Virus record (IMG/VR): IMGVR_UViG_3300042519_004024
Span: 1-64,000 of that record
Length of the DNA: 64,000 bases
Direction: 5' to 3' (one strand)
Below are positions 1 through 64,000 of the stretch, piece after piece. Positions within the stretch are counted from its first letter, which is position 1. Each line of letters starts with the position of its first letter. The position numbers were made by a program, and so were the translations under genes. Below the pieces are notes generated by a model, which saw only the letters and a program-made list of their open reading frames with translations, ran no database searches and was not told the origin of the DNA.

Positions 1-462
1 TTATCCAAAATATTTTTCCAATTTTGATTTATCATGGTCAGATAAAGAATCCCACCATTCATCAACTTCAATTTCACTTAAATGCATATTATCATCAAGT
101 GTGATTCCAGAATCCACACAAATTTCTGTACCAACACTTTCTAAATCGATGGTATCATAACAATCATTATAATCATCATAATTATTATACCCAAATTCAA
201 TAAAATATGGACTTGAAAGATACTCTGAATCATTTTGTAACATCCGTCTAATTGATCCGGGATAATCGTATCTACCGTACCCCCAACCGTTAAAATCATA
301 GTTTCTTAAAGTCAAAGGAATATCTTCAACGGTTTTGACTATAAGTATATCTTCATCTAAACCAATAATTTTAAATGTTAAATCAATACCATATTTGTTC
401 TTAACACTTTCACGAGTAAGAGTGTTAAATAATTTTTCAAGAGTATTAATATTAAAATCCAT
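1..462 (-). CDS. hypothetical acidic protein
   Basis: ORF track 1..573; start moved to MDFNINTL (ATG at 462), 1 nt from the stop of the 464..889 gene. Confidence 0.65.
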   Translation of the reverse strand: MDFNINTLEKLFNTLTRESVKNKYGIDLTFKIIGLDEDILIVKTVEDIPLTLRNYDFNGWGYGRYDYPGSIRRMLQNDSEYLSSPYFIEFGYNNYDDYNDCYDTIDLESVGTEICVDSGITLDDNMHLSEIEVDEWWDSLSDHDKSKLEKYFG

Positions 463-463
463 A

Positions 464-889
464 TTAATTAAATTTAAATCTTTTTTTCTTTTTAATATTA
501 TATGCAAAACGTGTATACCCAAAAGAAACCTCAGAATCCTTAGAATCATCGTAGTTGTAGTCAATACAATCACATTTTACACCCAAATAATCATATACAT
601 AATCAACCATAACTTCAGAAAATATTTTACGTCTAAAGTGGGGAATATATTTTATTAAATCTTCAACAAAATCACTGCTCAATGACAAATCATTTTTACA
701 ACCAGGACTTTTACCTGATTTTTTTCCATAAAAAATTGTCATTATATCACTCCCATTAGAATCATTAATGTCAACCCATTGCTTATTATTACGATCAGAC
801 TCACCAAATGAAAGTTTACCACCTGTGATGGTATCAAGTAAAGTATAAACAAGAAGTTTATATTGTTTTTTTGTGATAATGATTTTCAT
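464..889 (-). CDS. leader-bearing protein (MKIIITxxQY class), unknown function
   Basis: N-terminus MKIIITKKQYKLL; TATTTAT 5 nt upstream (895-901). Confidence 0.8.
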   Translation of the reverse strand: MKIIITKKQYKLLVYTLLDTITGGKLSFGESDRNNKQWVDINDSNGSDIMTIFYGKKSGKSPGCKNDLSLSSDFVEDLIKYIPHFRRKIFSEVMVDYVYDYLGVKCDCIDYNYDDSKDSEVSFGYTRFAYNIKKKKRFKFN

Positions 890-907
890 ATAAGATAAAT
901 ATTACCC

Positions 908-1354
908 CTATAAATAAATTTCACCGTATTTGCGATACATTCCTGAATCTTTATACATTGAAATTTTTTCTGAATATAAATCAGGAAATAGATTAATAAG
1001 TCCTTTTATTAAATCAATATTATAGACGTTATATAATGCATACGCATCTTCACCAAATCTATGTTTAAGATAATCATCAAACACAACTGCACCGACAAAC
1101 CCTGATTTTCTAATAAGTGTTAAACCACGATCCATTAAAAGAATATCACCACCCCTTCTTTCTAAATGTAAATCATCATAATGACTAATAAGATATGAAA
1201 CTATATTTTCTTTATTATTTCCGATGATATCAAGCAAGTTTCCAACCCCACCAACAAGTTCGGCGGTTTCATTCCACCCATCTTGTTCAATTCTATCAAG
1301 AAGTGTGTTATCTAAAGTTTCTTCCTTTAATATTTTTTTAATTAAATTTTTCAT
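908..1354 (-). CDS. leader-bearing protein (MKxLIKKILKEE class) with 'G..T..LVGG..NL' module
   Basis: MKNLIKKILKEE; TATTTAT at 1368-1374. Confidence 0.8.
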   Translation of the reverse strand: MKNLIKKILKEETLDNTLLDRIEQDGWNETAELVGGVGNLLDIIGNNKENIVSYLISHYDDLHLERRGGDILLMDRGLTLIRKSGFVGAVVFDDYLKHRFGEDAYALYNVYNIDLIKGLINLFPDLYSEKISMYKDSGMYRKYGEIYL

Positions 1355-1384
1355 ATAGTCTACTTTAATAAATATATCAAAATA

Positions 1385-1410
1385 AAAAACCCCACTTGAT
1401 AGGGTGGGGG
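1385..1410 (-). terminator. intrinsic terminator
   Basis: CCCCAC/GTGGGG stem followed by a T-run on the minus strand, downstream of 1420..1671. Confidence 0.75.
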
Positions 1411-1419
1411 ATGTATAAT

Positions 1420-1671
1420 TTAAATTTTAGAATCAATTTGTTGAATAACGTCTTTTAGTTTACGAACAAGTCTTCGAATGTTATCCACCTCGTCACCCAT
1501 TTTTTTATAATCTCCTTTTCTTTGTAATGCACCATAGTCATCCATAGATGCTGTTAATCTTCGTGTCACACTTCTTAGTTCATCTTTAACACCTTCTAAA
1601 GACGGGGTATTCTCATTTAACACTTTTTTTACAATTCTTGTAACGTCGTTTTCTGTTATTCTAGTTCTCAT
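1420..1671 (-). CDS. leader-bearing small coiled-coil protein (LTE..RIVK class)
   Basis: MRTRITENDVTRIVKKVLNE; TATTTAT 5 nt upstream. Confidence 0.8.
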   Translation of the reverse strand: MRTRITENDVTRIVKKVLNENTPSLEGVKDELRSVTRRLTASMDDYGALQRKGDYKKMGDEVDNIRRLVRKLKDVIQQIDSKI

Positions 1672-1688
1672 AGTTTATAAATATACGT

Positions 1689-2087
1689 TTATATATAAAT
1701 TTTACCAATAGAGTTTATTTCAATCCCGTGACGATCAAACAACCAATCTTTAATTACATTTCTTGCTCCGTCCTTATCAAGTTTAAATCCAAAACGTAAA
1801 AAATCTGAAAGTTCACTATTAACCTCAACTATTTCAATATCTCGTGTAAATTGCAAAAACAATTTATTCTCATGATTACCAAAATAGTCACCATATTTTC
1901 CATTAACCCTTTTTGTCACCAATAAATCCATAAATTGTATGGGATCATTATCAAATGCCAATTGTGCCAAGGTTTCAGGATCACCAACCAAAGGGTACGT
2001 ACTTTCCCAACCATCCAAATTAACCATACGTTTTAAATCAGATTTAATATTTTCTTCTTTTAATATTTTTTTAATTATATGTTTCAT
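1689..2087 (-). CDS. leader-bearing protein, related to 908..1354
   Basis: MKHIIKKILKEE then DGWESTYPLVG, similar to DGWNETAELVGG. Confidence 0.8.
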   Translation of the reverse strand: MKHIIKKILKEENIKSDLKRMVNLDGWESTYPLVGDPETLAQLAFDNDPIQFMDLLVTKRVNGKYGDYFGNHENKLFLQFTRDIEIVEVNSELSDFLRFGFKLDKDGARNVIKDWLFDRHGIEINSIGKIYI

Positions 2088-2090
2088 TTT

Positions 2091-2564
2091 TTACTTGGTA
2101 CACCAAGGTCTGTTTTTTATGTTTAAAGGTTTACCGGTTCTATCCATACCTTTTCTAAAATATTCACATCTTATATCAGTGTAGTAATCTTGGATTTGAT
2201 TTTTATTAATACCAATTTGATCATACTCACCAAAAAAATCTTTAAAAGGACCATTTACAATTTCATCCTTAACTGAATTAATAGAATCAACTTGATTATT
2301 CTCCTCGTCGGATCCAACCAAAATACTTTCGATTTTTGTTTTATAGTAAGGACCCAACTTTTTAACGGTTTCAGGGCTAATCTCCTTATTTAATTCCTTA
2401 TCGATAACTTTACCATCTATAATTGTATAGTAATCCAATACCTTTTCAATTTGATTTTTAATGTCAGTTATTTTTTGTATCCCCTTTATTTCCGTATCTT
2501 CAGCAATGATACGTTTAACAACACGGATTAATTCTGATTCTGTTAATCTTATAATTTTTTTCAT
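2091..2564 (-). CDS. leader-bearing protein, unknown function
   Basis: MKKIIRLTESELIRVVKRIIAE; TATTTAT 5 nt upstream (2570-2576). Confidence 0.8.
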   Translation of the reverse strand: MKKIIRLTESELIRVVKRIIAEDTEIKGIQKITDIKNQIEKVLDYYTIIDGKVIDKELNKEISPETVKKLGPYYKTKIESILVGSDEENNQVDSINSVKDEIVNGPFKDFFGEYDQIGINKNQIQDYYTDIRCEYFRKGMDRTGKPLNIKNRPWCTK

Positions 2565-2639
2565 ATACAATAAATACCCACAAATAAAAAAGAGGGTGGC
2601 TGGAGAAGATTAAGTGTAAAAAAAATTAGAAATAATGAT

Positions 2640-3329
2640 TTAACAAAGAATCGATTTTCCATTGTCATCCTTTGCGAGAAAATCATTTGTAAAATACATG
2701 TATGTATTATCAAATAAAAGAGGGTTATTTACAAGCTCTCTTGTAAAGGGTACCATTAAATCAAACTGATAATCCTGAAAACTATCGTTATAAAAAAGTT
2801 CACAAATAGCTGCAACATATTTGTCACTAAAGTCCTCCAATTCTTCACCTTTATAAACCACGTTAGACATTATACAATCATACCCAATGTATATATCTTC
2901 GCCACCTGAGGTGTCTATAGTAAAATCCACGAAATCAATATCGCAGTGAAATTGTTTATAGTTTATTTCAGAAATATTAAATAATATATCATCTAATTTT
3001 TTTCTATCATTACCATTAATGTACATCCCCCATTTTGGGAATATATCTGTTTGCAATTTACAAAGTCTTTTCCAATTGTGCCTATATAAATTGTATTCAC
3101 TGTTACTAACAAGTGTTGAGAATTCATTGATAATGTCGTGAATGTAATCAACAACAATAGTTTCGTTACAGGATATGTTTTTTTTATTTTCTAATTCCCA
3201 AAATATTTCATAACCATTTCTACCATCATATAAAACAGGTTTTAAAGTTAACCCATTAAAATCATAGGACTTCTCCAAAAATTGATTATAACAAATTTTT
3301 ATGATTTTATTTATTTCATTGTCATTCAT
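2640..3329 (-). CDS. hypothetical acidic protein
   Basis: 229 aa ORF; TATTTAT 4 nt upstream; no clear leader. Confidence 0.75.
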   Translation of the reverse strand: MNDNEINKIIKICYNQFLEKSYDFNGLTLKPVLYDGRNGYEIFWELENKKNISCNETIVVDYIHDIINEFSTLVSNSEYNLYRHNWKRLCKLQTDIFPKWGMYINGNDRKKLDDILFNISEINYKQFHCDIDFVDFTIDTSGGEDIYIGYDCIMSNVVYKGEELEDFSDKYVAAICELFYNDSFQDYQFDLMVPFTRELVNNPLLFDNTYMYFTNDFLAKDDNGKSILC

Positions 3330-3403
3330 ATAGATAAATATAACATAATAAAAACCCCCAATCTTATTAGGAATGGGGTAACTTATAGTTTTAATTATTT
3401 TTA

Positions 3404-4021
3404 CTAATTCATTTGTTGCAATTTTTCAACAATATAATTAAAAACTTCTTCACCACTTTTCCCATCTTGTACATGTAATTTTGATTGTACAAAAACTCCA
3501 TTGGCTAACCCCCTGTCACCCTCAAATGAATATACCTCACCAAATCCATTATCATCATCACTAATATATAATTCAAAAATTCCATTCATGGTTTCTTTAA
3601 CACTAATAAAAACACCGTTCTCATTTGTCTTTTTGTGAAATAGTTCTTCTTGTTCTTTAATAACACGTTTAAAAATTTCCATTTCATTTAATTTGTTATA
3701 TTCTGTATTTTCTAATTCTAACATAGATTCTTCATAACAATCAGAAATTTTTTCATAATCATCTGATGATATTAATTTTTTTCTCAAGTATCTACTTGCG
3801 GTATTCATGTAATCATCCAGTATTTGAATAATTTTTTCTTTGGTTATCATTCCACTTGGAAAATCGGCATGTACAAGGTATTCCATATTTCTACACAAAT
3901 CATAAGGTATCAACTCATTTTCCGAATCAAATTCTTCGTCATCAGAAAATCTCATCTCACTAATGGTTCGTTTAACAATACGAGTTAAATCAGATTCTGT
4001 AAGTCTTATTATTCTTTTCAT
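3404..4021 (-). CDS. leader-bearing two-module protein
   Basis: MKRIIRLTESDLTRIVKRTISE; internal leader-like LNE..FKRVIKEQ. Confidence 0.8.
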   Translation of the reverse strand: MKRIIRLTESDLTRIVKRTISEMRFSDDEEFDSENELIPYDLCRNMEYLVHADFPSGMITKEKIIQILDDYMNTASRYLRKKLISSDDYEKISDCYEESMLELENTEYNKLNEMEIFKRVIKEQEELFHKKTNENGVFISVKETMNGIFELYISDDDNGFGEVYSFEGDRGLANGVFVQSKLHVQDGKSGEEVFNYIVEKLQQMN

Positions 4022-4099
4022 AATTATTTTTATTTATAAATATGATGACACACCAAAAAGGAAGGGGGCGGGGGGATGGTTCGGTGTAAAAAAAATTTT

Positions 4100-4357
4100 T
4101 TATTTTACATCATCATTTACACCCAAATCACTAAATGAATCGGGATTAATAAATTCAGATTCCAAATGTGAAATAACATCCCGCATTGCCTTTGCCTGAA
4201 GTTCAGGTGTCTTCTCCCCACGTATGGATAATGCAACACCCCCAACAAGAATAGAACGAATATCTTCCATATACAATCCCTTATCTGCCATTATATCAAA
4301 ATAGAATCTCCCGTCTTTAACAGTCACGGAAACTCCAACAAACATTTTATCACCCAT
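4100..4357 (-). CDS. hypothetical protein
   Basis: start moved to MGDKMFV, just after the stop of 4362..4658. Confidence 0.55.
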   Translation of the reverse strand: MGDKMFVGVSVTVKDGRFYFDIMADKGLYMEDIRSILVGGVALSIRGEKTPELQAKAMRDVISHLESEFINPDSFSDLGVNDDVK

Positions 4358-4361
4358 ATGA

Positions 4362-4658
4362 TTAAGAATAAATTTTAGAGATAACTTCCTTACATAATTC
4401 AAACCCCTTATAGAAGTCCTTATCCTTTTCTGATACATCGCTAACATATCTGGCAGAGTGGGTAAACCCAAGGGTGTATTTAGAAAGAAGGTGGTTAAAC
4501 GATCCGTCAGAGTTCATTACCTCCACAGTAAGTCCTGAAGACCCGTTTCTACATTCATACAAAATCTTAAATTTCTTTTCAAACATGGATATAATCTTTG
4601 TTCCAAAGTAATCGCTACTGTTAACGTGTTTTGATTCAAATAATATTTTACATTTCAT
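4362..4658 (-). CDS. hypothetical protein
   Basis: 98 aa ORF in the track. Confidence 0.55.
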   Translation of the reverse strand: MKCKILFESKHVNSSDYFGTKIISMFEKKFKILYECRNGSSGLTVEVMNSDGSFNHLLSKYTLGFTHSARYVSDVSEKDKDFYKGFELCKEVISKIYS

Positions 4659-4682
4659 ATAATAAATTTTTTAAGATGTTAA

Positions 4683-4856
4683 CTATTTCAATTTTTGACT
4701 AAATCCCCTACTTGTAAAGTAAATAAAAAGTATTATACAGGACATTCCAATGTTTGTTGAGATATGAACAAACTTTCCGTTGGTATAATAACAAATTACA
4801 TTACACAATAAAAGAAAAAGTAATGAGAAGAATAAATCGAATTGATACCGTGTCAT
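4683..4856 (-). CDS. small membrane protein (57 aa)
   Basis: translated by hand: MTRYQFDLFFSLLFLLLCNVIC...; two hydrophobic stretches; host-type promoter upstream. Confidence 0.55.
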   Translation of the reverse strand: MTRYQFDLFFSLLFLLLCNVICYYTNGKFVHISTNIGMSCIILFIYFTSRGFSQKLK

Positions 4857-4881
4857 AATAGTTGATATTTAATGTTGAATA

Positions 4882-4913
4882 CAAAGATAATATAATAGTT
4901 GGGATTTACCAAA
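4882..4913 (-). promoter_or_regulatory. Bacteroidota-type sigma promoter (TTTG-N20-TATCTTTG)
   Basis: matches the established -33 TTTG / -7 TAnnTTTG consensus. Confidence 0.75.
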
Positions 4914-4983
4914 AATTTTATGGAAATTTTTTTTGAGATTTGGGGGTATAAAAGATGTGAAAAGTTTTTAGGGGGAAATAATA

Positions 4984-5316
4984 TTATACAGGGTTTACAT
5001 CTAATGTCCAAACAGCAGTATACGTATAATCTTTCATTGGAAAAAACATATCCATTATAAAATCAATCTCTCCTACTAATTCTGAAAAATCACTTGTTGT
5101 TACAATATCATCTTCATCAGAAATATAAATTGTAATTTTAATTTCTGGAGTTGGGATTAAATTTGAATTAAACCAAGTACCCATTTCAAAATCAACGTCT
5201 TTAAACCAATCTACATCAGAAAAGTATTCTATAATAAAGTTCTTTAATACTTTAATTACTTTACGAAACTCTGTCTCGGTTTCTTCTTTGAGTATACGTT
5301 TAATAAGATGTTTCAT
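4984..5316 (-). CDS. leader-bearing protein
   Basis: MKHLIKRILKEE; TATTTAT 6 nt upstream. Confidence 0.8.
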   Translation of the reverse strand: MKHLIKRILKEETETEFRKVIKVLKNFIIEYFSDVDWFKDVDFEMGTWFNSNLIPTPEIKITIYISDEDDIVTTSDFSELVGEIDFIMDMFFPMKDYTYTAVWTLDVNPV

Positions 5317-5339
5317 ATAAGAATAAATATAAGGGGAAA

Positions 5340-5369
5340 TAAAAAACCCCTCTGTTGGGAGGGGGGGTT
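5340..5369 (-). terminator. intrinsic terminator
   Basis: C-run/G-run hairpin with T-tract on the minus strand, after 5376..5792. Confidence 0.65.
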
Positions 5370-5375
5370 AAACTA

Positions 5376-5792
5376 TCAATTGTTTTTTATATTTTTTTCC
5401 ATCCATATAAAGACCGTTTCAGTCAATGCGGAGGATAAATCACTAACATCAATATTTCTTCCATCAAGACTCAAAAAGGAATCAATATGTTCATTGTAAA
5501 TTGATGCATCCATGTTAATGTATTTTCCGTATTTTTGAATAAACTCATTTTGATAATCTGAAATCATTTTTGGTAAATTCATGTTTTTAATACAATTAGC
5601 AAACTCATTTTCAATATCCAAATTCAAGTCCCAATATAAATCATTAGCATACTCATCGGCCTCAACATAAGACTCAATAAATGATTCCTCATCTTCAAAT
5701 CCAAAACCTTCCCAATGGTTTTCATTTTCTTTAACCACCCGTTTAACAATACGTGTTAAATCTGATTCTGTAAGTTTTATAGTTCTTTTCAT
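5376..5792 (-). CDS. leader-bearing acidic protein
   Basis: start moved to MKRTIKLTESDLTRIVKRVVKE; TATTTAT at 5810-5816. Confidence 0.8.
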   Translation of the reverse strand: MKRTIKLTESDLTRIVKRVVKENENHWEGFGFEDEESFIESYVEADEYANDLYWDLNLDIENEFANCIKNMNLPKMISDYQNEFIQKYGKYINMDASIYNEHIDSFLSLDGRNIDVSDLSSALTETVFIWMEKNIKNN

Positions 5793-5913
5793 AATATAAT
5801 GTTTTATACATAAATACCCCGATTTTTCATAAAATTTTTCCAGAATTTTTTTTAATATCATAGGGACTTTTTTCTTATGAATACTTTGCAAAGGGGACTG
5901 TCCCCCCTTTTTA

Positions 5914-6043
5914 CCCCTGACAATGTGTCATATCGGAGGGGGGATACGGGGGAGGGGGCCCCAAATATATAGGGGGGTGGGGTATGCCAAAGTATAGAGG
6001 GGGGTATATAGTCCCCGTCATTTATTAACAGTCAATGTGTCAT
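5914..6043. repeat. G-rich island bracketed by an 11-bp direct repeat (CAATGTGTCAT)
   Basis: six runs of 4 or more G between 5938 and 6004; repeat copies at 5921-5931 and 6033-6043. Confidence 0.8.
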
Positions 6044-6099
6044 GTTAATAACTCTCTAAAAATATATGGGGGAATGTTTTGTAGTCTCATATATAATCC

Positions 6100-6246
6100 G
6101 TACCTTTATGATTGTCAGTGGTTCAGTCCGAGACGGGTCAGGGAAACAAGTTCTTCTCTAAGAGGGTGGACTCCAACCTGCCTTATAGTTTACAAAAGTT
6201 GGGACGTGTTGGAGTCTACTCGGTCCCCATCGTTAGTGACAGTTAC
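6100..6246 (-). ncRNA. candidate structured non-coding RNA, family unknown
   Basis: GC-enriched, with nested stems (9-bp GACUCCAAC/GUUGGAGUC; CCGAG/CUCGG; UGUCA/UGACA), downstream of a host-type promoter; boundaries approximate. Confidence 0.4.
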
Positions 6247-6250
6247 AGAG

Positions 6251-6282
6251 CTAAGGTACGAAAAAGATTTGACATATACAAA
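6251..6282 (-). promoter_or_regulatory. Bacteroidota-type promoter variant (TTTG-N20-TACCTTAG)
   Basis: same 20-nt spacing as six other sites; one mismatch in the -7 box. Confidence 0.55.
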
Positions 6283-6568
6283 CTTGACTGATAAGATATT
6301 TATCATTATTAATTATCATTGTATGAAAGAGGATGTTGTTACTTTATTTATGTGTATGTTATCCCTATTCATATCTTACTTAATAGTTTACATATCTAAC
6401 CATGATGACAATCGTTAATTATCTTCTTATCTCTCTTGGGATTATCTTCTCCCTCTTTTGGGTTGTGATGTTGTACTGTGTGTTCATAGTTGAATACATG
6501 AAAGGATCCAAACAATACTATTGGATTATAAAACATATCCTTACAGACGAGGACTTAGAACCTCTTGA

Positions 6569-6892
6569 TTAATCTTCCCCTCCGAAGAACTTATCTATAT
6601 GTGACATTGCCATATCGATGATTACTTTTCTAACCGTTGGGAAGTCATCCTCAGATAGATTGTAGTATGTGTTTAGAAATGTTAACACGTCAGTCATATC
6701 TGCATCCACTATAACAAACTGTTTTTTATTCATGATGGGTTTCTTACTCCATGACTTCTTAGCAAACTCAAAAAATACAACCCCATCTTCCACTAAGTTG
6801 TTCTTATGTTTGAATAAACATTTGATTCCCTGTTTATCTTCTACTACCTTGGGGATGAATTCTTCCTTTAAAAACTTCTCTACTCCTTCCAT
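6569..6892 (-). CDS. hypothetical protein
   Basis: 107 aa ORF with phage-like composition. Confidence 0.7.
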   Translation of the reverse strand: MEGVEKFLKEEFIPKVVEDKQGIKCLFKHKNNLVEDGVVFFEFAKKSWSKKPIMNKKQFVIVDADMTDVLTFLNTYYNLSEDDFPTVRKVIIDMAMSHIDKFFGGED

Positions 6893-6965
6893 ATTCCTTA
6901 ATGTTGTAACGGTTTACCATTAATTATATTAATGTTTTGTTGATAAATAAATACTAAATTGGTGT

Positions 6966-7616
6966 CTGACAGTATGTCAGGGGGAATGTTGATAACTTTT
7001 TTTTAAAAAAATATGTCATTTTATTTGTTTTTGTCAAAATGTCAGTCGAGCTTCACACAGGGGACAATCCTTTTTACCACTTTTCCCCACCATATTATTC
7101 CACTATTTACCACCATAATCCTTGCTGGTTATAGCTGTACCCTAAAAAATCCCCTCTGTAGGTATCTGTAGACGTATTTTTTTTACTATATACATTTTCC
7201 AGCTAATTAATGTATTAACTATGTAGTTAGCGCGGAGACGAAGTCCTTAAGTATTTCCAACGAATGGAACATGTAAATGTGACATATAATATACCCCAAC
7301 GTATAAAGGATCACTTAGATAAGATATTATAATAGTGGGAAAACGTGGGACAATTTAAAGGAATATGGTACATATAAAATAAACGTGTCCCTTTCTGTCC
7401 CACGTTATATGGTTCGTTTATATAATACTTTATTGTTCACCATACACTATTGTTCAGTTACACTGAACATCCCCTTTTAGTGAACACCTCATCAGTATAG
7501 TATAAGAAACATACATATACATCTTATATAGATTATCCATATAGATAATGGGGGACAGTTTATTAAACCCACTGAATGGGGGGAATTTGTTTACAATAGA
7601 TAGTTTACTGTAAACT
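6966..7616. promoter_or_regulatory. palindrome-rich non-coding control region
   Basis: CTGACAGTATGTCAG (6966-6980); 11-bp inverted repeat 7342-7352/7396-7406; nested inverted repeat 7434-7486; AGTTTACTGTAAACT (7602-7616); no ORF of 60 aa or more between 6923 and 7856. Confidence 0.5.
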
Positions 7617-7855
7617 TATTAATGTGTATTATATTTTAGTGTTGTATGATTATTATATTTTAATGCTAAATGTAAATACTTTTTACAATTGTAAGGTATT
7701 TTGTTAATAGTATATTACATTATGATTTAAGATATGTCCTAAGAATTACCACATAACCTTTATAGAAATGTAAGAGTATAGGATTAAGTTATGAAACGAA
7801 TGTCGTAGTGAATGAAATGAACGGTAGAGATGAGTGAGTAAATTAAATCTATACT

Positions 7856-8569
7856 CTACACATTAATGATAAACCACTCACCATTAAAATCTTCTACTAA
7901 ACAAGTGGAGTTCTCACAAAAGTCTCCTGAGTTCATATAATCTTTATCTAACTTAGGGTGATGAATATGTCCACATACCGCAACATCATATCCCTTCTGT
8001 ATTGTTAGTTGTTTTGCGTTTGTTTCAAAATCAGATACAAAGTTAATTGCTCCCTTTACTGATTGTTTAATTGTGTTTGCTAATGAATGATATGGTAGAT
8101 TAAACTTTCTTCTTATGTAGTTGTATATTGTATTTAATCTTATAACAAAATCATAACTCCATCCACCTATTACCGCTAACCATCTTACTTTCATTATAAC
8201 AAAGTCTAATACATCCCCGTGAAAACAAAAATACTTTCTTCCGTCTAATCCTTTGTGTACATACTTTCTTACAATCTCTATGTTATTCATCTTAAACGGG
8301 ACGAATGGTTTTAAAAAATCGTCGTGATTTCCTCTTATGTATATTACCTTTGTTCCCTGTTCACTTCTTTTCATAAACCTTCTAAATATCTTTGAACAAT
8401 CCTTACTCCATTTACCTTTTGATTTCATTGCCCAACCATCTATTATGTCACCATTTAGAATTAATATATCTGATTCATTCTTCTCTAAGAATTGTAGTAT
8501 CTTAGTTGTTTGTGATTGTCTTGCTCCTAAGTGTAAATCACTCATTATAATTGTTCTCCACTTTTTCAT
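7856..8569 (-). CDS. PlcP/LpxH-like (COG2908-type) metallophosphoesterase
   Basis: motifs SDLHLG, NGDIIDGW, RGNHDD, FHGD, CGHIH, NSGD; ATGA overlap with the upstream glycosyltransferase. Confidence 0.85.
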   Translation of the reverse strand: MKKWRTIIMSDLHLGARQSQTTKILQFLEKNESDILILNGDIIDGWAMKSKGKWSKDCSKIFRRFMKRSEQGTKVIYIRGNHDDFLKPFVPFKMNNIEIVRKYVHKGLDGRKYFCFHGDVLDFVIMKVRWLAVIGGWSYDFVIRLNTIYNYIRRKFNLPYHSLANTIKQSVKGAINFVSDFETNAKQLTIQKGYDVAVCGHIHHPKLDKDYMNSGDFCENSTCLVEDFNGEWFIINV

Positions 8570-9270
8570 TTCCAATATGTGTTATCGTCTGAAAAGAATT
8601 GTTTATTGTTTCTATTCAAAAATGATTTAATCATTAACCTCATCATATACATTACCCCCTTGTTATCAAATCTTCTTGGTGGCGTGAATACTGTGGTGTT
8701 TATTATTTTAAATCTATTTGGTTTAATTTGTTTTGATAGTAGGTAATCCTCTGCAACCTTCGCTTCTTCGTCAAATCCCCCTAATTCGTTAAATGTGTTC
8801 ATTTTAAATAACATAAACCCACCTAAACAAAATGGTGATATGAACTTGGATATCTTCTGTATAAAATCAAACGTTCTAAACACATAGTTATATTTCCCGT
8901 TTGTTGTTCTTATCTTCGTTGTAAGTAAATCAATTCCTCCATATAACATCATTCTTGTTACTGTATTTAAAAGTGTCGGATCAAGTAAATACATATCCGA
9001 ATCAATAAATAAAACGTATGGTGTTTTTACGTATCTTGCTCCGTTGTTTCTTGCCTTTGCTGGTAGTCCCCCTTCTATTATTTTTAAATCAAACTTATCG
9101 TTTGTTCTTGATTCCAATTGATATGTGGTTTCATCGGTGGATGAATCTGAAATAATAACTTTTACGTTATCTATGTTATCTTGGAAATTTAATAGGGATA
9201 GTGTGGAGTCTATTGTTTTTGATTCGTTTTTACACGGAATGACTATTGTTAAAAATTTAGATAGTTCCAT
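8566..9270 (-). CDS. glycosyltransferase family 2
   Basis: IVIPCKNE, DSSTDET, PAKARNNGA, FIDSD (DxD), AEDY. Confidence 0.9.
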   Translation of the reverse strand: MELSKFLTIVIPCKNESKTIDSTLSLLNFQDNIDNVKVIISDSSTDETTYQLESRTNDKFDLKIIEGGLPAKARNNGARYVKTPYVLFIDSDMYLLDPTLLNTVTRMMLYGGIDLLTTKIRTTNGKYNYVFRTFDFIQKISKFISPFCLGGFMLFKMNTFNELGGFDEEAKVAEDYLLSKQIKPNRFKIINTTVFTPPRRFDNKGVMYMMRLMIKSFLNRNNKQFFSDDNTYWK

Positions 9271-9347
9271 ATAATATAACTATCTTTGTAATTGGGTATT
9301 TGGTATTAACAAATCGTTAATAAATTATTTAGTCTTATACTCTTTTA

Positions 9348-9788
9348 TTACATCTCATTTTTGATATAATAATTAATAACCATATTAAATATATCCTTTA
9401 ACACACGACTTGTTAATATGTCATAATTTATATATGCCTCATCTGCCGATTCTTCATCATATCCATAATAATAAAATACAGCAACATCATGTGGGTATAA
9501 CATTTCTATTTGTGTTAATAGATCATCTTCATCCGTTAAAACTAATGGGTTTTCATTCATCTCTATAAAAGTTAGATACTCTTCTTCTGTAGTAAGTACG
9601 ATCTCTTTAATTAATTTAATCTTAATGTCATCTGTAAAATATTCTTTACCTAAAAGATAAATTAGTTCTTTTAACCCCCCGACTAATCTGGATGTATCTA
9701 ATATACCATTATCTTTAATTTGATTAATTAAAAATTGGTTTAGGTTTTCCTCCCTTAATACTTTTCTGATATGTTCTTGTAGGTTCAT
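9348..9788 (-). CDS. leader-bearing protein (MNLQE class) with 'LVGG' module
   Basis: MNLQEHIRKVLREE...GILDTSRLVGGLKEL. Confidence 0.8.
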   Translation of the reverse strand: MNLQEHIRKVLREENLNQFLINQIKDNGILDTSRLVGGLKELIYLLGKEYFTDDIKIKLIKEIVLTTEEEYLTFIEMNENPLVLTDEDDLLTQIEMLYPHDVAVFYYYGYDEESADEAYINYDILTSRVLKDIFNMVINYYIKNEM

Positions 9789-10451
9789 TTAAGTTAATTT
9801 TGTTATAATTTCATCAACAAGTTCTTCTGTTGTTTTTCTTTGTCCGTTTTCAGTGAAAGGATTTATATTTTGTTTACCCATATAAAATTCCCTTACACTG
9901 TTAATTGATTGTTGTATATCATCATCTTTGATTCCATCCTCTAAATTAGGTTGTCCCATCTTTTCCGCTCTGTCTTTTCTAGTTTGTTTTAGGAATTGGA
10001 TGTATGGTTTATCGTTTTCAGGTGAAAAAGGTAAACCAAAAACAAATAAGTTTGGTAGAGTATCTAATAGATCAGAATTTTTTATACTATCCCCACCAAT
10101 ATCCAAAACTACTTTGGTGTCACCATATTTTTGTAACAATTTAGTAAGAACACATCTCTTGTATTCATCATTTGTTGACCCATAATTATGTCCGTCTTCA
10201 GTTCTTGTAATATTAACTTCTACACCAGGTTCTCCCTTACATAATTCTTCATATTCTATACTACCTTCCATTTCATCAACATCTATATGAGGTATTCCCA
10301 ATTTTTCAGCAACCGCTTTAGCAGTTGTTGATTTACCAGCACCTGCCGTTCCAACAAATACAATAGGTTTGCTTTCGTAAACCCTTTGTTCTTCCTCAAT
10401 GATTAACCCCATCATTGATTTCATTCTTGATATGTGCTCTTGTAGGTTCAT
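9789..10451 (-). CDS. leader-fused P-loop kinase (shikimate/nucleotide kinase-like)
   Basis: MNLQEHISRMKSMM leader; Walker A GTAGAGKS followed by HIDVD. Confidence 0.75.
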   Translation of the reverse strand: MNLQEHISRMKSMMGLIIEEEQRVYESKPIVFVGTAGAGKSTTAKAVAEKLGIPHIDVDEMEGSIEYEELCKGEPGVEVNITRTEDGHNYGSTNDEYKRCVLTKLLQKYGDTKVVLDIGGDSIKNSDLLDTLPNLFVFGLPFSPENDKPYIQFLKQTRKDRAEKMGQPNLEDGIKDDDIQQSINSVREFYMGKQNINPFTENGQRKTTEELVDEIITKLT

Positions 10452-10454
10452 ACT

Positions 10455-11252
10455 CTATAAATCTTTAACGTACCCATCAATACCATTTTCGTTTATAAAC
10501 TCTTTAAAATAAATTTGTTTTGTACTACCTATTCCTTTAGTGACAAATTCACCTTCATCATACATCTCACCGAACTTATCATTAACCCATTTTAATACAA
10601 CATCTATAAGTCTTTTCTCATCATCTTTAAAATTATTTAAATTATACCATCTAAATAATAAACCTTCATTCTCATACGAGTCTTTTATATTTTGATCGGT
10701 AGTTGTATCAACATAATTTTTAATAAATTTACTAATTGGAAGTATGTGTCCCGCCGTAGAGAAAAATATATTTCTATCACTATTTAATAAGTTATATTCG
10801 GTGGCTAAAATACAAATATTCACACCTTGAGTTGTATAACCAACCATAGTATATTTATTTAACAAGGTTGCCTTTTCTTCATCCTCGTCATCCCCTCTCA
10901 TTCTTCTCATAGTCTTAAATAACTTAAGAAATTCAGGTGATCTTTCTATTTGTTTGGATCCTCGGACATAATATGAATTTTTAAAAAGCTCATTTAAATA
11001 GTTATATATTAATTTATTTAATAAACTTTCATAATCAATTTCTCCCGATTCTTCTTTTGCCACTTCAGGTTCATAATTAAAATCTTGTTCATTTCCTCCT
11101 GAATTTAAATGGGTGTTATATGCATCCATTTTATCTTTATCTTCTTTAGATAATTCTTCTCCTCGTCCAATCTTATCTAAGATATCGTCAATGTTTTCAT
11201 TAACTAATCCCATCATTGATTGTATTCTATTTATTTGTTCTTGTAAATTCAT
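10455..11252 (-). CDS. leader-bearing protein
   Basis: start moved to MNLQEQINRIQSMMGLVNE (ATGA overlap). Confidence 0.8.
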   Translation of the reverse strand: MNLQEQINRIQSMMGLVNENIDDILDKIGRGEELSKEDKDKMDAYNTHLNSGGNEQDFNYEPEVAKEESGEIDYESLLNKLIYNYLNELFKNSYYVRGSKQIERSPEFLKLFKTMRRMRGDDEDEEKATLLNKYTMVGYTTQGVNICILATEYNLLNSDRNIFFSTAGHILPISKFIKNYVDTTTDQNIKDSYENEGLLFRWYNLNNFKDDEKRLIDVVLKWVNDKFGEMYDEGEFVTKGIGSTKQIYFKEFINENGIDGYVKDL

Positions 11253-12022
11253 TTTGTTATATCTATATACCAAACTTTTATTGGTTCTATCCCCATCTGT
11301 AATGCTGTTGATGTTCTTTTGAATCCACCAATTAAAACATAATCATTACCTTCTTTTTGTGTGAAGTATTTTACAACAAATGCTGGTGGTAGTTTTCTTT
11401 CTTCACCCCTTCTTGCGTAATCTCTATAATCATCTATGTTTTTTGCCAATCTTCTTGGGTCTTCTTCATCTGAATCTTTTAGTCGTTGTGATACTCTTGA
11501 CGATACGCCTTTTTCTGGTGATTTATTCCATAAGAAATCTGTTATTTTTCCCATATAATCTGTGTTGTCCACATTGTCAACATATTCACCGGTTTCTGGA
11601 TCTATCCCTTTCCATACTTTCATTTCACCAAGACCAAAGAATTTATACCCTTCTTCTATACATTGTTGGTCATTCATCAATATATCTTTTAATTCATTCC
11701 ATCTTTTTTCTTCTTTTAAAAGAGATATCATATTTTGATTTAAAAGTATGTCCTTAATTTCACCTTCACTTTCTACTTCTTCACCTTTGGCAAATTCAGC
11801 AATTGTTTTAAATGTGTGTGGCATAATACGATAAACAGTATCGTAGTTGTCGGGATTAAAAAACTCTTGTTCTGTAAACCTACCAGGGTTTCCTAGTAAC
11901 TCACTTAATTCTTGTGTAAAATATTCCTTTGTTGGGTATTCCCATTCAACTTTGTATGGGTTTGATACTTCATTTAATCCCATCATTGACTGTATTCTTG
12001 ATATTTGTTCTTGTAAGTTCAT
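11249..12022 (-). CDS. leader-fused protein with C-terminal ParB/sulfiredoxin-like domain
   Basis: LPPAFVVK...YVLIGGFKRTSTALQMGIEPIKV resembles the ParB/Srx GxxR motif. Confidence 0.6.
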   Translation of the reverse strand: MNLQEQISRIQSMMGLNEVSNPYKVEWEYPTKEYFTQELSELLGNPGRFTEQEFFNPDNYDTVYRIMPHTFKTIAEFAKGEEVESEGEIKDILLNQNMISLLKEEKRWNELKDILMNDQQCIEEGYKFFGLGEMKVWKGIDPETGEYVDNVDNTDYMGKITDFLWNKSPEKGVSSRVSQRLKDSDEEDPRRLAKNIDDYRDYARRGEERKLPPAFVVKYFTQKEGNDYVLIGGFKRTSTALQMGIEPIKVWYIDITK

Positions 12023-12023
12023 A

Positions 12024-12797
12024 TTATTTAGACTCAGGTAATTTCATATCCTTTATAAATTTATCGTGAGACTTTTTATAAGATTTCTGTGACTCATCAT
12101 TTGAATCTTTAGTGTATTGCCAATTCCAATAAAGTTTGTTGTTAGGTTTGAACCCATAATACTCATGACTTTCTTTTTGTGTTTCAGTAACATTCTCACC
12201 ATTCCAATTTTGTCCAACACAAATAAATCCTGATTCAATATCTTTAATTAAATTAGACTCACCTAAGGTTGAGTGTCTATTTTGAATCCATGTAAGTCTT
12301 TCCATTAAGTTTTGGTAATACATATTTGCTTGTCCCCATCTTACAGATGAAAAGAATACCACCGCATCTGATTCAAATAATTCTTTACTAACCTTCCATA
12401 GTTCATCTGATGGTTCATTAATATTTACCCAACATCTATGATGTCCTGTGGGGTTCTTTTTCTTGTCTTTAAGAGCCGCTTTTAATAATCCACAAGAGTT
12501 TCCATCAGCTCTTGATACATTACCCTCACATGGTAATATTTTAAGTTCTGTGATATCCATATAAGTTGCCTTGTTACCCAATTCTTCTTTAATGTGTAAT
12601 GCCAACAATCTTGATTTAGGAATGTCCATATTATTCTCATCCCAATTATATCTATTGGAACAACTTAGTAATAAAACTTTCTTTTTATTTTTAAGTATTT
12701 TAATTGTTTCTTCTAATACTTTCCATCCGTCAGATTGTACCATCTCTTCGGATAACATTATTGATTTCATTCTTGATATTTGTTCTTGTAGATTCAT
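12024..12797 (-). CDS. leader-fused flavodoxin-fold NAD(P)H:FMN reductase / iron-sulfur flavoprotein-like protein
   Basis: KVLLLSCSNR, ILPCEG..C..C, DAVVFFSSVRWG, LMERL. Confidence 0.8.
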   Translation of the reverse strand: MNLQEQISRMKSIMLSEEMVQSDGWKVLEETIKILKNKKKVLLLSCSNRYNWDENNMDIPKSRLLALHIKEELGNKATYMDITELKILPCEGNVSRADGNSCGLLKAALKDKKKNPTGHHRCWVNINEPSDELWKVSKELFESDAVVFFSSVRWGQANMYYQNLMERLTWIQNRHSTLGESNLIKDIESGFICVGQNWNGENVTETQKESHEYYGFKPNNKLYWNWQYTKDSNDESQKSYKKSHDKFIKDMKLPESK

Positions 12798-13288
12798 TAT
12801 TTTTTCTTTTTAACACAATTAGGGTATTGTTTACCAAACATTGTTTTCATTCCTTTTTGAGTATATCCTTTCCAACACTTTTCTGTTAACTCACCTTCTT
12901 TCATTTCAATTTCAGAAGAATCTGTATCAAAAATTATATCACCTATTACATCTAATGTTTTTTTGTTTGTGGCGTTTTTAATTACCTTCGGGGCTTTTCC
13001 TTCATCGTATGCTTCTTTCCATCTTTTTGCACATAAACACCATCTATCTCCGCTTTTTAACATAGATAAATCATTTCCTTTTGATTTTGTAAACTCAAGG
13101 AATTCATCATCCACTTCACTACAAACCGTGTGTGTACCTCCATCTGTACTATCTGTCTTGCAATAACCATCCCTGAAATAACCTGTAATTGGATTTTTCC
13201 CGCATATTTGTAATGGTTTATCTAATATATTCATATCAGATATATCCATCATTGATTTCATTCTTGATAATTGTTCTTGTAGGTTCAT
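12797..13288 (-). CDS. leader-fused DUF2237-family protein with C-terminal Cys mini-module
   Basis: PITGYFRDGYC, HTVC, GND, GDRWCLCAKRW; tail CWKGY...PNCV; TATTTAT 4 nt upstream. Confidence 0.8.
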   Translation of the reverse strand: MNLQEQLSRMKSMMDISDMNILDKPLQICGKNPITGYFRDGYCKTDSTDGGTHTVCSEVDDEFLEFTKSKGNDLSMLKSGDRWCLCAKRWKEAYDEGKAPKVIKNATNKKTLDVIGDIIFDTDSSEIEMKEGELTEKCWKGYTQKGMKTMFGKQYPNCVKKKK

Positions 13289-13310
13289 AGTAATAAATAC
13301 TATAAAAATA

Positions 13311-13337
13311 AAAAACCCCACCTATAATGGATGGGGA
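13311..13337 (-). terminator. intrinsic terminator
   Basis: CCCCA/TGGGG stem plus T-run after the nitroreductase. Confidence 0.65.
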
Positions 13338-13343
13338 CTTTTA

Positions 13344-13973
13344 TTATTTTTTAATGAAGAACTTTTCGTTATCCCACCTTACTTTCTTTAGTGACGCAAG
13401 ATAATCATTTTCACCATCTCTATATCCTAATGGTAGAAGTGCTACTGACATTAAACCTAATTCTTGTAATCCTAAGATTCTATCTACCGCAGCAGGATTG
13501 AATCCTTCCATTGGTGTTGAATCCACTTCCTCTGTTGCTGCCGCCACTAAAGCAAATCCTAAACCAATATATGCTTGTCTTTGTGCCCATGTAACTTTTT
13601 GTTCATGTTCCATATTAGATAGTGAACCCTTAACCATATCACCTAATCCATTTAACGATTCTACAGGGATTTCTCTTTGTCTTGCAATCTCATTCATATA
13701 AATGTCTACCGCATCGTCTGATACGTCGTCCCATGTAGCAAACACAAGTACTGCCGATGAGTCTGCTAATTGTGATTGTCCGTAAGCGGCTCCTTGTAGT
13801 TCTTCTTTTAATTTCTGATCCTCTACAACAATAACATTGTATGGTGTAAGTCCGTATGAGCTCGGTGCAAGTCTTGTGACTTCTAAGATTCTTTCTAATT
13901 TATCCTGTGGGATTTTCTCCCCATTCATTTTCTTGGTGGCATATCTCCACTCTAATGATTTTAATAGTTCCAT
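13344..13973 (-). CDS. nitroreductase family NAD(P)H-dependent oxidoreductase
   Basis: WRYATKK, LAPSSYGL.P, AAYGQ.Q, STPMEGF; no leader. Confidence 0.9.
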   Translation of the reverse strand: MELLKSLEWRYATKKMNGEKIPQDKLERILEVTRLAPSSYGLTPYNVIVVEDQKLKEELQGAAYGQSQLADSSAVLVFATWDDVSDDAVDIYMNEIARQREIPVESLNGLGDMVKGSLSNMEHEQKVTWAQRQAYIGLGFALVAAATEEVDSTPMEGFNPAAVDRILGLQELGLMSVALLPLGYRDGENDYLASLKKVRWDNEKFFIKK

Positions 13974-14075
13974 AATTATTTTTGTTTTACTCTCAATTAT
14001 AGAACTTTTAAATTTTATTGTAAACAAAAAATAGGGTTATTTACCCCCATCGATATTTGTTTTTGTATATTCATA

Positions 14076-14534
14076 TTATATAATTATTAAATCCCAAGCT
14101 TTACACCCATACTTATCGTTTATTAAATTTAAAAGACTTTCTTTCCAATTCATTTGTGGACCAAAGTAGTTTTCAATATCTTCGGCAAAGTCCTGATAAA
14201 ATACAATTACATTAAAACGTGGATCTTTAACATCAGGGAAATCATAACAAGGTTCAGGTAATTCATCTCTTAATTCTTTAGGGTAATCCCCATCATCATC
14301 GTATTTAGTATCATCAACCAATTTAAATATATAATCTTCATAATGATGTGTCGGTAAAACAAACCCGATAGCATATGGATCACAACATACCCCCATACCA
14401 CAGTTATAGTTTGCCCAATCGTAGTACATATCATCAAACCCATCAAACAACATATTAAGTAGGTTGTGTAGTACGGGTTTAATGTTTGTTTCTTCCCTTA
14501 ATACTTTTTTTATGTGTTCTTTTTTACTTCTCAT
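14076..14534 (-). CDS. protein with degenerate leader
   Basis: MRSKKEHIKKVLREE; start overlaps the 3' end of 14524..14826. Confidence 0.7.
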   Translation of the reverse strand: MRSKKEHIKKVLREETNIKPVLHNLLNMLFDGFDDMYYDWANYNCGMGVCCDPYAIGFVLPTHHYEDYIFKLVDDTKYDDDGDYPKELRDELPEPCYDFPDVKDPRFNVIVFYQDFAEDIENYFGPQMNWKESLLNLINDKYGCKAWDLIII

Positions 14535-14826
14535 CACAATTTGTGTTTGTTATAATAGCAAATAAGGATACAGGTATATATGCTTTTAAAGAAACTTCCA
14601 ATTTTTCATTTAAATAATTACCTGAATCCCCATTATATAGTACAAGTATTATATATGTATTTTCCACATACACAGCAACTACATCACATACATTTTCCTC
14701 ACCAAGATAACTTATTGTGAGTTCCTCCAAAAGATCAGAAAATTTACCTTTATTTACAGTTTCTTTTTTAAACTTCTTTATGGTTTCTTCCCTTAATACT
14801 TTTATTATGTGTTCTTGTAGGTTCAT
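14524..14826 (-). CDS. leader-bearing single-module protein (VCD..YIP..C module)
   Basis: MNLQEHIIKVLREE; body resembles the repeats in 17367..19274. Confidence 0.8.
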   Translation of the reverse strand: MNLQEHIIKVLREETIKKFKKETVNKGKFSDLLEELTISYLGEENVCDVVAVYVENTYIILVLYNGDSGNYLNEKLEVSLKAYIPVSLFAIITNTNCDEK

Positions 14827-15422
14827 TGCTGTAATTGGTTTTTAACCGTATTATAAAAATATTCACTAACTTTTTTTGGTGAGTCAATATTTTTTCCTTT
14901 CATGTCTCTTTTATAATGACTAATCATCATTGATATTTGTTGTAATGAAATATTTTTGTACATTTGTGGTGGTGTAAATGAACCAATTAGTCCCATCTTT
15001 TGAAGTTGTCTGATTTTCCTTGCCGCGAATTCATCTGCAACTTCCTCTGTATTTTTCATAAACTCAGCGGCATGTCTTTCTGAAACATCACCCAAATAAC
15101 AACGATACATAAGTTCTTCACCATACTTTTTAAATTGATATTGGTGCGCAACTTCGTGAAGTATAACAAACAACAAAAATGGTAATGGTCTATTAAGTAC
15201 TGTTGAATTAATTAAAACCCCAGTTTCTAATGCGATACCTAATGCTGGTACACTAAAACTTGAGAAGTTTATTCTTTTACAGTTTGATTCTTCAATAAAC
15301 TTTTTTACGAATTCTTTTAGTTCATCTGACATATCATGTGTATTTGATAATTCATCTAAGAATACATCAATACCTTCTGTCTCTTCCTTTAATATTCTTC
15401 TTATATGTTCTTGTAAATTCAT
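14823..15422 (-). CDS. leader-fused HExxH zinc metallopeptidase (ImmA/IrrE-like)
   Basis: FVILHEVAHQY and EEVADEFA. Confidence 0.7.
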   Translation of the reverse strand: MNLQEHIRRILKEETEGIDVFLDELSNTHDMSDELKEFVKKFIEESNCKRINFSSFSVPALGIALETGVLINSTVLNRPLPFLLFVILHEVAHQYQFKKYGEELMYRCYLGDVSERHAAEFMKNTEEVADEFAARKIRQLQKMGLIGSFTPPQMYKNISLQQISMMISHYKRDMKGKNIDSPKKVSEYFYNTVKNQLQQ

Positions 15423-15423
15423 A

Positions 15424-15792
15424 TTAATATGTAACGTGTTCTGCTTCTGTATCAAACTCACTATTAAACCAATCTATAACATACGTTGCTGCGTCTTCAC
15501 CTAAATAATTTTCAAGCGTTTTATATATTTCTGGATTCATATGTAGTTCTCTTTTTGTAGGGGTATACGACGCATATATATGATCGGTTTTATTATCAAA
15601 ACATTCATATAAAAAACTATCCCAAAACAATGGTCGTCTTTCTTTTAAGTGTGCACCATCTTTATTAAAGTTTGGATAAAGTGCCTTTAATATTGAATCA
15701 ACGGCACTAATGTTTTTAATTATTTGGTTACTGTAGTCTTCCTGTGGAAACTCCTCGATTAATACTTTTCTTATATGTTCTTGTAGATTCAT
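15424..15792 (-). CDS. leader-bearing protein
   Basis: MNLQEHIRKVLIEE; TATTTAT 7 nt upstream. Confidence 0.8.
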   Translation of the reverse strand: MNLQEHIRKVLIEEFPQEDYSNQIIKNISAVDSILKALYPNFNKDGAHLKERRPLFWDSFLYECFDNKTDHIYASYTPTKRELHMNPEIYKTLENYLGEDAATYVIDWFNSEFDTEAEHVTY

Positions 15793-15837
15793 ATTATAGA
15801 TAAATATATCCCTAACACAATTATGTTGTTGTGTAGG

Positions 15838-16251
15838 TTATATTATATGACAACCGTTAGCCCAATTACTTACTTCACTTGTTATGGGTATACCAACATT
15901 ATTAAATGAAGAACTTCTATGTATATTAACATATGTATCCGCATTGTTTGCCATATCTATACCACCATATAAATCTTTATAGTAATCTGATGATTTTATC
16001 ACAATAGTCTTTGGTTCTGGTAAATTAATTACTTCCATATAGATTTTAAACATCTTTTCAGGTAAGTAAGTTTTTAATTTTGATTCAATTGTTATTTTAT
16101 TTCTTAGTTTAACTAAATGAAAGAGACTACTAAGTGTGTCTGATTTTTTTGCATCAAAAAGTTTTGTGATATGATATACATCATCTTTTACTTCTACCTT
16201 AATATTATCGGCGTCTAATATGTCTATTATATATTTTATTATATGATCCAT
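15838..16251 (-). CDS. hypothetical protein
   Basis: start moved to MDHIIKY; TATATTTG 4 nt upstream. Confidence 0.7.
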   Translation of the reverse strand: MDHIIKYIIDILDADNIKVEVKDDVYHITKLFDAKKSDTLSSLFHLVKLRNKITIESKLKTYLPEKMFKIYMEVINLPEPKTIVIKSSDYYKDLYGGIDMANNADTYVNIHRSSSFNNVGIPITSEVSNWANGCHII

Positions 16252-16262
16252 TATACAAATAT

Positions 16263-16296
16263 AAAAAAAATCCCTCATTTATACAAATGAAGGATT
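16263..16296 (-). terminator. intrinsic terminator
   Basis: TCCCTCATTT/AAATGAAGGA stem plus T-run. Confidence 0.65.
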
Positions 16297-16330
16297 AACT
16301 ATTTTTATATATACCTAGCTGTTGTCGTTA

Positions 16331-16720
16331 TTAACCATTAAATTCGTCTTGCATTATATGGTAAATTAAAGTTACCTTTGTGTCATTGTTTAAGTTCCAA
16401 TTACAACCAATAAATAACATTTGAAGGTATCTATCATTTGTTTTAACTAATGTCCCATTTGTTTTAAATTCATAATCTTTAATTATGTTATACAGTTCAG
16501 TATCGCATCTATCAATTTCGTGTGTAAACTGCCCCATATCCGGATCTTCACATTGTGTTGATACTTCAAAATAACATTCAAACTGCTGCCATCTATCGTC
16601 ATACCTAACCTCACGAACTGAAATTTCTTTTATAATTTTTGAATTTGATTCAACAATATAACTCAAAGTCTGAAACGACTTTGTTGCATTTTCTATTAAT
16701 TTTTCTACACTATATTCCAT
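16331..16720 (-). CDS. hypothetical protein
   Basis: 129 aa ORF in operon. Confidence 0.75.
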   Translation of the reverse strand: MEYSVEKLIENATKSFQTLSYIVESNSKIIKEISVREVRYDDRWQQFECYFEVSTQCEDPDMGQFTHEIDRCDTELYNIIKDYEFKTNGTLVKTNDRYLQMLFIGCNWNLNNDTKVTLIYHIMQDEFNG

Positions 16721-16722
16721 AA

Positions 16723-17361
16723 TTATTGTCCTCTTACTCTTTTCATTTCTTCTGAACGAAGTTTATCTACATATAATTTATCAATATACCCAGGAGTTTC
16801 TTTTTCTTTTTTAATTAAATCGTTTGCTTTCCATAAAGTATTTTTAACAATAAAATCAATCATTTCATCATTTGTAACTCCTTCAGGTTTTGAAACAGGA
16901 GGAACGCAAATTTGAGTTTTTTCTGGATGTACAGAAAATTCATCTACTGTTATATCATTTCTTCCCATTTTATTTTGGATTGTTTCTAAAAATGTGTCTT
17001 CAAACCAATCTTGAATAACATATTTTAAATAGTTTTTTCTTACGGGAATGTCTGAATTTAATTCATCAAATATATCTTTAGGTATTTGTAATTCACCACT
17101 TTCAAAATCTCTTTCTTCCGTTTTTCTTTTATCATCAAAAACATTTTCATCATGGAAGAATAATATAACACTCATTATTTCTTTTCCGTCGTTACACCAT
17201 TCAAAATCATGTCTTGTTTCCCAAGATTTGTCATGATACATTTGCGCACCATCAACATAGTCGTTTAACCACCTATAGATAAGTTTATCCACACTTGGTG
17301 TTGGCTTTGAGTATTTTTTATTTACCTCCTGTAATAATATTTTTTTAATTAAGTTTTTCAT
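16723..17361 (-). CDS. leader-bearing protein
   Basis: MKNLIKKILLQE. Confidence 0.8.
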   Translation of the reverse strand: MKNLIKKILLQEVNKKYSKPTPSVDKLIYRWLNDYVDGAQMYHDKSWETRHDFEWCNDGKEIMSVILFFHDENVFDDKRKTEERDFESGELQIPKDIFDELNSDIPVRKNYLKYVIQDWFEDTFLETIQNKMGRNDITVDEFSVHPEKTQICVPPVSKPEGVTNDEMIDFIVKNTLWKANDLIKKEKETPGYIDKLYVDKLRSEEMKRVRGQ

Positions 17362-17366
17362 ATTAG

Positions 17367-19274
17367 TTAATTATACATTGGTTTCCACCCACAATTAGGT
17401 TTACCATAACTTCCGACATTTAAATTATCGATTGGTAAATAACTTTTTATTGCTTCTTTAACTACCGTTATTTTTTTCCTAATGTAATGGTATTTCCCAT
17501 CATGTGTAAATTTATCATTTAATTCTTCTGTTCCAAAAACTAAATAAACAGAATACATATCATCTTCGTCGTCATACCACATATCAATATCACAAACACC
17601 CTCATCATTTTTGAATGGTTCGACAATATCTTTTAATAATTCTATATAGTTAGTTTTTTCTTTTTGTTCTCTTAGATAAATGTTTTCTTTTCCACAGTCT
17701 TTAACGTATTTTGAATATATTTCAAGTGAAATCCCTGTATAATCCCAAACCGTTTCCCATATATCGTCTAATACGTCGTCATACATTTTTTGAACCGCCT
17801 GTGTTTGTGGCCACATTTTTGTACCATAACCTCCAATAAATGTTACAGTAACTCCTGGGTAATTAATAACATTATCTAAAGATTTATCGTCAACATTTTT
17901 TAATTCAAATCCACATATAACGTGTTCATATTGTGGTAAAACTAAAGTATTTAAAACTGTGGTAATAAGTTCGTTTGTTGATTTCTCTTTGGATTCATTT
18001 ATATCTCTATCGAAATGTATATAGTATTTGAAGTCCATAGGAAATACTTCCAAGTCTTCCATGACTTGTTTCCCAACTCTTTTAATGACAGAGTTAATTC
18101 CTCCACCCAATCTAATCGAGTCTTCAACATTAAAGAATATATTAACAATAACATCATCGTGTGTGTCATCATAATACACAGTAAATTTTTTAACACTTGG
18201 GTATTCGTTTGTGTTTAAATAATCTTCTATTTTTTGAATCAATTTATTAAACTTTCTTTCTTGTTTAGATTCGTCAGATTCATTCATGAACTCAACCTCA
18301 TCCTCACAATTTTTTACATACCACGGGGTATAGATATATACCCTTATACCCATAGAACTTAGTGTATTTTCTAAAGATTCTAATTCTTGTTCTATGTCAT
18401 TATCACCAAAATAAGATGCTGTAGTTTTTGATCTTATTTCATATTCCTCATCTTCAGGATTGTATTCTACCCATATATCACAAAGTCCGTCCCAACTGAC
18501 TAAAGATAATAATGTGTTTATAACTTTTAGATTCTTTTCTATTTCTGTATCTTTGTTTTCTTTAATTGTTTCCTTACATCTTGTACTATCATATGAAACA
18601 AACGCCATTTCTATTATTGGTAAATATGTTTCTAGTGTATTTTTCATTTCTGTTCGTTTCTCACTGAATACATCATATCCAGGATATCTTCCTTTTTTGT
18701 AATATAAAACAATTTGTAAAGCATCTTCACCTGCATTTAAAAAAAACTCCGTTCTATATCCGCACAAGTCATCTTCATTTACTATACCATAAACAATACT
18801 GTCTATAACATCTTGGTACTGTTTAAACTCCTCTTCTTTTGGGTGCGGTTTTATTCCTTCTACAATATATTCATCACCTTTTCCTGAACCTTCATAAATC
18901 AATTTTATTGCGTCTCTTGGTATGTTTTCAAACGTTACAATGTGTTTTGACCTCGATTCAAAATGTCTATCTTTATACCACTTAACATTTGGTATTTTTG
19001 TTGTATCAATTTCCCATACATCATCGTCATATGTTGAATCGAACCAAGCTCTTTTGTTTGATGAGTTGGTTGCAAATATCGCGGGTTTACATTTTGTTCC
19101 ATATCCAACATATATTCTATAACATTCTCCATCTTTAACCTTTAATCCTTGTTCTTCAATTTTATTTCTAAACATAGGATTTGATTGATGAAATACTTTT
19201 TCATTTGGAATTATTTCTTTTCCTGCCGGTGAATAAGTTTCTTCTCTTAATATATGTCTAATTAGTTCTTTCAT
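17367..19274 (-). CDS. leader-bearing multi-module protein: ADP-ribosyltransferase-like module plus five ~100-aa modules
   Basis: VFHQS..I.EQGL..AIFAT..VWEIDT..ENIPRDAIK; linkers IVE, IKE, MNE, INE, LRE. Confidence 0.7.
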   Translation of the reverse strand: MKELIRHILREETYSPAGKEIIPNEKVFHQSNPMFRNKIEEQGLKVKDGECYRIYVGYGTKCKPAIFATNSSNKRAWFDSTYDDDVWEIDTTKIPNVKWYKDRHFESRSKHIVTFENIPRDAIKLIYEGSGKGDEYIVEGIKPHPKEEEFKQYQDVIDSIVYGIVNEDDLCGYRTEFFLNAGEDALQIVLYYKKGRYPGYDVFSEKRTEMKNTLETYLPIIEMAFVSYDSTRCKETIKENKDTEIEKNLKVINTLLSLVSWDGLCDIWVEYNPEDEEYEIRSKTTASYFGDNDIEQELESLENTLSSMGIRVYIYTPWYVKNCEDEVEFMNESDESKQERKFNKLIQKIEDYLNTNEYPSVKKFTVYYDDTHDDVIVNIFFNVEDSIRLGGGINSVIKRVGKQVMEDLEVFPMDFKYYIHFDRDINESKEKSTNELITTVLNTLVLPQYEHVICGFELKNVDDKSLDNVINYPGVTVTFIGGYGTKMWPQTQAVQKMYDDVLDDIWETVWDYTGISLEIYSKYVKDCGKENIYLREQKEKTNYIELLKDIVEPFKNDEGVCDIDMWYDDEDDMYSVYLVFGTEELNDKFTHDGKYHYIRKKITVVKEAIKSYLPIDNLNVGSYGKPNCGWKPMYN

Positions 19275-19286
19275 TTAATAAAAAGA

Positions 19287-20657
19287 TTATACTGTTGTAG
19301 TGGTTGGTTTAGCACAGAATGGTATTTCAAATGGTCCTTTTGGATCACCAATAACATCATAAATTGTTTCACCTTTTGAATTTTTAACTAAGACTCTTAC
19401 GGATTCTTCATGCGCTTTAGGATGACTAGGAGTGCTTTCTAAAATCAAAAATTTATCATTATTTGCAACTGCCTTATCATATATCGCTTTAGCCTTCTCA
19501 TCATCAATTGTAAAGACATTATATCTATAATTCCCTGCAGGAAAACAAGCGGTATTTCTGTCTTTACTTGTTTTAAGTGTTTGGGCGTTTTTAGTAGTTT
19601 CACAACATTCGTGTGTCCTATTCCATTTAAGACTTGTTAACTGTTCTTTATCAGGTAAAACTTGTATATCCATAGTACCAATTTTTCCAGGGGCATTTTT
19701 ATCTTGAACTGAGTTACCTTTGGCATCTTTTACAGTTAAATAAAAATCATTACCCGTATTGTCGTTTTCTTGCCCCGCACTAGCATTGTTAACACTTGCG
19801 TACAATTTACCATCATCTCTGACTATTGGCTCACCATTTAATGTTAATTTAAATCTACCTCTATTACAACAGTGAGCGGCTTTTGGTGTTGCTTCAACAA
19901 CTTCGTCATAGTTAAACTCAACCGTTAATCCTTTAATACAAGCCAAATCAGGATTTCTTTCTCCTTTATACTCACATATTGTCCCGTTGAATAGGACTAT
20001 TTGTCCTGGATTAGGATAACTTGCGGTATCTCTATTTTCGTCTATCCTTCCACCCGTATCAACTATATGAGACTCTATTACTGGCGTATCTATAAACACA
20101 ATTCTGTTTTTTGTTAAAAGGGGTTTCATTGATTTCCATAAGTTATTTGCTCTGTCTGCAGCATATTTAAGATCATCATCAAAAAATACTTGGTATTCTG
20201 GATAATTTAAATCATTTATTCCCGCACCTGATAACACGGTATTATAGGAAGTTTTATCGTATGTTTTTACCACATAATTATTATCCATAGTAGGTAAAAC
20301 TGCTCTACCACCAGTAGATGAATATTGTACATATTTATTATTTCTATCACTTCTCACCCTATTTGATGCACACCCAATTAATGTTACTTTACTAATACCT
20401 AAAAATGTTCCTAATTGCCATTTACTATATAAATCAGGTAAATTTGTATTAACATATTCTAAAATACCATTTATAAATTCTTGAGCTCTTTCATTAGTGG
20501 CTGCCTGAGCGGCACTAAACTCTTTTGAGTAATCTTTAAGATTTAAACACGTTCCCTCAACTGTTGATGTTGCGTCTTTTTCCTCACTAAGAATAATTCT
20601 CTTAATGTTCATTAAATCTTGGATTCTAAATATTTCTTCTTTTAATAAATTTTTCAT
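19287..20657 (-). CDS. leader-bearing large protein, possible OmpA-C-like region
   Basis: MKNLLKEEIFRIQDLM..ILSEE; KVTLIGCASN and AADRANNL. Confidence 0.7.
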   Translation of the reverse strand: MKNLLKEEIFRIQDLMNIKRIILSEEKDATSTVEGTCLNLKDYSKEFSAAQAATNERAQEFINGILEYVNTNLPDLYSKWQLGTFLGISKVTLIGCASNRVRSDRNNKYVQYSSTGGRAVLPTMDNNYVVKTYDKTSYNTVLSGAGINDLNYPEYQVFFDDDLKYAADRANNLWKSMKPLLTKNRIVFIDTPVIESHIVDTGGRIDENRDTASYPNPGQIVLFNGTICEYKGERNPDLACIKGLTVEFNYDEVVEATPKAAHCCNRGRFKLTLNGEPIVRDDGKLYASVNNASAGQENDNTGNDFYLTVKDAKGNSVQDKNAPGKIGTMDIQVLPDKEQLTSLKWNRTHECCETTKNAQTLKTSKDRNTACFPAGNYRYNVFTIDDEKAKAIYDKAVANNDKFLILESTPSHPKAHEESVRVLVKNSKGETIYDVIGDPKGPFEIPFCAKPTTTTV

Positions 20658-21139
20658 CTAACAAACATATAATAATTTATATTTATGTCTTTTTCATGAA
20701 CATTTATTTTACCAAAGATATCTTGTCTTTCTTCTTTCATTTTATATTCATTAGGAATCAATTCATACATTTCTTCAAAAAGTGTTTTAATTTTTTTACT
20801 TTCAATATATGGGTCATCATCTAATAAACTAAAATCTAATAAACTAAATGGATAAGCAAAACTTTCTTTTCGCTCAATTTGTTCATCTATTACGTCAGGA
20901 TATTTTAAATAATAATCTTTAAATGGTAAGTCGTAATATTCTTTAACTTTATCAACATTAACCTTTAAATCAATGTATAAATAATACTTACTTTCATCAT
21001 AATCTCCATTTTTTTCCCAACCGACAATAAAAGGAAATGTTTTATTTACTACCTTAACTACAATATCAATACCTTTATCGATCATATTATAATCGTTTTC
21101 AACTTCTTCTTTTAATATTCTTCTAATTAGTTGTTTCAT
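20654..21139 (-). CDS. leader-bearing protein
   Basis: MKQLIRRILKEE. Confidence 0.8.
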   Translation of the reverse strand: MKQLIRRILKEEVENDYNMIDKGIDIVVKVVNKTFPFIVGWEKNGDYDESKYYLYIDLKVNVDKVKEYYDLPFKDYYLKYPDVIDEQIERKESFAYPFSLLDFSLLDDDPYIESKKIKTLFEEMYELIPNEYKMKEERQDIFGKINVHEKDININYYMFVR

Positions 21140-21678
21140 TTTGATTCTAATTTATCTATAATTCTTTGTACATTATCTTTTTCCATTCTTCCGTAAAAGG
21201 CGGATGAGTCTTCTATACTTACACCATTGATTTCCGCTAAGGTAAGAAAGTTATCGGATCTTTTTTTTTCTAATTCAGGACAATCAAAATGAGCAATCTC
21301 AAAAGAACCTTCCTGTTCAAAACTATCTATTATATATGCATTGAAGAAGTCTATTTCCTCTTCTGTTAGTTTAGACTCGTCGTATTTAACATTTATATCT
21401 GCCCAACTATTGGTTCTCCATTTATTCCAATGTTCGTCTACAATATCAAAATCTAAAGTTATACAAGGGCAGTGTGCAAGATCATAATTAATATTAACCT
21501 TACCATTTGCCCCCCCAATTCTTTTTAAAATATTTGGGTTATCCCTGAATATACTTTTTAAGTTATCAACCCCACCAACATATCTTACTACAGAAAAAAT
21601 ACCTTCTCTGTTAATCATATCTAATAAATCATTAGACATGTTAGTTTCTTTTAATATTTTTCTAATCAGTTGTTTCAT
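21136..21678 (-). CDS. leader-bearing protein with 'VGG' module
   Basis: MKQLIRKILKET..EGIFSVVRYVGGVDNL. Confidence 0.8.
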   Translation of the reverse strand: MKQLIRKILKETNMSNDLLDMINREGIFSVVRYVGGVDNLKSIFRDNPNILKRIGGANGKVNINYDLAHCPCITLDFDIVDEHWNKWRTNSWADINVKYDESKLTEEEIDFFNAYIIDSFEQEGSFEIAHFDCPELEKKRSDNFLTLAEINGVSIEDSSAFYGRMEKDNVQRIIDKLESK

Positions 21679-21680
21679 AA

Positions 21681-22070
21681 TTAAAAATTAACCCAAGCCT
21701 GTGCCTTGAATTCTAAGTCTATTGGACAACCATATAACAAAGTGTCAAAGTCAAAATAATTTTTGAAAATATTTAAAACATCTAACTTTATTGGACTTTT
21801 TGGTCTTATTTCTTCTTTCTTTAAATCTTTAAATTTTAATGTCACAACTAATACCTCCACTCTAGGGTTTTCCATACCTAACCTTATAGATCCTAAAAGA
21901 ACATTTTTTTTTCTGTATTCAACATCAACAAGGTTTGGGTGTTCTGATTTAATGTAATCAATAATTGTATCTTTACTTCTTTCAAACCTTTCAAGTTCAT
22001 TGTAGTAATTATCAATAAACTCTTGTCCTTGAAGTTCCTCTTTTAATATATTTTTAATTAGTTTTTTCAT
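21681..22070 (-). CDS. leader-bearing protein
   Basis: start moved to MKKLIKNILKEE; two TATTTAT at 22107-22120. Confidence 0.8.
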   Translation of the reverse strand: MKKLIKNILKEELQGQEFIDNYYNELERFERSKDTIIDYIKSEHPNLVDVEYRKKNVLLGSIRLGMENPRVEVLVVTLKFKDLKKEEIRPKSPIKLDVLNIFKNYFDFDTLLYGCPIDLEFKAQAWVNF

Positions 22071-22156
22071 TATCTCATATTTATAGGTTTCCTTAAACCG
22101 TCTTTTATAAATAATAAATATTACTTTAAATGTATTTATGTTAAAAATAAAGTAAA

Positions 22157-22279
22157 ATGGCAAAGGCAAAAAAAGAAGGTAAAAAAGGTAAGTCAAGAAA
22201 AAGTATTTTAAAAACTATTAGACTAATCGAGAACAATAACAAGTTAATTAAAAAGTACTATGAAGAATTAGAAAAATAG
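22157..22279 (+). CDS. small basic protein (40 aa), not in ORF track
   Basis: MAKAKKEGKKGKSRKSILKTIRLIENNNKLIKKYYEELEK; TATTTAT at 22133-22139. Confidence 0.6.
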   Translation: MAKAKKEGKKGKSRKSILKTIRLIENNNKLIKKYYEELEK

Positions 22280-22303
22280 ACTGTTTTTTTGTATCTTTAC
22301 GAT

Positions 22304-22594
22304 ATGAAAGAACTACTAAAATATCTTATTATTCGTTGCACAACTCGTCACGCAAAAACGGCAATTGAGGTTTATAACACCTTATACCCAAAACAAAAAG
22401 AAATTGTTTACATTGAGAAGCCTATTATCACGCAGGTTGAAAACAATCTATCCGTAACCTCAGTACCAAAAACAAAGTCAAAAAGAGATGAGATTATGGA
22501 ATCACTATCTTATCTTAGAAGTAAAAAAGTAAAAACCAAACAAGATAAGGAATCAATCTACTCTTTAGAAATGGTTTTAAATAATATGAAATAA
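22304..22594 (+). CDS. hypothetical protein
   Basis: start moved to MKELLKY; followed by a bidirectional terminator. Confidence 0.7.
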   Translation: MKELLKYLIIRCTTRHAKTAIEVYNTLYPKQKEIVYIEKPIITQVENNLSVTSVPKTKSKRDEIMESLSYLRSKKVKTKQDKESIYSLEMVLNNMK

Positions 22595-22624
22595 AAAAGG
22601 GAGTTTTTTAACTCCCTTTCTTTT
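22593..22624. terminator. bidirectional terminator
   Basis: AAAGGGAG/CTCCCTTT stem between convergent genes. Confidence 0.75.
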
Positions 22625-23376
22625 TAAATCATCTCTTCAGCAAGTTCCCAAAGTTTTGTGTTTACTTGGTTTACCGCCATTATGTTTTGTAGTCCTCTGA
22701 GTTTAGTTCTTCGTCCGTTTGGTGATGAATACTCCATCCCTCCTCTGACAAACTTCTCCTGTACTACATTGAATACTTTCCACATATCGTCACCTTCATC
22801 CTCAAAACGGTTTGGTGTCAATAGTCCGACGATTTCTAAGTCGTTCAAGACTTTTTCTTTACTGAAACGAATCTCAGCCGACTTACGAACAAAATCAATC
22901 TTCTCGTCCGTTGTCATCTCACGTTCCATCATTCGGTTAACAGATCCTTCAATCTTTGGTAGTTTACCTGCGAATGACTCTGTAAGTCGTTTTACGTCAT
23001 CCAAATCAAATCGTTGGTGTCTTACATTAAATGACTCAGCAAGTGCCGTAGGAACTGTAAGTCCGTTTGAACATACAAGTCGGTGAAGTCCCGCACTTAC
23101 TCCAAGTGTAGTCATACCGTTGTGTGAGTTACGGATGATTGCTTCAACCAATGTGTCACCCACTTTTGGTAGTTCCCCATTACGTAAACGTATCTCGTGT
23201 ACTCCGTGTAATCCACGTCCTGTTTGTTTTGCGGATGCTATTTCCCATCCTTCTCTTTCAAAATTTTCAAGAATGTCCATAGTTGGAACAAATACATACT
23301 TGTCAGACATCTTTGGAGATGCTGAAGTTGCGAATACTGAAGGTGTTGCCGATTTAAGTTGTTCAAGTGTCATCAT
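22624..23376 (-). CDS. DUF932-family protein
   Basis: SDKYVFVPT, IIRNSHNG, GLHRLVCSNGL. Confidence 0.85.
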   Translation of the reverse strand: MMTLEQLKSATPSVFATSASPKMSDKYVFVPTMDILENFEREGWEIASAKQTGRGLHGVHEIRLRNGELPKVGDTLVEAIIRNSHNGMTTLGVSAGLHRLVCSNGLTVPTALAESFNVRHQRFDLDDVKRLTESFAGKLPKIEGSVNRMMEREMTTDEKIDFVRKSAEIRFSKEKVLNDLEIVGLLTPNRFEDEGDDMWKVFNVVQEKFVRGGMEYSSPNGRRTKLRGLQNIMAVNQVNTKLWELAEEMI

Positions 23377-23400
23377 GTGTATATCGTTTTAATTGTTTTA

Positions 23401-23432
23401 CAAAGATATGTAAATTATTATAAACTTCCAAA
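23401..23432 (-). promoter_or_regulatory. Bacteroidota-type promoter TTTG-N20-TATCTTTG
   Basis: consensus match upstream of the DUF932 gene. Confidence 0.75.
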
Positions 23433-23455
23433 TTTTTTTTAATATATTTATCATT

Positions 23456-23950
23456 ATGGACAAAAAAATTAAAAAACTAATAGATCAAAACGTTTTCAAT
23501 AGTGACTTATTAGATTATGACATTGAAATAGAAGACGAATATTTTGATGAAGAACTCGTAACACTTAAATTAACAATATATGTAGATTCATATAAGTTAT
23601 ATAAAAGTTCAGGATATTTTAATGAAGAGTATTATAATCTTATTACTGATTTAGCGGAGGGTAATTTTGATGAAGAACTTTTTGATTTTTTACCTATGGT
23701 TGGTTATAGTTTTTCATCTCTTGAGTTATTTTATGATAAATCTAACTTAGGGGGTTATAAACAAATATTTTACGCTCTTGATGAATTGTCATATCGATAT
23801 GAGATGATTGATCGTTATCATTCAAGTCCATGGTTATACATTAAATACAATATCAGTGATAGTAAATTTACTACCGATTTGTATAAAATGATTAATGATG
23901 AATTTGATATTGACGTAGACGACATTGTCCTTATACCATCTCAGTTCTAA
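23456..23950 (+). CDS. hypothetical acidic protein
   Basis: 164 aa; TATTTAT 4 nt upstream. Confidence 0.75.
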   Translation: MDKKIKKLIDQNVFNSDLLDYDIEIEDEYFDEELVTLKLTIYVDSYKLYKSSGYFNEEYYNLITDLAEGNFDEELFDFLPMVGYSFSSLELFYDKSNLGGYKQIFYALDELSYRYEMIDRYHSSPWLYIKYNISDSKFTTDLYKMINDEFDIDVDDIVLIPSQF

Positions 23951-23976
23951 TTATTGTTTGATGTTATTTAAAAAAC

Positions 23977-24003
23977 AAAAACCACCTCAAGGGTGGTTTT
24001 TTA
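23977..24003. terminator. bidirectional terminator
   Basis: AAAACCACC/GGTGGTTTT. Confidence 0.75.
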
Positions 24004-24005
24004 TT

Positions 24006-24830
24006 TTAAGCCGTTTGTGCTCCTGATGGTGGTGGTGTTGGTGCTCCTGATAAAGGTGCTGGTTGTGTTGGCGCCGCTGCGGGTGCAGGTGTTGTGGCAC
24101 ATGAAGTTAATCCAGCGGCTTTCATTTGATCTGCAGGTATTACTTCACAACAAGGTTTACCATTAAGAGTGTCTTGGTATTGTTTTAATTGTTCAGGTTT
24201 CATTGTTGCCTTGAACTTAGTTAAATTTTTAAACCAAGTGTTACATTGTTGTTCTTGTTCTTTAGTTGCTCTTTTTTGTTGTCTTGCGTCTTGTCTATCG
24301 TCTCTTTTTTGTTGTCTATCCGCCTTGTTATCGGCTCTTTGTTGTTGTCTTGCGGCTTGGTTAGCATCTTGTCTTTGTTGTCTTAAATCTTGTCTTGATG
24401 CTAATTGTGGTGTTGTTGAACCTGATGCTAGTCCTTGTAATTGTGTTGCTCCTGATGATGTTGTACTCAAACTACTTGCAACTTCAGTAGCGGATTTAGG
24501 TTTTAATTCTAAATTTGGTTGTGTTACTTGTGTAGATTTATCAGGTTGAGCAACATTCAATATTTTATCTTGAATTGCTTTTACACCATCAGGTTTAGTT
24601 TGTTCAATCCATTTAGGTTGTCCGCCATTAGATGTGTCGCCTTTTTTAGCATAAAAAACTTTACCACCTTCACCTTTATATTGGTAAGGATCACCTGCGG
24701 CTCCTTGAACTACTTGTCCGTTTAATGCTTCTTCATGTATGAAATTTTTTTGTATTTCAAACATTGTTTTATGCATATTTAATATCCTACTTTTTTCTGA
24801 TTCCGTAATTAAAAGATTTCTTCTATTCAT
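24006..24830 (-). CDS. leader-bearing protein with Q/R/D-rich repeats and P/A-rich tail
   Basis: LLITESEKSRILNMH; RQQRQD-type repeats; TATTTAT at 24844-24850. Confidence 0.8.
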   Translation of the reverse strand: MNRRNLLITESEKSRILNMHKTMFEIQKNFIHEEALNGQVVQGAAGDPYQYKGEGGKVFYAKKGDTSNGGQPKWIEQTKPDGVKAIQDKILNVAQPDKSTQVTQPNLELKPKSATEVASSLSTTSSGATQLQGLASGSTTPQLASRQDLRQQRQDANQAARQQQRADNKADRQQKRDDRQDARQQKRATKEQEQQCNTWFKNLTKFKATMKPEQLKQYQDTLNGKPCCEVIPADQMKAAGLTSCATTPAPAAAPTQPAPLSGAPTPPPSGAQTA

Positions 24831-24868
24831 AATATTTTTTATTATAAATATATATTAAAAAGAAAAAA

Positions 24869-25180
24869 TCAATCAACACTTAATTTAGATGATGATATTT
24901 TTTTCACTAAAAGGTTTGGGTAAGTTTTATTAAAGTATTTCTTAATTGCTATTTTTTTATGTTTAGCAATACTCCTTGAGAACGTATTATTAATTTCTTT
25001 TTCAATTGAGTTCTTATCAAAGAATAGTTCGTATCTTTTTTTATCGTAATACATGATACCTTTATTGTTGGCACCTATCATAACCATGTATTCTTCCTGA
25101 TCTGAGACTTCATCGACGGATTCTAAAATAAAATCCGTCATGTTGTCTATCACTTTTTCAATTTCTTTTAAATTAACCAT
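24869..25180 (-). CDS. hypothetical protein
   Basis: 103 aa; C-terminus resembles other cargo bodies. Confidence 0.7.
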   Translation of the reverse strand: MVNLKEIEKVIDNMTDFILESVDEVSDQEEYMVMIGANNKGIMYYDKKRYELFFDKNSIEKEINNTFSRSIAKHKKIAIKKYFNKTYPNLLVKKISSSKLSVD

Positions 25181-25284
25181 TCTTTTCTATATTTGCCTGT
25201 CCGTAAGCATCGCAATTTGTTTTTGTTGACTTACAAGAGACAAAAATAGTCAAAATAATTAATAAAACAATAATTTTTTTCATT

Positions 25285-25599
25285 TTAATTCAGTAATAGA
25301 TTAGTAACTAATTCTTTGATACTTTGTTCAGCAATCACACCAACTTTAGTTTCTTTAACTTCTTTACCATCAAATACTTTAATTGTAGGAATACTTCTTA
25401 CACCATATTTCATCGCAATTTCTTTATTTTCATCAATGTTTAATGTGTACATTTGAACGTCAGTTTCGTTGTTTTGTGCAACTCTTTCAAAAACAGGTTT
25501 TAACATTCTACATGGTCCACACCAAGGCGCCCACATTTCTACAATAACCTTTTCACCATTTTGGATTTTTTCTTCTAAATCTTTTGCATTAATTTCCAT
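25285..25599 (-). CDS. trxA: thioredoxin
   Basis: WAPWCGPC, LNIDEN, YGVRSIPT. Confidence 0.9.
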   Translation of the reverse strand: MEINAKDLEEKIQNGEKVIVEMWAPWCGPCRMLKPVFERVAQNNETDVQMYTLNIDENKEIAMKYGVRSIPTIKVFDGKEVKETKVGVIAEQSIKELVTNLLLN

Positions 25600-25856
25600 T
25601 ACTTTTGTTTTAACATGTTTTTTAAATAATCGTGGATTTTATATGTTTGTTGGTAGTATCCACCATTAAATGATTTATTTACTTCACGATCATAATAACC
25701 TTTCATATAGGAATTATTAACCATGTGTTCTTCGTCTTTTTCTTTACTTTTTATATACTTTTGAACCTCCTCTAAAACATTTTTAACTTCATCATTTGTA
25801 TGTGAATTTTTTTTATCTTCTAACCAAGTGTGTAAGTTTTGTCGGAATGTTTTCAT
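25599..25856 (-). CDS. hypothetical protein
   Basis: 85 aa; stop overlaps the thioredoxin start. Confidence 0.7.
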   Translation of the reverse strand: MKTFRQNLHTWLEDKKNSHTNDEVKNVLEEVQKYIKSKEKDEEHMVNNSYMKGYYDREVNKSFNGGYYQQTYKIHDYLKNMLKQK

Positions 25857-25910
25857 AGTGAATAAAATATAATTTATTAATTTATTAATGTCAAATAATT
25901 ATTATTTGGT

Positions 25911-26486
25911 TTACATGTACTTACTTCTATAATAATGAATCAATTTTTGTATTGGTTCGAACAGTAATTTAGGATATTCATTATTTAAAAAGTTAATTAG
26001 TTCTGAAATAGATTTAAATTTTTTTGGTGTGTGACTTGTTGTAATTCCTTGGTTGTCATAATCGTCATAACTATCTTTAGATTCCATGTCTTCAAAATAT
26101 GAACCGTCAACAGGTGTTCTGCAATTACCGTCCCAATAAGGTGTTGCAAAACCAACTAATTTAGAATCAATATCTTCATATTCAAAAATAAGATAACCAC
26201 CAAAACCGTCCCATTGTAGTTCTAAACTAACTGTGTCATCTTCAAAACTATACTTTTTATTTACTAAATCAGTGTGACTAAAAAGCATAGATACAAGTTG
26301 ATAAGCAAATCCACAATCAATATGTATTTCTTTATCTTTTAAAAGAAAAAGTATTTGTTCTAAATCTAACCCAGTATATTCTGAAATATCATAAAAATTC
26401 ATCCCATCATTCCACATTTTATAAATGAGTTTAGAATTCTTTTCAAAAAGATTATTATATTGTGATTCTGTTATTATTATTTTCAT
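25911..26486 (-). CDS. leader-bearing protein
   Basis: MKIIITESQYNNLFE. Confidence 0.8.
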   Translation of the reverse strand: MKIIITESQYNNLFEKNSKLIYKMWNDGMNFYDISEYTGLDLEQILFLLKDKEIHIDCGFAYQLVSMLFSHTDLVNKKYSFEDDTVSLELQWDGFGGYLIFEYEDIDSKLVGFATPYWDGNCRTPVDGSYFEDMESKDSYDDYDNQGITTSHTPKKFKSISELINFLNNEYPKLLFEPIQKLIHYYRSKYM

Positions 26487-26860
26487 GCATCAATTGTTTT
26501 GATATCGTAGTTAAAATTATCTTTAAACCATTTTTTAAATACAGGTTTCCATAATTCACCAAATTGATTTAATAACTCAATTTTATTGTAGTCTTCAATA
26601 AACAACACAGGACTTTCCATTAAAATATAATCATCCATTTTTTCATAACTTTGTTGGTATAAAATAAATTCCATTGTCCCGTGACTAAAGTCCCCACTAT
26701 AAAAATAAATATCGTCTGATATAACATACTCACGGTTATCAAAATCATATATTTCCTGTTCACCATAAGATATGTCACTAACATCGTACAAATCATTTAT
26801 ATAATCATAAATGTGTTGTTCCATTTCATTAAGTTGGTTCTCTGTAATTATTATTTTCAT
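26483..26860 (-). CDS. leader-bearing protein
   Basis: start moved to MKIIITENQLNE (TAATG overlap). Confidence 0.8.
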   Translation of the reverse strand: MKIIITENQLNEMEQHIYDYINDLYDVSDISYGEQEIYDFDNREYVISDDIYFYSGDFSHGTMEFILYQQSYEKMDDYILMESPVLFIEDYNKIELLNQFGELWKPVFKKWFKDNFNYDIKTIDA

Positions 26861-27264
26861 TACCAATTGAAGTCTTTTCTTTTATTAATTATTTCTCCTA
26901 TTTCTAAAGTAACGAATCCACCCCCAATAATGTTTCTTGCCTCCACCTGCAGTTCATAAATAAAGTTATCTAAATTGTTATATTCGTGTATTGAATCAAC
27001 ATAACAATTAACTTTTATGTGTATAACATCCATTTTATTTTTTTCAAAATAATCCATAGATGTTACTTTTGATACGTCTACTACTTTAATTTCTTCAATC
27101 ATATCTACAGGGTCACAAATAAGATTTTGATGTGATCTAATATAATATCCACCTTCACAATTTTCTTTTACCTGATCAAAAGCCATGTCAATAAGACTTT
27201 GCATGGAATCTGTATTTGACTCCAACAACATTTTATACTGACTTTCTGTTAATATTATTTTCAT
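26860..27264 (-). CDS. leader-bearing protein
   Basis: start moved to MKIILTESQYKMLLE (ATGA overlap). Confidence 0.8.
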   Translation of the reverse strand: MKIILTESQYKMLLESNTDSMQSLIDMAFDQVKENCEGGYYIRSHQNLICDPVDMIEEIKVVDVSKVTSMDYFEKNKMDVIHIKVNCYVDSIHEYNNLDNFIYELQVEARNIIGGGFVTLEIGEIINKRKDFNW

Positions 27265-27821
27265 TCTTTTATCCAACATAAATTTGTGTCAACCATTATT
27301 CCTGTTTTTTTAGTTACTTCTTGATATAATATATCTTCAATTATTCCCCTAATTTCACTATCAATTTCCCACCACAAGTCTTCATTTTCTTCTAAATCTT
27401 TTAAATAGTGGGTTTCGCCATCAGTCATTATTAAAGTTACTTTACCGTCACTTTCAATTGGTCCATTAACAAATATCAAATTATCTTCTTCATAGTCACT
27501 ATGAAACTGCGGTTTAAACTTAAAATTATATCCACCCCTAAAATCATAATCCATAGTGTCAAATGTTCTATCCATTAGTTGGAAAGCCTTTTCAATCATT
27601 TTATCCCAACCACCAAGAAAATCCCTATACATTTCGTAAATTTCTTTCCTGTCTTGTGGTTTATAATTTACGTAATCAGCAATTTTTGGATCGAAATCTA
27701 TCGTACCTGTACTATCCAATTCATTTTGCCAAAGTTTAAAAAACAACTTTTTAGCCATTTTATCTTCTTCAGAATAGGATTCTAATATTTTGTATTGTGA
27801 TTCAGTTATTATTATTTTCAT
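27261..27821 (-). CDS. leader-bearing protein
   Basis: MKIIITESQYKILE. Confidence 0.8.
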   Translation of the reverse strand: MKIIITESQYKILESYSEEDKMAKKLFFKLWQNELDSTGTIDFDPKIADYVNYKPQDRKEIYEMYRDFLGGWDKMIEKAFQLMDRTFDTMDYDFRGGYNFKFKPQFHSDYEEDNLIFVNGPIESDGKVTLIMTDGETHYLKDLEENEDLWWEIDSEIRGIIEDILYQEVTKKTGIMVDTNLCWIKE

Positions 27822-28393
27822 TATTTTACCATTAAATCTACATGTATTGGTAATCCAATAGGTTTTAATACTTTTGAAAAGTATGAATACGCCTCATCTC
27901 TTAAAAACTGTACGAAATCATCGGTGTCGTATTCTAATAGACTATACTGTTCAAATATATCCATGTTTGGTACCATATCCATCATTTCAGTATCTTCATT
28001 ATAAACATACCCATCAACCGTACCGTAAACAACTCTACATATAATATCAACCATACCACCTTGTTCTCTTTCGCCGTAAGAGTAAACTTCATCAATAAAA
28101 ATAACCATGTCTAAGTTACTATCTCCTTTTATTTGTATCTCATCGTGTTCTATTTCATCTTTGATTGATTGTAATAAATGTTTGTATCCACCTCTGTAAT
28201 CATACCATATAGGTCTTATCGTATTATAATCATCATTAGAATCTTTTCTAATGTCAGTAACATGATAAATGATATCATCTAAAACAGGTTCCATTCCTTG
28301 TTTTTTTTGGTTGTCCCAAAAAGAAAATAAAAACTGTCTAAGGTTATCCTCAGTCATTTTTTTATATTCGGCTTCTGTTAAAAATAGTTTCAT
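27821..28393 (-). CDS. leader-bearing protein, likely paralog of 27261..27821
   Basis: MKLFLTEAEYKKMTE; FLFSFW vs LFFKLW. Confidence 0.8.
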   Translation of the reverse strand: MKLFLTEAEYKKMTEDNLRQFLFSFWDNQKKQGMEPVLDDIIYHVTDIRKDSNDDYNTIRPIWYDYRGGYKHLLQSIKDEIEHDEIQIKGDSNLDMVIFIDEVYSYGEREQGGMVDIICRVVYGTVDGYVYNEDTEMMDMVPNMDIFEQYSLLEYDTDDFVQFLRDEAYSYFSKVLKPIGLPIHVDLMVK

Positions 28394-29247
28394 TATTTCT
28401 TGTTTGGCACAACATTTCCAAATTTATGTTTACCTATTGTTATAGTTGGTACCCACTTGGTTGTGTCGGTATTTTTAGTCCATGATGGTGTGACGTATGT
28501 TGCGTGATAATATTGAGCACCTCCCGTTATGTCACTAATAGAGTCTATCGATTTGGCTATTGTTATTGCGTTTTGCATTTGACTATGCTCTCTAAATTTG
28601 TCATAGACATCTTGTAAAACTTCATCCCCTTCATTATAATCATTCCACATTGAAAACTGATAATCAGCTAAAGCTTGACTTTGTGGTGTCGCTCCATAAC
28701 CATTGTGATTTGCGTCCGCTCTATTTTTTAAAACATTAGCAACCGCAGTCATTCCCTTAACCGGATTAGTTTCACCACCAGCTTCACCAATTAATGTACA
28801 AACTATTATTTTTTGAGTTTTTGTTAATTGATTAAAAAGTTTTAGTGCGTCACTTTTGGTTACTTTTTCTGATGTGGTTGTTACTTCTTTTTCAGGTGTA
28901 TCATTTTCAGGTGTTTCGTCCCCTTCTAATTTTTCAACAGTTTTTTTACCTATCTGAGTTCCTTTAACTTCACTGGGTTCCCAAAGTTTTTTAACAGCCT
29001 CTTGTGTTTTCTCACCGTAGTAACCATTATAGCTTTTAGTATCCAACAACCCTTTATCCTGTAACATTTTTTGTATTTTTACAATTGCTGAGGTTTCACT
29101 TGAATTGCAATACCCCTTTTCTATTATTGAACCATTTTTTACTTGATCTAATGTTATTAGTGTGTCTTCTTTTTTACCTTCAGGGCACGGGTTTGTAGAC
29201 TCCTTTAATAGAAGATTAAATTGACTTTCTGTTATTATTATTTTCAT
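28393..29247 (-). CDS. leader-fused peptidoglycan-binding domain plus SleB/Hydrolase_2 cell wall hydrolase
   Basis: VKIQKML..NGYYGEKTQEAV; TLIGEAGGE, AVANVLKNR, YQFSMWN, GAQYYHA. Confidence 0.85.
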   Translation of the reverse strand: MKIIITESQFNLLLKESTNPCPEGKKEDTLITLDQVKNGSIIEKGYCNSSETSAIVKIQKMLQDKGLLDTKSYNGYYGEKTQEAVKKLWEPSEVKGTQIGKKTVEKLEGDETPENDTPEKEVTTTSEKVTKSDALKLFNQLTKTQKIIVCTLIGEAGGETNPVKGMTAVANVLKNRADANHNGYGATPQSQALADYQFSMWNDYNEGDEVLQDVYDKFREHSQMQNAITIAKSIDSISDITGGAQYYHATYVTPSWTKNTDTTKWVPTITIGKHKFGNVVPNKK

Positions 29248-30776
29248 TCGCATATAACTTTTTCTTTTTCAACATAAGGTACTGTTTTTACCATAGGAAT
29301 TAATTCATCCTTATTTTTATATCTAAAAGTCCTTATTTCATTAATTTTTTCTTTTATTCTAAATCTAATTGATAGTCTTTTTTCGTTACAACCTCTTTGT
29401 CCTTTATTAGACCAATATAAATCGATGTACTCTATAGGTACAATAGTGTCATACTCATATATAATTCCACCTATTTGTGATTTTACTTTTTCTAAGTAAT
29501 CTGTAGCCGACGGGTTTGATACTAACCAGTCAAACACTCTCTGAATTAATTCATTATACATTTCAACATATTCTCCTTTGAATGCTATTTTTTCAGTTTC
29601 TTTAAATATTGAGAAAAATTCAGATAAGTAACTATCAATAAATGGATCCATTTTTTTTACTTCAAAATGTGTTCCTGATGGGAATATTAACTCACCGTTA
29701 TATGTCAAATCTTTTTTGCTAACAATGTCTGCTTTTAAATAATAAGATCCTTGTGTTAATGATTTTTCAATACATCTTGTCATCTGTTCAAAAACAATAT
29801 CTAAAGTTCTTTCTTCAGATTTAACTTGTGTTAGTATATCAAATAATGTTTGTTTTGCATCGTCATCACAATAATGATTTAATCTTAAAAATGTTGATTT
29901 TTTTTCAAAATGATCACCAACAAATCTTTGTTCGTATTTTTGATGTTCGGCAGTTTTTGCTTGTCTGGCTAAATCATCAACATCTTCAATTTCAATATCT
30001 TTTCTATTTTTTTGTCTATTAATGATTCTTTTTGTTTCAGTATCATCATAGTCATCATCCCAAACGAAATCAGAAATTAATTTTAAATAATTTATTGTTC
30101 TACCCTCATCTTTAAGTGCCAAATCAACTATAATTGGAAACATTCCTACATTTTTAAATCTAAAATACCTATCTAAATCTTCCATAGCAACATCTAACTC
30201 CACTTGTTCATCTTCACTTAATTTTTTTCTCATCTCGTAAAGACTACAAAACGGTTTATTTTCTTTTTGGTTATAACATAGTTTTTGAACTACGTTTTCA
30301 TATCTCTTTGCTAATTCATTAAGATGTTCGTATTGTTCTTCTGTAATAATTATATTAATTTTTTTTGAGTTATTAGACATCATAGACTCGTCAGTTTTTT
30401 CTTTCTTTTTTCCTTTTTCAGGTATTTCATGTTCTTTTGGTAAAATATCAATTCCTATTTTTTTACCAAATATTATTAAAAATGGTGTTACAGGAATTGG
30501 TATTGGGATTATTGAGATAACAATCATTAATAAATTTTTAATTACGTCTCCTGATTGTCCTTGGATAAACTCAACATCTTTTTTATCTAAATCAAACTCT
30601 CTTGTTTTTGAATATGATTTAACTGCATGGGTTAATATTCGAGCCAATGCCCTTGTTTCTTCCATTTCAGACTTTGCTCTACTTTTAATGTCTTTGAATT
30701 TGGATAATATTTTTTTTAATACTCCTTCTTCACTTTTATTTTCGGATAGTAATAAATCCCTTTTTTTAAATTCCAT
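29244..30776 (-). CDS. two-part protein with an internal leader; C-terminal PD-(D/E)xK-like motif
   Basis: internal KKINIIITEEQYEHLNE; KAD..FEVK; TATTTAT 4 nt upstream. Confidence 0.7.
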   Translation of the reverse strand: MEFKKRDLLLSENKSEEGVLKKILSKFKDIKSRAKSEMEETRALARILTHAVKSYSKTREFDLDKKDVEFIQGQSGDVIKNLLMIVISIIPIPIPVTPFLIIFGKKIGIDILPKEHEIPEKGKKKEKTDESMMSNNSKKINIIITEEQYEHLNELAKRYENVVQKLCYNQKENKPFCSLYEMRKKLSEDEQVELDVAMEDLDRYFRFKNVGMFPIIVDLALKDEGRTINYLKLISDFVWDDDYDDTETKRIINRQKNRKDIEIEDVDDLARQAKTAEHQKYEQRFVGDHFEKKSTFLRLNHYCDDDAKQTLFDILTQVKSEERTLDIVFEQMTRCIEKSLTQGSYYLKADIVSKKDLTYNGELIFPSGTHFEVKKMDPFIDSYLSEFFSIFKETEKIAFKGEYVEMYNELIQRVFDWLVSNPSATDYLEKVKSQIGGIIYEYDTIVPIEYIDLYWSNKGQRGCNEKRLSIRFRIKEKINEIRTFRYKNKDELIPMVKTVPYVEKEKVICE

Positions 30777-30796
30777 AATAATAAATACCATAAAAA

Positions 30797-30827
30797 CAAA
30801 AAAAGTCAGGAGTTAATCCTGACTTTT
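30797..30827 (-). terminator. intrinsic terminator
   Basis: AAAAGTCAGG/CCTGACTTTT. Confidence 0.75.
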
Positions 30828-30845
30828 GATATATAATGGATGGGT

Positions 30846-31097
30846 TTAAACTAACCCGTAAAGTGCCGCCTTATCACCCATCAATTCTATTGCTTTAGCA
30901 ACCGCCTCATCTTTAGTTTTTAAATTACCTAAGGACAGTTTTTTTGCGTGTAGGATATTATACACTGTAGATTTTACATCACCTTTAGTGAACTTATACT
31001 TACTTTCTTTTTTTGGTTTCATTGTGTCCTTAGCGTAGATGTCCAAGTAACCAACTTTGCAAATGTAACGTCCTTTGTTTCCTGATTTTGTTGCCAT
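30846..31097 (-). CDS. small basic hypothetical protein
   Basis: 83 aa; host-type promoter upstream. Confidence 0.75.
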   Translation of the reverse strand: MATKSGNKGRYICKVGYLDIYAKDTMKPKKESKYKFTKGDVKSTVYNILHAKKLSLGNLKTKDEAVAKAIELMGDKAALYGLV

Positions 31098-31135
31098 AAT
31101 TTTTCTTGTTTATGTTTAAATAATTAATACTTGTA

Positions 31136-31167
31136 CAAATATATATATTCTTTTTTGATTAATCAAA
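31136..31167 (-). promoter_or_regulatory. Bacteroidota-type promoter TTTG-N20-TATATTTG
   Basis: consensus match. Confidence 0.75.
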
Positions 31168-31170
31168 CAA

Positions 31171-31833
31171 TCATTCTAAATTTCTTTTGTTAAAATGAAA
31201 GTTATAGTATGGCGTCATACGCTCATCATTATATAAACCCATCATTTCAAGTGTATTAAGTAATTCAACGGAAATTTCGTGTCTATACATTTGTGTTATT
31301 TTATATTCTTTTCCGTCTTTTTTATCAACATCAATGAATAGTTGTAATATTGGTCTTCTAACCCCTTCGTTTTGTTTTAAAAAATAATCATGTAAACTAA
31401 AATCTAAAGGTATCCCCTCACCGTATGTTTCTGAAAGTTGTGACATAACTTTAATTGCTATTTTTATACCTTCAATATTAAACCCATTCTTTTCTATTTC
31501 TTCTTCTTTAGATTCTTTTAAATGTTTCTTTCTTCCTTGGCAATGTGCTCTTTGTGAGAAACCTTTTGGGTTACTACAGTTAATACTTTTTTTATATTTT
31601 TCAGTCCACTTCTCTGTAACCTCTTCTTCTTTTTTATAGTTTTTCCAAAAGTTTTCAAGTTCTTCGTAGTTATGTTTTTCTTTTGCAGAATCATAACCAC
31701 ACATATGACAAAGATATGGGTGTTTGTATTCTTTTTCTATTTTCCAAGAATGGTTACACTTTTCACAACTAAATTTTTTAGTTGCGTTTTCTCTAATTTC
31801 TTCTAATTGTTTTTGCGTTATTATTACTTTCAT
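31171..31833 (-). CDS. leader-bearing modular protein: Zn ribbon, Cys mini-module and third module
   Basis: MKVIITQKQLEEIRE; CEKC..CHMC; VTE-KW..SINCSNPKGFSQRAHC..LKE. Confidence 0.75.
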   Translation of the reverse strand: MKVIITQKQLEEIRENATKKFSCEKCNHSWKIEKEYKHPYLCHMCGYDSAKEKHNYEELENFWKNYKKEEEVTEKWTEKYKKSINCSNPKGFSQRAHCQGRKKHLKESKEEEIEKNGFNIEGIKIAIKVMSQLSETYGEGIPLDFSLHDYFLKQNEGVRRPILQLFIDVDKKDGKEYKITQMYRHEISVELLNTLEMMGLYNDERMTPYYNFHFNKRNLE

Positions 31834-32960
31834 TAGATATAATCGTGAAACATTTCATTTATGTTTTTTTTAGTTAAACTCCAATCAGGGTATTCAGGTA
31901 TTCTAAAATCAATACATTCAATGTAATCATTGTAAATCATAGAATTAATTAACTCTTCAAAACTACCATAATAATCTAACTGTGAATCGTTGTACCCACT
32001 TCCTTTATTGTTATCTAAAAAATTTGATACTAAACTTATGAAGTTATTTATTTTAATGTAATTATCATATTTAGTAATTGTGGTGCCGTCACTTCTTTTT
32101 ACTTGTCTTGGTGTTTCTTCTATTCTTCCTTCAAAATATTCATTTAAACCTTCATATACTAAAGAATAAACCTCATCTTCATACGCACTATTTTCTGCCC
32201 AATGATATAAACTTCTTAGATTAGAACCCAATTCCTCTAAGTCTTTTTTACATAATTCGTTAATTGCATTTTCGTCTTTTAATAAATCATCTAAATCTTC
32301 ACTTCTTATAATAAAATAATCTTCAGTTCCTTGTTCTTCTGATAATTGTTCAAAAAAATCAGAATCATAATCTTCAAGAGACATTTCTTGATTTCCTATT
32401 TCTTTAAAAATAATGTTTTTTAAAGATGCAAAGTTAGATTCGTCTAACTCATCTATGGTATCACTAGGGTTTCTATCGTAATCAAAATACCAATCGTGTC
32501 CTAAACCCTCTTCACTAAATATTTGTTTTGCAACGTCTTTAGCTCCATAATCATTTCGTCCACCACCACAAAAGAATTTAGATAAATCTTCACGGTCCCT
32601 TAAATATAAATAAAACCCGTCTTTTCTTACTTGAACGTCGGTTAATAAATTTTGTGTTATATACTCAACGGCCCATTCGTAATTATGTTCTAAATGGTGA
32701 AGTAAAAAGTGATTTTTAAATTCTTCAGGAATGTAGTCATAGTTAGTATTTGATAAAATGTCGTTTTCAACTAAAAACTCAAACAGTTCATCATCAAAAT
32801 CTCTAGATGGTATTTCACCTAAATCAATTTCATCTAATAAATTATATTTTTTTACATAATTTAAAAATGTCATTAAATCATTGAAGTAAGGTTCAATTTC
32901 GTCTACAAATTGTCCATTATTAAATTTTTGTATTAAGTCCCTTACAGCATCTAAACTCAT
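31833..32960 (-). CDS. large acidic hypothetical protein
   Basis: 375 aa ORF. Confidence 0.8.
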   Translation of the reverse strand: MSLDAVRDLIQKFNNGQFVDEIEPYFNDLMTFLNYVKKYNLLDEIDLGEIPSRDFDDELFEFLVENDILSNTNYDYIPEEFKNHFLLHHLEHNYEWAVEYITQNLLTDVQVRKDGFYLYLRDREDLSKFFCGGGRNDYGAKDVAKQIFSEEGLGHDWYFDYDRNPSDTIDELDESNFASLKNIIFKEIGNQEMSLEDYDSDFFEQLSEEQGTEDYFIIRSEDLDDLLKDENAINELCKKDLEELGSNLRSLYHWAENSAYEDEVYSLVYEGLNEYFEGRIEETPRQVKRSDGTTITKYDNYIKINNFISLVSNFLDNNKGSGYNDSQLDYYGSFEELINSMIYNDYIECIDFRIPEYPDWSLTKKNINEMFHDYI

Positions 32961-32962
32961 TA

Positions 32963-33835
32963 TTAAAATTGTATTGGCTCTTCTTCAAATTGAATGTTTT
33001 TATCGTCTAATATTGTGAACTTACCTTCTGTCTTTTTAAAAACGTAAACTTCGTCTTTATCTGAGGAGGCGAACACAAAATAATCAACAGGTTTTTTATC
33101 TAAATTTTTTATATTGTAACTTTCTATTTTATAACCATTTTTAATTTTTTCAATACTACCTAAAGGTTTAACTTGAAACTTAGCTTCATCGTTATTTTTA
33201 TTAACCATTACAAAGTCAACTCCGTCTCTATCTTTTTTAGAACCAGGTACCGACCTTCCTTTTAGTTTCCAACCCTTTATATTTTTTAAAACGTCACTTA
33301 AAAAGTCATAAGCCTTTCTTTCGTTTAACTCTCCTTGATATAGAGATTCTACGTTTTTTTGTATTAAGTCGTTTAATATTGGTCCGTTTTTAAAAATTTT
33401 ATTTCGGTTTTTTGACATCCACTTTATGAACTCTTCCATTACTTTAGTGTTATCCATAATTTTACCGGTTTCTTTTTCATATAAACCAACAATAGTGTTT
33501 CTAACTTGTGGATTTGTGTCAAAATAATTTAATATTGACCAATCACCACCTTCTGGATCATAATCAGTTAGACCCTTTTTTTGTAATAAATCATAAACGG
33601 TGTGAACGTTAACAACACCTCCACCACCACCAGGCCCTCGACTTCTATCACTATCCCAATTTGATTTATATAAATCTTTTAAAATGAAATATACTTTTTC
33701 TTTAAACCGTAATGTAAATTCATCTGAATTTAAATTAATGGGGGTGGCATCACCAGTAAAAAGAGAAAGTTGATCATCATTTTCAACCAACATTAACTCT
33801 TTAATTCTATTTATATTTTCTTGTAATTTTTCCAT
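32963..33835 (-). CDS. leader-fused PD-(D/E)xK nuclease-like protein
   Basis: MEKLQENINRIKELMLVE; GELNE..GVDFV..FQVKP. Confidence 0.6.
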   Translation of the reverse strand: MEKLQENINRIKELMLVENDDQLSLFTGDATPINLNSDEFTLRFKEKVYFILKDLYKSNWDSDRSRGPGGGGGVVNVHTVYDLLQKKGLTDYDPEGGDWSILNYFDTNPQVRNTIVGLYEKETGKIMDNTKVMEEFIKWMSKNRNKIFKNGPILNDLIQKNVESLYQGELNERKAYDFLSDVLKNIKGWKLKGRSVPGSKKDRDGVDFVMVNKNNDEAKFQVKPLGSIEKIKNGYKIESYNIKNLDKKPVDYFVFASSDKDEVYVFKKTEGKFTILDDKNIQFEEEPIQF

Positions 33836-34593
33836 TAAATTATTTTAACTTCAGTAATCTCTTGATGTTCTGTATCTTCGTAATATTGTGAATGTGATAT
33901 AGTTACTTTCTTTTCTTCTAAATTTATTGTTACTGTTCCATCAGCACCTTCGTTATTTTCCCAACCACCAAAAAATAAATCAATAATTTCGTATGCAATA
34001 TTTAAAACATCGTCGTTATATGATAAACTACTATCTATTTCACCACTATCTCCGTAACCATTATATGGGAATTCAAAAAAAGTTTCTCCATTATGTTTAT
34101 TAATTAACTCTTGAATGTATTCATCACTTTTTAATTTTGTATATACACGGTCTTGATTAGCAGCATACCATGGTAATGGTTGGTTAAAAATTTCATCAAA
34201 TGTTTTATTTTGATAAAAATCTTCAGACTTTTTTACATATGCATCAAATCCTAATGTAAAAATTTTTGTTTGTGGGTTATATGTTAAATATATACTACCG
34301 TTTCTTGCATATTCATCATCTAAATAATCATAAAAATTATCTTCATTTTGTTTAACAATATTATCTGCAAGCTCGCACATGATATCATAACCAGGATCTT
34401 CAGGTGCCAACTCATCTTTTCTTTCCCATCCATGACTTATATTTGGTGTTGGTCCATCTAAGCTCTCCATCCCATCATCATAATATATGTAACTAGTCCA
34501 ACTAACACCATTATCCCCTAAAACAGCGTTTAAATATAAATTATATTTATCAAATATTTTTTTTTGTTCTTCGTTTAGTTTTATTTGTTCCAT
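33835..34593 (-). CDS. protein with C-terminal DUF6878-like domain
   Basis: YNGYGDSGEI, GWENNEGADG. Confidence 0.6.
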   Translation of the reverse strand: MEQIKLNEEQKKIFDKYNLYLNAVLGDNGVSWTSYIYYDDGMESLDGPTPNISHGWERKDELAPEDPGYDIMCELADNIVKQNEDNFYDYLDDEYARNGSIYLTYNPQTKIFTLGFDAYVKKSEDFYQNKTFDEIFNQPLPWYAANQDRVYTKLKSDEYIQELINKHNGETFFEFPYNGYGDSGEIDSSLSYNDDVLNIAYEIIDLFFGGWENNEGADGTVTINLEEKKVTISHSQYYEDTEHQEITEVKII

Positions 34594-34596
34594 ATA

Positions 34597-35061
34597 TTAA
34601 CCAATTTTTTTTATTCGTTCTATTTCATCATCAGTTATTTCAGTGTCATGTACATCGGTATCAAAATTATTTCCTTCGTAATAATAGTACTCATCAGTAT
34701 TATTTAGTTGATATAACATATCAGAATCAACAGGATAATAACTATCAATTATTGATGAGTAATAATTAGTTTGATACCTTCTTTCTGTTTCTGAATGTAT
34801 AACCTCATATTTACCTAATGTCGGTTTCACTATTGGTTCTGTTTCATAGTCAGGATTAAGGTTCCATAATTGAATAAAAAAAGATCTATCTGTATAAGTT
34901 TTTAATTCAATACCAAAATACCCACAAATACTATTTATTTCTTGCTCACAATCAATATCAAATGGTTCATAATCAAAATCGCAATCTCCGTCATCTTGTC
35001 GTTTATGCATTTCTTGAAGTATCATTTTTAAAACGTTATCAGGAAGTGTGCTATAATCCAT
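34597..35061 (-). CDS. acidic hypothetical protein
   Basis: 154 aa; TATTTAT at 35076-35082. Confidence 0.75.
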   Translation of the reverse strand: MDYSTLPDNVLKMILQEMHKRQDDGDCDFDYEPFDIDCEQEINSICGYFGIELKTYTDRSFFIQLWNLNPDYETEPIVKPTLGKYEVIHSETERRYQTNYYSSIIDSYYPVDSDMLYQLNNTDEYYYYEGNNFDTDVHDTEITDDEIERIKKIG

Positions 35062-35096
35062 AAGTTTTTTTAATTATAAATATATCTTAATTACTT

Positions 35097-35450
35097 TTAG
35101 TCTTCAAACTCTAACTTTTGAGTTCGTGTTGCCCATAAAGGTCTTTGTTTATTTTCTATAATTAAGAACCATTCTCTTGCTGTTGGTATATATCCATCAC
35201 AATCTTCTTTTACATGTTGCTCTCCAACATATCGAGTATAAACAGTTTTACCGTCACTATTTTTAAATTCAGCACCAAACCTTTGTTCCATCTCAAAAAT
35301 ACCTTCTGAGTGGTGTCTCCACATCCTGTGAAAGGAATGTCCGTACCATCCCTTAGTTTCGTCCATCCAGTTATGAAGGTGGATATAATCTTCCCAAATT
35401 CCTCCAAACTTTTTGGCAGAACTTTTTGCATGTAATATTGGGTGAGCCAT
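35097..35450 (-). CDS. DUF6915-like His-rich protein
   Basis: MAHPILHAKSSAKKFGG..RHHSEGIF..VGEQHVKED. Confidence 0.7.
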   Translation of the reverse strand: MAHPILHAKSSAKKFGGIWEDYIHLHNWMDETKGWYGHSFHRMWRHHSEGIFEMEQRFGAEFKNSDGKTVYTRYVGEQHVKEDCDGYIPTAREWFLIIENKQRPLWATRTQKLEFED

Positions 35451-35467
35451 AATATTTTTTGATTTAA

Positions 35468-35869
35468 TTATAAGTTTTTTTCATCGGAAGGTAAATTAAC
35501 ATATTCTTCTTCACCATAAAAAGTTAGATATATTGATATTGGAAAATCTTTTAACTTGTCTTCGTAGATTGCACTTTCTAATGTTTGTATATACCATTCA
35601 CGATCATCGTAATTGTTTTCAACCCAATCGTAGTAATAGTCATCACCGTCTCTTTGTATGTCACTTATTATAACGTTAATACCCGCAACGGTTCTATCAC
35701 CTTCACCTAAAACTTTACCAACTTCCATATAATATTTGAAGGTGTACTTTTCATAAACCGACTCGTCGTCATTCCAACTATTCACCTCGTCTTCAAAAGA
35801 AGTTTCATGTTCTTGGTTTTCGTAAAGTTTTTTAAGTATGTTTTTTATTTTTAAGTTTTCTTCTATCAT
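35468..35869 (-). CDS. acidic hypothetical protein with weak leader
   Basis: KIKNILKKLYE. Confidence 0.7.
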   Translation of the reverse strand: MIEENLKIKNILKKLYENQEHETSFEDEVNSWNDDESVYEKYTFKYYMEVGKVLGEGDRTVAGINVIISDIQRDGDDYYYDWVENNYDDREWYIQTLESAIYEDKLKDFPISIYLTFYGEEEYVNLPSDEKNL

Positions 35870-35871
35870 GA

Positions 35872-36225
35872 TTATTTTTTTGGCATTATAAAATTTAAAA
35901 AGTGTCTAATTGTTTTAATTATTCTTTGTCTATTTTTATCTAAATAATTAGTGTTGTACACTCCTAAATCAGCTATTTCATTCTCCTCTAACATATTAAT
36001 GATTTTTCTTTCCATATCTTTTCTACTACTAAAAGAATTAAATCCGTAACCTGGTAAATCACTGAATGAAATCTCTATAACATTAATTGGATATTCGTCG
36101 TCACCAATTTGCCTTTCTTTTTTTTCCGCCCTTCTTAATAGAAAATTCATAAGTTTTCTATCAATTTCTTCATGTTTGTTTGTAATGTCTTCTTTGTCAG
36201 ACTCAAATAAAAAAATTCTTTCCAT
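35872..36225 (-). CDS. leader-like protein
   Basis: MERIFLFESDKEDITNKH; TATTTAT 4 nt upstream. Confidence 0.7.
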   Translation of the reverse strand: MERIFLFESDKEDITNKHEEIDRKLMNFLLRRAEKKERQIGDDEYPINVIEISFSDLPGYGFNSFSSRKDMERKIINMLEENEIADLGVYNTNYLDKNRQRIIKTIRHFLNFIMPKK

Positions 36226-36237
36226 AATCATAAATAC

Positions 36238-36594
36238 CTATTCGTTTAGTATTGGGAATTCATCAACTAATTCATTAAACGCAAAGTTAACTGGAATATT
36301 TTCTTCTAATAGGATATTGAAGAAATCTTTTGATTTTTTTTCTGTGATAATGTCAAAAAAAAGTTTAGCTAGTTCTGATTGAAAATCTTTATGGTGATAT
36401 GGTAACCCGGTTATTTCTTCTATTTTACCCCAAACCAACGTAATCTTTACTCTACCAACTCTACCGATATCTATGTAGTTTCTTTTACTATAAGTTTCGT
36501 TAGAATCATGTAACATAATTTGTTTATGTTTAGGATCATAAGTTATTTCATAAAAATTCCTGACATAATCTCTTATTGCGTTTTTTATTGCCAT
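36238..36594 (-). CDS. hypothetical protein
   Basis: 118 aa; TATTTAT 5 nt upstream. Confidence 0.7.
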   Translation of the reverse strand: MAIKNAIRDYVRNFYEITYDPKHKQIMLHDSNETYSKRNYIDIGRVGRVKITLVWGKIEEITGLPYHHKDFQSELAKLFFDIITEKKSKDFFNILLEENIPVNFAFNELVDEFPILNE

Positions 36595-36612
36595 ATAAGA
36601 TAAATATGTTTT

Positions 36613-36993
36613 TTACTTTTTGAAGTTTAATAACGTCTCAACCTCTTGATTTTTTGTTTCTACGATTGGCGCCCACTCCCCTTTATATGTTATACCTCTT
36701 ACAGGTTTATTATCAATCCACACGTATTCTTCATCGTCCATACATCTTGGTTTGTCAGTGATTAGATCGTGAAATTTAAACCCATGTTTCCATAACCAAG
36801 CAAGGGTTAATCCTTTATCTTTATATTCTCTTGCGGTAAAGAAAACTATTTTATTACCTTCATCATAAAGTTTATTAATTTCTTCTTTGGAACCTTCGTA
36901 TGGTTTTGCCTCCTTATATAAATGACTGTCTTCATTTTTTATATCGTCACAGACTGTCCCGTCAATATCAATCAAATAAACTCTTTTTTTCAT
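36613..36993 (-). CDS. HAD-superfamily phosphatase
   Basis: IDIDGT, FFTAR, KP, WIDNK. Confidence 0.85.
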   Translation of the reverse strand: MKKRVYLIDIDGTVCDDIKNEDSHLYKEAKPYEGSKEEINKLYDEGNKIVFFTAREYKDKGLTLAWLWKHGFKFHDLITDKPRCMDDEEYVWIDNKPVRGITYKGEWAPIVETKNQEVETLLNFKK

Positions 36994-37304
36994 ATACCTA
37001 AATTGTTTTTATAGTTCATATCCAAAATATAAGTTTTTAAGTTTTTAACTAAAGATTCGGCATCACTTTTTTCATACATTCCAGGATATCTTTCCGCAAG
37101 TTGATTTGTTTCTTCCATATCACGACAACTATGTAGTATATCCTGTAACATAGATTTTAACATATGTTCTTTATCATAGTTGTCCTGAATGTTTTTTTCA
37201 AATACTTGCCCTTCAAGTTCTTGAGTATATTCAATAAGTTCTTGGACTTCAGGTTTTTCAAGAAGATCAGGTCGTCTACGAAATAGTTGTTTTATGTTTT
37301 TCAC
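36990..37304 (-). CDS. hypothetical protein
   Basis: 104 aa; ATGA overlaps at both ends. Confidence 0.7.
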   Translation of the reverse strand: MKNIKQLFRRRPDLLEKPEVQELIEYTQELEGQVFEKNIQDNYDKEHMLKSMLQDILHSCRDMEETNQLAERYPGMYEKSDAESLVKNLKTYILDMNYKNNLGI

Positions 37305-37879
37305 GTTAAATAATTTAATATTTTTTCTTTTACACCTGATTGTTTAATACCTTCGTTTGATTTTGGTGTCAACACAAAATTATCAATTGCCCACTCATCT
37401 TTCCATGGCTCACCAATCTTACCCATATTTAAATCATCTATAGAAACCCAATGAGTAATCTCAGGGTGATCGTGAAGATATTGTTTAATTTCAATAGTTC
37501 GTAATTGTTCTGACTCCCATCGTGGTGACCACATAAATAAATTACCATGAACCGTACAATTCTGTATGTTTGGTGTTAACTCAATCGGTCGTTTGATAAT
37601 ACCTTGACTTTCGTAATAATCACCAAGTTCTTCAAGTGTTGCATATAATTTCCAATCTGAACTTACAACAATTTCAGCTCCCGTTTCTTCAAGTATCTCA
37701 TTAAGAACTTTAACCGCCTTTGTGTCAAAATCATCAAAACGATATTCAACAGGGGCATCTTTTTTTTCCTTACTACTGTCAGGATTTTCACTTCGGTATT
37801 TTGCCCATTTTTTTGTTCGTCCACCCCAATTATTGGAAAGACATATAACTCCGTCGTTGTCTAAAAATATAACTTTCAT
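37301..37879 (-). CDS. HAD domain protein of the Swiss-Army-Knife RNA-repair-like type
   Basis: IFLDNDGV, IVVSSDWK, WVSIDD; TATATTTG 4 nt upstream. Confidence 0.8.
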   Translation of the reverse strand: MKVIFLDNDGVICLSNNWGGRTKKWAKYRSENPDSSKEKKDAPVEYRFDDFDTKAVKVLNEILEETGAEIVVSSDWKLYATLEELGDYYESQGIIKRPIELTPNIQNCTVHGNLFMWSPRWESEQLRTIEIKQYLHDHPEITHWVSIDDLNMGKIGEPWKDEWAIDNFVLTPKSNEGIKQSGVKEKILNYLT

Positions 37880-38125
37880 AGTACAAATATAATAAAACTT
37901 TTTTAAACAAACAACCCCCCAATATTTCTACTGAGGGGTTTATATGATTTGGTTCAAGTTATTAAAAAAGCTCAAATTTTAAGAGTTTTAAGGTTTAATA
38001 AAATGACTTTTGAGTGTTTGAATTTTCTGTTAAAATTAGGACATTACTTAATCACAATCAATTATCAACTATACAGTTTTCTATGTAGAACAAGCCATAC
38101 TTTTTAACACTATCTTCAAATCATA

Positions 38126-38560
38126 TTATATTGTAGTTGTTGCGTTAAACACATCCAACTCATCTTGAATTTTTTCTACTTTCTCTTCTAACACTTTTAC
38201 CATTTCATTTCTTACAACTAAAGATATTTCTGAAGTTAAAACTATTTCACTTTCAAGACGGTATCTATCTCTATTTGATTTACCTTCGGTGCAATCCATT
38301 TTTTTAAGGGAGGCAATTAAAGATTTTGTTTCTGACATTTCAAAAATCTTATTTAACACGGGTGTGTTTGCTATATGGATTTTAGTTTTTAAAGTCGCTA
38401 ATTCGTCCATATCAAGTGATATTCTATCATATAGTGTTGCTGGACTATATGGTCTTTTATTACCAACTTCAACTGAGTTGTATTGTTGCATCAACTTAGT
38501 ATTTTCAGTAATACTTTTGATTAACTTGTTTTTTTGTTTAAGTGCTTGTTTGATATTCAT
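38126..38560 (-). CDS. coiled-coil protein (DIP1984-like, tentative)
   Basis: ALKQKNKL..LKTKIHIAN..IQDELDVFNATTTI. Confidence 0.6.
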   Translation of the reverse strand: MNIKQALKQKNKLIKSITENTKLMQQYNSVEVGNKRPYSPATLYDRISLDMDELATLKTKIHIANTPVLNKIFEMSETKSLIASLKKMDCTEGKSNRDRYRLESEIVLTSEISLVVRNEMVKVLEEKVEKIQDELDVFNATTTI

Positions 38561-38596
38561 AATGTTAAGTATATAATTTATTTTTTAATATGTCAA

Positions 38597-39133
38597 TTAA
38601 TATTTAATAACTTTTACACACCAAGGATTAAAAAAGTTATCTGTATCGCATTTTTTTATTTCATGGTAATATGCGTCGTAATATAAATCACCATTTTTGA
38701 TTTTACCAAACATGGATGGTTTATACATTTCACCACCTATTTCTATCACATCATTTAAATCTGAATGTACTTGACATAATGTTGTATACCAACCTTTTTT
38801 ATTTACAAGTTTTCCCTCTTTTCCACACAACTCACAAGTTATGGAACTTTCATTGGTATATTCAGAAATAACTTCAAAACCTTTTTTAGGTAACTCGTTG
38901 GTATAAAATCTTAGTGTTCCAAATTTCTCTTTAACCTGTATAATTTGTTTGTCCCATCCAAGTTTAATTAAATCCTTAATAAGGTTTTCTATAATACCTA
39001 ACCAACCGTTACCAACAGAAAAATAACCTCTACTTAAAATTGGTTTCTCGCCAATTCTGTAACCGTTTTCTAATCCATTTATAGATGCTAAAAAATCTTC
39101 AAATTCAGCATCAGTTTTATAATTTTGATTCAT
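38597..39133 (-). CDS. phage protein with CxxC Zn motif
   Basis: GWL.II, QVKEKFGTLRFY, CELCG, TLC. Confidence 0.75.
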   Translation of the reverse strand: MNQNYKTDAEFEDFLASINGLENGYRIGEKPILSRGYFSVGNGWLGIIENLIKDLIKLGWDKQIIQVKEKFGTLRFYTNELPKKGFEVISEYTNESSITCELCGKEGKLVNKKGWYTTLCQVHSDLNDVIEIGGEMYKPSMFGKIKNGDLYYDAYYHEIKKCDTDNFFNPWCVKVIKY

Positions 39134-39548
39134 TTTGTTTTTTTTTCTCCATTTTAATCATAGTTAAAGCATTAAACAATGTGTAATAAGAATCCCAAAA
39201 ACCACCTCTGTCGTCAAGGAATATATTGGCATATATCTTACCATTTATACCATATGGTTTATCCCACTCCGGATGCATTTTATTAACTCCGTGTACAACA
39301 ATTCCAAGTTCTTCCACTTGTTGTTTTGCCTTTTCTAATTGGTATTCACTTCTTGCGGTATTAATTAAAAATATAATACCTTCTTTTTGACACTCTAAAA
39401 TCAAATCAACCATTTTTTTACAGTTGTCTTTAATTTCCTCATTGTAAGGAATAATAGTGTCGTCAAGATCACAACCAATGATAATCTTACCGTTTTTTAA
39501 CCATTCGGTTGTCAATCTATTTACGTAAAAATTTGCGTGGTGTCTCAT
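39117..39548 (-). CDS. HAD-like phosphatase
   Basis: CDLDDT, INTAR, KIYANIFLDDR. Confidence 0.75.
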   Translation of the reverse strand: MRHHANFYVNRLTTEWLKNGKIIIGCDLDDTIIPYNEEIKDNCKKMVDLILECQKEGIIFLINTARSEYQLEKAKQQVEELGIVVHGVNKMHPEWDKPYGINGKIYANIFLDDRGGFWDSYYTLFNALTMIKMEKKKQNESKL

Positions 39549-39698
39549 TTAATCAATTCTAATAACGTCCATAATTCTTAATTGTGCTAGTAACGCACAA
39601 CCCCAACCCATAGCAGCAACCCAGTTTTCTGAGTAAATACACATCCCGGTATTAAGGAGGTAAAGTAATGCCAAAGGTATTTCATATTTTCTATTCAT
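39549..39698 (-). CDS. small membrane protein (49 aa), not in track
   Basis: translated by hand: MNRKYEIPLALLYLLNTGMCIYSENWVAAMGWGCALLAQLRIMDVIRID. Confidence 0.55.
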   Translation of the reverse strand: MNRKYEIPLALLYLLNTGMCIYSENWVAAMGWGCALLAQLRIMDVIRID

Positions 39699-39876
39699 AA
39701 CAATTTTCTTCTTTTATTATTTTTATTTCACCCATTGTTCTTGAGTAATACTCTTCTAAATCGTAACCACTTTTACCACATTCGCAAACTTGCATATCCC
39801 ATCTTTTATTAGATTGTGATTCGTGTTGTTTGTTACAACTTAAACATTCCCAAGTAACTTTTTTATATTTTCCCAT
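39691..39876 (-). CDS. small Zn-ribbon protein
   Basis: CLSC..CECG. Confidence 0.65.
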   Translation of the reverse strand: MGKYKKVTWECLSCNKQHESQSNKRWDMQVCECGKSGYDLEEYYSRTMGEIKIIKEENCYE

Positions 39877-39881
39877 CTTTA

Positions 39882-40046
39882 TTAATTAAAATAACCACCT
39901 GTCATTAATAATGTAAAATAAATTCCAACACTAATAAGTGTAACCCAAAAACTGTAATTCCCTGTTCTTTCTTTTCCGTGATAGTGTGCCCCAAATAGTA
40001 AGTTAAGGGTTAATAACACTAACATTATTATTTGACTTGTTCCCAT
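39882..40046 (-). CDS. small two-TM membrane protein
   Basis: start moved to MGTSQII. Confidence 0.65.
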   Translation of the reverse strand: MGTSQIIMLVLLTLNLLFGAHYHGKERTGNYSFWVTLISVGIYFTLLMTGGYFN

Positions 40047-40065
40047 ATTTTTTTTTATTTTTAAT

Positions 40066-41091
40066 TTATTTTCCAAATCCTACTTTACCACCACCCTTAA
40101 TTGTTGGTGCCTTTTTTAATCCCTCCAAGTTATCGATAGTCTCCTCAAAACTTCTACCCATAACAATAACCGAAATTACAACTTCTTTCAAATGTGACAA
40201 TGACATTCCCTCAGTTTTTTTAATCCACTCTTCAATGTTGATGTTTTTTAAATCATCCTCATTTAATTTATGTTCAATGTATGCTCTTCTGATATCATCG
40301 TTGGGTAACTCAACTTTATATCGTCTGTCAAAACGAGAAGGTCTATTTGTTATTCGTTCTTGTAATTTTTCAGGGTAGTTGGTTGTTGCTATATAAACAA
40401 CCCCCTCAATTTGTTTAACACCATCAAGAATGTTTAATAGTCTTGCCGTCTGATATCTATTTTCGCCAGCAAGTGAATCAATATCCTCCAATAGAACAAC
40501 TAACGGTCTGTTTGGTTCAACCTTTCTGAATGTTGCAATGAATGATGTAAATCTATCAACGTCTTCCTCATCTTTAACATTTATAACAATACCGTCTTTC
40601 TCAATTAACTGCTGAGAAATTAATTGTATAATTCCTGATTTTCCACATCCTGGTTCACCATACATCAGGATTCCTCGTTTGTGTATGTAATTGTATTTTT
40701 TATAATTTTCAGCCCTATTCCAAAAGTTATCAATATCTTTTAAAATGTCGGTAATCTCATAAGATGGTAGATGATACAACTCGTCTGTCTTGAATGGTTG
40801 TTTTTTCAAAGTATGTGTTTGTAAATTTCCATTCCAACCAATTTCATAAACACCGGCAGGGACTTTAGGTACTGTAACGTAAGCCGGAGCATATTCATCA
40901 TTTTTTAAGTTACTCCAACAAGAAGGAACATCAACATCTTTTTTTTCTTCGTTGTTTGGAATATTTATTTTTTTACGGATGATTGGTTCTTCTTCCTCAG
41001 AATAACCTGTATATTCAATAGCCTCATCAATATATTCTTCGCTCATGTTATTTCTTTTTAAAATTTTTTTTAATTCTTCTTTCCATTCCAT
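40066..41091 (-). CDS. AAA+ ATPase
   Basis: GEPGCGKS, LLEDID, LNILDG, TTNYPE, RPSRFD. Confidence 0.9.
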   Translation of the reverse strand: MEWKEELKKILKRNNMSEEYIDEAIEYTGYSEEEEPIIRKKINIPNNEEKKDVDVPSCWSNLKNDEYAPAYVTVPKVPAGVYEIGWNGNLQTHTLKKQPFKTDELYHLPSYEITDILKDIDNFWNRAENYKKYNYIHKRGILMYGEPGCGKSGIIQLISQQLIEKDGIVINVKDEEDVDRFTSFIATFRKVEPNRPLVVLLEDIDSLAGENRYQTARLLNILDGVKQIEGVVYIATTNYPEKLQERITNRPSRFDRRYKVELPNDDIRRAYIEHKLNEDDLKNINIEEWIKKTEGMSLSHLKEVVISVIVMGRSFEETIDNLEGLKKAPTIKGGGKVGFGK

Positions 41092-41264
41092 TTTTCAATT
41101 TTTTCCCAATCGTCTTTTTTTACAGCAACTCTTACACCATCAATGGTAAAGAATACCTCATTAGGAAAAACCATAGGATCTTCTATTTTTTCAGGGTTTA
41201 TTTTTATAGAATTATAATAAACCCCCTCATTTGCAAATCTAACTAATACTTCAATCTTTTCCAT
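41070..41264 (-). CDS. hypothetical protein
   Basis: 64 aa, in operon. Confidence 0.6.
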   Translation of the reverse strand: MEKIEVLVRFANEGVYYNSIKINPEKIEDPMVFPNEVFFTIDGVRVAVKKDDWEKIEKWNGKKN

Positions 41265-41466
41265 TTTTATTATTAAATGCTGACATTATCATACCATATT
41301 CTAAAACTATCAAAATAACTCTACCCCATATACTGGTTAATAACCACCAATTAAACGGATTTAAATCAAAATAAATTAAAGAGAATATAGAATACCAAAC
41401 AAAATTAAAAACAATTAATTCTGTGATTTTTAAACCTAAAGGTTTTTCTTTTTTATCTAAGGACAT
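41251..41466 (-). CDS. small membrane protein
   Basis: two hydrophobic segments. Confidence 0.65.
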   Translation of the reverse strand: MSLDKKEKPLGLKITELIVFNFVWYSIFSLIYFDLNPFNWWLLTSIWGRVILIVLEYGMIMSAFNNKNGKD

Positions 41467-41695
41467 AACTATGAATAATAATTAACACTTCTTCAATTCT
41501 ATCAGTTTTCATAACAATAGCTCGATCTTCTTTAACAACTATATCCATAATTCCAAGATCCTCTTTTAATCTATCGGATTGTATTTTAACTTCTTTTTTT
41601 GCGTCACCCTCATTTTTAAAGAACCCAAAATATGAGTCACAATTTCCTGTTTTGTCACATACTCCATAAATAATTTCTCTTGCTGGTTGTATCAT
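41453..41695 (-). CDS. hypothetical protein
   Basis: 80 aa, in operon. Confidence 0.65.
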   Translation of the reverse strand: MIQPAREIIYGVCDKTGNCDSYFGFFKNEGDAKKEVKIQSDRLKEDLGIMDIVVKEDRAIVMKTDRIEEVLIIIHSYVLR

Positions 41696-41719
41696 AATTT
41701 TAATTTTTTATAAGTTTAA

Positions 41720-41750
41720 TAAAAAAAGGTGACTCTATCAATGAGAGTCA
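41720..41750 (-). terminator. intrinsic terminator
   Basis: GGTGACTCT/AGAGTCACC plus T-run. Confidence 0.7.
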
Positions 41751-42871
41751 CCAACATTATTTTTTTCTCCGTATATTAAGTAGTCAGGGTTTATTACTTT
41801 AGATACTTTTCTACGATCACCAGTTACAGATTTCACAACTATACCTTCATGTGGTACTTTACCCCCTTCTATGTTGTTATTAAACACAAAAGTATCTTGT
41901 ATCTCTTTAACCCATATACCTTTGTATAGTAACTCAACTTGTGGTAATTGTAGACAATCAAAGTGTACTGTTTCATTTATGTATGGTTGGTACACTCCAT
42001 CAACTTCAACATCAAATCCTGCGAATTTAACATCGGTCAAACCGTACTCATAGTTTTTTTGTATACCAGCCCCGTATATCTCGCCGTATATAACAACACC
42101 TTCATTTAAGTCAGTTGGTTCGTAAGTATCTTTTACGTGATCCCACAACTTACCTCTTATGTCGTAAGTGTTCGCCACAGTTTTCCATACATCAGTATCG
42201 TAAAACCCTTGTGAATCAGAACCCTTCTCAACGTTATGAGAACCATAAACATATTCAAATGCTGCCCATTGATTTCCAAAGAACATTTTAACACGATCCC
42301 ATATAGATAGTTTTTTCTTTCTAACTATACCGTAACGAGCATTAGTTCCATGAAGTTTACGAGTTATAACAACTTCATCTTCCTCACTGAACATATCAGG
42401 TACGTTCTTTTGGTTAGGGAACTTGTAGTAAACTTTGAAGTTAGGGTTTTGGTGGTATTTTATTTTACGTCCACCAACACTTAACTGAACGGTTTTAACT
42501 GGTGGTTCGTATTTAGTTATACCAAGTATTCCCATCATATCATCACCTTCATTAACGTTGTTCTCCAATGATTTTGGTGCCAAGTATTTGAATGGTATTA
42601 ATAAACATTCAGAGTAAACACCTCGAAGTTTAACGGTACGAACTCTTTGTCCTTTACGAAGGTAGTTAGTTACTTCCATCAAGTCAGATAAAGCTTGTGG
42701 TATTACCGCATCAGTAGTTGCAACAACAACCTTATCGTCTACTTTGTATTCGCCTTTCTTGGTTATGGCGTTCCACCCACCAACAGTAACTAACTCTATG
42801 TTATCGGCGTTTGGTATTTCAGATATAGAACCTATCTTACCAACATATGCAACACTATTTAAATTTTCCAT
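41738..42871 (-). CDS. RNA ligase, DRB0094/Rnl2-type with N-terminal OB-like domain
   Basis: IPNADNIE; motif I KLHGTN; IYGEIYG; FDV; EGIVVK; KVINPDY. Confidence 0.9.
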   Translation of the reverse strand: MENLNSVAYVGKIGSISEIPNADNIELVTVGGWNAITKKGEYKVDDKVVVATTDAVIPQALSDLMEVTNYLRKGQRVRTVKLRGVYSECLLIPFKYLAPKSLENNVNEGDDMMGILGITKYEPPVKTVQLSVGGRKIKYHQNPNFKVYYKFPNQKNVPDMFSEEDEVVITRKLHGTNARYGIVRKKKLSIWDRVKMFFGNQWAAFEYVYGSHNVEKGSDSQGFYDTDVWKTVANTYDIRGKLWDHVKDTYEPTDLNEGVVIYGEIYGAGIQKNYEYGLTDVKFAGFDVEVDGVYQPYINETVHFDCLQLPQVELLYKGIWVKEIQDTFVFNNNIEGGKVPHEGIVVKSVTGDRRKVSKVINPDYLIYGEKNNVGDSH

Positions 42872-42873
42872 TT

Positions 42874-43134
42874 TTATATATTTTCAAATTCTTTTTTTAC
42901 TGAATCTATTTCTTCTTTCAATCTTTCAAGTTCTTTAGATATCATTTCTTTAATAGCACCTTTGTTATAAAGACTAACCTCATCTTTTCTTGGAAAAGAC
43001 CCCCCTATTGAGTATCCAATTGTTACACCTAAAGAACAAGATTTTAACGCAGATTCTAATTTATACTTCTGTCTTTCCAACCTATCAAGTTCTTCTTTAA
43101 TTTTTTTTGCTTGTTCAAATTTTTCTAATTCCAT
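42874..43134 (-). CDS. hypothetical coiled-coil protein
   Basis: start moved to MELEKF. Confidence 0.65.
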   Translation of the reverse strand: MELEKFEQAKKIKEELDRLERQKYKLESALKSCSLGVTIGYSIGGSFPRKDEVSLYNKGAIKEMISKELERLKEEIDSVKKEFENI

Positions 43135-43265
43135 CAATCTTTCATTTTTAAACCCGGTGTTAATAATAAAGCCCAAAGACAATTACCATTTTGAGTAACG
43201 TACACTGCGGCTCCTATCAATCCGAAGAAACCTAAATAAATTAAACTAATTCCTAAATATTTCAT
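43134..43265 (-). CDS. small membrane protein (43 aa), not in track
   Basis: MKYLGISLIYLGFFGLIGAAVYVTQNGNCLWALLLTPGLKMKD; TATATTTG 4 nt upstream. Confidence 0.6.
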   Translation of the reverse strand: MKYLGISLIYLGFFGLIGAAVYVTQNGNCLWALLLTPGLKMKD

Positions 43266-43289
43266 ACCACAAATATATAAATAATTTTT

Positions 43290-43814
43290 CTATTCGTCAC
43301 TATCTTCTTCAAGATAATTTATTTTCATAGATCTTGGTTCAGTAAAGTCCCACTTCTTACTTTCAAACTCTGTGATCCATTCACTAACATCTTCTCTTGT
43401 CCAATGTGGAGCAAAAGAAGGACGATACTTAAATGGTAAATTTTTACTTTCATCCCACTCATCAAGTCGTTTTGTTACATCTTCAATAAGGTTTTTAGTC
43501 TTAGTGTGTTTAATCCACTCTCTGTAATCATCCTCGGATTTAATAAACATAACATCACCATAATTATAAAACTCCATTTCAGGAAATTCTAAATTAGGGT
43601 TGTTGGTATAAACATCAACAATACCATTGTCACCGTAATATGAATCACAAAGTTCTTTTAAACCATATATACTACTTGGTCTTTCTTCCCAAACACTACC
43701 GAACTGACGAACAGAACAGATATACAAATACCCATCTTCATAAGAATTTATTTTATATTCAATTTTATTTCGTAGTGAAATAAGTTCGTCCATTGTTAGT
43801 TTTTCTAAATTCAT
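43290..43814 (-). CDS. hypothetical protein
   Basis: 174 aa ORF. Confidence 0.75.
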   Translation of the reverse strand: MNLEKLTMDELISLRNKIEYKINSYEDGYLYICSVRQFGSVWEERPSSIYGLKELCDSYYGDNGIVDVYTNNPNLEFPEMEFYNYGDVMFIKSEDDYREWIKHTKTKNLIEDVTKRLDEWDESKNLPFKYRPSFAPHWTREDVSEWITEFESKKWDFTEPRSMKINYLEEDSDE

Positions 43815-43837
43815 ATTGTTCGTGTACTGTTTGCGTT

Positions 43838-44050
43838 TTAAATTAATCTCATTTTTTCAACTATTTCTTCAGGTGTTTCTTTAACTTCAGATACCGAACC
43901 ATTATGCCCTACTTTAGTGAGTTTTTCAATGATTGGTTTACCTTCATAATATTTGTCCCCCATTTGTCTTTCATAGAAGTAATCAATTTTATCAATATTG
44001 ATGTAAATCGGTTCATCGTTTTTATATGATGTTAATTTAATTAGTTTCAT
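43838..44050 (-). CDS. FlbD-like small protein
   Basis: MKLIKLT..IYINIDKI..VKETPEEI. Confidence 0.55.
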   Translation of the reverse strand: MKLIKLTSYKNDEPIYINIDKIDYFYERQMGDKYYEGKPIIEKLTKVGHNGSVSEVKETPEEIVEKMRLI

Positions 44051-44051
44051 A

Positions 44052-44474
44052 TTACAAAGATAAATGTTTTTTTGCGTTTTCTAAAAATTTCTCAATATTT
44101 TCTTTTCCTGCAGGATTTGCCGAATGAACCAAATATTTTGGTAATGGTACGTTCTTGTTTACACAATACTCAACAAGGAACTTTGCACAATCAAGTCCAG
44201 TTTTTTCCATAGAACCAAATTTCATATTCATTTCATCTTCAGACATACCTTCATAATCTTCAGGTTTAAAGTCATAGTGAAAATCAGCCAAGTCGTGATC
44301 AAAAGATACAAACTCAGGAACACCATTATCTTCAATGTATTTGACAAACTCATCGTGGTTTGTTACTATATCCCAATCATTCTCCCAATAAAATTTATTG
44401 AATGATGACGGTATTAATCTTATTGCGTCTTTTGGAATTCTGAAGTCATCCAAAAATAATTTATTATTTTTCAT
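44052..44474 (-). CDS. cyclic-phosphate-processing receiver-like domain protein
   Basis: LFLDDFR.P, VSFDHDL, TGLDCAKFL, VHSANPAG. Confidence 0.8.
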   Translation of the reverse strand: MKNNKLFLDDFRIPKDAIRLIPSSFNKFYWENDWDIVTNHDEFVKYIEDNGVPEFVSFDHDLADFHYDFKPEDYEGMSEDEMNMKFGSMEKTGLDCAKFLVEYCVNKNVPLPKYLVHSANPAGKENIEKFLENAKKHLSL

Positions 44475-44934
44475 TTGTATATTTTCTTAATAGTTTGAAT
44501 ATCTCTGTAATATCTGTAAATTCAGATGGTGGACTATCGTTTCTACCAGGAAGAAAGATTATTGTAAATCCGTGATTTCCTTCAAATCTTTCAGTCACTC
44601 TTTTACCGCAGATTTCAGTAATATAAACCCAAGGAAAGTTCCCTGATAGTTTTACATCAATTCCAATTTTTTTCAATCTTTCTACAAATACTGTGATTTT
44701 ATCTCCAGTTAGTTTTGTACTTGTTTCTGTTTCCATTTCTGTATATGTTCCAAATTTAGTTTCTTTTATTTTCATACTAGAATTTTTCCATTCTTTCCAA
44801 ACATCAAAGTCTTTAAGTTTTTCTAAAAACTCATTATCCATTTCTTTGGCTTGTTCAATTACTTCATAGATACATTTTCCTTCATTCTCTATTTGGTCAT
44901 ATAACCATTCTACTGCTGTCTGTTTTACTTCCAT
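44464..44934 (-). CDS. hypothetical protein
   Basis: 156 aa, in operon. Confidence 0.7.
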   Translation of the reverse strand: MEVKQTAVEWLYDQIENEGKCIYEVIEQAKEMDNEFLEKLKDFDVWKEWKNSSMKIKETKFGTYTEMETETSTKLTGDKITVFVERLKKIGIDVKLSGNFPWVYITEICGKRVTERFEGNHGFTIIFLPGRNDSPPSEFTDITEIFKLLRKYTNEK

Positions 44935-45091
44935 AACATTCTAATTTTTTATTTTTAACATTCCACAAATCTTTTTTTCCTTCAGTCATATGACAATTGT
45001 GTTTCTTACCGGTTCTCTCAGCAAAATCAACAATAGTATCGTTGTGACGATTACGAATGAAGTGCGGACATTCTTTACAAGGTTTTTTCAC
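44897..45091 (-). CDS. small Cys-rich protein
   Basis: GTG start; PCKECP..HNCH..C; promoter 4 nt upstream. Confidence 0.65.
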   Translation of the reverse strand: MKKPCKECPHFIRNRHNDTIVDFAERTGKKHNCHMTEGKKDLWNVKNKKLECYGSKTDSSRMVI

Positions 45092-45095
45092 CTAA

Positions 45096-45127
45096 CAAAG
45101 GTAAGAAATGTTTTTTAATAAAACAAA
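45096..45127 (-). promoter_or_regulatory. Bacteroidota-type promoter TTTG-N20-TACCTTTG
   Basis: consensus match. Confidence 0.75.
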
Positions 45128-45493
45128 TTATTTTTTAATTGGTACAGTATCAACAATTTCAAGTGTTACAGGTATTACTCCTCTTTTTAGGAAATCCATT
45201 TGTTTGGCAGTACCATAGGATAAATCAATAATATGACTTGATGACTTTGGTAATCTGTCATTAATTTTAACGTATCTAACAGAGTCATTTATAAGGTTTG
45301 TTACTTTCACTACGGTTCCAAACTTGAATGTTTTGTGTGCTGCGGTTAGACTATCTTTATGGAATCTTTCTCCTGATGCTGTTAATCTACCTGTGTAGTT
45401 TTTACCGTAATATGTTGCGGTTCCTTTATGTACTTTAATAGGGTTAATAAAAGATAGTGTCAGTATTGATATAAGTAATAATATTTTTTCCAT
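45128..45493 (-). CDS. rlpA: RlpA-family (DPBB) lytic transglycosylase-like protein
   Basis: signal-like N-terminus; GTATYYG, TASGERF, TAAHKT, INDR, IIDLS. Confidence 0.85.
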   Translation of the reverse strand: MEKILLLISILTLSFINPIKVHKGTATYYGKNYTGRLTASGERFHKDSLTAAHKTFKFGTVVKVTNLINDSVRYVKINDRLPKSSSHIIDLSYGTAKQMDFLKRGVIPVTLEIVDTVPIKK

Positions 45494-45538
45494 ACCATTA
45501 AAATAAAAAATCCTTTACAAAAAGTAAAGGATCTCATA

Positions 45539-46792
45539 TTAACGTTTGAATTTAAACTCAGTCTCTATTTTTCTTCTTCCGTATTTTTTCTCCATTATCT
45601 TTTGGTGTAGATCCCAATTAATTATAGATTCGTTTGTTTGCTCTTTTTCATCAGGAATAAGTGAATATATTTTACCAAGTCTTTTAATTAATTTTGTTGC
45701 AACATAATTAAATCTTTCACATTCATCAACAAAAAATTGATCCTCTTTCTTTTGGTATCTAGCAAGGTGACTTAAAAACTTGTGTCTGACTTTTTCAAAT
45801 TCTTTGTCATCTTCATTATTTTTTACCATATGCCCCATACCTAACATTCTCATAAATCCTGCCATTCTACTATTACCATCCTCTGTCATTCTATCAAAAA
45901 CATCTCTTTTAGCACTTATTAAATTAATGTAAACCAAATCCATAATTTCTTTTATTTTTTGCTCTTCAGTCATATCTTCATATGGTGCACCCGCATGTTC
46001 TAATAAAGCATCAATACGATCCATTTGTTCGTATAGTTTTTCAATTAAATTAGAATAACTAAAATCTCTAATTTGTTTTAATTCTTTAACAACTTTATCG
46101 TTTTCAAAAAATTCTCTAAATTTTTCTTTTGTGATACCAGTTAATTTCATTCTTGTTGCTATTTCAGTTGGTCTAACAAGGTTTTCAACATGTTGAATGA
46201 AATAACTATATCTCATAAAATCATTGATGACTGGAATTCCAAAGTTTAGTCCTTGACTTGCATAAGCTTGGTAATCAGCGTCTTTTCCTATCAAATCAGT
46301 TTCTTTTTTTTGTTTATCAAACTTATGTTTAATTTCATGAGCGATTACAGATATCATATCAACCTTATCTTTAGTGAAACAATTGTAAACATCTTGCGAA
46401 TCCCAATTATCACCATTTGATGCAAAATTAATAGATAACTCAATAATATTGTCTAATTTATGAACCTTCATTAAAATTTTTCTATCGAATTTAAATTCAT
46501 TTGCAACACCAGCAGAAATCATTTCTAATGGACCATCATAATCATCCATTTCATGAATTTCAACTCGTAACTCTAACTCGTTTATTGTATAATCAGATAT
46601 TATTAAATCTAAATCATCTTCAGTAAATGTTTGTATTGTCTTGTAATCCACCATACCTTTTAATAGGTTTGCAACGATTTCGTATAGTTCTTCAGCCGAT
46701 TCAATAATTCCTTCAGGGACACCAACGGCTTCACTTAATAGATTTTTCACTATTAAATTCATTTGTTTTTCTGTAATAATAATTTTTGCCAT
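45539..46792 (-). CDS. leader-fused HExxH metallopeptidase-like protein
   Basis: MAKIIITEKQM..LLSE; VIAHEIKHKFD; TATTTAT 4 nt upstream. Confidence 0.65.
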   Translation of the reverse strand: MAKIIITEKQMNLIVKNLLSEAVGVPEGIIESAEELYEIVANLLKGMVDYKTIQTFTEDDLDLIISDYTINELELRVEIHEMDDYDGPLEMISAGVANEFKFDRKILMKVHKLDNIIELSINFASNGDNWDSQDVYNCFTKDKVDMISVIAHEIKHKFDKQKKETDLIGKDADYQAYASQGLNFGIPVINDFMRYSYFIQHVENLVRPTEIATRMKLTGITKEKFREFFENDKVVKELKQIRDFSYSNLIEKLYEQMDRIDALLEHAGAPYEDMTEEQKIKEIMDLVYINLISAKRDVFDRMTEDGNSRMAGFMRMLGMGHMVKNNEDDKEFEKVRHKFLSHLARYQKKEDQFFVDECERFNYVATKLIKRLGKIYSLIPDEKEQTNESIINWDLHQKIMEKKYGRRKIETEFKFKR

Positions 46793-46817
46793 ACATATAA
46801 ATATATTGGGGTTTGGT

Positions 46818-47471
46818 TTATCCCACAACCCCAACTAAATTGTCTAAATGGTGATCATTAATCATATCTGAAGCAACCATTCTTTTATCCATTATTTTAA
46901 TAATTTCAGAAATACTGTAAGGATCCAATCCATTACCGTCTACTCCAACATCCATTTTTTTACCGTTACCAAATTTACGGTTTTCAGGTAAGTGAACGTG
47001 TCCGTGAAGATGAATAACACCTTTGTTCATACCATTCCAACTTTGAAGTGGGTAGTGGCATAAAACAAAATCTTTTCCCTCAATGTTTACTTCCAAGTAG
47101 TGTTGTACACTTAAAAATCTTCCTTGAACGTAATCACGATTATTTTCAATGTGGTGATCGTGGTTTCCAAGTATTAAATGAATGTTATGACAAACAAGTC
47201 TTTCAAGAAAAATTCCAATGTTATCGAATCCACCGAATGAAACATCACCCAACATAATAAGTGTATCGTCTTGCCCAACAAGATTATTAATACCATCAAC
47301 AAGTCTTTCATTCATTTGTTCAATAGTTTGAAAATCCCTTGTTGATTCAACAGGTACTTCACCATCTTGTGTTCTCCAATTGGTTGCTCCTCTTACAATA
47401 TTTTTATGTCCAAAGTGCGTGTCTGATGTTATCCACACTTTTCCTGACGTTAATAATTTTTTAAAACTCAT
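46818..47471 (-). CDS. calcineurin-like metallophosphoesterase
   Basis: SDTHFGH, LGD, GNHD, CHYP, HGHVH. Confidence 0.9.
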   Translation of the reverse strand: MSFKKLLTSGKVWITSDTHFGHKNIVRGATNWRTQDGEVPVESTRDFQTIEQMNERLVDGINNLVGQDDTLIMLGDVSFGGFDNIGIFLERLVCHNIHLILGNHDHHIENNRDYVQGRFLSVQHYLEVNIEGKDFVLCHYPLQSWNGMNKGVIHLHGHVHLPENRKFGNGKKMDVGVDGNGLDPYSISEIIKIMDKRMVASDMINDHHLDNLVGVVG

Positions 47472-47857
47472 AACTTTATTTCAAATCTTTGACACATTTG
47501 TTCTATTTTATCTTCCGGCACACCGTGTGTATTTTTACCACCGTGTCTATTTTCGACAACAACTGAAAAAACAGTATACCCATATTCTTTTGCCATATCA
47601 AAATATGGTTTCATTTCCCATTCTTGTGTTGATGTATTTGAAACCACAATCTTTGGATATTCTAAAATCATATCGGATTTTACAAACCCCTGACACCATT
47701 GATGAGCATTTTTGATTTTAGTTGAATCAAATTGGTAGTTACCGTCCACGTCAATGAAGAACATATCAGCTTCGTAGTGTTGCCCACCCAATGTTTTAGC
47801 AAATGTAGATTTACCACTTCCCGGTATTCCTCTTACTATGTATAAAACTTTTTCCAT
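47468..47857 (-). CDS. P-loop kinase (polynucleotide-kinase/AAA_33-like)
   Basis: RGIPGSGKST, EAD, VSNT, HGVP. Confidence 0.85.
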   Translation of the reverse strand: MEKVLYIVRGIPGSGKSTFAKTLGGQHYEADMFFIDVDGNYQFDSTKIKNAHQWCQGFVKSDMILEYPKIVVSNTSTQEWEMKPYFDMAKEYGYTVFSVVVENRHGGKNTHGVPEDKIEQMCQRFEIKL

Positions 47858-47861
47858 ATTA

Positions 47862-47893
47862 CAAATATACAATTATTGTTTTAATCTATCAAA
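47862..47893 (-). promoter_or_regulatory. Bacteroidota-type promoter TTTG-N20-TATATTTG
   Basis: consensus match; back-to-back with a + strand TATTTAT at 47895-47901. Confidence 0.75.
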
Positions 47894-47910
47894 CTATTTA
47901 TAATATTATT

Positions 47911-48282
47911 ATGGAACATCTGATTAGAAAAATATTATTGCAGGAAACTTTTGGTAGAGATCGTTGGGATGCTGAGTATTCGGATGAATATCCAAAATAT
48001 AAAAATATGTTAACAACAGCAATTAAAATGGATATAACGGCATCAGGTAAAAGTGAAACTTCAATCATGCTTGGTGACTCAAATGGAAATATTTTAATTC
48101 ATTTTAAAATTGGTAGTAAAACTCTTTATTATGACTATAATTGGTCAGAAGACATTGAAAAGTTAATGCCTTGGCATATTTATGTTAGGCATTTTAAATA
48201 CGCATTGGCTGATTATTTTATCAGTATATTTCCTGACGTATTAATAAAAGATGTGACAGGAGCACATATTACATCATACTAA
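47911..48282 (+). CDS. leader-bearing protein
   Basis: MEHLIRKILLQE; TATTTAT 9 nt upstream. Confidence 0.8.
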   Translation: MEHLIRKILLQETFGRDRWDAEYSDEYPKYKNMLTTAIKMDITASGKSETSIMLGDSNGNILIHFKIGSKTLYYDYNWSEDIEKLMPWHIYVRHFKYALADYFISIFPDVLIKDVTGAHITSY

Positions 48283-48284
48283 CT

Positions 48285-49865
48285 ATGAAAATAATTTTAA
48301 CAGAAGAACAATACAAATACATACTTGTTGAAAGTACTTTAAAAGACACGTTAAATGATTTAAAAATAAACTCAGGTGTTTTATTTACCTTTGGTACTGG
48401 TATAGGCGCGTTCATTAATCCAGTTGAAAGATTACTTTCAGGTTCAGGATTCTCAATGGATGAGAAAGATATTATATTACTAATCATAACATCATTTGCA
48501 CTTATTATAAAAGACTCTGAGGGGTCAACATTATTAGAAAAAGTTAGAGAAAAGGGTTTAATGCCGGCACTTAAGGGTGTTATAAACTTTGTTACAAACG
48601 TAAAAGATGTTTTAAACGCAATTTCAAAGAATCTGATTGGCGTAACGTATTCTTTATTAGATATATTAGGTTTCACACTTCTTTTAAACCCAACAATGAA
48701 AATCATAGATGAGGTGATTAAAGATAACAATATCGGTTTAGATAATACCGAACGACTCTTGTCAGGAGCAGCATTAGCAACAACCGTTTATTCACTTAAA
48801 AGTGTGTTTGGTAAACTTAAAGATAAGTTTAAAAAAAATGTAAATGAGGATATTGAACCTTCTGATGAAGCAATAAAAAACATTTGTGATTCAGAAAAGT
48901 TTTGTAATGCTCAAGGTAAAATAACATTCGGACAACTAAAGGCGTTAGTTGAAAACGCATCAACAAATAGATTAATACAACATGTTGGTGAGGGTGGATT
49001 TAAGGCAACTCTTAGATTACTTCCTTGGTTTTTACCACAACTGGCAATCGCAGGATTTGTTACCTCATCAATAAGAGCGGTTAATAAAATATTAAGACCA
49101 ACATTAGAGGAAACAGAAAACTACAAAACTTGGTGGGGTAAGGTTATTTTAAAATCGTTTAATCTATCTGAAGGTGAGCTTGGTTTATCGGATCCCTTAT
49201 CAAGAGTATTTTTTATATCGGACGGTTTAATGACGATGTTAAATGATAGATATAAAGTTAAGTTTGCAAAATATATTGCAGAAATTGCAAGTGAAATGCC
49301 TGATGATGAACCTGTTCCTGAATTTTTTGTTGAAAATGAATTAAGACATTGGTTAAACGATAAGTTCTTACTAAATCCACCTTTACAACCAAAATCATTT
49401 AAGGAAGTCCCTAATGCTGACGAATCTTTAAATGAAAACTATGTTAGATTCACAGAAGATAATACGTCAGATTTAATTGAAGACTTAATGTCTATGGGAT
49501 TTGATAGAGAAACTTCAATACATGAATTTAATGAACTAGTTTCAATTTATGAGAACTTACCAAATACTATGGTTTTGTATCGTTTGGTTTTTTCGGACAG
49601 TCAAGAAGAGATAGATACTCAGTACCCAGGTTACCACTATACCAGAAAGAAAAAAGATTTATTAGATAATCATTATTTTCAAAGTTATAGAGACTCAAGT
49701 ACAGGTGAAAACCCATATATTATTAAAGTTAGAATACAAAAACAAATGATTGATTTTTACGAATCAATAAAGAATAACATCCTTTATCCGGGTGAAAAAG
49801 AAATAACATTAAAGGATAAGGGATTTGGCGCTAAAATAGTAGAAATAATGCCGGTTAATATTTAA
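48285..49865 (+). CDS. leader-bearing three-module protein: hydrophobic module, second module, C-terminal ADP-ribosyltransferase-like module
   Basis: MKIILTEEQY; linkers VNE and LNE; VLYR..YIIKVRI..YPGEKEITL (ExE). Confidence 0.65.
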   Translation: MKIILTEEQYKYILVESTLKDTLNDLKINSGVLFTFGTGIGAFINPVERLLSGSGFSMDEKDIILLIITSFALIIKDSEGSTLLEKVREKGLMPALKGVINFVTNVKDVLNAISKNLIGVTYSLLDILGFTLLLNPTMKIIDEVIKDNNIGLDNTERLLSGAALATTVYSLKSVFGKLKDKFKKNVNEDIEPSDEAIKNICDSEKFCNAQGKITFGQLKALVENASTNRLIQHVGEGGFKATLRLLPWFLPQLAIAGFVTSSIRAVNKILRPTLEETENYKTWWGKVILKSFNLSEGELGLSDPLSRVFFISDGLMTMLNDRYKVKFAKYIAEIASEMPDDEPVPEFFVENELRHWLNDKFLLNPPLQPKSFKEVPNADESLNENYVRFTEDNTSDLIEDLMSMGFDRETSIHEFNELVSIYENLPNTMVLYRLVFSDSQEEIDTQYPGYHYTRKKKDLLDNHYFQSYRDSSTGENPYIIKVRIQKQMIDFYESIKNNILYPGEKEITLKDKGFGAKIVEIMPVNI

Positions 49866-50566
49866 CCGACATTATCTACAAATTCTAACTCATTTGTTTC
49901 AGGATCCCAATCAACAGTCACCGGTTTGTTTCGGAACTCATATCGTCCGTTTAAGACCGCCGCATTTATGAAGTGAGTTGTTCCATCAAACACATATCCA
50001 AAACCTTCATGTATGTGACCACAAACGTGTATCTTTGGTTTTATTTCTTGTATCTTCATTAACAAGTCTTCACATCCAACGTTTAATCCGTCATATGGAA
50101 CAAAATCCAATTTACCATGTGCTGGACCGTGAGTAACCAAGATATCAACATCAGTTGGTATTAAGTTCCACTTTTCCATAAGTTTTTCACCACGAGGAAG
50201 GTTGAACGCCCAATTATGGAACTCAGGTTGCCATGGGCTTCCCCATATTTTAACAAGGTTATCGTATTCTTCACCAACCAACATCCAATCGTCTTGAAGA
50301 TAATCTATGGTTTTGTATCCTGTAAGTAATCCTTTAACTTTTTCATGATCGTCTTGGAATCCAAAGTCGTGATTACCACATATGAACACTTTTGTATCGT
50401 AATTATCTATTTTGTCGTACCACTTAGCAAAGTTTTCTATTTCATTTATGTAACCTCGACTAGTTAAATCACCCGCATGTATTAAGATATCACCACCAGG
50501 TAAAAAACCATCCAATTTATTATGTTTGGTATGAGTGTCGCTTATAAATGTGATTCTTTTTTTCAT
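49862..50566 (-). CDS. metallophosphoesterase (MPPED2-like)
   Basis: SDTH, HAGD, GNHD, THGP, CGHIHE; TATATTTG 4 nt upstream. Confidence 0.9.
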   Translation of the reverse strand: MKKRITFISDTHTKHNKLDGFLPGGDILIHAGDLTSRGYINEIENFAKWYDKIDNYDTKVFICGNHDFGFQDDHEKVKGLLTGYKTIDYLQDDWMLVGEEYDNLVKIWGSPWQPEFHNWAFNLPRGEKLMEKWNLIPTDVDILVTHGPAHGKLDFVPYDGLNVGCEDLLMKIQEIKPKIHVCGHIHEGFGYVFDGTTHFINAAVLNGRYEFRNKPVTVDWDPETNELEFVDNVG

Positions 50567-50581
50567 AATACAAATATAATA

Positions 50582-50785
50582 TTATTTTCTTAATATGTTA
50601 CGTAATGTTTTTGTTTTTTCATTATAAAATTTATAAATAAAGTTTACCATATCAAAACACTCCAATTTATTTTCCCACTTTAATTTAAAGTTATCAAACA
50701 TTTTTACAGAAGTTGTTAGTTGTCCTTCTGTTTGTGACGATTTTAAAACTTTTAAGATAAAGTCGAATTGATTTGATGCTGTCAT
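50582..50785 (-). CDS. hypothetical protein
   Basis: 67 aa; TATATTTG at 50810-50817. Confidence 0.65.
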   Translation of the reverse strand: MTASNQFDFILKVLKSSQTEGQLTTSVKMFDNFKLKWENKLECFDMVNFIYKFYNEKTKTLRNILRK

Positions 50786-50822
50786 TTTATAGGTTTTTAA
50801 TTACTCCTACAAATATAATAAA

Positions 50823-51233
50823 TTATTTTGAATTATTTTCAATTAGTTCTAAAATTCTTTTTCTTCCTTTTTCACCAATAGGGATTGGGTGTCCTTCTTC
50901 ATCAATATGGACAAACTTTATATGTGTTTTTAAAACAACTACTTGTTTACCTGTATATACGTTATGTGCTCTCGCCTCCATATATAAAGTAACGGAACTA
51001 TTTCCCACTTCTGCAGGTTTACCGTATATTTTTAATAATTGTCCTTCTCTTGCTGGTTTTTCAAAATTACACTTATCAATTGAAACGGTAACCATTCTTG
51101 GTGTATCACAAAGTTGCATAGCGTACCCAGCAGCGGAAGCATCTATCCACGCAAGTAACTTTCCACCAAAAAGATTACCGTGAAAACCTAAGTCCGATTT
51201 TTTAATCGGGTGTGAGTTTAATTGTTCCATCAT
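50823..51233 (-). CDS. acyl-CoA thioesterase (hotdog fold)
   Basis: HGNLFGGKLLAWID, VTVSID, VGNSS, KFVHID. Confidence 0.9.
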   Translation of the reverse strand: MMEQLNSHPIKKSDLGFHGNLFGGKLLAWIDASAAGYAMQLCDTPRMVTVSIDKCNFEKPAREGQLLKIYGKPAEVGNSSVTLYMEARAHNVYTGKQVVVLKTHIKFVHIDEEGHPIPIGEKGRKRILELIENNSK

Positions 51234-51386
51234 TTTAATTTATTTTAAATTTATATCCAAATAAAACTGAAAACATAATAATACTCCCATGACATATACA
51301 CATTTATCCTCATATGATATAGTTAAACCTAAACCAAAACCAGGAAAAAAATTACCAATAAAGTTTATTCTATTTTTATCCATCAT

Positions 51387-51758
51387 TTATACTTTTATCC
51401 ATTTATTGTCACTATCTAAAACAAAAGAACCAATGTGTTCGTATTTCCATTCATTAGGACCAATTAATGATAAGAAAGTTTCTTTATTTTTTCCATAGTA
51501 TAAATGATATATTTCACCAACAACAGGTTCAAAATTAAACTTAGATTTATAAATTATATCATTCCAAAGATGTTCTTCTAACAGTTTTTCGTATTCACTT
51601 TTTAATTCTAAAAAACGTTTTTCAAATTGTTTATTAAGTTTATGAACTTTAGATAACTTCCAAGAATGAACATCATCCACTTTAATTGCGGGAGCACCAA
51701 TATTAGAACCATAGGGTAATAAACTTGGATTGTCGGCTACGTTATCCGGTTTTTTCAT
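51387..51758 (-). CDS. DUF2452-family protein
   Basis: LLPYGSNIGAPAI, KFNFEPVVGEIYHLY, FLSLI.P.EW. Confidence 0.75.
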   Translation of the reverse strand: MKKPDNVADNPSLLPYGSNIGAPAIKVDDVHSWKLSKVHKLNKQFEKRFLELKSEYEKLLEEHLWNDIIYKSKFNFEPVVGEIYHLYYGKNKETFLSLIGPNEWKYEHIGSFVLDSDNKWIKV

Positions 51759-52075
51759 TAATACCTATCAATTTGATTTTTAATTTTTTCTAATATTTCT
51801 TTGTTTGAGACATCGGTTAATACTTCTTCCAATAATTCTTTAATGTCTTTCTTAGATCTTTCTTTTGCCTTTCTTGTAGTCTTTAACTCAACTTCATATA
51901 AGTAATAAGCAACTTCGTCAACGGTTTTTAATTTTTGAATGTACTTTTCAATTCTTTGATCAAGTTTTCTACTACCATACACATCAAGTAGTTCAGGAAA
52001 AGATTTGTATAACTCATCCAATCTACCCTTTAGGTATTGTATTTCTCCGTATTTTAAAATATCTTCTTTTGTCAT
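51758..52075 (-). CDS. hypothetical protein
   Basis: 105 aa, in operon. Confidence 0.7.
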   Translation of the reverse strand: MTKEDILKYGEIQYLKGRLDELYKSFPELLDVYGSRKLDQRIEKYIQKLKTVDEVAYYLYEVELKTTRKAKERSKKDIKELLEEVLTDVSNKEILEKIKNQIDRY

Positions 52076-52076
52076 A

Positions 52077-52313
52077 TTAACTTATAATTTTAATTTCACT
52101 TTCAGTTTCAATTACCACTCTTGCGCCACAACTAAGAATTGGTTTTTTATCTCCACTACCACAATACTTTATCTTACTCGGGCCGAGTATTTCTACTTCA
52201 TTACAGTACGTATTTGTTTTACCCTCTTTAATTGTAATAACAGGAAGATCCGTGTCCTTTGTTTTATTGGACCTAACGTGGTGTTGGTTAACGTGGATTC
52301 TTTTTATCCCCAT
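52077..52313 (-). CDS. conserved small phage protein
   Basis: IHVNQH..PVITIK..GPS..LSCGARVVIET. Confidence 0.75.
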   Translation of the reverse strand: MGIKRIHVNQHHVRSNKTKDTDLPVITIKEGKTNTYCNEVEILGPSKIKYCGSGDKKPILSCGARVVIETESEIKIIS

Positions 52314-52555
52314 CCTCTACCCGATTGTGACATCGCATTTATTCTTTGTTGTTCTAACCAACCTAAAAATTTAAATAGTTTTTTCATCTTTTTAACGGTT
52401 CTTTTTTAAAAAAATATCCTGAAATATCCATATATCTCATCACTTCTTTATCGCCTTCAATGGTTGTTGTTCCATTTCCAGCCTTTAACATTATTATTTT
52501 ATAACCAAAACAATTTGACAACCATTTGATAAATTTTACGTGTATTCTTTTCATA

Positions 52556-52978
52556 TTAATCAGTTACATCTGTCAGGTATTGTCCTGAGTTAAGTTTTAC
52601 TTTATAACAACCTTCTTGGTTATCCATCTCATCCATCCAATTATCCCAATTTTTATCCAATAAGTCAACAAAGGAATCGTTATTACCTCTGTCTTTATAT
52701 CTTTGGATATACTCGTCCTTGATGTCTCTATTTGGATATACTAACACATAAGGTATTCCTTTTTTAAGTAGAGCGTCTCTTACGTCTTTATGTGATGATA
52801 CAAGGATCTTATCAACTTTAGGGTCTTGGATGTTTCTTTCAATATGATCAATGTAGTTTGCAGGAAAGTTTTTCTTATCAAACTTTGAACTATCGCTGTC
52901 CAATACGTTTTTATCTGTGGTGTTAAAATAAGTCGTTTTTCCTACACCAGGGAATGCTGAATATACTTTTGTTATCAT
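52556..52978 (-). CDS. P-loop NTPase/kinase-like protein
   Basis: SAFPGVGKT, DSDSS. Confidence 0.75.
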   Translation of the reverse strand: MITKVYSAFPGVGKTTYFNTTDKNVLDSDSSKFDKKNFPANYIDHIERNIQDPKVDKILVSSHKDVRDALLKKGIPYVLVYPNRDIKDEYIQRYKDRGNNDSFVDLLDKNWDNWMDEMDNQEGCYKVKLNSGQYLTDVTD

Positions 52979-53982
52979 TTAATATTATTTTTAATTTTAT
53001 TTATATACCCTTCAAGTAATACGATCTTTCTTCTAATACCAATCTTATCCATATCAGATAACATTTTCAAATAATCGTTTAATTCGTCAAGTTGTGATTG
53101 TGGTTCAACTTCCTTTTGAATTTCAATATCCGGAAATGTGTTTTTAAGTGCGTTCTGTTGTCTGATTGGCATATCACCATCTGATAATTGTGGATCATCC
53201 CACGATGTGTCTCTTTCCATAGTGTTTTCTTTTATAAAGTTTTCTATCTCTTCTGTTGTTGCGGTAGCAATACCACCATTGTCTGTAAACCTTTTAATAA
53301 ATTCATCTTTTAGGTGTTTTGGTATAACCTTTTGTTTCATAATTAGATTCATCTCACCGCCCAATACATATTTTTCCAAATAAAAAGCCATATAACTATC
53401 AGGTTCCATAGGTGTTCCTGTTAAATATGGTGGTTCTTTTCTATCAACACTTTTAGTTTTAAAAACACCTCTTACCATAATACCTCTCTCACCTTTTACT
53501 TTATATTCTTCAGGATTGTCCAATACGTCATCTAATAACTTATGAATATCATTTCTCAATGTTAATTCATCATTAGCTCCTGATACATCTTGAGCCATTT
53601 CAGGTGACCAAGTTAATACAATTTTTTTTGTTGGTTCAAATGTCATTGGATCATATAAAACTGGTGTGATTAATGCACCATTCTTAACCGGTGTATGTAA
53701 TGAGTTTGGATCAAACATTTCAGGAGTAAAACTTAAATTATATAAGAAAACTTTCCCATCAAATTTTGTATTATCACCAAGTTTCATTGTTTGTGCGGAA
53801 TATGTTTTTCCCTCAATTTCTTGTACCGGTATATCCATAAATTCAATTCCATCACATTCAGAAAATTCATCACATTTTAATAGTTCTTCTTTTAGTGGTT
53901 CCAATTTTAATTTTCCTAATTGATCGTTTGGATAAGACACATTTTCACCAAATATGTTAGTTAGTAATTCTTTTAGTTTCAT
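52975..53982 (-). CDS. hypothetical protein
   Basis: 335 aa ORF. Confidence 0.75.
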   Translation of the reverse strand: MKLKELLTNIFGENVSYPNDQLGKLKLEPLKEELLKCDEFSECDGIEFMDIPVQEIEGKTYSAQTMKLGDNTKFDGKVFLYNLSFTPEMFDPNSLHTPVKNGALITPVLYDPMTFEPTKKIVLTWSPEMAQDVSGANDELTLRNDIHKLLDDVLDNPEEYKVKGERGIMVRGVFKTKSVDRKEPPYLTGTPMEPDSYMAFYLEKYVLGGEMNLIMKQKVIPKHLKDEFIKRFTDNGGIATATTEEIENFIKENTMERDTSWDDPQLSDGDMPIRQQNALKNTFPDIEIQKEVEPQSQLDELNDYLKMLSDMDKIGIRRKIVLLEGYINKIKNNIK

Positions 53983-54217
53983 ATTTTAATCCCCATTTTT
54001 CACTTATCTCAGTGAATTTATCGTTTATTGTTTCTTCTTTAATTCCATTTAAAGATGAGAAATCTTTTTCAAATTGTAAACCGTGTTCCTTGTTTGCATC
54101 CATAATTTTTTGTCTAAGAATGGAAAGTTCGTTTGAGGTAAAGAATTCCGTACCATAGTCAACAATTCTAAGTTCCACAAGGATCTTATCATCAAAAGTT
54201 TTTATTTGGTGTGTCAT
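53957..54217 (-). CDS. hypothetical protein
   Basis: 86 aa. Confidence 0.65.
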   Translation of the reverse strand: MTHQIKTFDDKILVELRIVDYGTEFFTSNELSILRQKIMDANKEHGLQFEKDFSSLNGIKEETINDKFTEISEKWGLKYETKRITN

Positions 54218-54221
54218 AATT

Positions 54222-54470
54222 TTAATTATTTAATAGATAAACAACTGTAGCCCCTAATGCATATCCAATCGCTGACGCCATTGCCATTTTTATTCTTTCT
54301 GTCCATGTTTTTGATTCAACCATATATCCAACAAAAGGTAACCCTAAGAACGGACCCATTGATGCCCAAAATATCATATAGACACTCCTTTCAGCAACGG
54401 TAGCAATATACATTGTTGATGCCGTTTCTAAAATGAATGCTGCTAGACCTATGATAAAGTATTTTTTCAT
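54222..54470 (-). CDS. small membrane protein
   Basis: three hydrophobic segments. Confidence 0.7.
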   Translation of the reverse strand: MKKYFIIGLAAFILETASTMYIATVAERSVYMIFWASMGPFLGLPFVGYMVESKTWTERIKMAMASAIGYALGATVVYLLNN

Positions 54471-55549
54471 TAATTTGATAATGGTGCTTTAATTGATGGG
54501 TGTGATTGATAATTTTCAACAACAAAATCAGTATTTTCTAAATGATTAAATAAAGATATGTCTTCAGATAGTGATTTAAAAAACTCGTCTGTTTTCATAA
54601 ACTTTAAAGTAGGTAATTGATAAGGTTCTCTTGTAATTTGTTGTCCAGCTTGTGTTAAATGGTTTTCATACAAATGAACATCACCCAAGTTACCAATTAA
54701 TTCATCAGGAACCATATTAACTTCTTTTGCAATGATTTCTAATAACAAGCCGTAAGATGCAATGTTGAATGGTAAACCTAAGAATGTATCTACTGAACGT
54801 TGATTCCACATTAAAGAGATTGCTCGTTTGGGGATGTTTGCCTGATTTACATCTAATTCTGCCAAACTACATTCATACCAACCTGCATTATTTGTTTGGA
54901 TTTTTTCTACACCGTATATTTCAACTCTTTCCTCCAAACTCAACTCTCTTGTATAAACTTGAAATCCATAATGACAAGGTGGAAGGACCATTTGGTCTAA
55001 TTCACCAACATTCCAAGCTGAAACCATTAATCGTCTTGAGTCTGGGTTTGTTTTAAGGTCATTGATTAGGTTTGCGATTTGGTCTATGACCTTTTCCCCA
55101 ACTAATGTATGTAGACCGTTGTGTCCTATTGTTACATTTTCACCAGTTCCCCACTTTCTCCACTGTTTACCATAAATAGGACCTAACTCACCCCACTTCT
55201 TAGCAAACTCATCATCTGTTTTAATTAATTCAATGAATCTTTCCATTGAAGTTTCTTCATCCGTGTAGTAAGTAAACCTTTTATACACGTCACCATTCCA
55301 AATATGACAATTGTTATCAACCAGGAACTTAATGTTTGTATCACCACGTAGAAACCATACTAATTCTGTTGTGATTGTTTTGAATGGCATTTTTTTAGTG
55401 GTAAGCAAAGGAAACCCATCTGACATCTTGTGTCGGATCTGTCTACCAAATACTGATCTGGTTCCCGTTCCTGTTCTATCATTTTTTTTAATACCATTTT
55501 GAATTATATCAAATAATAATTCTTGGTAATTTCTATCTAGTTGGTTCAT
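54470..55549 (-). CDS. thyA: thymidylate synthase
   Basis: DRTGTGT, FPLLTTKK, GPIYGKQWR, LPPCH, QRSVD..GLPFN, GDVHLY. Confidence 0.97.
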   Translation of the reverse strand: MNQLDRNYQELLFDIIQNGIKKNDRTGTGTRSVFGRQIRHKMSDGFPLLTTKKMPFKTITTELVWFLRGDTNIKFLVDNNCHIWNGDVYKRFTYYTDEETSMERFIELIKTDDEFAKKWGELGPIYGKQWRKWGTGENVTIGHNGLHTLVGEKVIDQIANLINDLKTNPDSRRLMVSAWNVGELDQMVLPPCHYGFQVYTRELSLEERVEIYGVEKIQTNNAGWYECSLAELDVNQANIPKRAISLMWNQRSVDTFLGLPFNIASYGLLLEIIAKEVNMVPDELIGNLGDVHLYENHLTQAGQQITREPYQLPTLKFMKTDEFFKSLSEDISLFNHLENTDFVVENYQSHPSIKAPLSN

Positions 55550-55856
55550 AATGTTCTAATTGATTTTCGTTGAAGATGTGTAATAATCCGTATTCATCCA
55601 TTTCTCCGATTACCCGTACTTCACCAGCAATAGTTTCAAATACACCTACAATTGTACAAGGAAATTTATAACCTTTTGGTTTGTGAGTCTTGTCCCCAAC
55701 TTTAAATTTTGTTTCTGTTTGATTAATGATACCTTTGAGTCGTTTAATTTCCTCAATCACATCATCGCCCAATTCAATCTTGGACATCATTGTTAGATCA
55801 ATTACTTGACCATATAACACATTAATTAACTCGTCTTTTGCTTGTTCTTTATTCAT
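55533..55856 (-). CDS. hypothetical protein
   Basis: 107 aa. Confidence 0.7.
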   Translation of the reverse strand: MNKEQAKDELINVLYGQVIDLTMMSKIELGDDVIEEIKRLKGIINQTETKFKVGDKTHKPKGYKFPCTIVGVFETIAGEVRVIGEMDEYGLLHIFNENQLEHYEPTR

Positions 55857-56015
55857 CTTTATTTTTATTTAATCTCCTTTCAATTATAGATTCAAGTTCT
55901 GTTATTATTTCTTCCTCAATGTCATCATCCAAGTTATACCACCAATCATCAAATCCATTTCTATCACATAATGAATCTACGATCTCTAAAACACATTTTT
56001 TGATTTCTCGTTTAC

Positions 56016-56246
56016 TCATTTGTATATTGATGGTCTTGAACCATTAAGTTTCTGACTCAATAATGTTTCCTTGAAACACTTAATGAATTCTTCTTTTATG
56101 TCTTCAACAACGATATCGTTACCGTACACCATTACATCTTTCTTAACCCTGTCTTTCCAGTGATAATTTGTTGGGTAGTTGTATAAAAGGAAGTTCTCCA
56201 TTTCCTCCATAGTAAAGGAAAGTTCTATTTTAATTTGTTTACTCAT
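56016..56246 (-). CDS. hypothetical protein
   Basis: 76 aa. Confidence 0.6.
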   Translation of the reverse strand: MSKQIKIELSFTMEEMENFLLYNYPTNYHWKDRVKKDVMVYGNDIVVEDIKEEFIKCFKETLLSQKLNGSRPSIYK

Positions 56247-56653
56247 CTTTGTTTTATTTTACTATTTAATACCAATTCCCTCTCCGTCAATGTATGTTAA
56301 CTTTACCGTTTCGCCATCACCTATAATTGTTAAAGTGGGATATTCATCATCTGGAACAGGATAGGTGGGTTTTATTTCATAACGATATTCATAACAAATT
56401 TTATCCACTTTATCAAGAAACTCTTTCATTTTATTTGTCATCTTCAGTTTTGTTTAATAACTCCCAACCTTCTTCCCATATTGGTGATCCGTACATATAA
56501 GGATGTTCAATAACATCTTCAAGAAATTCCTCAAGTTCTTTTATTCTATTATCCTTTTCTTCTTCCGTCATCTTTTAAAATATGATTTAATTTTCATCCA
56601 AACTATTTCAGGATAGTTCCATAACCACCAAAAAAATATATAAAATTTTCTCA

Positions 56654-56938
56654 TCAGTCAATCATTTTATATGTTGTTGATTTAACTTTATTGTCTTCGT
56701 CAATTTGGTATCTATTTTTATGTCCTTCAATTACTTTTAGGGCATCTTCTTCATTACCATATTTTGCAGTAATTGTAGTTGATGCACCAAACGCTTCTCC
56801 AATCTTATGGATATTATACCAAACAAGTTCTTGTGTTTGTCTGAACATTCTTTTTTTTATTTCTAACTTACAAACTTGAGGTATGTAAACCCTTTGTCCA
56901 CTATTTCTTTCTTCAATTTTGATTCTGTAGTAAGTCAT
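56654..56938 (-). CDS. hypothetical protein
   Basis: 94 aa. Confidence 0.65.
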   Translation of the reverse strand: MTYYRIKIEERNSGQRVYIPQVCKLEIKKRMFRQTQELVWYNIHKIGEAFGASTTITAKYGNEEDALKVIEGHKNRYQIDEDNKVKSTTYKMID

Positions 56939-57206
56939 ATGTTATTCTTTTTCAATTTCTATTTCAGGTTTAACCTTTGGTTTACGTCCTCTTTTCTTAA
57001 CTGGTTCTTCATTAACCTCATCTTCAATAACAATCGTTACAGGTTCAGGGAAAAACATATTCAACCCAACACCTAAATTCACTTCAATTTTTTTCATTTC
57101 CATATTTTTTTCTTAAGTATTCTGCCCACGCAGCTTGTTTCCTACCATTAACGAAGAACCATCCAAAGTTCATCTCAAACCATTTTACAATTCTTTTCAT
57201 ACTATT

Positions 57207-57392
57207 TTAAAACATTAAACCGATTAATAACCCAACACCAAATCCTGACATAAAAATTGATACCAATGCGATAACTAAATATTTTCTAATTGATTTAAAA
57301 TCAAAAGGTAATTGGTTTGTTGGGGGTTGAAAACTCTTCATCATTTTATCCAAATTCTTCATCATGTTTGGATCGAACATATTGTAATTCAT
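57207..57392 (-). CDS. small membrane protein
   Basis: C-terminal TM segment. Confidence 0.65.
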   Translation of the reverse strand: MNYNMFDPNMMKNLDKMMKSFQPPTNQLPFDFKSIRKYLVIALVSIFMSGFGVGLLIGLMF

Positions 57393-57407
57393 ACTAATTA
57401 TTTTTTA

Positions 57408-58010
57408 TTAGAAATTTAAACATTTTGGTAGATATAGTAAAGTGGGGTTCTTCTTTTGTATATCAATATCAGGAAATTTTTCTTTAAAAGTTTTAACGTC
57501 AAACTTACTGGTGATTAAGTGATAACCATTTTTAGTCGGTAGTACAGTTTCAACTTTTACACCTTCAGGTTTTAGTGATGTAATAAATCTACTAACTTCC
57601 ATTACCGCATGATAATCTGAGACATCAATATCTACAACCCACCTTTTCTCCATTGTTTTTATTTGTCCAACAACAGAATCAAATAAACCTTTTTGATTTG
57701 ACACACCGTCTCTGATACGTTCAGCAAGTGTTGCCAACATATTTAAGGACACGTCTTTATGGTTTTGTTTTTGAACGTGGATGTACGCACGTGCTTTAAA
57801 CATCTCACACAGTTGTTTAATCTCATCATATCTTTTTTCAAGATATTCAATAGAGTCGACGCAGTAAGTTTTAATTGTTCTTACTGACTGATGATTATCT
57901 CTTTCATCTTCAGGTTGATCCTTTTTACGTTTAAAGACATATAACATGTAAAAATCACCAGGATGCGAGAAGTTTAATAATGGTTTTATAAGTTCTAAAT
58001 TATCAATCAT
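57408..58010 (-). CDS. protein with AEP/primase-polymerase-like motifs
   Basis: WVVDID and TKNGYHL. Confidence 0.5.
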   Translation of the reverse strand: MIDNLELIKPLLNFSHPGDFYMLYVFKRKKDQPEDERDNHQSVRTIKTYCVDSIEYLEKRYDEIKQLCEMFKARAYIHVQKQNHKDVSLNMLATLAERIRDGVSNQKGLFDSVVGQIKTMEKRWVVDIDVSDYHAVMEVSRFITSLKPEGVKVETVLPTKNGYHLITSKFDVKTFKEKFPDIDIQKKNPTLLYLPKCLNF

Positions 58011-58151
58011 TTTTTACAATTTTGTAATTGTTCAATTTTAACCATTCTAAAAAATTAAGTGCCGTCCATTCTTCAGGATCTAATTCACCAAGAGGACCAT
58101 CACCAAACTGATTAATAAAACCAGGTAAGTAATCGTATTCTATTTCTTCCA

Positions 58152-58391
58152 TTATTCTTCAATCTTATTTATGAATGATTGTCTTTTAATTCTTACCAAA
58201 TCCTCAAGTGGCCAAATAACTGTATATTGATAATTGTTCCAATATTTATCAGGAGTGTTAGTTCTTAATTGTTTTGCAAAATTACTAATCAATTTTAAAG
58301 CAGTAAATGTCTGTTGGTGTGTCTCACAAGAATCAATTACTTTTTCAATCCAGTTTGATACGTCTCCGTAGTGTGTGCTTCTATTTTCCAT
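58152..58391 (-). CDS. hypothetical protein
   Basis: 79 aa; promoter 4 nt upstream. Confidence 0.7.
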   Translation of the reverse strand: MENRSTHYGDVSNWIEKVIDSCETHQQTFTALKLISNFAKQLRTNTPDKYWNNYQYTVIWPLEDLVRIKRQSFINKIEE

Positions 58392-58395
58392 AAGT

Positions 58396-58427
58396 CAAAG
58401 ATACAAAACTTTTTTTAAAAAAACAAA
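58396..58427 (-). promoter_or_regulatory. Bacteroidota-type promoter TTTG-N20-TATCTTTG
   Basis: consensus match, adjacent to a terminator (58420-58451). Confidence 0.75.
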
Positions 58428-58455
58428 CCCCAACTTTTAGAATTGGGGTTAAATA

Positions 58456-58707
58456 TTATTTCTCAATAGGTTTGACCATCTTTATATTAACGGTTGGTGT
58501 GTCCATCCATTGTCCGTTACACATTTTTATGGTACTCATTCCACTTTCATATGATAATACCTGTGTTGCTTCAATTTGTGATCCATCATTTAATATTACT
58601 AACTCATCACAAACTTCACTCTTTTTGAATGAAAAATAAACCATTCCTGCAGATAATGAAAATGTTAATATTACTATTAAAATTATACCGATGTTTTTTC
58701 TTATCAT
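58456..58707 (-). CDS. small membrane-anchored protein
   Basis: N-terminal TM segment. Confidence 0.7.
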   Translation of the reverse strand: MIRKNIGIILIVILTFSLSAGMVYFSFKKSEVCDELVILNDGSQIEATQVLSYESGMSTIKMCNGQWMDTPTVNIKMVKPIEK

Positions 58708-58723
58708 TTTATTTTTTTACTTT

Positions 58724-59098
58724 TTAATAATTTACAAACACACAATTTTCTAATTCATAAAGATGGTTTCCTCTTGTTGATCTTACGTATAAATTTACAC
58801 TATGTCCATATACTTCAAACTTTTTACGTTCTTCACCTTTTTTAACTGATTTTAATGATTCTTTAAAATTTGTATGAAGTCCCATATTTGGTTCAATATT
58901 TTTAACTTTGTCAGTCCAAGTAGATAACCCATACTTACCGTCATATCTAAACTCTTTACCTACGAGTTTTGACAAATCAAAACAATAGTTATCATCCTCG
59001 TTATCAACTAATAATGGATTTTTTTCTCCTGTTAATTCCTCATAGTACGGATTTAACTCACCCGTATATGGATCGTGGGTTGGTATTTCATGGTTCAT
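58724..59098 (-). CDS. hypothetical protein
   Basis: HDPYTGELNPYYEELTG motif. Confidence 0.7.
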   Translation of the reverse strand: MNHEIPTHDPYTGELNPYYEELTGEKNPLLVDNEDDNYCFDLSKLVGKEFRYDGKYGLSTWTDKVKNIEPNMGLHTNFKESLKSVKKGEERKKFEVYGHSVNLYVRSTRGNHLYELENCVFVNY

Positions 59099-59374
59099 TT
59101 AAAATATACTTTTCATTTGATTCATCAATTCAATTAATCTTTTTTCTAATTTTTCAATTTCTCTCTTATCTTCTTCAGTAAGTTCGAAGTTTCTACCTTT
59201 TATTTCTCCAATTTGGTTGGATACGTTTCTGTGCTGATTTAACAGACTTTCATAAAGTAATTTTTTATTTTCCATTTTTAAATATTATTGAGGTTAATGA
59301 AAGTATTCCTGTTGCCACTATTGCAAGATACCCTACGGCAAACAGAAAAAACATTCTAAAAATTTTATATACCA

Positions 59375-59623
59375 TCATTTGACAATTGCCTTTGTTAGTT
59401 TATTTATCAATATCTGTACTTCTTCAAAATCATAAAATCTAACCAATGGATCCGTATTAAAAAATTCAACGTACCAATCACCGTCTTTTATTTCATCATT
59501 TGTTGGTGTAATGAATGTTAATCCATCTACGATGTCAAGTACATAGTAATATGAATCATCTTCATCATGTTCTTTTATTTCTTCACTTTTAAGTCCTAAA
59601 AGTATTATTTCTCTTTCTGTCAT
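59375..59623 (-). CDS. hypothetical protein
   Basis: 82 aa. Confidence 0.7.
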   Translation of the reverse strand: MTEREIILLGLKSEEIKEHDEDDSYYYVLDIVDGLTFITPTNDEIKDGDWYVEFFNTDPLVRFYDFEEVQILINKLTKAIVK

Positions 59624-59624
59624 G

Positions 59625-59882
59625 TTATTTATCTAATGTTTTATCTATTAAAATATATGGTGGTGTGATTCTCACTTCACTTCCATCACTATTAAAGTAA
59701 TAAATCGTGTCTCCATCAAAACTAATAGTGTCGGTGTACCATATGGCATCATGTAAACCACTTACACCGTTTGTTGGTACATAAACCTTACCGTGTATCT
59801 CGTATCTATATTTATCTCTTTCACAAGAAGAAAAAATTATAGTTAACAATATTAATATACTAAATAACTTTTTCATCTTCAA
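59625..59882 (-). CDS. putative lipoprotein
   Basis: MKMKKLFSILILLTIIFSSC lipobox-like Cys. Confidence 0.65.
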   Translation of the reverse strand: MKMKKLFSILILLTIIFSSCERDKYRYEIHGKVYVPTNGVSGLHDAIWYTDTISFDGDTIYYFNSDGSEVRITPPYILIDKTLDK

Positions 59883-60013
59883 CGATTTTTGTTAGTGATA
59901 AAGATGTGTGCCCCGTAACCCCATTTGGTAGTACGTATACCACTTTTTTTCCACCTAAATAGTGAAAGTCATTTTTAATGGTTGCCTCAACAACTTGTTC
60001 AGAAACCAAAATT

Positions 60014-60208
60014 TTAATTTTCTTGTTTTTCATATTGTATTATTTTATCTGTAAAAATATTATCTTCAGGATCATGTATACCTAAATTGTATGTTATAAA
60101 TGTACCATTTTCAAAGTATACTTTCAACATAAGAAACCCTAATTCTGAAATATAAATTTTATTTAACTCTCCAACACCTTTAGGTGTTTGTATCATCGGG
60201 CTTCCCAT
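60014..60208 (-). CDS. hypothetical protein
   Basis: 64 aa. Confidence 0.6.
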   Translation of the reverse strand: MGSPMIQTPKGVGELNKIYISELGFLMLKVYFENGTFITYNLGIHDPEDNIFTDKIIQYEKQEN

Positions 60209-60620
60209 AATTTGAAATTTTATCGTGGATTTTTTGTAATGTGTTAGTAATCTGAGATTTTATTTCTTTCTCGTACTCGGTTCTAATTTCATCAACCTTT
60301 TTATCATATTGTTTTGTAATTTTTTCAGCATCTCTTTTAGCTAATTTAATCACATAATGATAAACATGATTTGTAATTTCAACTTTTTGATCCTCAATGA
60401 TTATAAAAATATCTAAAGACTTATTAATAAGATATCTTTTTCCAGATAATGGTGCGATTGTAAACTTTGTGTCTGAATGATTAATCATTTTTCTAATTAT
60501 AGCGGTACAAATCTGCTCATAACCACTATTTTCATCATAGGTTTTTAAAAATGAACCTTGTTCCCATTTATAAAATTTAACCTTAAATCTTTTATATTGT
60601 CTTCTAAACCATTTTTTCAT
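60180..60620 (-). CDS. hypothetical protein
   Basis: 146 aa; TATATTTG at 60639-60646. Confidence 0.7.
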   Translation of the reverse strand: MKKWFRRQYKRFKVKFYKWEQGSFLKTYDENSGYEQICTAIIRKMINHSDTKFTIAPLSGKRYLINKSLDIFIIIEDQKVEITNHVYHYVIKLAKRDAEKITKQYDKKVDEIRTEYEKEIKSQITNTLQKIHDKISNYGKPDDTNT

Positions 60621-60669
60621 ATAACACGTTTAATAGTACAAATATAAAAAAAATAATTTAATCAGACAA

Positions 60670-61596
60670 CTAAGATGGGAGTTTTTTTCCTTTGTGATGT
60701 GTTTTTTCGTTTTCTACTTTAATCTTAATCTTTGGTTCGTGTCCCTTTGGTAGTTTGTTTTTAATTCCTACCATTTCCCCCATGTCATTATCCATTCTAA
60801 CAGTAACTTCTTTTTTGTCAAGATTCAACATTATTTGTCCTGTAGTTTGCATGTTGTACATATTCTTAGTTCTGTATGGATTTAAAAATGGATTCTTATC
60901 GTATTTTTGTTTTAATCTGTCAATTACCTCACTGTCTGTTTTTACATCCTCTAAATGTTTTTTAGCAAAGTCTAATCTCATATGAGATGATTTTTTCTTT
61001 TCACCTTTAGTATAACCAACACTTTTATGGTATATTCCGTGGTTAGTTCTTACAATTACTTTTGTTTCTTTTTTTAATTTTTTAATAATAGGCGAATGTT
61101 TAGATGTCATTTCAATAACATAAACACCATTAGAATCTGAAACAAACGTTTCCCCCTTTAACCCAACATCTTTTTTATCTTTACCACTAAACCCAACAAT
61201 AGATTTTATTACTTGTGGTAATGTTTTTTGTGATAATGCCTTTCTTATTTTTTCACCATCATAAGATTTAATTCTGGTTTCAGTTGCATCGTTATTCCTT
61301 TTCTTTTGTACTTCTTTTCCTTCTTTTTCGTCTTGATTAACAAGTAAGCTAGAATTTACTATACCTATACCATATTCATTCATTCCTTCACTCCAATCAG
61401 TATCAACATCTCTCCAATACACCACTTCAACGCCATCAATAAGTTCGTGAACAATCTCAACTTTTGCTTTATACCCCCTGTCTCTATTTTTTGCAAGAAC
61501 AACACTATCACCAAGCCTAACCGCAGCTATTGTACATTCCTTTATTAACTCAGGTTGGGTTTCTTCTATTAATATTTGTTTAATTAAATTGTTCAT
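60670..61596 (-). CDS. leader-fused Ntn-hydrolase (peptidase C45 / choloylglycine-hydrolase-like)
   Basis: LIKE|CTIAA..LAKNRDR..EGMNEYGIGIVNS..RTNHG. Confidence 0.75.
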   Translation of the reverse strand: MNNLIKQILIEETQPELIKECTIAAVRLGDSVVLAKNRDRGYKAKVEIVHELIDGVEVVYWRDVDTDWSEGMNEYGIGIVNSSLLVNQDEKEGKEVQKKRNNDATETRIKSYDGEKIRKALSQKTLPQVIKSIVGFSGKDKKDVGLKGETFVSDSNGVYVIEMTSKHSPIIKKLKKETKVIVRTNHGIYHKSVGYTKGEKKKSSHMRLDFAKKHLEDVKTDSEVIDRLKQKYDKNPFLNPYRTKNMYNMQTTGQIMLNLDKKEVTVRMDNDMGEMVGIKNKLPKGHEPKIKIKVENEKTHHKGKKLPS

Positions 61597-62252
61597 TTAA
61601 ATTTTTTCACTCTTTCTTTTGTTCTCATTTTATTTGCGTAGTCTAACCAAACTTCTTTAACTTTTTTCCATTCTTTTTTTGGATTTTTAAACTTTCTTTT
61701 GTTTTCGTCAAACCATTCATCCATGGCGTCCTCCAAAGATATTTTTTTTGTTTTAGATCTTTTTATCAGTCCTCTAACATAAGCAGGTATTTCAACATTA
61801 GATGTTAAATATTTAAAATTATAATCTTCATCTTCTTCATCATATTCTTCATCATTTTTTACATACATATCGTCAAAATTTTGTTGCTCAACATGTTCTA
61901 ATTCATGTTCAATAGTTTCTTTTACTTCAGCAACTAAATCATTCATACTTTTAGGGAACTCGTCAGGGTTGTAGGTTATTTCAATTTCTATTTCTTGCAT
62001 ATCACCAGATCCCCTAACAGAAAACGGATCTTCCATTTTTTTATCTTCTATAAAATAACAAAAGAAATCAAAATTAGCATATTCATCACCTTTTTCAAAA
62101 TGAATATTCTGTAATTCAAAATCTTTTTTATTTTTAAACTGATTAATAACAAATCTAGATAAAGCCAATGATAGTTCATCTGTTTTTCTTTCTGTAATAA
62201 TTTTTTTTGAGATTTTTTTTACAATCCCCTCTAATAGTGTTTTTTTGTACAT
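61593..62252 (-). CDS. leader-fused HExxH zincin-like protein
   Basis: KKIITE; TIEHELEHVEQ..EIPAY; TATTTAT 4 nt upstream. Confidence 0.65.
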   Translation of the reverse strand: MYKKTLLEGIVKKISKKIITERKTDELSLALSRFVINQFKNKKDFELQNIHFEKGDEYANFDFFCYFIEDKKMEDPFSVRGSGDMQEIEIEITYNPDEFPKSMNDLVAEVKETIEHELEHVEQQNFDDMYVKNDEEYDEEDEDYNFKYLTSNVEIPAYVRGLIKRSKTKKISLEDAMDEWFDENKRKFKNPKKEWKKVKEVWLDYANKMRTKERVKKFK

Positions 62253-62308
62253 ACTAATAAATATCATTTAAAAAAAAAGTATTATATTTGTATCTAAATA
62301 AAATAGAT

Positions 62309-62878
62309 ATGAGATTTTTTGTTGTACTTTTTTTCTTGATTATTAATAATTTTTTACTTTCTCAACAAATTAATAATCAAAATTTTAACTCTTCGGAGAT
62401 GAACCGTGTTTTGTTAAAAACTTTTAACGAATTTCGTAAATCTAAAGGTTTGGATACCCTTATTTATTCTGAAACAGTGTTTGATAGTCTTTCTTACCCA
62501 AACTGTGTTGAGGTTTCTTCTTCTTGTAAATTTTACCATCCGTCGCTTACTAATAGATGGAAAAACAAAACTTTAAGAGAGTTAATTGTAAACGAATCTT
62601 ATAATAAAATTGGTGGTAACGTAATGAGACATTCTTCAGGACTTCCTTGGATGGATACTTGGGAAAATGCCTTTAGATCTTATGGAATCTTTACTAGTTA
62701 TGAAGAAATTGCAAAAATAGCAATTGAAAGTTGGGAAAATTCTCTTGGACATAGTAGAGTTCAAAATATGTCTTTTGAGTCTGGTGGGTTACCGGGGTTA
62801 TTTTCTTGTCATTCGGCTTATGGTAAGAACGGTTACATTTACATATATATAAATTTTGTTACCGTACACAGAAATTAA
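62309..62878 (+). CDS. secreted CAP/SCP-domain protein
   Basis: signal peptide; NEFRKSKGL; WENSLGH; TATATTTG at 62283-62290. Confidence 0.7.
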   Translation: MRFFVVLFFLIINNFLLSQQINNQNFNSSEMNRVLLKTFNEFRKSKGLDTLIYSETVFDSLSYPNCVEVSSSCKFYHPSLTNRWKNKTLRELIVNESYNKIGGNVMRHSSGLPWMDTWENAFRSYGIFTSYEEIAKIAIESWENSLGHSRVQNMSFESGGLPGLFSCHSAYGKNGYIYIYINFVTVHRN

Positions 62879-62881
62879 TTT

Positions 62882-63490
62882 TTACTGTTGTAGATGTGTC
62901 ATAAGAACACCACCTAACGCAGTTGCATGTACTTGTAAATGGTTAATCGATTCCATATCAAGTCTTGTTTTTCTTTTTGTATAATCTAAACCTAAAGTTC
63001 CAATAAACTTATCATCAATTGTTTTAATTGCAAATAAGTAACCAGACTTACAGTTAGTATCTTCTGCAATATATTTTAAACCATATGTAGCAATTGATTC
63101 ATCCTTGTAATCAGGAATTTCAATAACGTCGTTACTTAGTAATTGATTTATAGATTTTGAAAATAGGTTTACTGGTATGTTATGAAAATTTGTTTGGACT
63201 GATGTGACTCCAGGATGTACCGTTTCATACATTATAGAAAACTTAGCCATTGATTTTCCTGTTGGGTAAAAGTTACCCCCATTGTGGAATTGTGTTATCC
63301 AAACCCTATCAGCATTAAACTCTTCTTTTATGTGTTCTATTTTGTTTGTTACAAGCTCTGAAACCCTTAAAGTTTCTTTAACCATATCAGGTTTTTCCTT
63401 CTTCTCAAGCTTACTCTTTATATAAAGAACTAAGATTGGTCCGATAACTCCCGTTATAAATGCAATAATAATCCCCACGTATTCACTCAT
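62882..63490 (-). CDS. single-TM protein with GAF-like domain; T4 gp t-like holin candidate
   Basis: N-terminal TM; ADRVWITQFHNG, YET, IEIPD, FIGTLGLDY. Confidence 0.55.
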   Translation of the reverse strand: MSEYVGIIIAFITGVIGPILVLYIKSKLEKKEKPDMVKETLRVSELVTNKIEHIKEEFNADRVWITQFHNGGNFYPTGKSMAKFSIMYETVHPGVTSVQTNFHNIPVNLFSKSINQLLSNDVIEIPDYKDESIATYGLKYIAEDTNCKSGYLFAIKTIDDKFIGTLGLDYTKRKTRLDMESINHLQVHATALGGVLMTHLQQ

Positions 63491-63499
63491 AATATTTTT

Positions 63500-63748
63500 T
63501 TAATTTGATCCAGAATAATTTCTTTTATTTTCCATTTTTTCATAATAACCTTCTTTAGAACCTTTCCAATCCCAAGGCAAATTATTTTTCATATTGTATT
63601 CCAACTTATCTTTAGAAATTCCTTTTAATTTCATCATAAGTTTTTTATAAAAAGATTCATCATTATTATCCTCCTTATCTTTTTCTAATATAACTTTTTT
63701 GACAATTCTTGTCAAATCAGTTTCGGTTAATCTTGTAAATCTTTTCAT
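63500..63748 (-). CDS. leader-bearing small protein
   Basis: MKRFTRLTETDLTRIVKKVILE; TATTTAT 8 nt upstream. Confidence 0.8.
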   Translation of the reverse strand: MKRFTRLTETDLTRIVKKVILEKDKEDNNDESFYKKLMMKLKGISKDKLEYNMKNNLPWDWKGSKEGYYEKMENKRNYSGSN

Positions 63749-63774
63749 ACTAATTAATAAATATACCGTTAATC

Positions 63775-63801
63775 TAAAAACCCCCACTTTTGGTGGGGGT
63801 T
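63775..63801 (-). terminator. intrinsic terminator
   Basis: AACCCCCAC/GTGGGGGTT plus T-run. Confidence 0.75.
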
Positions 63802-63823
63802 AGTTACTAATTTTAATAAAAAT

Positions 63824-63991
63824 TTATTTCTTGTCAACAATAGACCAAATAGCCCCTGTTAATGTCATAGCACCACCAACTATTTCAGTAACAGTTGTTT
63901 CATCCACTAAACCTTTCATTACTAAGATACCACCAACAAATGTCAATGCATGTCTGATGATTCCCATAATTTGTTCTTTAGTTAATTTCAT
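63824..63991 (-). CDS. small two-TM holin-like protein (55 aa), not in track
   Basis: MKLTKEQIMGIIRHALTFVGGILVMKGLVDETVVTEIVGGAMTLTGAIWSIVDKK. Confidence 0.65.
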   Translation of the reverse strand: MKLTKEQIMGIIRHALTFVGGILVMKGLVDETTVTEIVGGAMTLTGAIWSIVDKK

Positions 63992-64000
63992 AATATAAAT

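Follow-up and report, generated by a model that had tools for sequence, protein, structure and literature searches.

A shuffled multi-module protein with a predicted ART-fold domain as a candidate capsid-loaded polyprotein of a T4-type jumbo phage

Organization of the locus

The window analysed here, a 64,000-nucleotide stretch of the virus record IMGVR_UViG_3300042519_004024, derives from an uncultured, 287-kb, T4-type freshwater jumbo phage. It contains an intact minus-strand ORF (17367..19274) encoding a protein of 635 aa, which consists of an 11-residue leader, a 128-residue domain (the N module) and five modules (M1 to M5) of 93–109 residues each (Table 1; a slash within a sequence marks a predicted border). 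A preliminary description of this DNA had proposed a modular polyprotein, and this organization is confirmed, as the borders that it predicted are the points of module shuffling in metagenomic homologues. The strings quoted there (VFHQS, EQGL, AIFAT and WEIDT) are all found in the protein, and the P1 codons of the five proposed x-x-E sites agree with its approximate coordinates.

Searches of Pfam and PHROG with the 635-aa protein returned no match. INPHARED, searched by protein and by DNA, contained no relative, the sole DNA match being a thyA fragment, and tblastn against 50,697 phage records (T4 included) gave no match at E ≤ 1e-5. Metagenomic homologues number 649, and the lineage comprises at least 476 clusters at 50% identity.

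Table 1. Features of the 635-aa gene and of stand-alone genes sharing its leader or modules
Feature	Position	Strand	Residues	Junction P1 codon	Characteristics
Leader	19242..19274	-	1-11		MKELIRHILRE; amphipathic N-terminal tag, ends in L-R-E
N module	18858..19241	-	12-139	IVE139, 18858-60	ART fold (predicted); ends in YIVE/G
Module M1	18558..18857	-	140-239	IKE239, 18558-60	Cys171/Cys233; ends in TIKE/N
Module M2	18279..18557	-	240-332	MNE332, 18279-81	Cys265/Cys323; net charge -15; ends in FMNE/S
Module M3	17994..18278	-	333-427	INE427, 17994-96	without Cys; ends in DINE/S
Module M4	17667..17993	-	428-536	LRE536, 17667-69	Cys454/Cys527; ends in IYLRE/Q
Module M5	17370..17666	-	537-635		Cys561/Cys628; C-terminal copy, ends in ...CGWKPMYN without junction Glu
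Stand-alone gene	14524..14826	-			leader (MNLQEHIIKVLREE) and a single M5/M1-like module
Stand-alone gene	14823..15461	-			leader and HExxH zincin-like module
Stand-alone leader gene	20654..21139	-			N-terminal module in 15 homologous polyproteins
Stand-alone leader gene	21136..21678	-			N-terminal module in 71 homologous polyproteins
DUF2237 gene	12797..13321	-			degenerate leader; module inside polyproteins of related phages

Relatedness and shuffling of the modules

Self-comparison had been proposed as a check for internal repeats: self-BLASTP of the 635-aa protein (E ≤ 10) yielded no off-diagonal match and no internal repeat, so that the pairwise similarity between repeats that defines a tandem-repeat protein is absent and only profiles connect the modules. 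Because self-BLASTP was empty, the modules were compared as profiles. Full-length matches were obtained with hhalign for M1/M5 (7e-6), M4/M5 (2e-5), M2/M5 (2e-4), M1/M4 (2.5e-4) and M3/M5 (5e-4). Moreover, an iterated search related M1 to M5 with an E value of 2e-30, and M1 constitutes a distinct family among the homologues. As judged from these profiles, M1 to M5 are five distinct, remotely related families whose kinship lies at the profile level, and not simple repeats. The shared C..YLP..C pattern noted previously is real in that M1, M2, M4 and M5 carry Cys pairs, but it does not extend to M3; neither Cys varies among 55 M5/M1 sequences. The AF2 model of M5 (pLDDT 92.1) exhibits the topology a-b-b-a-a-b. 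When compared with the PDB, AFDB clusters and the ESM Atlas, it resembled only generic two-layer alpha/beta folds (KH-2, Asp23 and ZT-dimer; TM about 0.5–0.6), and therefore no function of M5 can be read from these matches.

Architectures were mapped in 120 homologues. The six segments of the protein occur as separate units in 120–277 homologues, in varying order and number, and these units abut within 0–3 residues at the predicted borders; in homologues P0069, P0078 and P0108 a module directly follows the leader. Taken with the tetrapeptide specificity of the junctions described below and the profile matches between modules, this shuffling places the preliminary observation above chance.

The N module and its predicted ART fold

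The AF2 model of the N module (pLDDT 89.5) was compared with known structures using Foldseek, which returned Tpt1/KptA at the top of the PDB matches (E 8e-5), and DUF4433, RNA 2'-phosphotransferase and DUF952 from AFDB (E 5e-5). With VIA-align, the best match was likewise to Tpt1/KptA (Z 10.2, rmsd 2.1 Å over 87 residues), ranks 1–17 were all occupied by Tpt1/KptA structures (Z 7.6–10.2), and DUF952 and many ART toxins came next. According to the model, the N module has an ART fold, that is, a split beta-sheet NAD+-binding core, nearest to the NAD+ lobe of Tpt1/KptA; the earlier designation of the first module as ART-like is thus borne out by model, Foldseek and VIA-align alike. The module would have an NAD+-dependent activity.

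No Pfam ART family was detected in the 635-aa protein or among 44 N-domain sequences at E ≤ 10, DUF5820 being the sole recurring Pfam match (18 of the 44), and the N-domain profile gave only noise when run against PDB sequences. By these sequence searches, the N module falls outside every curated ART family. Its invariant residues are H29, R36, G43, L44, F67, D85, I89, W99, D102, T114, L125 and G129; invariant or nearly so are His29 (in an HxS motif), the stretch F67-A68-T69-x-S71, and Asp85 together with D83, and the Glu of WEID is variable among homologues. The two-lobe organization of Tpt1/KptA was not found: the model aligns to chain residues ~77–180 of enzymes of 177–187 residues, and the Tpt1 RNA-binding lobe, which carries most of the Arg-His-Arg-Arg tetrad, is missing, as only 11 leader residues precede the N module. 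The similarity to T4 Alt that had been suggested holds for the proposed role but not for structure or sequence. Since the structural neighbours are KptA-, DarT- and DUF952-like, the resemblance is confined to that role, and tblastn against the phage collection including T4 detected no relationship of the 635-aa protein to Alt, ModA or ModB.

A leader common to unrelated genes

Within the window, at least 14 ORFs begin with a leader of this type, as do nearly all homologues, and two more leader genes adjoin the capsid gene of this phage. Hence, a tag ending in phi-x-E is common to unrelated proteins of one phage (14 window ORFs and the 2 by the capsid gene). The leader ends as the junctions do (ILRE/E), and its end, ILRE/ETYSPAGKE, is in register with a module junction, FLNE/EDYSPAGKE. 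Leader codons vary synonymously and the DNA 5' of the leader is not conserved, which rules out a repeated DNA element; the leader DNA pattern, when searched for, matched only the contig of the window itself, at the four expected positions. A promoter common to leader and head genes was also considered: ATATATTTAT is modestly enriched, with 6 occurrences versus 1.8 expected, always just 5' of start codons, but it also precedes non-leader genes and is therefore irrelevant to this idea. We propose that the leader serves as a capsid-targeting propeptide, by analogy with the T4 system discussed below.

Several leader genes stand alone in the window and are fused into polyproteins in relatives. The gene at 14524..14826, previously described as a one-module version of the large protein, does combine a leader with an M5/M1-like module, but its profile matches are weak (E 1e-4 to the M5 profile among six-frame ORFs of the window; E 3e-4 to P0153 336-411 with phmmer). 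The zincin-like module of 14823..15461 forms the C-terminal part of polyproteins in related phages, where the fused copies keep the leader core at the junction (...QLNE/SIKKVLKEE/TEGIDSF).

The junction motif

Every internal junction reads [L/I/M]-x-E followed by S, N, Q or G. The protein is rich in Glu and contains the tripeptide [ILMV]-x-E 16 times, so that this pattern alone is no better than chance. In contrast, the tetrapeptide [LIM][NR]E[SQ] occurs 3 times in the protein, always at borders, and is absent from the remaining 18,184 residues encoded by window ORFs. Among the homologues, phi-x-E ends 250 of 255 non-redundant internal module copies, whereas C-terminal copies of M2, M4 and M5 mostly lack it (23/29). 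Internal copies of M2, for example, end in F[LM]NE/S and C-terminal ones in ...EFLN, with just the Glu missing; internal copies of M5 end in ...W[KS]xLNE/SK. A logo over 243 junctions exhibits L/I/M at P3, N (65%) at P2, E at P1 and S (77%) at P1'. Furthermore, the motif is common to unrelated module types (N, M modules, DUF2237 and zincin-like), and the junction positions fall in low-confidence, unstructured ends of the AF2 models. Two observations count against reading all these sites as targets of a head protease: IVE/G and IKE/N fit the loose motif only, and 11 further phi-x-E sites lie inside the leader and modules, where folding would have to shield them from cutting.

Head genes of the same genome

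The window itself, when scanned, contained no protease or capsid gene, and the head genes were reached only by a walk over contigs that match the window across 11 kb with 0 mismatches. A T4-type TerL and a Portal_T4 protein (gp20; E 1e-77) lie about 75–85 kb away. The same contigs encode a Peptidase_S77 protein of the gp21 family (E 1e-22; 80.9 bits versus a cut-off of 27), 32% identical to T4 gp21 and with the ELNHP and GVSSRG motifs kept, and a Gp23 capsid protein (E 1e-74). Thus, a gp21-family prohead protease resides in a head module of the gp20/gp22/gp23 type. The capsid protein carries HLINE/AAST two residues ahead of its region of alignment with T4 gp23, and in T4 gp23 itself FLTE/AEIGG lies 14 residues ahead of the same region; LINE/A is accordingly predicted, from this alignment, to be at the expected maturation position. 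The loose motif, with P1' extended to S/Q/N/A/G, is also present in a 244-aa protein in the core position (ITLNE/S), in a scaffold-like protein of 482 aa and in the protease. Against a link to head assembly counts the location of the 635-aa gene, which lies within a long same-strand block of accessory genes, 75–85 kb from the head module.

Proposed mechanism and alternative readings

Because its junctions resemble head-protease sites, the 635-aa protein is probably loaded into the capsid, cut and injected. We assign a probability of roughly 0.6 to the reading in which it is a precursor with six modules that fold on their own, whose leader docks to the prohead core, whose junctions are cut after Glu by the gp21-family protease, and whose pieces are released and ejected with the DNA. 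Working like the T4 capsid-targeting sequence (CTS), the leader would attach the precursor to the scaffolding core while the prohead assembles, and the gp21-family prohead protease would probably cut after the Glu of each [L/I/M]-x-E. Inside the head, these cuts would remove the leader and free five small alpha/beta proteins along with the ART-fold domain; after later ejection together with the DNA, the freed proteins would act on the host at an early stage of infection. The prohead proteases of T4-type and giant phages cut after Glu in short motifs (PMC5694885, PMC10052503), with Ser preferred at P1' by the SPN3US protease (PMC10052503), and the 10-residue T4 CTS, MKTYQEFIAE, suffices for packaging and is cleaved off by gp21 (PMC9026906). 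A T4-like mechanism is further supported by the gp20 portal, the gp21-family protease and the gp23 protein with LINE/A in the same genome. Cutting by the head protease, as the preliminary description had suggested, thus gains strong circumstantial support (the common motif, its C-terminal loss, gp21/gp23), and from this we infer cleavage, packaging and injection. More tentatively, and with slightly less than even confidence, we suggest that this T4-type jumbo phage lineage keeps a combinatorial set of at least 12 small cargo domains, either as leader-tagged single proteins or as polyproteins cut in the capsid by the head protease, the junction being both cutting site and joint for module exchange.

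It is unlikely, but deserves most weight among the alternatives, that the protein stays uncleaved as a multidomain protein of the polyvalent type, phi-x-E-S being a linker, a domain-capping element or a scar of fusion and fission. Phage polyvalent proteins with 2–15 domains do exist, some of them packaged unprocessed (PMC5512222), and here the fusions that retain a partial leader (...LNE/SIKKVLKEE/...) resemble read-through joins of neighbouring genes, adjacent genes overlapping by 4 nt. A passive linker, however, needs no identical P3, P2, P1 and P1' residues between unrelated modules and would not drop just the Glu in 23/29 C-terminal copies. DNA microhomology at the junctions is weak, as their codons differ (TCT/TCC/CAA, AAT/AGA), and the motif fits the specificity class of the genome's own protease.

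That specificity also bears on whether another peptidase, either the zincin-like protein of 14823..15461 or a host enzyme, cuts a polyprotein that need not be packaged, which we regard as distinctly improbable. It is for gp21-family proteases, and not for such zincins, that cuts after Glu with a hydrophobic P3 are documented; the capsid protein has the same motif where its maturation is predicted, and the zincin module is absent from the 635-aa polyprotein and from most homologues. In favour of a zincin, the module resembles ImmA/IrrE, M48 and SprT-like families as well as peptidases associated with polyvalent proteins, it is always last in relatives, and embedded zincins have been proposed to process polyvalent proteins (PMC5512222). 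Finally, it is very improbable that the leader is some other signal (an unfoldase, degradation, export or localization tag) with a junction motif foreign to capsid assembly. The genome does encode a ClpB-like AAA+ protein, and the leader genes are grouped in an island of accessory genes away from the head module. Nevertheless, the leader sequence is without the hydrophobic core of a secretion signal, its end is the junction motif, two additional leader genes adjoin the capsid gene, and the T4 CTS fits it in length, pattern and terminal phi-x-E (PMC9026906).

Significance

Phage proteins injected with the DNA are the first to act against host defences, and to our knowledge little is known of them beyond T4, P1 and the phiKZ group. 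If the capsid-loaded, head-protease-cut reading is true, a dsDNA phage would here be using the polyprotein strategy, otherwise typical of RNA viruses, for the proteins that it injects. The leader and the phi-x-E/S joints provide a rule readable from sequence, with which the probable capsid cargo could be catalogued across an entire uncultured lineage, and the family displays cargo evolution in which modules fuse, split and are reshuffled. Some twelve small domains, among them a minimal KptA-like ART fold, become candidates for new anti-defence or host-takeover activities. Additionally, leader and junction could be used as building blocks to bring foreign proteins into T4-type capsids.

Comparison with known systems

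We rate the 635-aa family as a variant of the known T4 internal proteins and polyvalent proteins. As in T4 IPI-III and Alt, a short amphipathic N-terminal tag ending in phi-x-E is carried by otherwise unrelated, fast-evolving proteins, the genome encodes a gp21-family protease and a gp20/gp23 head, and an ART-fold enzyme figures among the cargo (Alt in T4; here a proposed cargo, read from sequence). Unlike in T4, a single ORF strings together many cargo units with protease-type sites between them. The similarity of MKELIRHILRE to the T4 CTS is limited to M-K and the hydrophobic pattern, and the ART-fold domain is KptA-like and not of the Alt type. T4 internal proteins are basic, whereas the modules here are acidic (net -6 to -15), which counts against the likeness.

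With the giant phages phiKZ, 201phi2-1 and SPN3US, whose S80 proteases are related to gp21, the protein shares the multiple cuts after Glu within a three-residue motif, predicted in our case, and with SPN3US the favoured P1' Ser (PMC10052503). In the inner-body and ejection proteins of these phages, however, cuts mostly remove or fragment long propeptides, whereas the pieces here would be conserved folded domains; the protease here is S77, and P3 is hydrophobic instead of A/S/G. Residues 12-139 share their fold (Z 10.2, rmsd 2.1–2.5 Å) and a conserved His in the first strand with Tpt1/KptA, DarT/DUF4433 and DUF952, but have no sequence-profile match to them, no Tpt1 RNA-binding N lobe and no invariant Glu, with an invariant Asp85 in a D-D-D stretch instead.

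Polyvalent proteins, also of conjugative elements, are likewise large phage proteins of shuffled unrelated domains, including ART and zincin-like peptidase domains, with a predicted delivery together with DNA (Iyer et al. 2017, PMC5512222). The present family has this character, in that several unrelated conflict-type domains occur in architectures shuffled among relatives. Neither an embedded peptidase nor an LPD domain was detected in the 635-aa protein with Pfam and PHROG. In contrast to polyvalent proteins with their embedded peptidases, this family carries a uniform leader and a junction motif matching the head protease, and its modules also exist as leader-tagged stand-alone genes.

Modular composition of the polyprotein and its relatives

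The ORF encoding the polyprotein is intact and lies on the minus strand, which holds nearly all genes of the window (G+C about 30%). The window is the initial 64 kb of a 213,924-bp IMG/VR contig, and the longest contig bearing the polyprotein reaches 286,821 bp. Large metagenomic protein sets contain 649 relatives at 90% clustering, or 476 representatives at 50% clustering; none of them is named, and many lie on contigs of 230–300 kb. The polyprotein matches neither Pfam nor PHROGs, no relative was found in any of 50,697 phage genome records, and a literature search found the family nowhere described.

The five x-x-E sites claimed in the preliminary description are present (residues 139, 239, 332, 427 and 536) and delimit the N domain, which follows the leader, and modules M1 to M5. 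Such sites prove little by themselves, since the polyprotein contains 16 [ILMV]-x-E sites and self-BLASTP revealed no internal repeats. The profiles of the M modules match each other over their full length (7e-6 to 5e-4); the N profile matches none of them. Searches seeded separately with each proposed segment yielded six separate families (N, M1, M2, M3, M4 and M5), which are arranged back to back in the homologues in varied order and copy number. Most long relatives carry the N domain at an internal position, and in some homologues M1 or M2 comes straight after the starting leader. Because of these starts, and because the families shuffle separately, the comparative data decide that the borders drawn earlier are true module borders. 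The shared cysteine pattern holds for M1, M2, M4 and M5, which carry two Cys at equivalent places (a pair invariant across 55 M5/M1 sequences), but not for M3, which has none. The M modules are acidic. The gene at 14524..14826, previously regarded as a one-module version, indeed encodes a leader and a single, weakly M5-like module.

Predicted folds of the N domain and M5

A model of the N domain (residues 12–139), built from 44 diverse sequences, reached a pLDDT of 89.5, and both Foldseek and VIA-align assigned it to the ART superfamily. Among solved structures, Tpt1/KptA enzymes took all of the first 17 places (Z up to 10.2, rmsd 2.1–2.5 A), aligned through their C-terminal NAD+ lobe, with DUF952 and ART toxins next; the Tpt1 RNA lobe is absent. 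The AlphaFold DB clusters matched were DUF4433 (the DarT family), RNA 2'-phosphotransferases and DUF952. No family match was found for the N domain at the sequence level. Invariant residues include His29 (HxS motif), Arg36, Phe67 and Asp85; near-invariance extends to Ala68, Thr69 and Ser71, next to Phe67, and to Asp83, ahead of Asp85. These residues may form a putative NAD+ site. The predicted structure thus assigns an ART fold to the N domain, as anticipated, whereas the suggested likeness to Alt does not extend to kinship: neither sequence nor architecture makes the domain a member of the Tpt1/KptA, DarT or Alt families. The M5 model (pLDDT 92) displays the order helix, two strands, two helices, strand, and fold searches with it returned only generic matches.

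The window also carries an RNA-repair-type gene set (40066-42871 and elsewhere), including matches to cREC_REC, HAD_SAK_2, polynucleotide kinase and metallophosphoesterases, which could place a KptA-like ART fold in nucleic-acid end chemistry.

Junctions and leaders as two forms of one element

Whatever its type, a module followed by another ends in hydrophobic-x-Glu, as in F[LM]NE/S, DINE/S, IYLRE/[QS]K, LNE/SK, [IV][KT]E/N and YIVE/G (the slash marks the putative cut). The motif is found in 250 of 255 non-redundant instances of internal module copies, whereas at the C terminus 23 of 29 copies of M2, M4 and M5 lack the Glu, some of them ending just ahead of it. The polyprotein has three matches to the pattern [LIM][NR]E[SQ], each at a border; the remaining 18,184 residues of window ORFs have none.

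The leader, as MKxLI[KR]xILKEE or MNLQEHIRxxLxEE, opens 14 window ORFs, 12 of which lie at 0.9–22 kb. Within this island the leader is 11–14 residues long, and most of the ORFs lack a known domain. The 67 kb of the same genome past the window added only two leader ORFs, both just past the capsid gene. Six stand-alone leader genes, among them 12797..13288 (DUF2237) and 14823..15422 (HExxH zincin-like), correspond to polyprotein modules in related phages.

The leader end ILRE/ETYSPAGKE aligns with FLNE/EDYSPAGKE, the junction where N follows M2. In fusions of the zincin-like or DUF2237 unit, the joint ...LNE/SIKKVLKEE/TEG... comprises a junction and then the core of the former leader; therefore, leader and linker are two forms of one element. 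Six metagenomic homologues (P0151, P0160, P0196, P0215, P0137 and P0170) retain at some internal junctions a nine-residue leader remnant, S-I-[KR]-[KR]-[VI]-L-[KR]-E-E, flanked by two potential cut sites, where processing would free a small peptide. These remnants show that fusions arise when a gene is joined to the next gene's leader.

Head genes, genomic setting and likely host

No head genes were found in the window. The head module was reached by walking along contigs of one sample that share 11.3 and 11.1 kb with the window without a single mismatch. Along the walk, large tail-like proteins give way to a large terminase and a portal (E 1e-77), both of the T4 type. Next are three proteins (244, 90 and 149 residues), a Peptidase_S77 of 235 residues, a protein of 69, an acidic scaffold-like protein of 482 and a Gp23 capsid protein of 624 residues, the order of T4 gp20-gp21-gp22-gp23. 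The ELNHP and GVSSRG stretches of T4 gp21 are conserved in the S77 protease, and the two proteins are 32% identical. In the capsid protein, ...HLINE/AASTDSSGSF... lies 2 residues ahead of the block aligned with T4 gp23; in T4 gp23, which is cut after Glu65, ...FLTE/AEIGG... lies 14 residues ahead of the same block. ITLNE/S, SIKE/S and VIKE/S occur in the core-position, scaffold-like and protease proteins near the capsid gene. A ribosomal protein S21 gene sits between the portal and protease genes, and other products of the phage genome are a GAF-PAS histidine kinase, accompanied by a response regulator, a double AAA+ protein resembling ClpB, an FKBP and a holin/endolysin pair.

Taken together, start codons at which no obvious Shine-Dalgarno sequence was seen, proteins with CHU_C and GEVED domains, a 287-nt stretch of thyA with 81% DNA identity to Flavobacterium phage vB_FspM_immuto, and source samples that include 3300002835 (record prefix B570J, which we take to denote Lake Mendota) suggest a freshwater Bacteroidota phage. 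The thymidylate synthase, with 359 residues against a 266-position profile, must contain a large insertion. The element ATATATTTAT occurs six times in the window against 1.8 expected, each time on the coding strand and 5–15 nt upstream of a start codon; a further copy precedes the scaffold-like gene by 36 nt. It is a possible promoter or initiation element, and at 1354 and 5316 it comes after G+C-rich hairpins with trailing T runs.

Coordinates of features in the window and, where a contig (L109, L116, L120) is named, elsewhere in the same phage genome
Feature	Position	Strand	Remark
Polyprotein	17367..19274	-	635 residues
Leader island	900-22100		starts 1354, 2087, 5316, 9788, 14826, 15422, 15792, 17361, 19274, 21139, 21678, 22070
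Further leader ORFs	starts 47911, 61596	+, -	
DUF2237	12797..13321	-	degenerate leader MNLQEQLSRMKS...; polyprotein module in relatives
Nitroreductase-family gene	13344-14027	-	adjoins DUF2237 gene
Stand-alone leader gene	14076..14534		polyprotein module in related phages
HExxH zincin-like leader protein	14823..15461	-	motif ILHEVAHQ; polyprotein module in related phages
Stand-alone leader gene	20654..21139		polyprotein module in related phages
Stand-alone leader gene	21136..21678		polyprotein module in related phages
Stand-alone leader gene	61593..62267		polyprotein module in related phages
RNA ligase	41738-42871		part of RNA-repair-type set
thyA	54470-55549	-	thymidylate synthase
ATATATTTAT	1368-1377, 15800-15809, 24844-24853, 35076-35085, 46797-46806	-	
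ATATATTTAT	23442-23451	+	
ATATATTTAT	L120:12794-12803		ahead of scaffold-like gene
Kinase / ClpB-like group	L109:5375-7954, L116:16766-18805		L109 locus just past window end

A proposed route of loading and processing

Prohead proteases of T4-type and giant phages cut after Glu in short motifs, with a P1' preference for Ser in SPN3US (PMC5694885, PMC10052503). Residues 1–10 of T4 IPIII (MKTYQEFIAE) are enough for loading proteins into the prohead, residues 4 and 7 serving targeting and residues 8 and 10 processing (PMC9026906). Since the leader resembles this tag in length class, hydrophobic pattern and kind of ending, targeting by the leader and cutting by the S77 protease is our best reading, to which we give a probability of roughly 0.58. 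The leader would bring the precursor into the prohead, and the protease would take off the leader and also cut every joint; six small proteins would thereby be kept in the head until they pass into the host together with the DNA.

It is unlikely that the product acts as an uncleaved multidomain protein; of 243 junctions, 65% have Asn at P2 and 77% have Ser at P1', preferences independent of how the junctions were gathered. We give still less credence to cutting by another peptidase, for example the zincin-like module of the same family, which resembles ImmA/IrrE, M48 and SprT-like zincin families and polyvalent-protein-associated peptidases and, in related phages, is always the final polyprotein module. 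That the leader, conserved at the protein level and not in DNA, serves some other purpose appears the least probable of all.

Comparison with known systems

The polyprotein would act in the manner of the T4 internal proteins and Alt, but with its cargo units strung into one chain. Like the polyvalent proteins (PMC5512222), it is a phage protein of several shuffled domains, one with an ART fold, but it differs from them in its uniform leader, its uniform protease-type joints and the lack of an embedded peptidase. With the ejection proteins of phiKZ and SPN3US it has in common several cuts after Glu, predicted in the present case, whereas the pieces between its cuts are conserved folded domains.

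What the first reader, a model, noticed from the sequence alone, without database searches (positions are those of the whole stretch)
60670..61596. Ntn-hydrolase whose putative catalytic Cys sits exactly after I-K-E: a zymogen that leader cleavage would switch on
Seen: MNNLIKQILIEETQPELIKE|CTIAAVRLGDSVVLAKNRDR..., with Cys21 encoded at 61534-61536, followed by NRD and GMNE.G motifs typical of C45/choloylglycine-hydrolase Ntn enzymes. Established: these enzymes need a free N-terminal Cys, exposed by processing. Inference: cleavage after I-K-E would create exactly the mature N-terminus. This is the strongest internal support that the leaders are cut after Glu, and it suggests activation coupled to head maturation.
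Basis: partly seen in the sequence, partly recalled or inferred. Interest (0 to 1): 0.85.

Follow-up and report, generated by a model that had tools for sequence, protein, structure and literature searches.

The report
Phage Ntn-hydrolase precursor with removable leader
A large uncultured phage encodes an amide-cleaving enzyme whose catalytic cysteine is masked by a 20-residue leader ending in the motif that T4-type head proteases cut, so head maturation probably switches it on, though self-cleavage is not excluded.

Summary
ORF 60670-61596 (-) encodes 308 aa beginning with a 20-residue leader ending I-K-E, followed by the protein's only Cys (codon 61536-61534).

The Ntn-hydrolase reading is supported:
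- The AF2 model (pLDDT 81) matches isopenicillin-N acyltransferase, bile-salt hydrolase/penicillin V acylase, NAAA and the proteasome.
- The first beta-strand starts next to Cys21.
- Fifteen distant homologue clusters start Met-Cys.

In 118 of 118 orthologues P1 is Glu and P3 is I/L/V/M. P2, leader length (8-34 aa) and leader type vary freely. P3 and P1 are the two positions that govern processing of the T4 capsid-targeting sequence.

Relatives link the enzyme to phage heads:
- Some encode it beside an S77 (gp21-type) protease and a gp23-type capsid gene.
- Cultured phage MA9V-1 has the homologue (F-L-N-E|C), an S77 protease, and an h-N-E motif enriched 6.7-fold in its scaffold.

Cleavage by the head protease is still inferred:
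- I could not find the protease in this phage's own genome.
- Ntn enzymes usually cut themselves.
- Other branches use [KR]-x-[AGS]|C.

Verdict: a real gene and a new variant of known kinds.

The parts
60670..61596 (-). Whole ORF: 308-aa precursor of a phage Cys-Ntn hydrolase (stop codon 60670-60672)
   Evidence: 1023 homologues
61558..61596 (-). Residues 1-13 (MNNLIKQILIEET): 'type A' stereotyped leader core, predicted amphipathic helix, shared with about 9 other unrelated ORFs of the window
   Evidence: helix 2-13 in the AF2 model; leader family list; conservation is at the protein level, not the DNA level
61537..61545 (-). Ile18-Lys19-Glu20 = P3-P2-P1 of the proposed cleavage site
   Evidence: P1 Glu 118/118, P3 I/L/V/M 118/118, P2 shows 14 different residues; entropy profile
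61534..61536 (-). Cys21 codon (tgt): proposed N-terminal nucleophile of the mature enzyme
   Evidence: only Cys in the protein; invariant; homologues start Met-Cys; beta-strand 1 starts at residue 22
60673..61536 (-). Mature chain, residues 21-308 (288 aa, 32.9 kDa, pI 9.6), Ntn alpha-beta-beta-alpha fold
61480..61488 (-). Asn37-Arg38-Asp39, invariant, 17-19 residues after the Cys (position comparable to Arg18/Asp21 of choloylglycine hydrolases, from my own knowledge)
61369..61386 (-). Gly71-Met-Asn73-Glu74-Tyr-Gly76; Asn73 is the likely oxyanion-hole residue
   Evidence: G71, N73, E74 invariant; G71 and N73 invariant in the distant set; the role is inferred by analogy
61036..61050 (-). Arg183-Thr-Asn185-His186-Gly187, conserved active-site candidate motif
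60676..60690 (-). Gly303-Lys-Lys-Leu-Pro307, nearly invariant basic C-terminal end, function unknown

Best explanation
The gene encodes a phage-specific cysteine Ntn hydrolase with an AAT/C45-like fold. It is made as an inactive precursor. Residues 1-20 are a removable propeptide: a stereotyped amphipathic leader (1-13), a short disordered linker, and the junction Ile18-x-Glu20 directly before the nucleophile Cys21. Most likely the leader works like a T4 capsid-targeting sequence. It brings the precursor into the prohead core, and a gp21-type (Peptidase S77) prohead protease cuts after Glu20 during head maturation. That frees the alpha-amino group of Cys21 and switches the enzyme on inside the capsid, so an active, basic (pI 9.6) amidase is delivered with the DNA at the next infection.

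Shown: the fold, the identity and position of the Cys, the strict P3/P1 signature, the swapping of leader types among orthologues, and the association with S77/gp23 head modules in relatives.

Inferred: removal of the leader, who cuts it, packaging into the head, and the substrate (unknown; some non-peptide or peptide amide of the host envelope or of a host defence).
For: - Fold. AF2 gives pLDDT 81 and pTM 0.81, with strand 1 starting at residue 22. Foldseek top hits are isopenicillin-N acyltransferase 2x1c/2x1d/2x1e (E 1e-9, TM 0.57-0.60), 3gvz, BSH/PVA, NAAA, acid ceramidase, and the proteasome/HslV. PF03417 is hit weakly by 34 of 50 homologues.
- Nucleophile. Cys21 is the only Cys and is invariant. 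Fifteen representative clusters begin Met-Cys, with stop codons just upstream in the two contigs I checked.
- Junction. P1 is Glu in 118/118 and P3 is I77/L34/V6/M1. P2 is free and the leader is 8-34 aa. Entropy is 0.00 at P1 and 1.20 at P3, against 2.65-3.5 bits at P2 and P4-P12. In the T4 capsid-targeting sequence, processing depends on residues 8 and 10, which are P3 and P1. Asp at P1 blocks cleavage. T4-type giant-phage proteases all cut after Glu (PMC9026906, PMC5694885).
- Modular leader. Orthologues of this one enzyme carry leader types A, B, B2 or C. In the window the same leader types sit on unrelated proteins: a P-loop kinase, DUF2237, and a SleB-like cell-wall hydrolase.
- Head link. 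In L053/L054/L045 the gene order is S77 protease (88 bits), scaffold-like gene, Gp23 capsid gene (293 bits), Ntn gene. In L066/L076/L060 the protease lies within 10 kb.
- Cultured relative. Phage MA9V-1 has a T4-type portal, an S77 domain, a gp23-like capsid protein and the Ntn homologue with the leader MTSANNNEFLNE|C. Its protease-scaffold protein carries 18 h-N-E motifs, 13.4 per 1000 aa against 2.0 elsewhere. Small MA9V-1 proteins start MKNFFSFINE|A and similar.
- Second branch. This branch has a different strict junction, [KR]-x-[AGS]|C in 69/69, and its own leader motif. In the one branch-2 contig examined with capsid genes, it lies next to a different head maturation protease. No mixed motifs were seen.
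Against: - No S77 protease or capsid gene was found in the window or in about 38 kb beyond it. Four collection scans aimed at the protease failed to recover this contig. A fifth, a DNA pattern scan, also failed.
- Ntn hydrolases, including the closest structural relatives (IAT, PVA, acid ceramidase), normally remove their own propeptide.
- From my own knowledge, Bacillus subtilis PurF has an 11-residue propeptide ending Glu|Cys, so Glu at P1 does not exclude self-cleavage.
- The two junction classes coincide with two enzyme subfamilies. Co-evolution of the propeptide with the enzyme's own groove could therefore also explain them.
- [ILVM]-x-E is frequent in this proteome, 40% of 25-aa windows.
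- In the window the gene is not in a head module. It sits 2-3 kb from the holin and endolysin, and its neighbours are not conserved.
- A leaderless Met-Cys member occurs in a phage contig that also has leader-like genes.
- There are no virion proteomics for any member.
Confidence: 0.5

Rival explanations
1. Self-processing precursor. As in isopenicillin-N acyltransferase, penicillin V acylase or acid ceramidase, Cys21 attacks the Glu20-Cys21 bond itself (N-to-S acyl shift). The leader falls off in the cytoplasm. The I-x-E signature reflects how the propeptide lies in the enzyme's own active-site groove. The enzyme need not be in the virion.
For: The closest folds are self-processing Ntn enzymes. 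Relatives embedded inside 500-2800-aa polyvalent proteins always have a strict junction in front of the Cys, whatever lies upstream. That fits an intramolecular cutter. The junction class tracks the enzyme subfamily. Leaderless members show that the enzyme folds without a leader. No protease was found in this genome. From my own knowledge, B. subtilis PurF has a Glu|Cys propeptide junction.
Against: It does not explain why the leader is one of four stereotyped modules shared with unrelated, non-self-cleaving proteins and swapped among orthologues. It does not explain why exactly P3 and P1, the T4 protease determinants, are fixed (PMC9026906). It does not explain why the same h-N-E motif is enriched 6.7-fold in the MA9V-1 scaffold. 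Self-processing Ntn enzymes typically have a small P1 residue (my own knowledge).
Confidence: 0.3
2. The leader is a tag for something other than the capsid. Examples would be a latency or localisation device tied to lysis, or a recognition tag for a phage or host cytoplasmic protease. It would be removed in trans by an enzyme unrelated to head assembly.
For: In the window the gene lies 2-3 kb downstream of the holin and a GH19 endolysin. A cell-wall hydrolase also carries a leader. About 30 leader-bearing genes in 64 kb is far more cargo types than T4 packages.
Against: The holin neighbourhood is seen only in the closest relatives, 9 of 79 loci. The leaders are charged amphipathic helices, not secretion signals. 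Cleavage after Glu with an aliphatic P3 is the known signature of T4-type head proteases. Relatives place the gene in head modules.
Confidence: 0.12
3. The domain no longer acts as a hydrolase on an external substrate. It is only a self-cleaving or structural module.
For: In polyvalent relatives the domain could serve merely to split the polyprotein.
Against: In a stand-alone 288-aa protein a cutter with nothing to release makes little sense. A full set of non-nucleophile residues is invariant across distant members: K36, R38, D39, N73, N185, S203, R207.
Confidence: 0.05

Closest known systems
T4 internal proteins IPI-III and Alt, with their capsid-targeting sequence cut by gp21
   Same: A short N-terminal propeptide of 10-20 aa sits on otherwise unrelated cargo proteins. 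Cleavage is after Glu with an aliphatic P3, and P3 and P1 are the processing determinants (PMC9026906, PMC5694885). Mature proteins are basic. The leader is the only part shared among cargos. Relatives of this gene sit beside S77 protease and gp23 genes.
   Different: No T4 cargo is known to need the cut for catalysis. Here the cut would create the catalytic N-terminus. The leaders are longer, fall into four families, and occur on about 30 genes in 64 kb. Packaging is untested, and the protease has not been found in this genome.
Isopenicillin-N acyltransferase (MEROPS C45, Pfam PF03417; PDB 2x1c/2x1d/2x1e) and CV2077 (3gvz)
   Same: They are the best structural matches (E 1e-9, TM 0.57-0.60). 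Both are Cys-Ntn enzymes made as precursors.
   Different: Sequence identity is 14-16%. The window protein does not reach any Pfam threshold, and profile searches of PDB sequences find nothing. From my own knowledge, IAT cuts itself at Gly|Cys and keeps both chains. Here a 20-aa leader ends in Glu.
Choloylglycine hydrolase / penicillin V acylase (C59), and NAAA / acid ceramidase (C89)
   Same: They share the fold, an N-terminal Cys, an Arg/Asp pair about 17-20 residues after it, and a G-x-N-E-x-G oxyanion motif. The comparison with C59 residues is from my own knowledge.
   Different: TM is only 0.41-0.53. C59 enzymes start Met-Cys or have a 3-aa propeptide. The substrates of those families give no direct clue here.
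Processed ejection proteins of giant phages phiKZ, 201phi2-1 and SPN3US
   Same: Many head proteins carry N-terminal propeptides removed after Glu by a gp21-like protease. Paralogous families share identical N-termini. Short propeptides of 20-24 aa exist (PMC5694885, PMC10052503).
   Different: Their motif is A/S/G-x-E. No Ntn hydrolase has been reported among them. Here the evidence is from sequence only.
Polyvalent (multi-enzyme) proteins of phages
   Same: Distant members of this Ntn family are domains of 500-2800-aa proteins. These also carry topoisomerase IB, RNA ligase, poly(A)-polymerase-like, HAD and 2'-5' RNA ligase domains. In the one contig examined (L235) the gene lies next to head genes.
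   Different: The window protein has a single domain, and its junction is I-x-E rather than [KR]-x-[AGS].

Membership tests
Ntn-hydrolase superfamily (Cys class; C45/C59/C89-like) | Four-layer alpha-beta-beta-alpha sandwich fold | tested here: met
   The AF2 model has pLDDT 81 and pTM 0.81. All 45 PDB matches with E<=1e-3 are Ntn hydrolases.
Ntn-hydrolase superfamily (Cys class; C45/C59/C89-like) | The nucleophile is the first residue of the mature chain, at the start of a central beta-strand | tested here: met
   Strand 1 begins at residue 22, right after Cys21. Cys21 is the only Cys and is invariant. Fifteen representative clusters start Met-Cys, and two were verified on DNA. A residue-by-residue superposition on Cys103 of IAT could not be printed.
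Ntn-hydrolase superfamily (Cys class; C45/C59/C89-like) | Conserved helper residues (Arg/Asp after the nucleophile, Asn oxyanion hole) | tested here: inconclusive
   R38, D39, N73 and N185 are invariant. Their positions in space and their roles were not examined.
Ntn-hydrolase superfamily (Cys class; C45/C59/C89-like) | The propeptide is actually removed and the enzyme is active only afterwards | not testable with these tools
   This needs protein chemistry.
Pfam PF03417 (AAT / Peptidase C45) | Score above the family's gathering threshold | tested here: not met
   The window protein has no hit at E<=1. Of 50 homologues, 34 hit weakly, best E 2.5e-6. I therefore file it as C45-like in fold, not as a member.
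T4-type capsid-targeted, gp21-processed head cargo | Short N-terminal propeptide ending in (L/I)-x-Glu | tested here: met
   The leader is 20 aa and ends I-K-E. P3 and P1 are fixed in 118/118.
T4-type capsid-targeted, gp21-processed head cargo | A Peptidase S77 prohead protease is encoded by the same genome | tested here: inconclusive
   It is absent from the window and from about 38 kb beyond it. About 110 kb of the contig could not be read. It is present in relatives: MA9V-1 (25.9 bits, just under the cut-off of 27), L053 (88 bits) and L066 (109 bits).
T4-type capsid-targeted, gp21-processed head cargo | The protein is found in the virion with the processed N-terminus | not testable with these tools
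   The MA9V-1 paper has only an SDS-PAGE gel and no mass spectrometry.
T4-type capsid-targeted, gp21-processed head cargo | The leader is shared by otherwise unrelated cargo proteins | tested here: met
   Four leader families sit on about 30 ORFs with unrelated domains. Leader types are swapped among Ntn orthologues.
Self-processing Ntn precursors (IAT, PVA type) | Small residue (Gly/Ala/Ser) at P1 and no dependence on another protease | tested here: not met
   P1 is Glu in all close orthologues. The distant [AGS]|C branch does meet this feature. Independence from a protease was not testable.

The most novel reading that the evidence does not exclude
A clade of large phages, probably of Flavobacteriia (200 kb and more), uses interchangeable N-terminal leader modules as capsid-targeting sequences. 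These load dozens of different enzymes into the head. Among them is an Ntn hydrolase built so that the head protease's cut after Glu creates the catalytic N-terminal cysteine. This would be a true protease-gated zymogen, kept harmless in the producing cell and armed only inside the capsid for delivery into the next host. A second phage lineage would do the same with a different leader and a [KR]-x-[AGS]|Cys junction matched to a different head protease.
Probability: 0.35. Interest if true: 0.8.

Novelty: new variant of a known kind. Interest (0 to 1): 0.6.

Why it matters
Two well-known principles would meet in one protein in a way I found described nowhere. Ntn hydrolases are inert until their N-terminal nucleophile is exposed. 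T4-type head proteases trim short targeting leaders after Glu.

If the head protease makes the cut, this is the first case where capsid maturation is the on-switch of a packaged enzyme. It would also give a built-in ruler that fixes the cleavage position of a whole, uncharacterised family of leaders on about 30 genes in this window.

That makes a hard question directly testable: which of a giant phage's hypothetical proteins are injected cargo? It would also offer a portable leader and cleavage module for loading proteins into capsids.

If instead the enzyme cuts itself, the finding reduces to a new, widespread, phage-restricted branch of Cys-Ntn hydrolases with an unusual Glu|Cys junction. 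That is still useful for annotation: 1023 homologues, nearly all labelled hypothetical.

Tried and rejected
- Direct family assignment failed. Pfam, PHROGs and PDB-sequence searches with the protein, and PDB-sequence searches with two profiles, gave nothing usable. Only the structure search worked.
- The hunt for the S77 protease in this phage's own genome failed. tblastn of the MA9V-1 head proteins against the window found nothing.
- A four-step walk along an identical metagenome contig covered about 38 kb past the window and found lysis, signalling and DNA-modification genes, but no head genes. Testing a 218-kb contig from the same sample series showed it belongs to a different, 373-kb phage.
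- Searching for leader-type genes around 230 protease loci, to spot close relatives, found none.
- A scan of 185,579 bacterial and archaeal genomes found no relative. The patterns used were narrow, so absence from cells is only suggestive.
- Conserved gene neighbours were rejected as a functional clue. The HExxH protein, the TM protein and the holin are adjacent only in the nearest relatives.
- The presence of [ILVM]-x-E in all window leaders was rejected as independent evidence. The background is 40% and there are only four leader families.
- Candidate capsid-protein maturation sites (M/I-N-E, V-Q/T-E, L-N-E, just before the Gp23 domain) are consistent with the motif, but they are not proof for the same reason.
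- Two further contexts from the [AGS]|C branch were uninformative.
- Literature searches for the leader strings, and for Ntn hydrolase together with prohead protease, returned nothing.

Full report
**Observation.**
- On the reverse strand the ATG is at 61596-61594, Glu20 (gaa) at 61539-61537 and Cys21 (tgt) at 61536-61534.
- The start codon overlaps the stop of the upstream ORF (ATGA). It is the first start after an in-frame stop, so a leaderless product cannot be made from this gene.
- Cys21 is the only cysteine in the protein. The mature part would be 288 aa, 32.9 kDa, pI 9.6.

**What the protein is.** Sequence libraries are silent for the window protein itself: Pfam, PHROGs and PDB sequences gave nothing.
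- It has 1023 homologues in metagenomes, almost all labelled hypothetical. A profile finds 541 representative clusters.
- An AlphaFold2 model built on 50 homologues is confident (pLDDT 81, pTM 0.81). It shows a helix at residues 2-13, a disordered stretch at 11-19, and the first beta-strand starting at residue 22.
- Every significant PDB match is an Ntn hydrolase. The best is isopenicillin-N acyltransferase (E 1e-9, TM 0.57-0.60). It is followed by CV2077, bile-salt hydrolases and penicillin V acylase, NAAA, acid ceramidase, and the proteasome/HslV.
- Thirty-four of 50 homologues hit Pfam AAT (PF03417), but only weakly.
- Across 51 distant members the invariant residues are C21, K36, R38, D39, G71, N73, G148, N185, G187, G194, S203 and R207.
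- Fifteen representative clusters begin Met-Cys. In the two contigs I examined, stop codons lie directly upstream, so these starts are genuine.

Together this makes Cys21 the N-terminal nucleophile of a Cys-Ntn hydrolase with high confidence. I file it as C45-like in fold, not as a Pfam member.

**The junction.** Anchoring 118 orthologues on the Cys gives a sharp pattern.
- P1 is Glu in 118 of 118, and P3 is Ile 77, Leu 34, Val 6, Met 1.
- P2 takes 14 different residues, and the leader is 8-34 residues long.
- Positional entropy is 0.00 bits at P1 and 1.20 at P3. It is 2.95 at P2, 2.65 at P4 and 2.8-3.5 at P5-P12.
- Orthologues of this single enzyme carry different leader types (A, B, B2, C and others).
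- The cultured relatives, Chryseobacterium phages MA9V-1 and MA9V-2 (39% identity), keep the rule with an unrelated 12-residue leader, MTSANNNEFLNE|C.

The conserved positions are the two that govern processing of the T4 capsid-targeting sequence: residues 8 and 10 of a 10-residue leader. Asp at P1 blocks cleavage there. T4, phiKZ, 201phi2-1 and SPN3US head proteases all cut after Glu (PMC9026906, PMC5694885).

**The leader is a module.** In the window about 30 ORFs start with one of four stereotyped leaders.
- The Ntn protein carries type A.
- The mature parts are unrelated: a P-loop kinase, DUF2237, and a SleB-like cell-wall hydrolase.
- Conservation is at the protein level. Among codon pairs encoding the same residue, 19-29% use different codons.

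A self-cleaving enzyme has no need for a leader shared with such proteins, so the leader has a function of its own. One caveat applies: every leader type contains [ILVM]-x-E, but this is weak evidence. The motif occurs in 40% of interior 25-residue windows, and there are only four families.

**Link to heads.** The window is positions 1-64000 of the 213,924-bp contig IMGVR_UViG_3300042519_004024.
- In relatives L053, L054 and L045 the gene order is Peptidase S77 (88 bits), a scaffold-like gene, Gp23 major capsid protein (293 bits), then the Ntn gene.
- In L060, L066 and L076 the protease is within 10 kb.
- MA9V-1 has a T4-type portal, an S77 domain fused to a long scaffold-like region, and a gp23-like capsid protein.
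- That MA9V-1 fusion carries 18 [ILVMF]-N-E motifs, 13.4 per 1000 aa against 2.0 in 42 other ORFs. Small MA9V-1 proteins begin MKNFFVNE|A, MKNFFSFINE|A and MKTFTCFINE|A. This looks like a set of T4-style targeting leaders using the same motif that precedes the Cys of its Ntn homologue.

**A second branch.** Among 140 representatives with an aligned Cys there are four junction types.
- 55 have Glu|Cys, and P3 is aliphatic in 54 of them.
- 69 have [Ala/Gly/Ser]|Cys, and P3 is Lys or Arg in all 69.
- 15 have Met|Cys and one has Gln|Cys.

The second class is mostly domains of 500-2800-aa multi-enzyme proteins with topoisomerase IB, RNA ligase, poly(A)-polymerase-like, HAD and 2'-5' RNA ligase domains. 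It has its own leader motif. In one contig it lies beside a different head maturation protease and a major head protein. Two strict, non-mixing P3/P1 codes in two phage lineages fit two head proteases. They would also fit two enzyme subfamilies, each matched to its own propeptide.

**Against the head-protease model.**
- I could not show the protease in this phage. It is not in the window or in about 38 kb beyond it, reached by walking along an identical metagenome contig.
- Five collection scans did not recover the contig.
- In the window the gene lies 2-3 kb from a holin and a GH19 endolysin rather than in a head module, and its neighbours are not conserved.
- Ntn enzymes normally process themselves. 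From my own knowledge, B. subtilis PurF has a Glu|Cys propeptide junction.
- No virion proteome exists for any member.

**Verdict.** The leader must come off for activity; this is established knowledge for the superfamily. I rate trans-cleavage by a gp21-type head protease at about 0.5, self-cleavage at about 0.3, and another tag-and-protease system at about 0.1. I found no paper that describes the leaders or links an Ntn hydrolase to a prohead protease. I rate it a new variant of known kinds, with interest 0.6.

Noticed in passing
window 464-31833, 45539-49865, 60670-63787 (list): About 30 ORFs begin with one of four stereotyped leaders: A MKNLIKKILKEE, B MNLQE(H/Q)I.., C MKIIITESQ, D MK.I.RLTE.DL.RIVK. 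They are often in tandem blocks (9348-15792 for type B, 25911-29253 for type C). The downstream domains are unrelated.
   Followed up: partly
window 28393-29253 (-): A SleB-like cell-wall hydrolase (PF07486) with a peptidoglycan-binding domain carries a type C leader. It is a candidate virion-delivered wall-degrading enzyme.
   Followed up: no
window 63824-63991 (-) and just beyond the window end (L352, L355, L363): There is a holin (PF23987) inside the window. Beyond the window lie a GH19 endolysin with PG_binding_1, a GAF-PAS histidine kinase with a response regulator, a peroxiredoxin, DnaJ-like proteins, and N6 and Dam-type methyltransferases. A two-component system in a phage is unusual.
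   Followed up: no
window 61593-62267 (-): A 224-aa (or 219-aa) protein with an HELEH motif has weak hits to Peptidase_M91 and eCIS_core (E 0.013 and 0.23). It overlaps the Ntn start codon by ATGA. It is adjacent to the Ntn gene in only 3 of 79 related loci.
   Followed up: partly
window 62882-63490 (-) and 62288-62878 (+): An N-terminally membrane-anchored 202-aa protein (phrog_38864) is next to the Ntn gene in 7 of 79 loci, including the distant L060. Between them, on the opposite strand, is a signal-peptide protein with a weak CAP-domain hit.
   Followed up: partly
L082:26502-30545 (Chryseobacterium phage MA9V-1 ORF151) and L082 ORFs at 6132, 22539, 26206: The S77 protease is fused to a long scaffold-like region with 18 h-N-E motifs, a 6.7-fold enrichment. 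Small proteins start MKNFF..(I/V)NE|A, like T4 capsid-targeting sequences.
   Followed up: partly
alignment A5 (L169, L172, L176, L177, L178, L166): In 200-430-kb phage contigs the S77 protease is fused to a scaffold region made of tandem ..YSEYLAENLDK.. repeats. Each repeat carries an L-A-E motif.
   Followed up: no
L045:8748-12542 (-): A T4-type portal gene is interrupted by intein and Hint domains. A poly(A)-polymerase-like gene with an intein lies upstream of a class-2 Ntn gene in L444.
   Followed up: no
P0263, P0252, P0211, P0224; locus L235: Giant polyvalent proteins combine this Ntn domain with topoisomerase IB, RNA ligase, poly(A) polymerase-like, HAD (Swiss-army-knife RNA repair), 2'-5' RNA ligase and GGACT domains. 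The junction is always [KR]-x-[AGS]|C. Called starts of the form 'M-x-K-x-A|C' may be too short: in L235 the frame extends upstream to a 31-aa leader with the RIAARHVAS motif.
   Followed up: partly
window 60676-60690 (-): The last residues, G-K-K-L-P, are nearly invariant in the family. No function is known for them; they could be a second signal.
   Followed up: no
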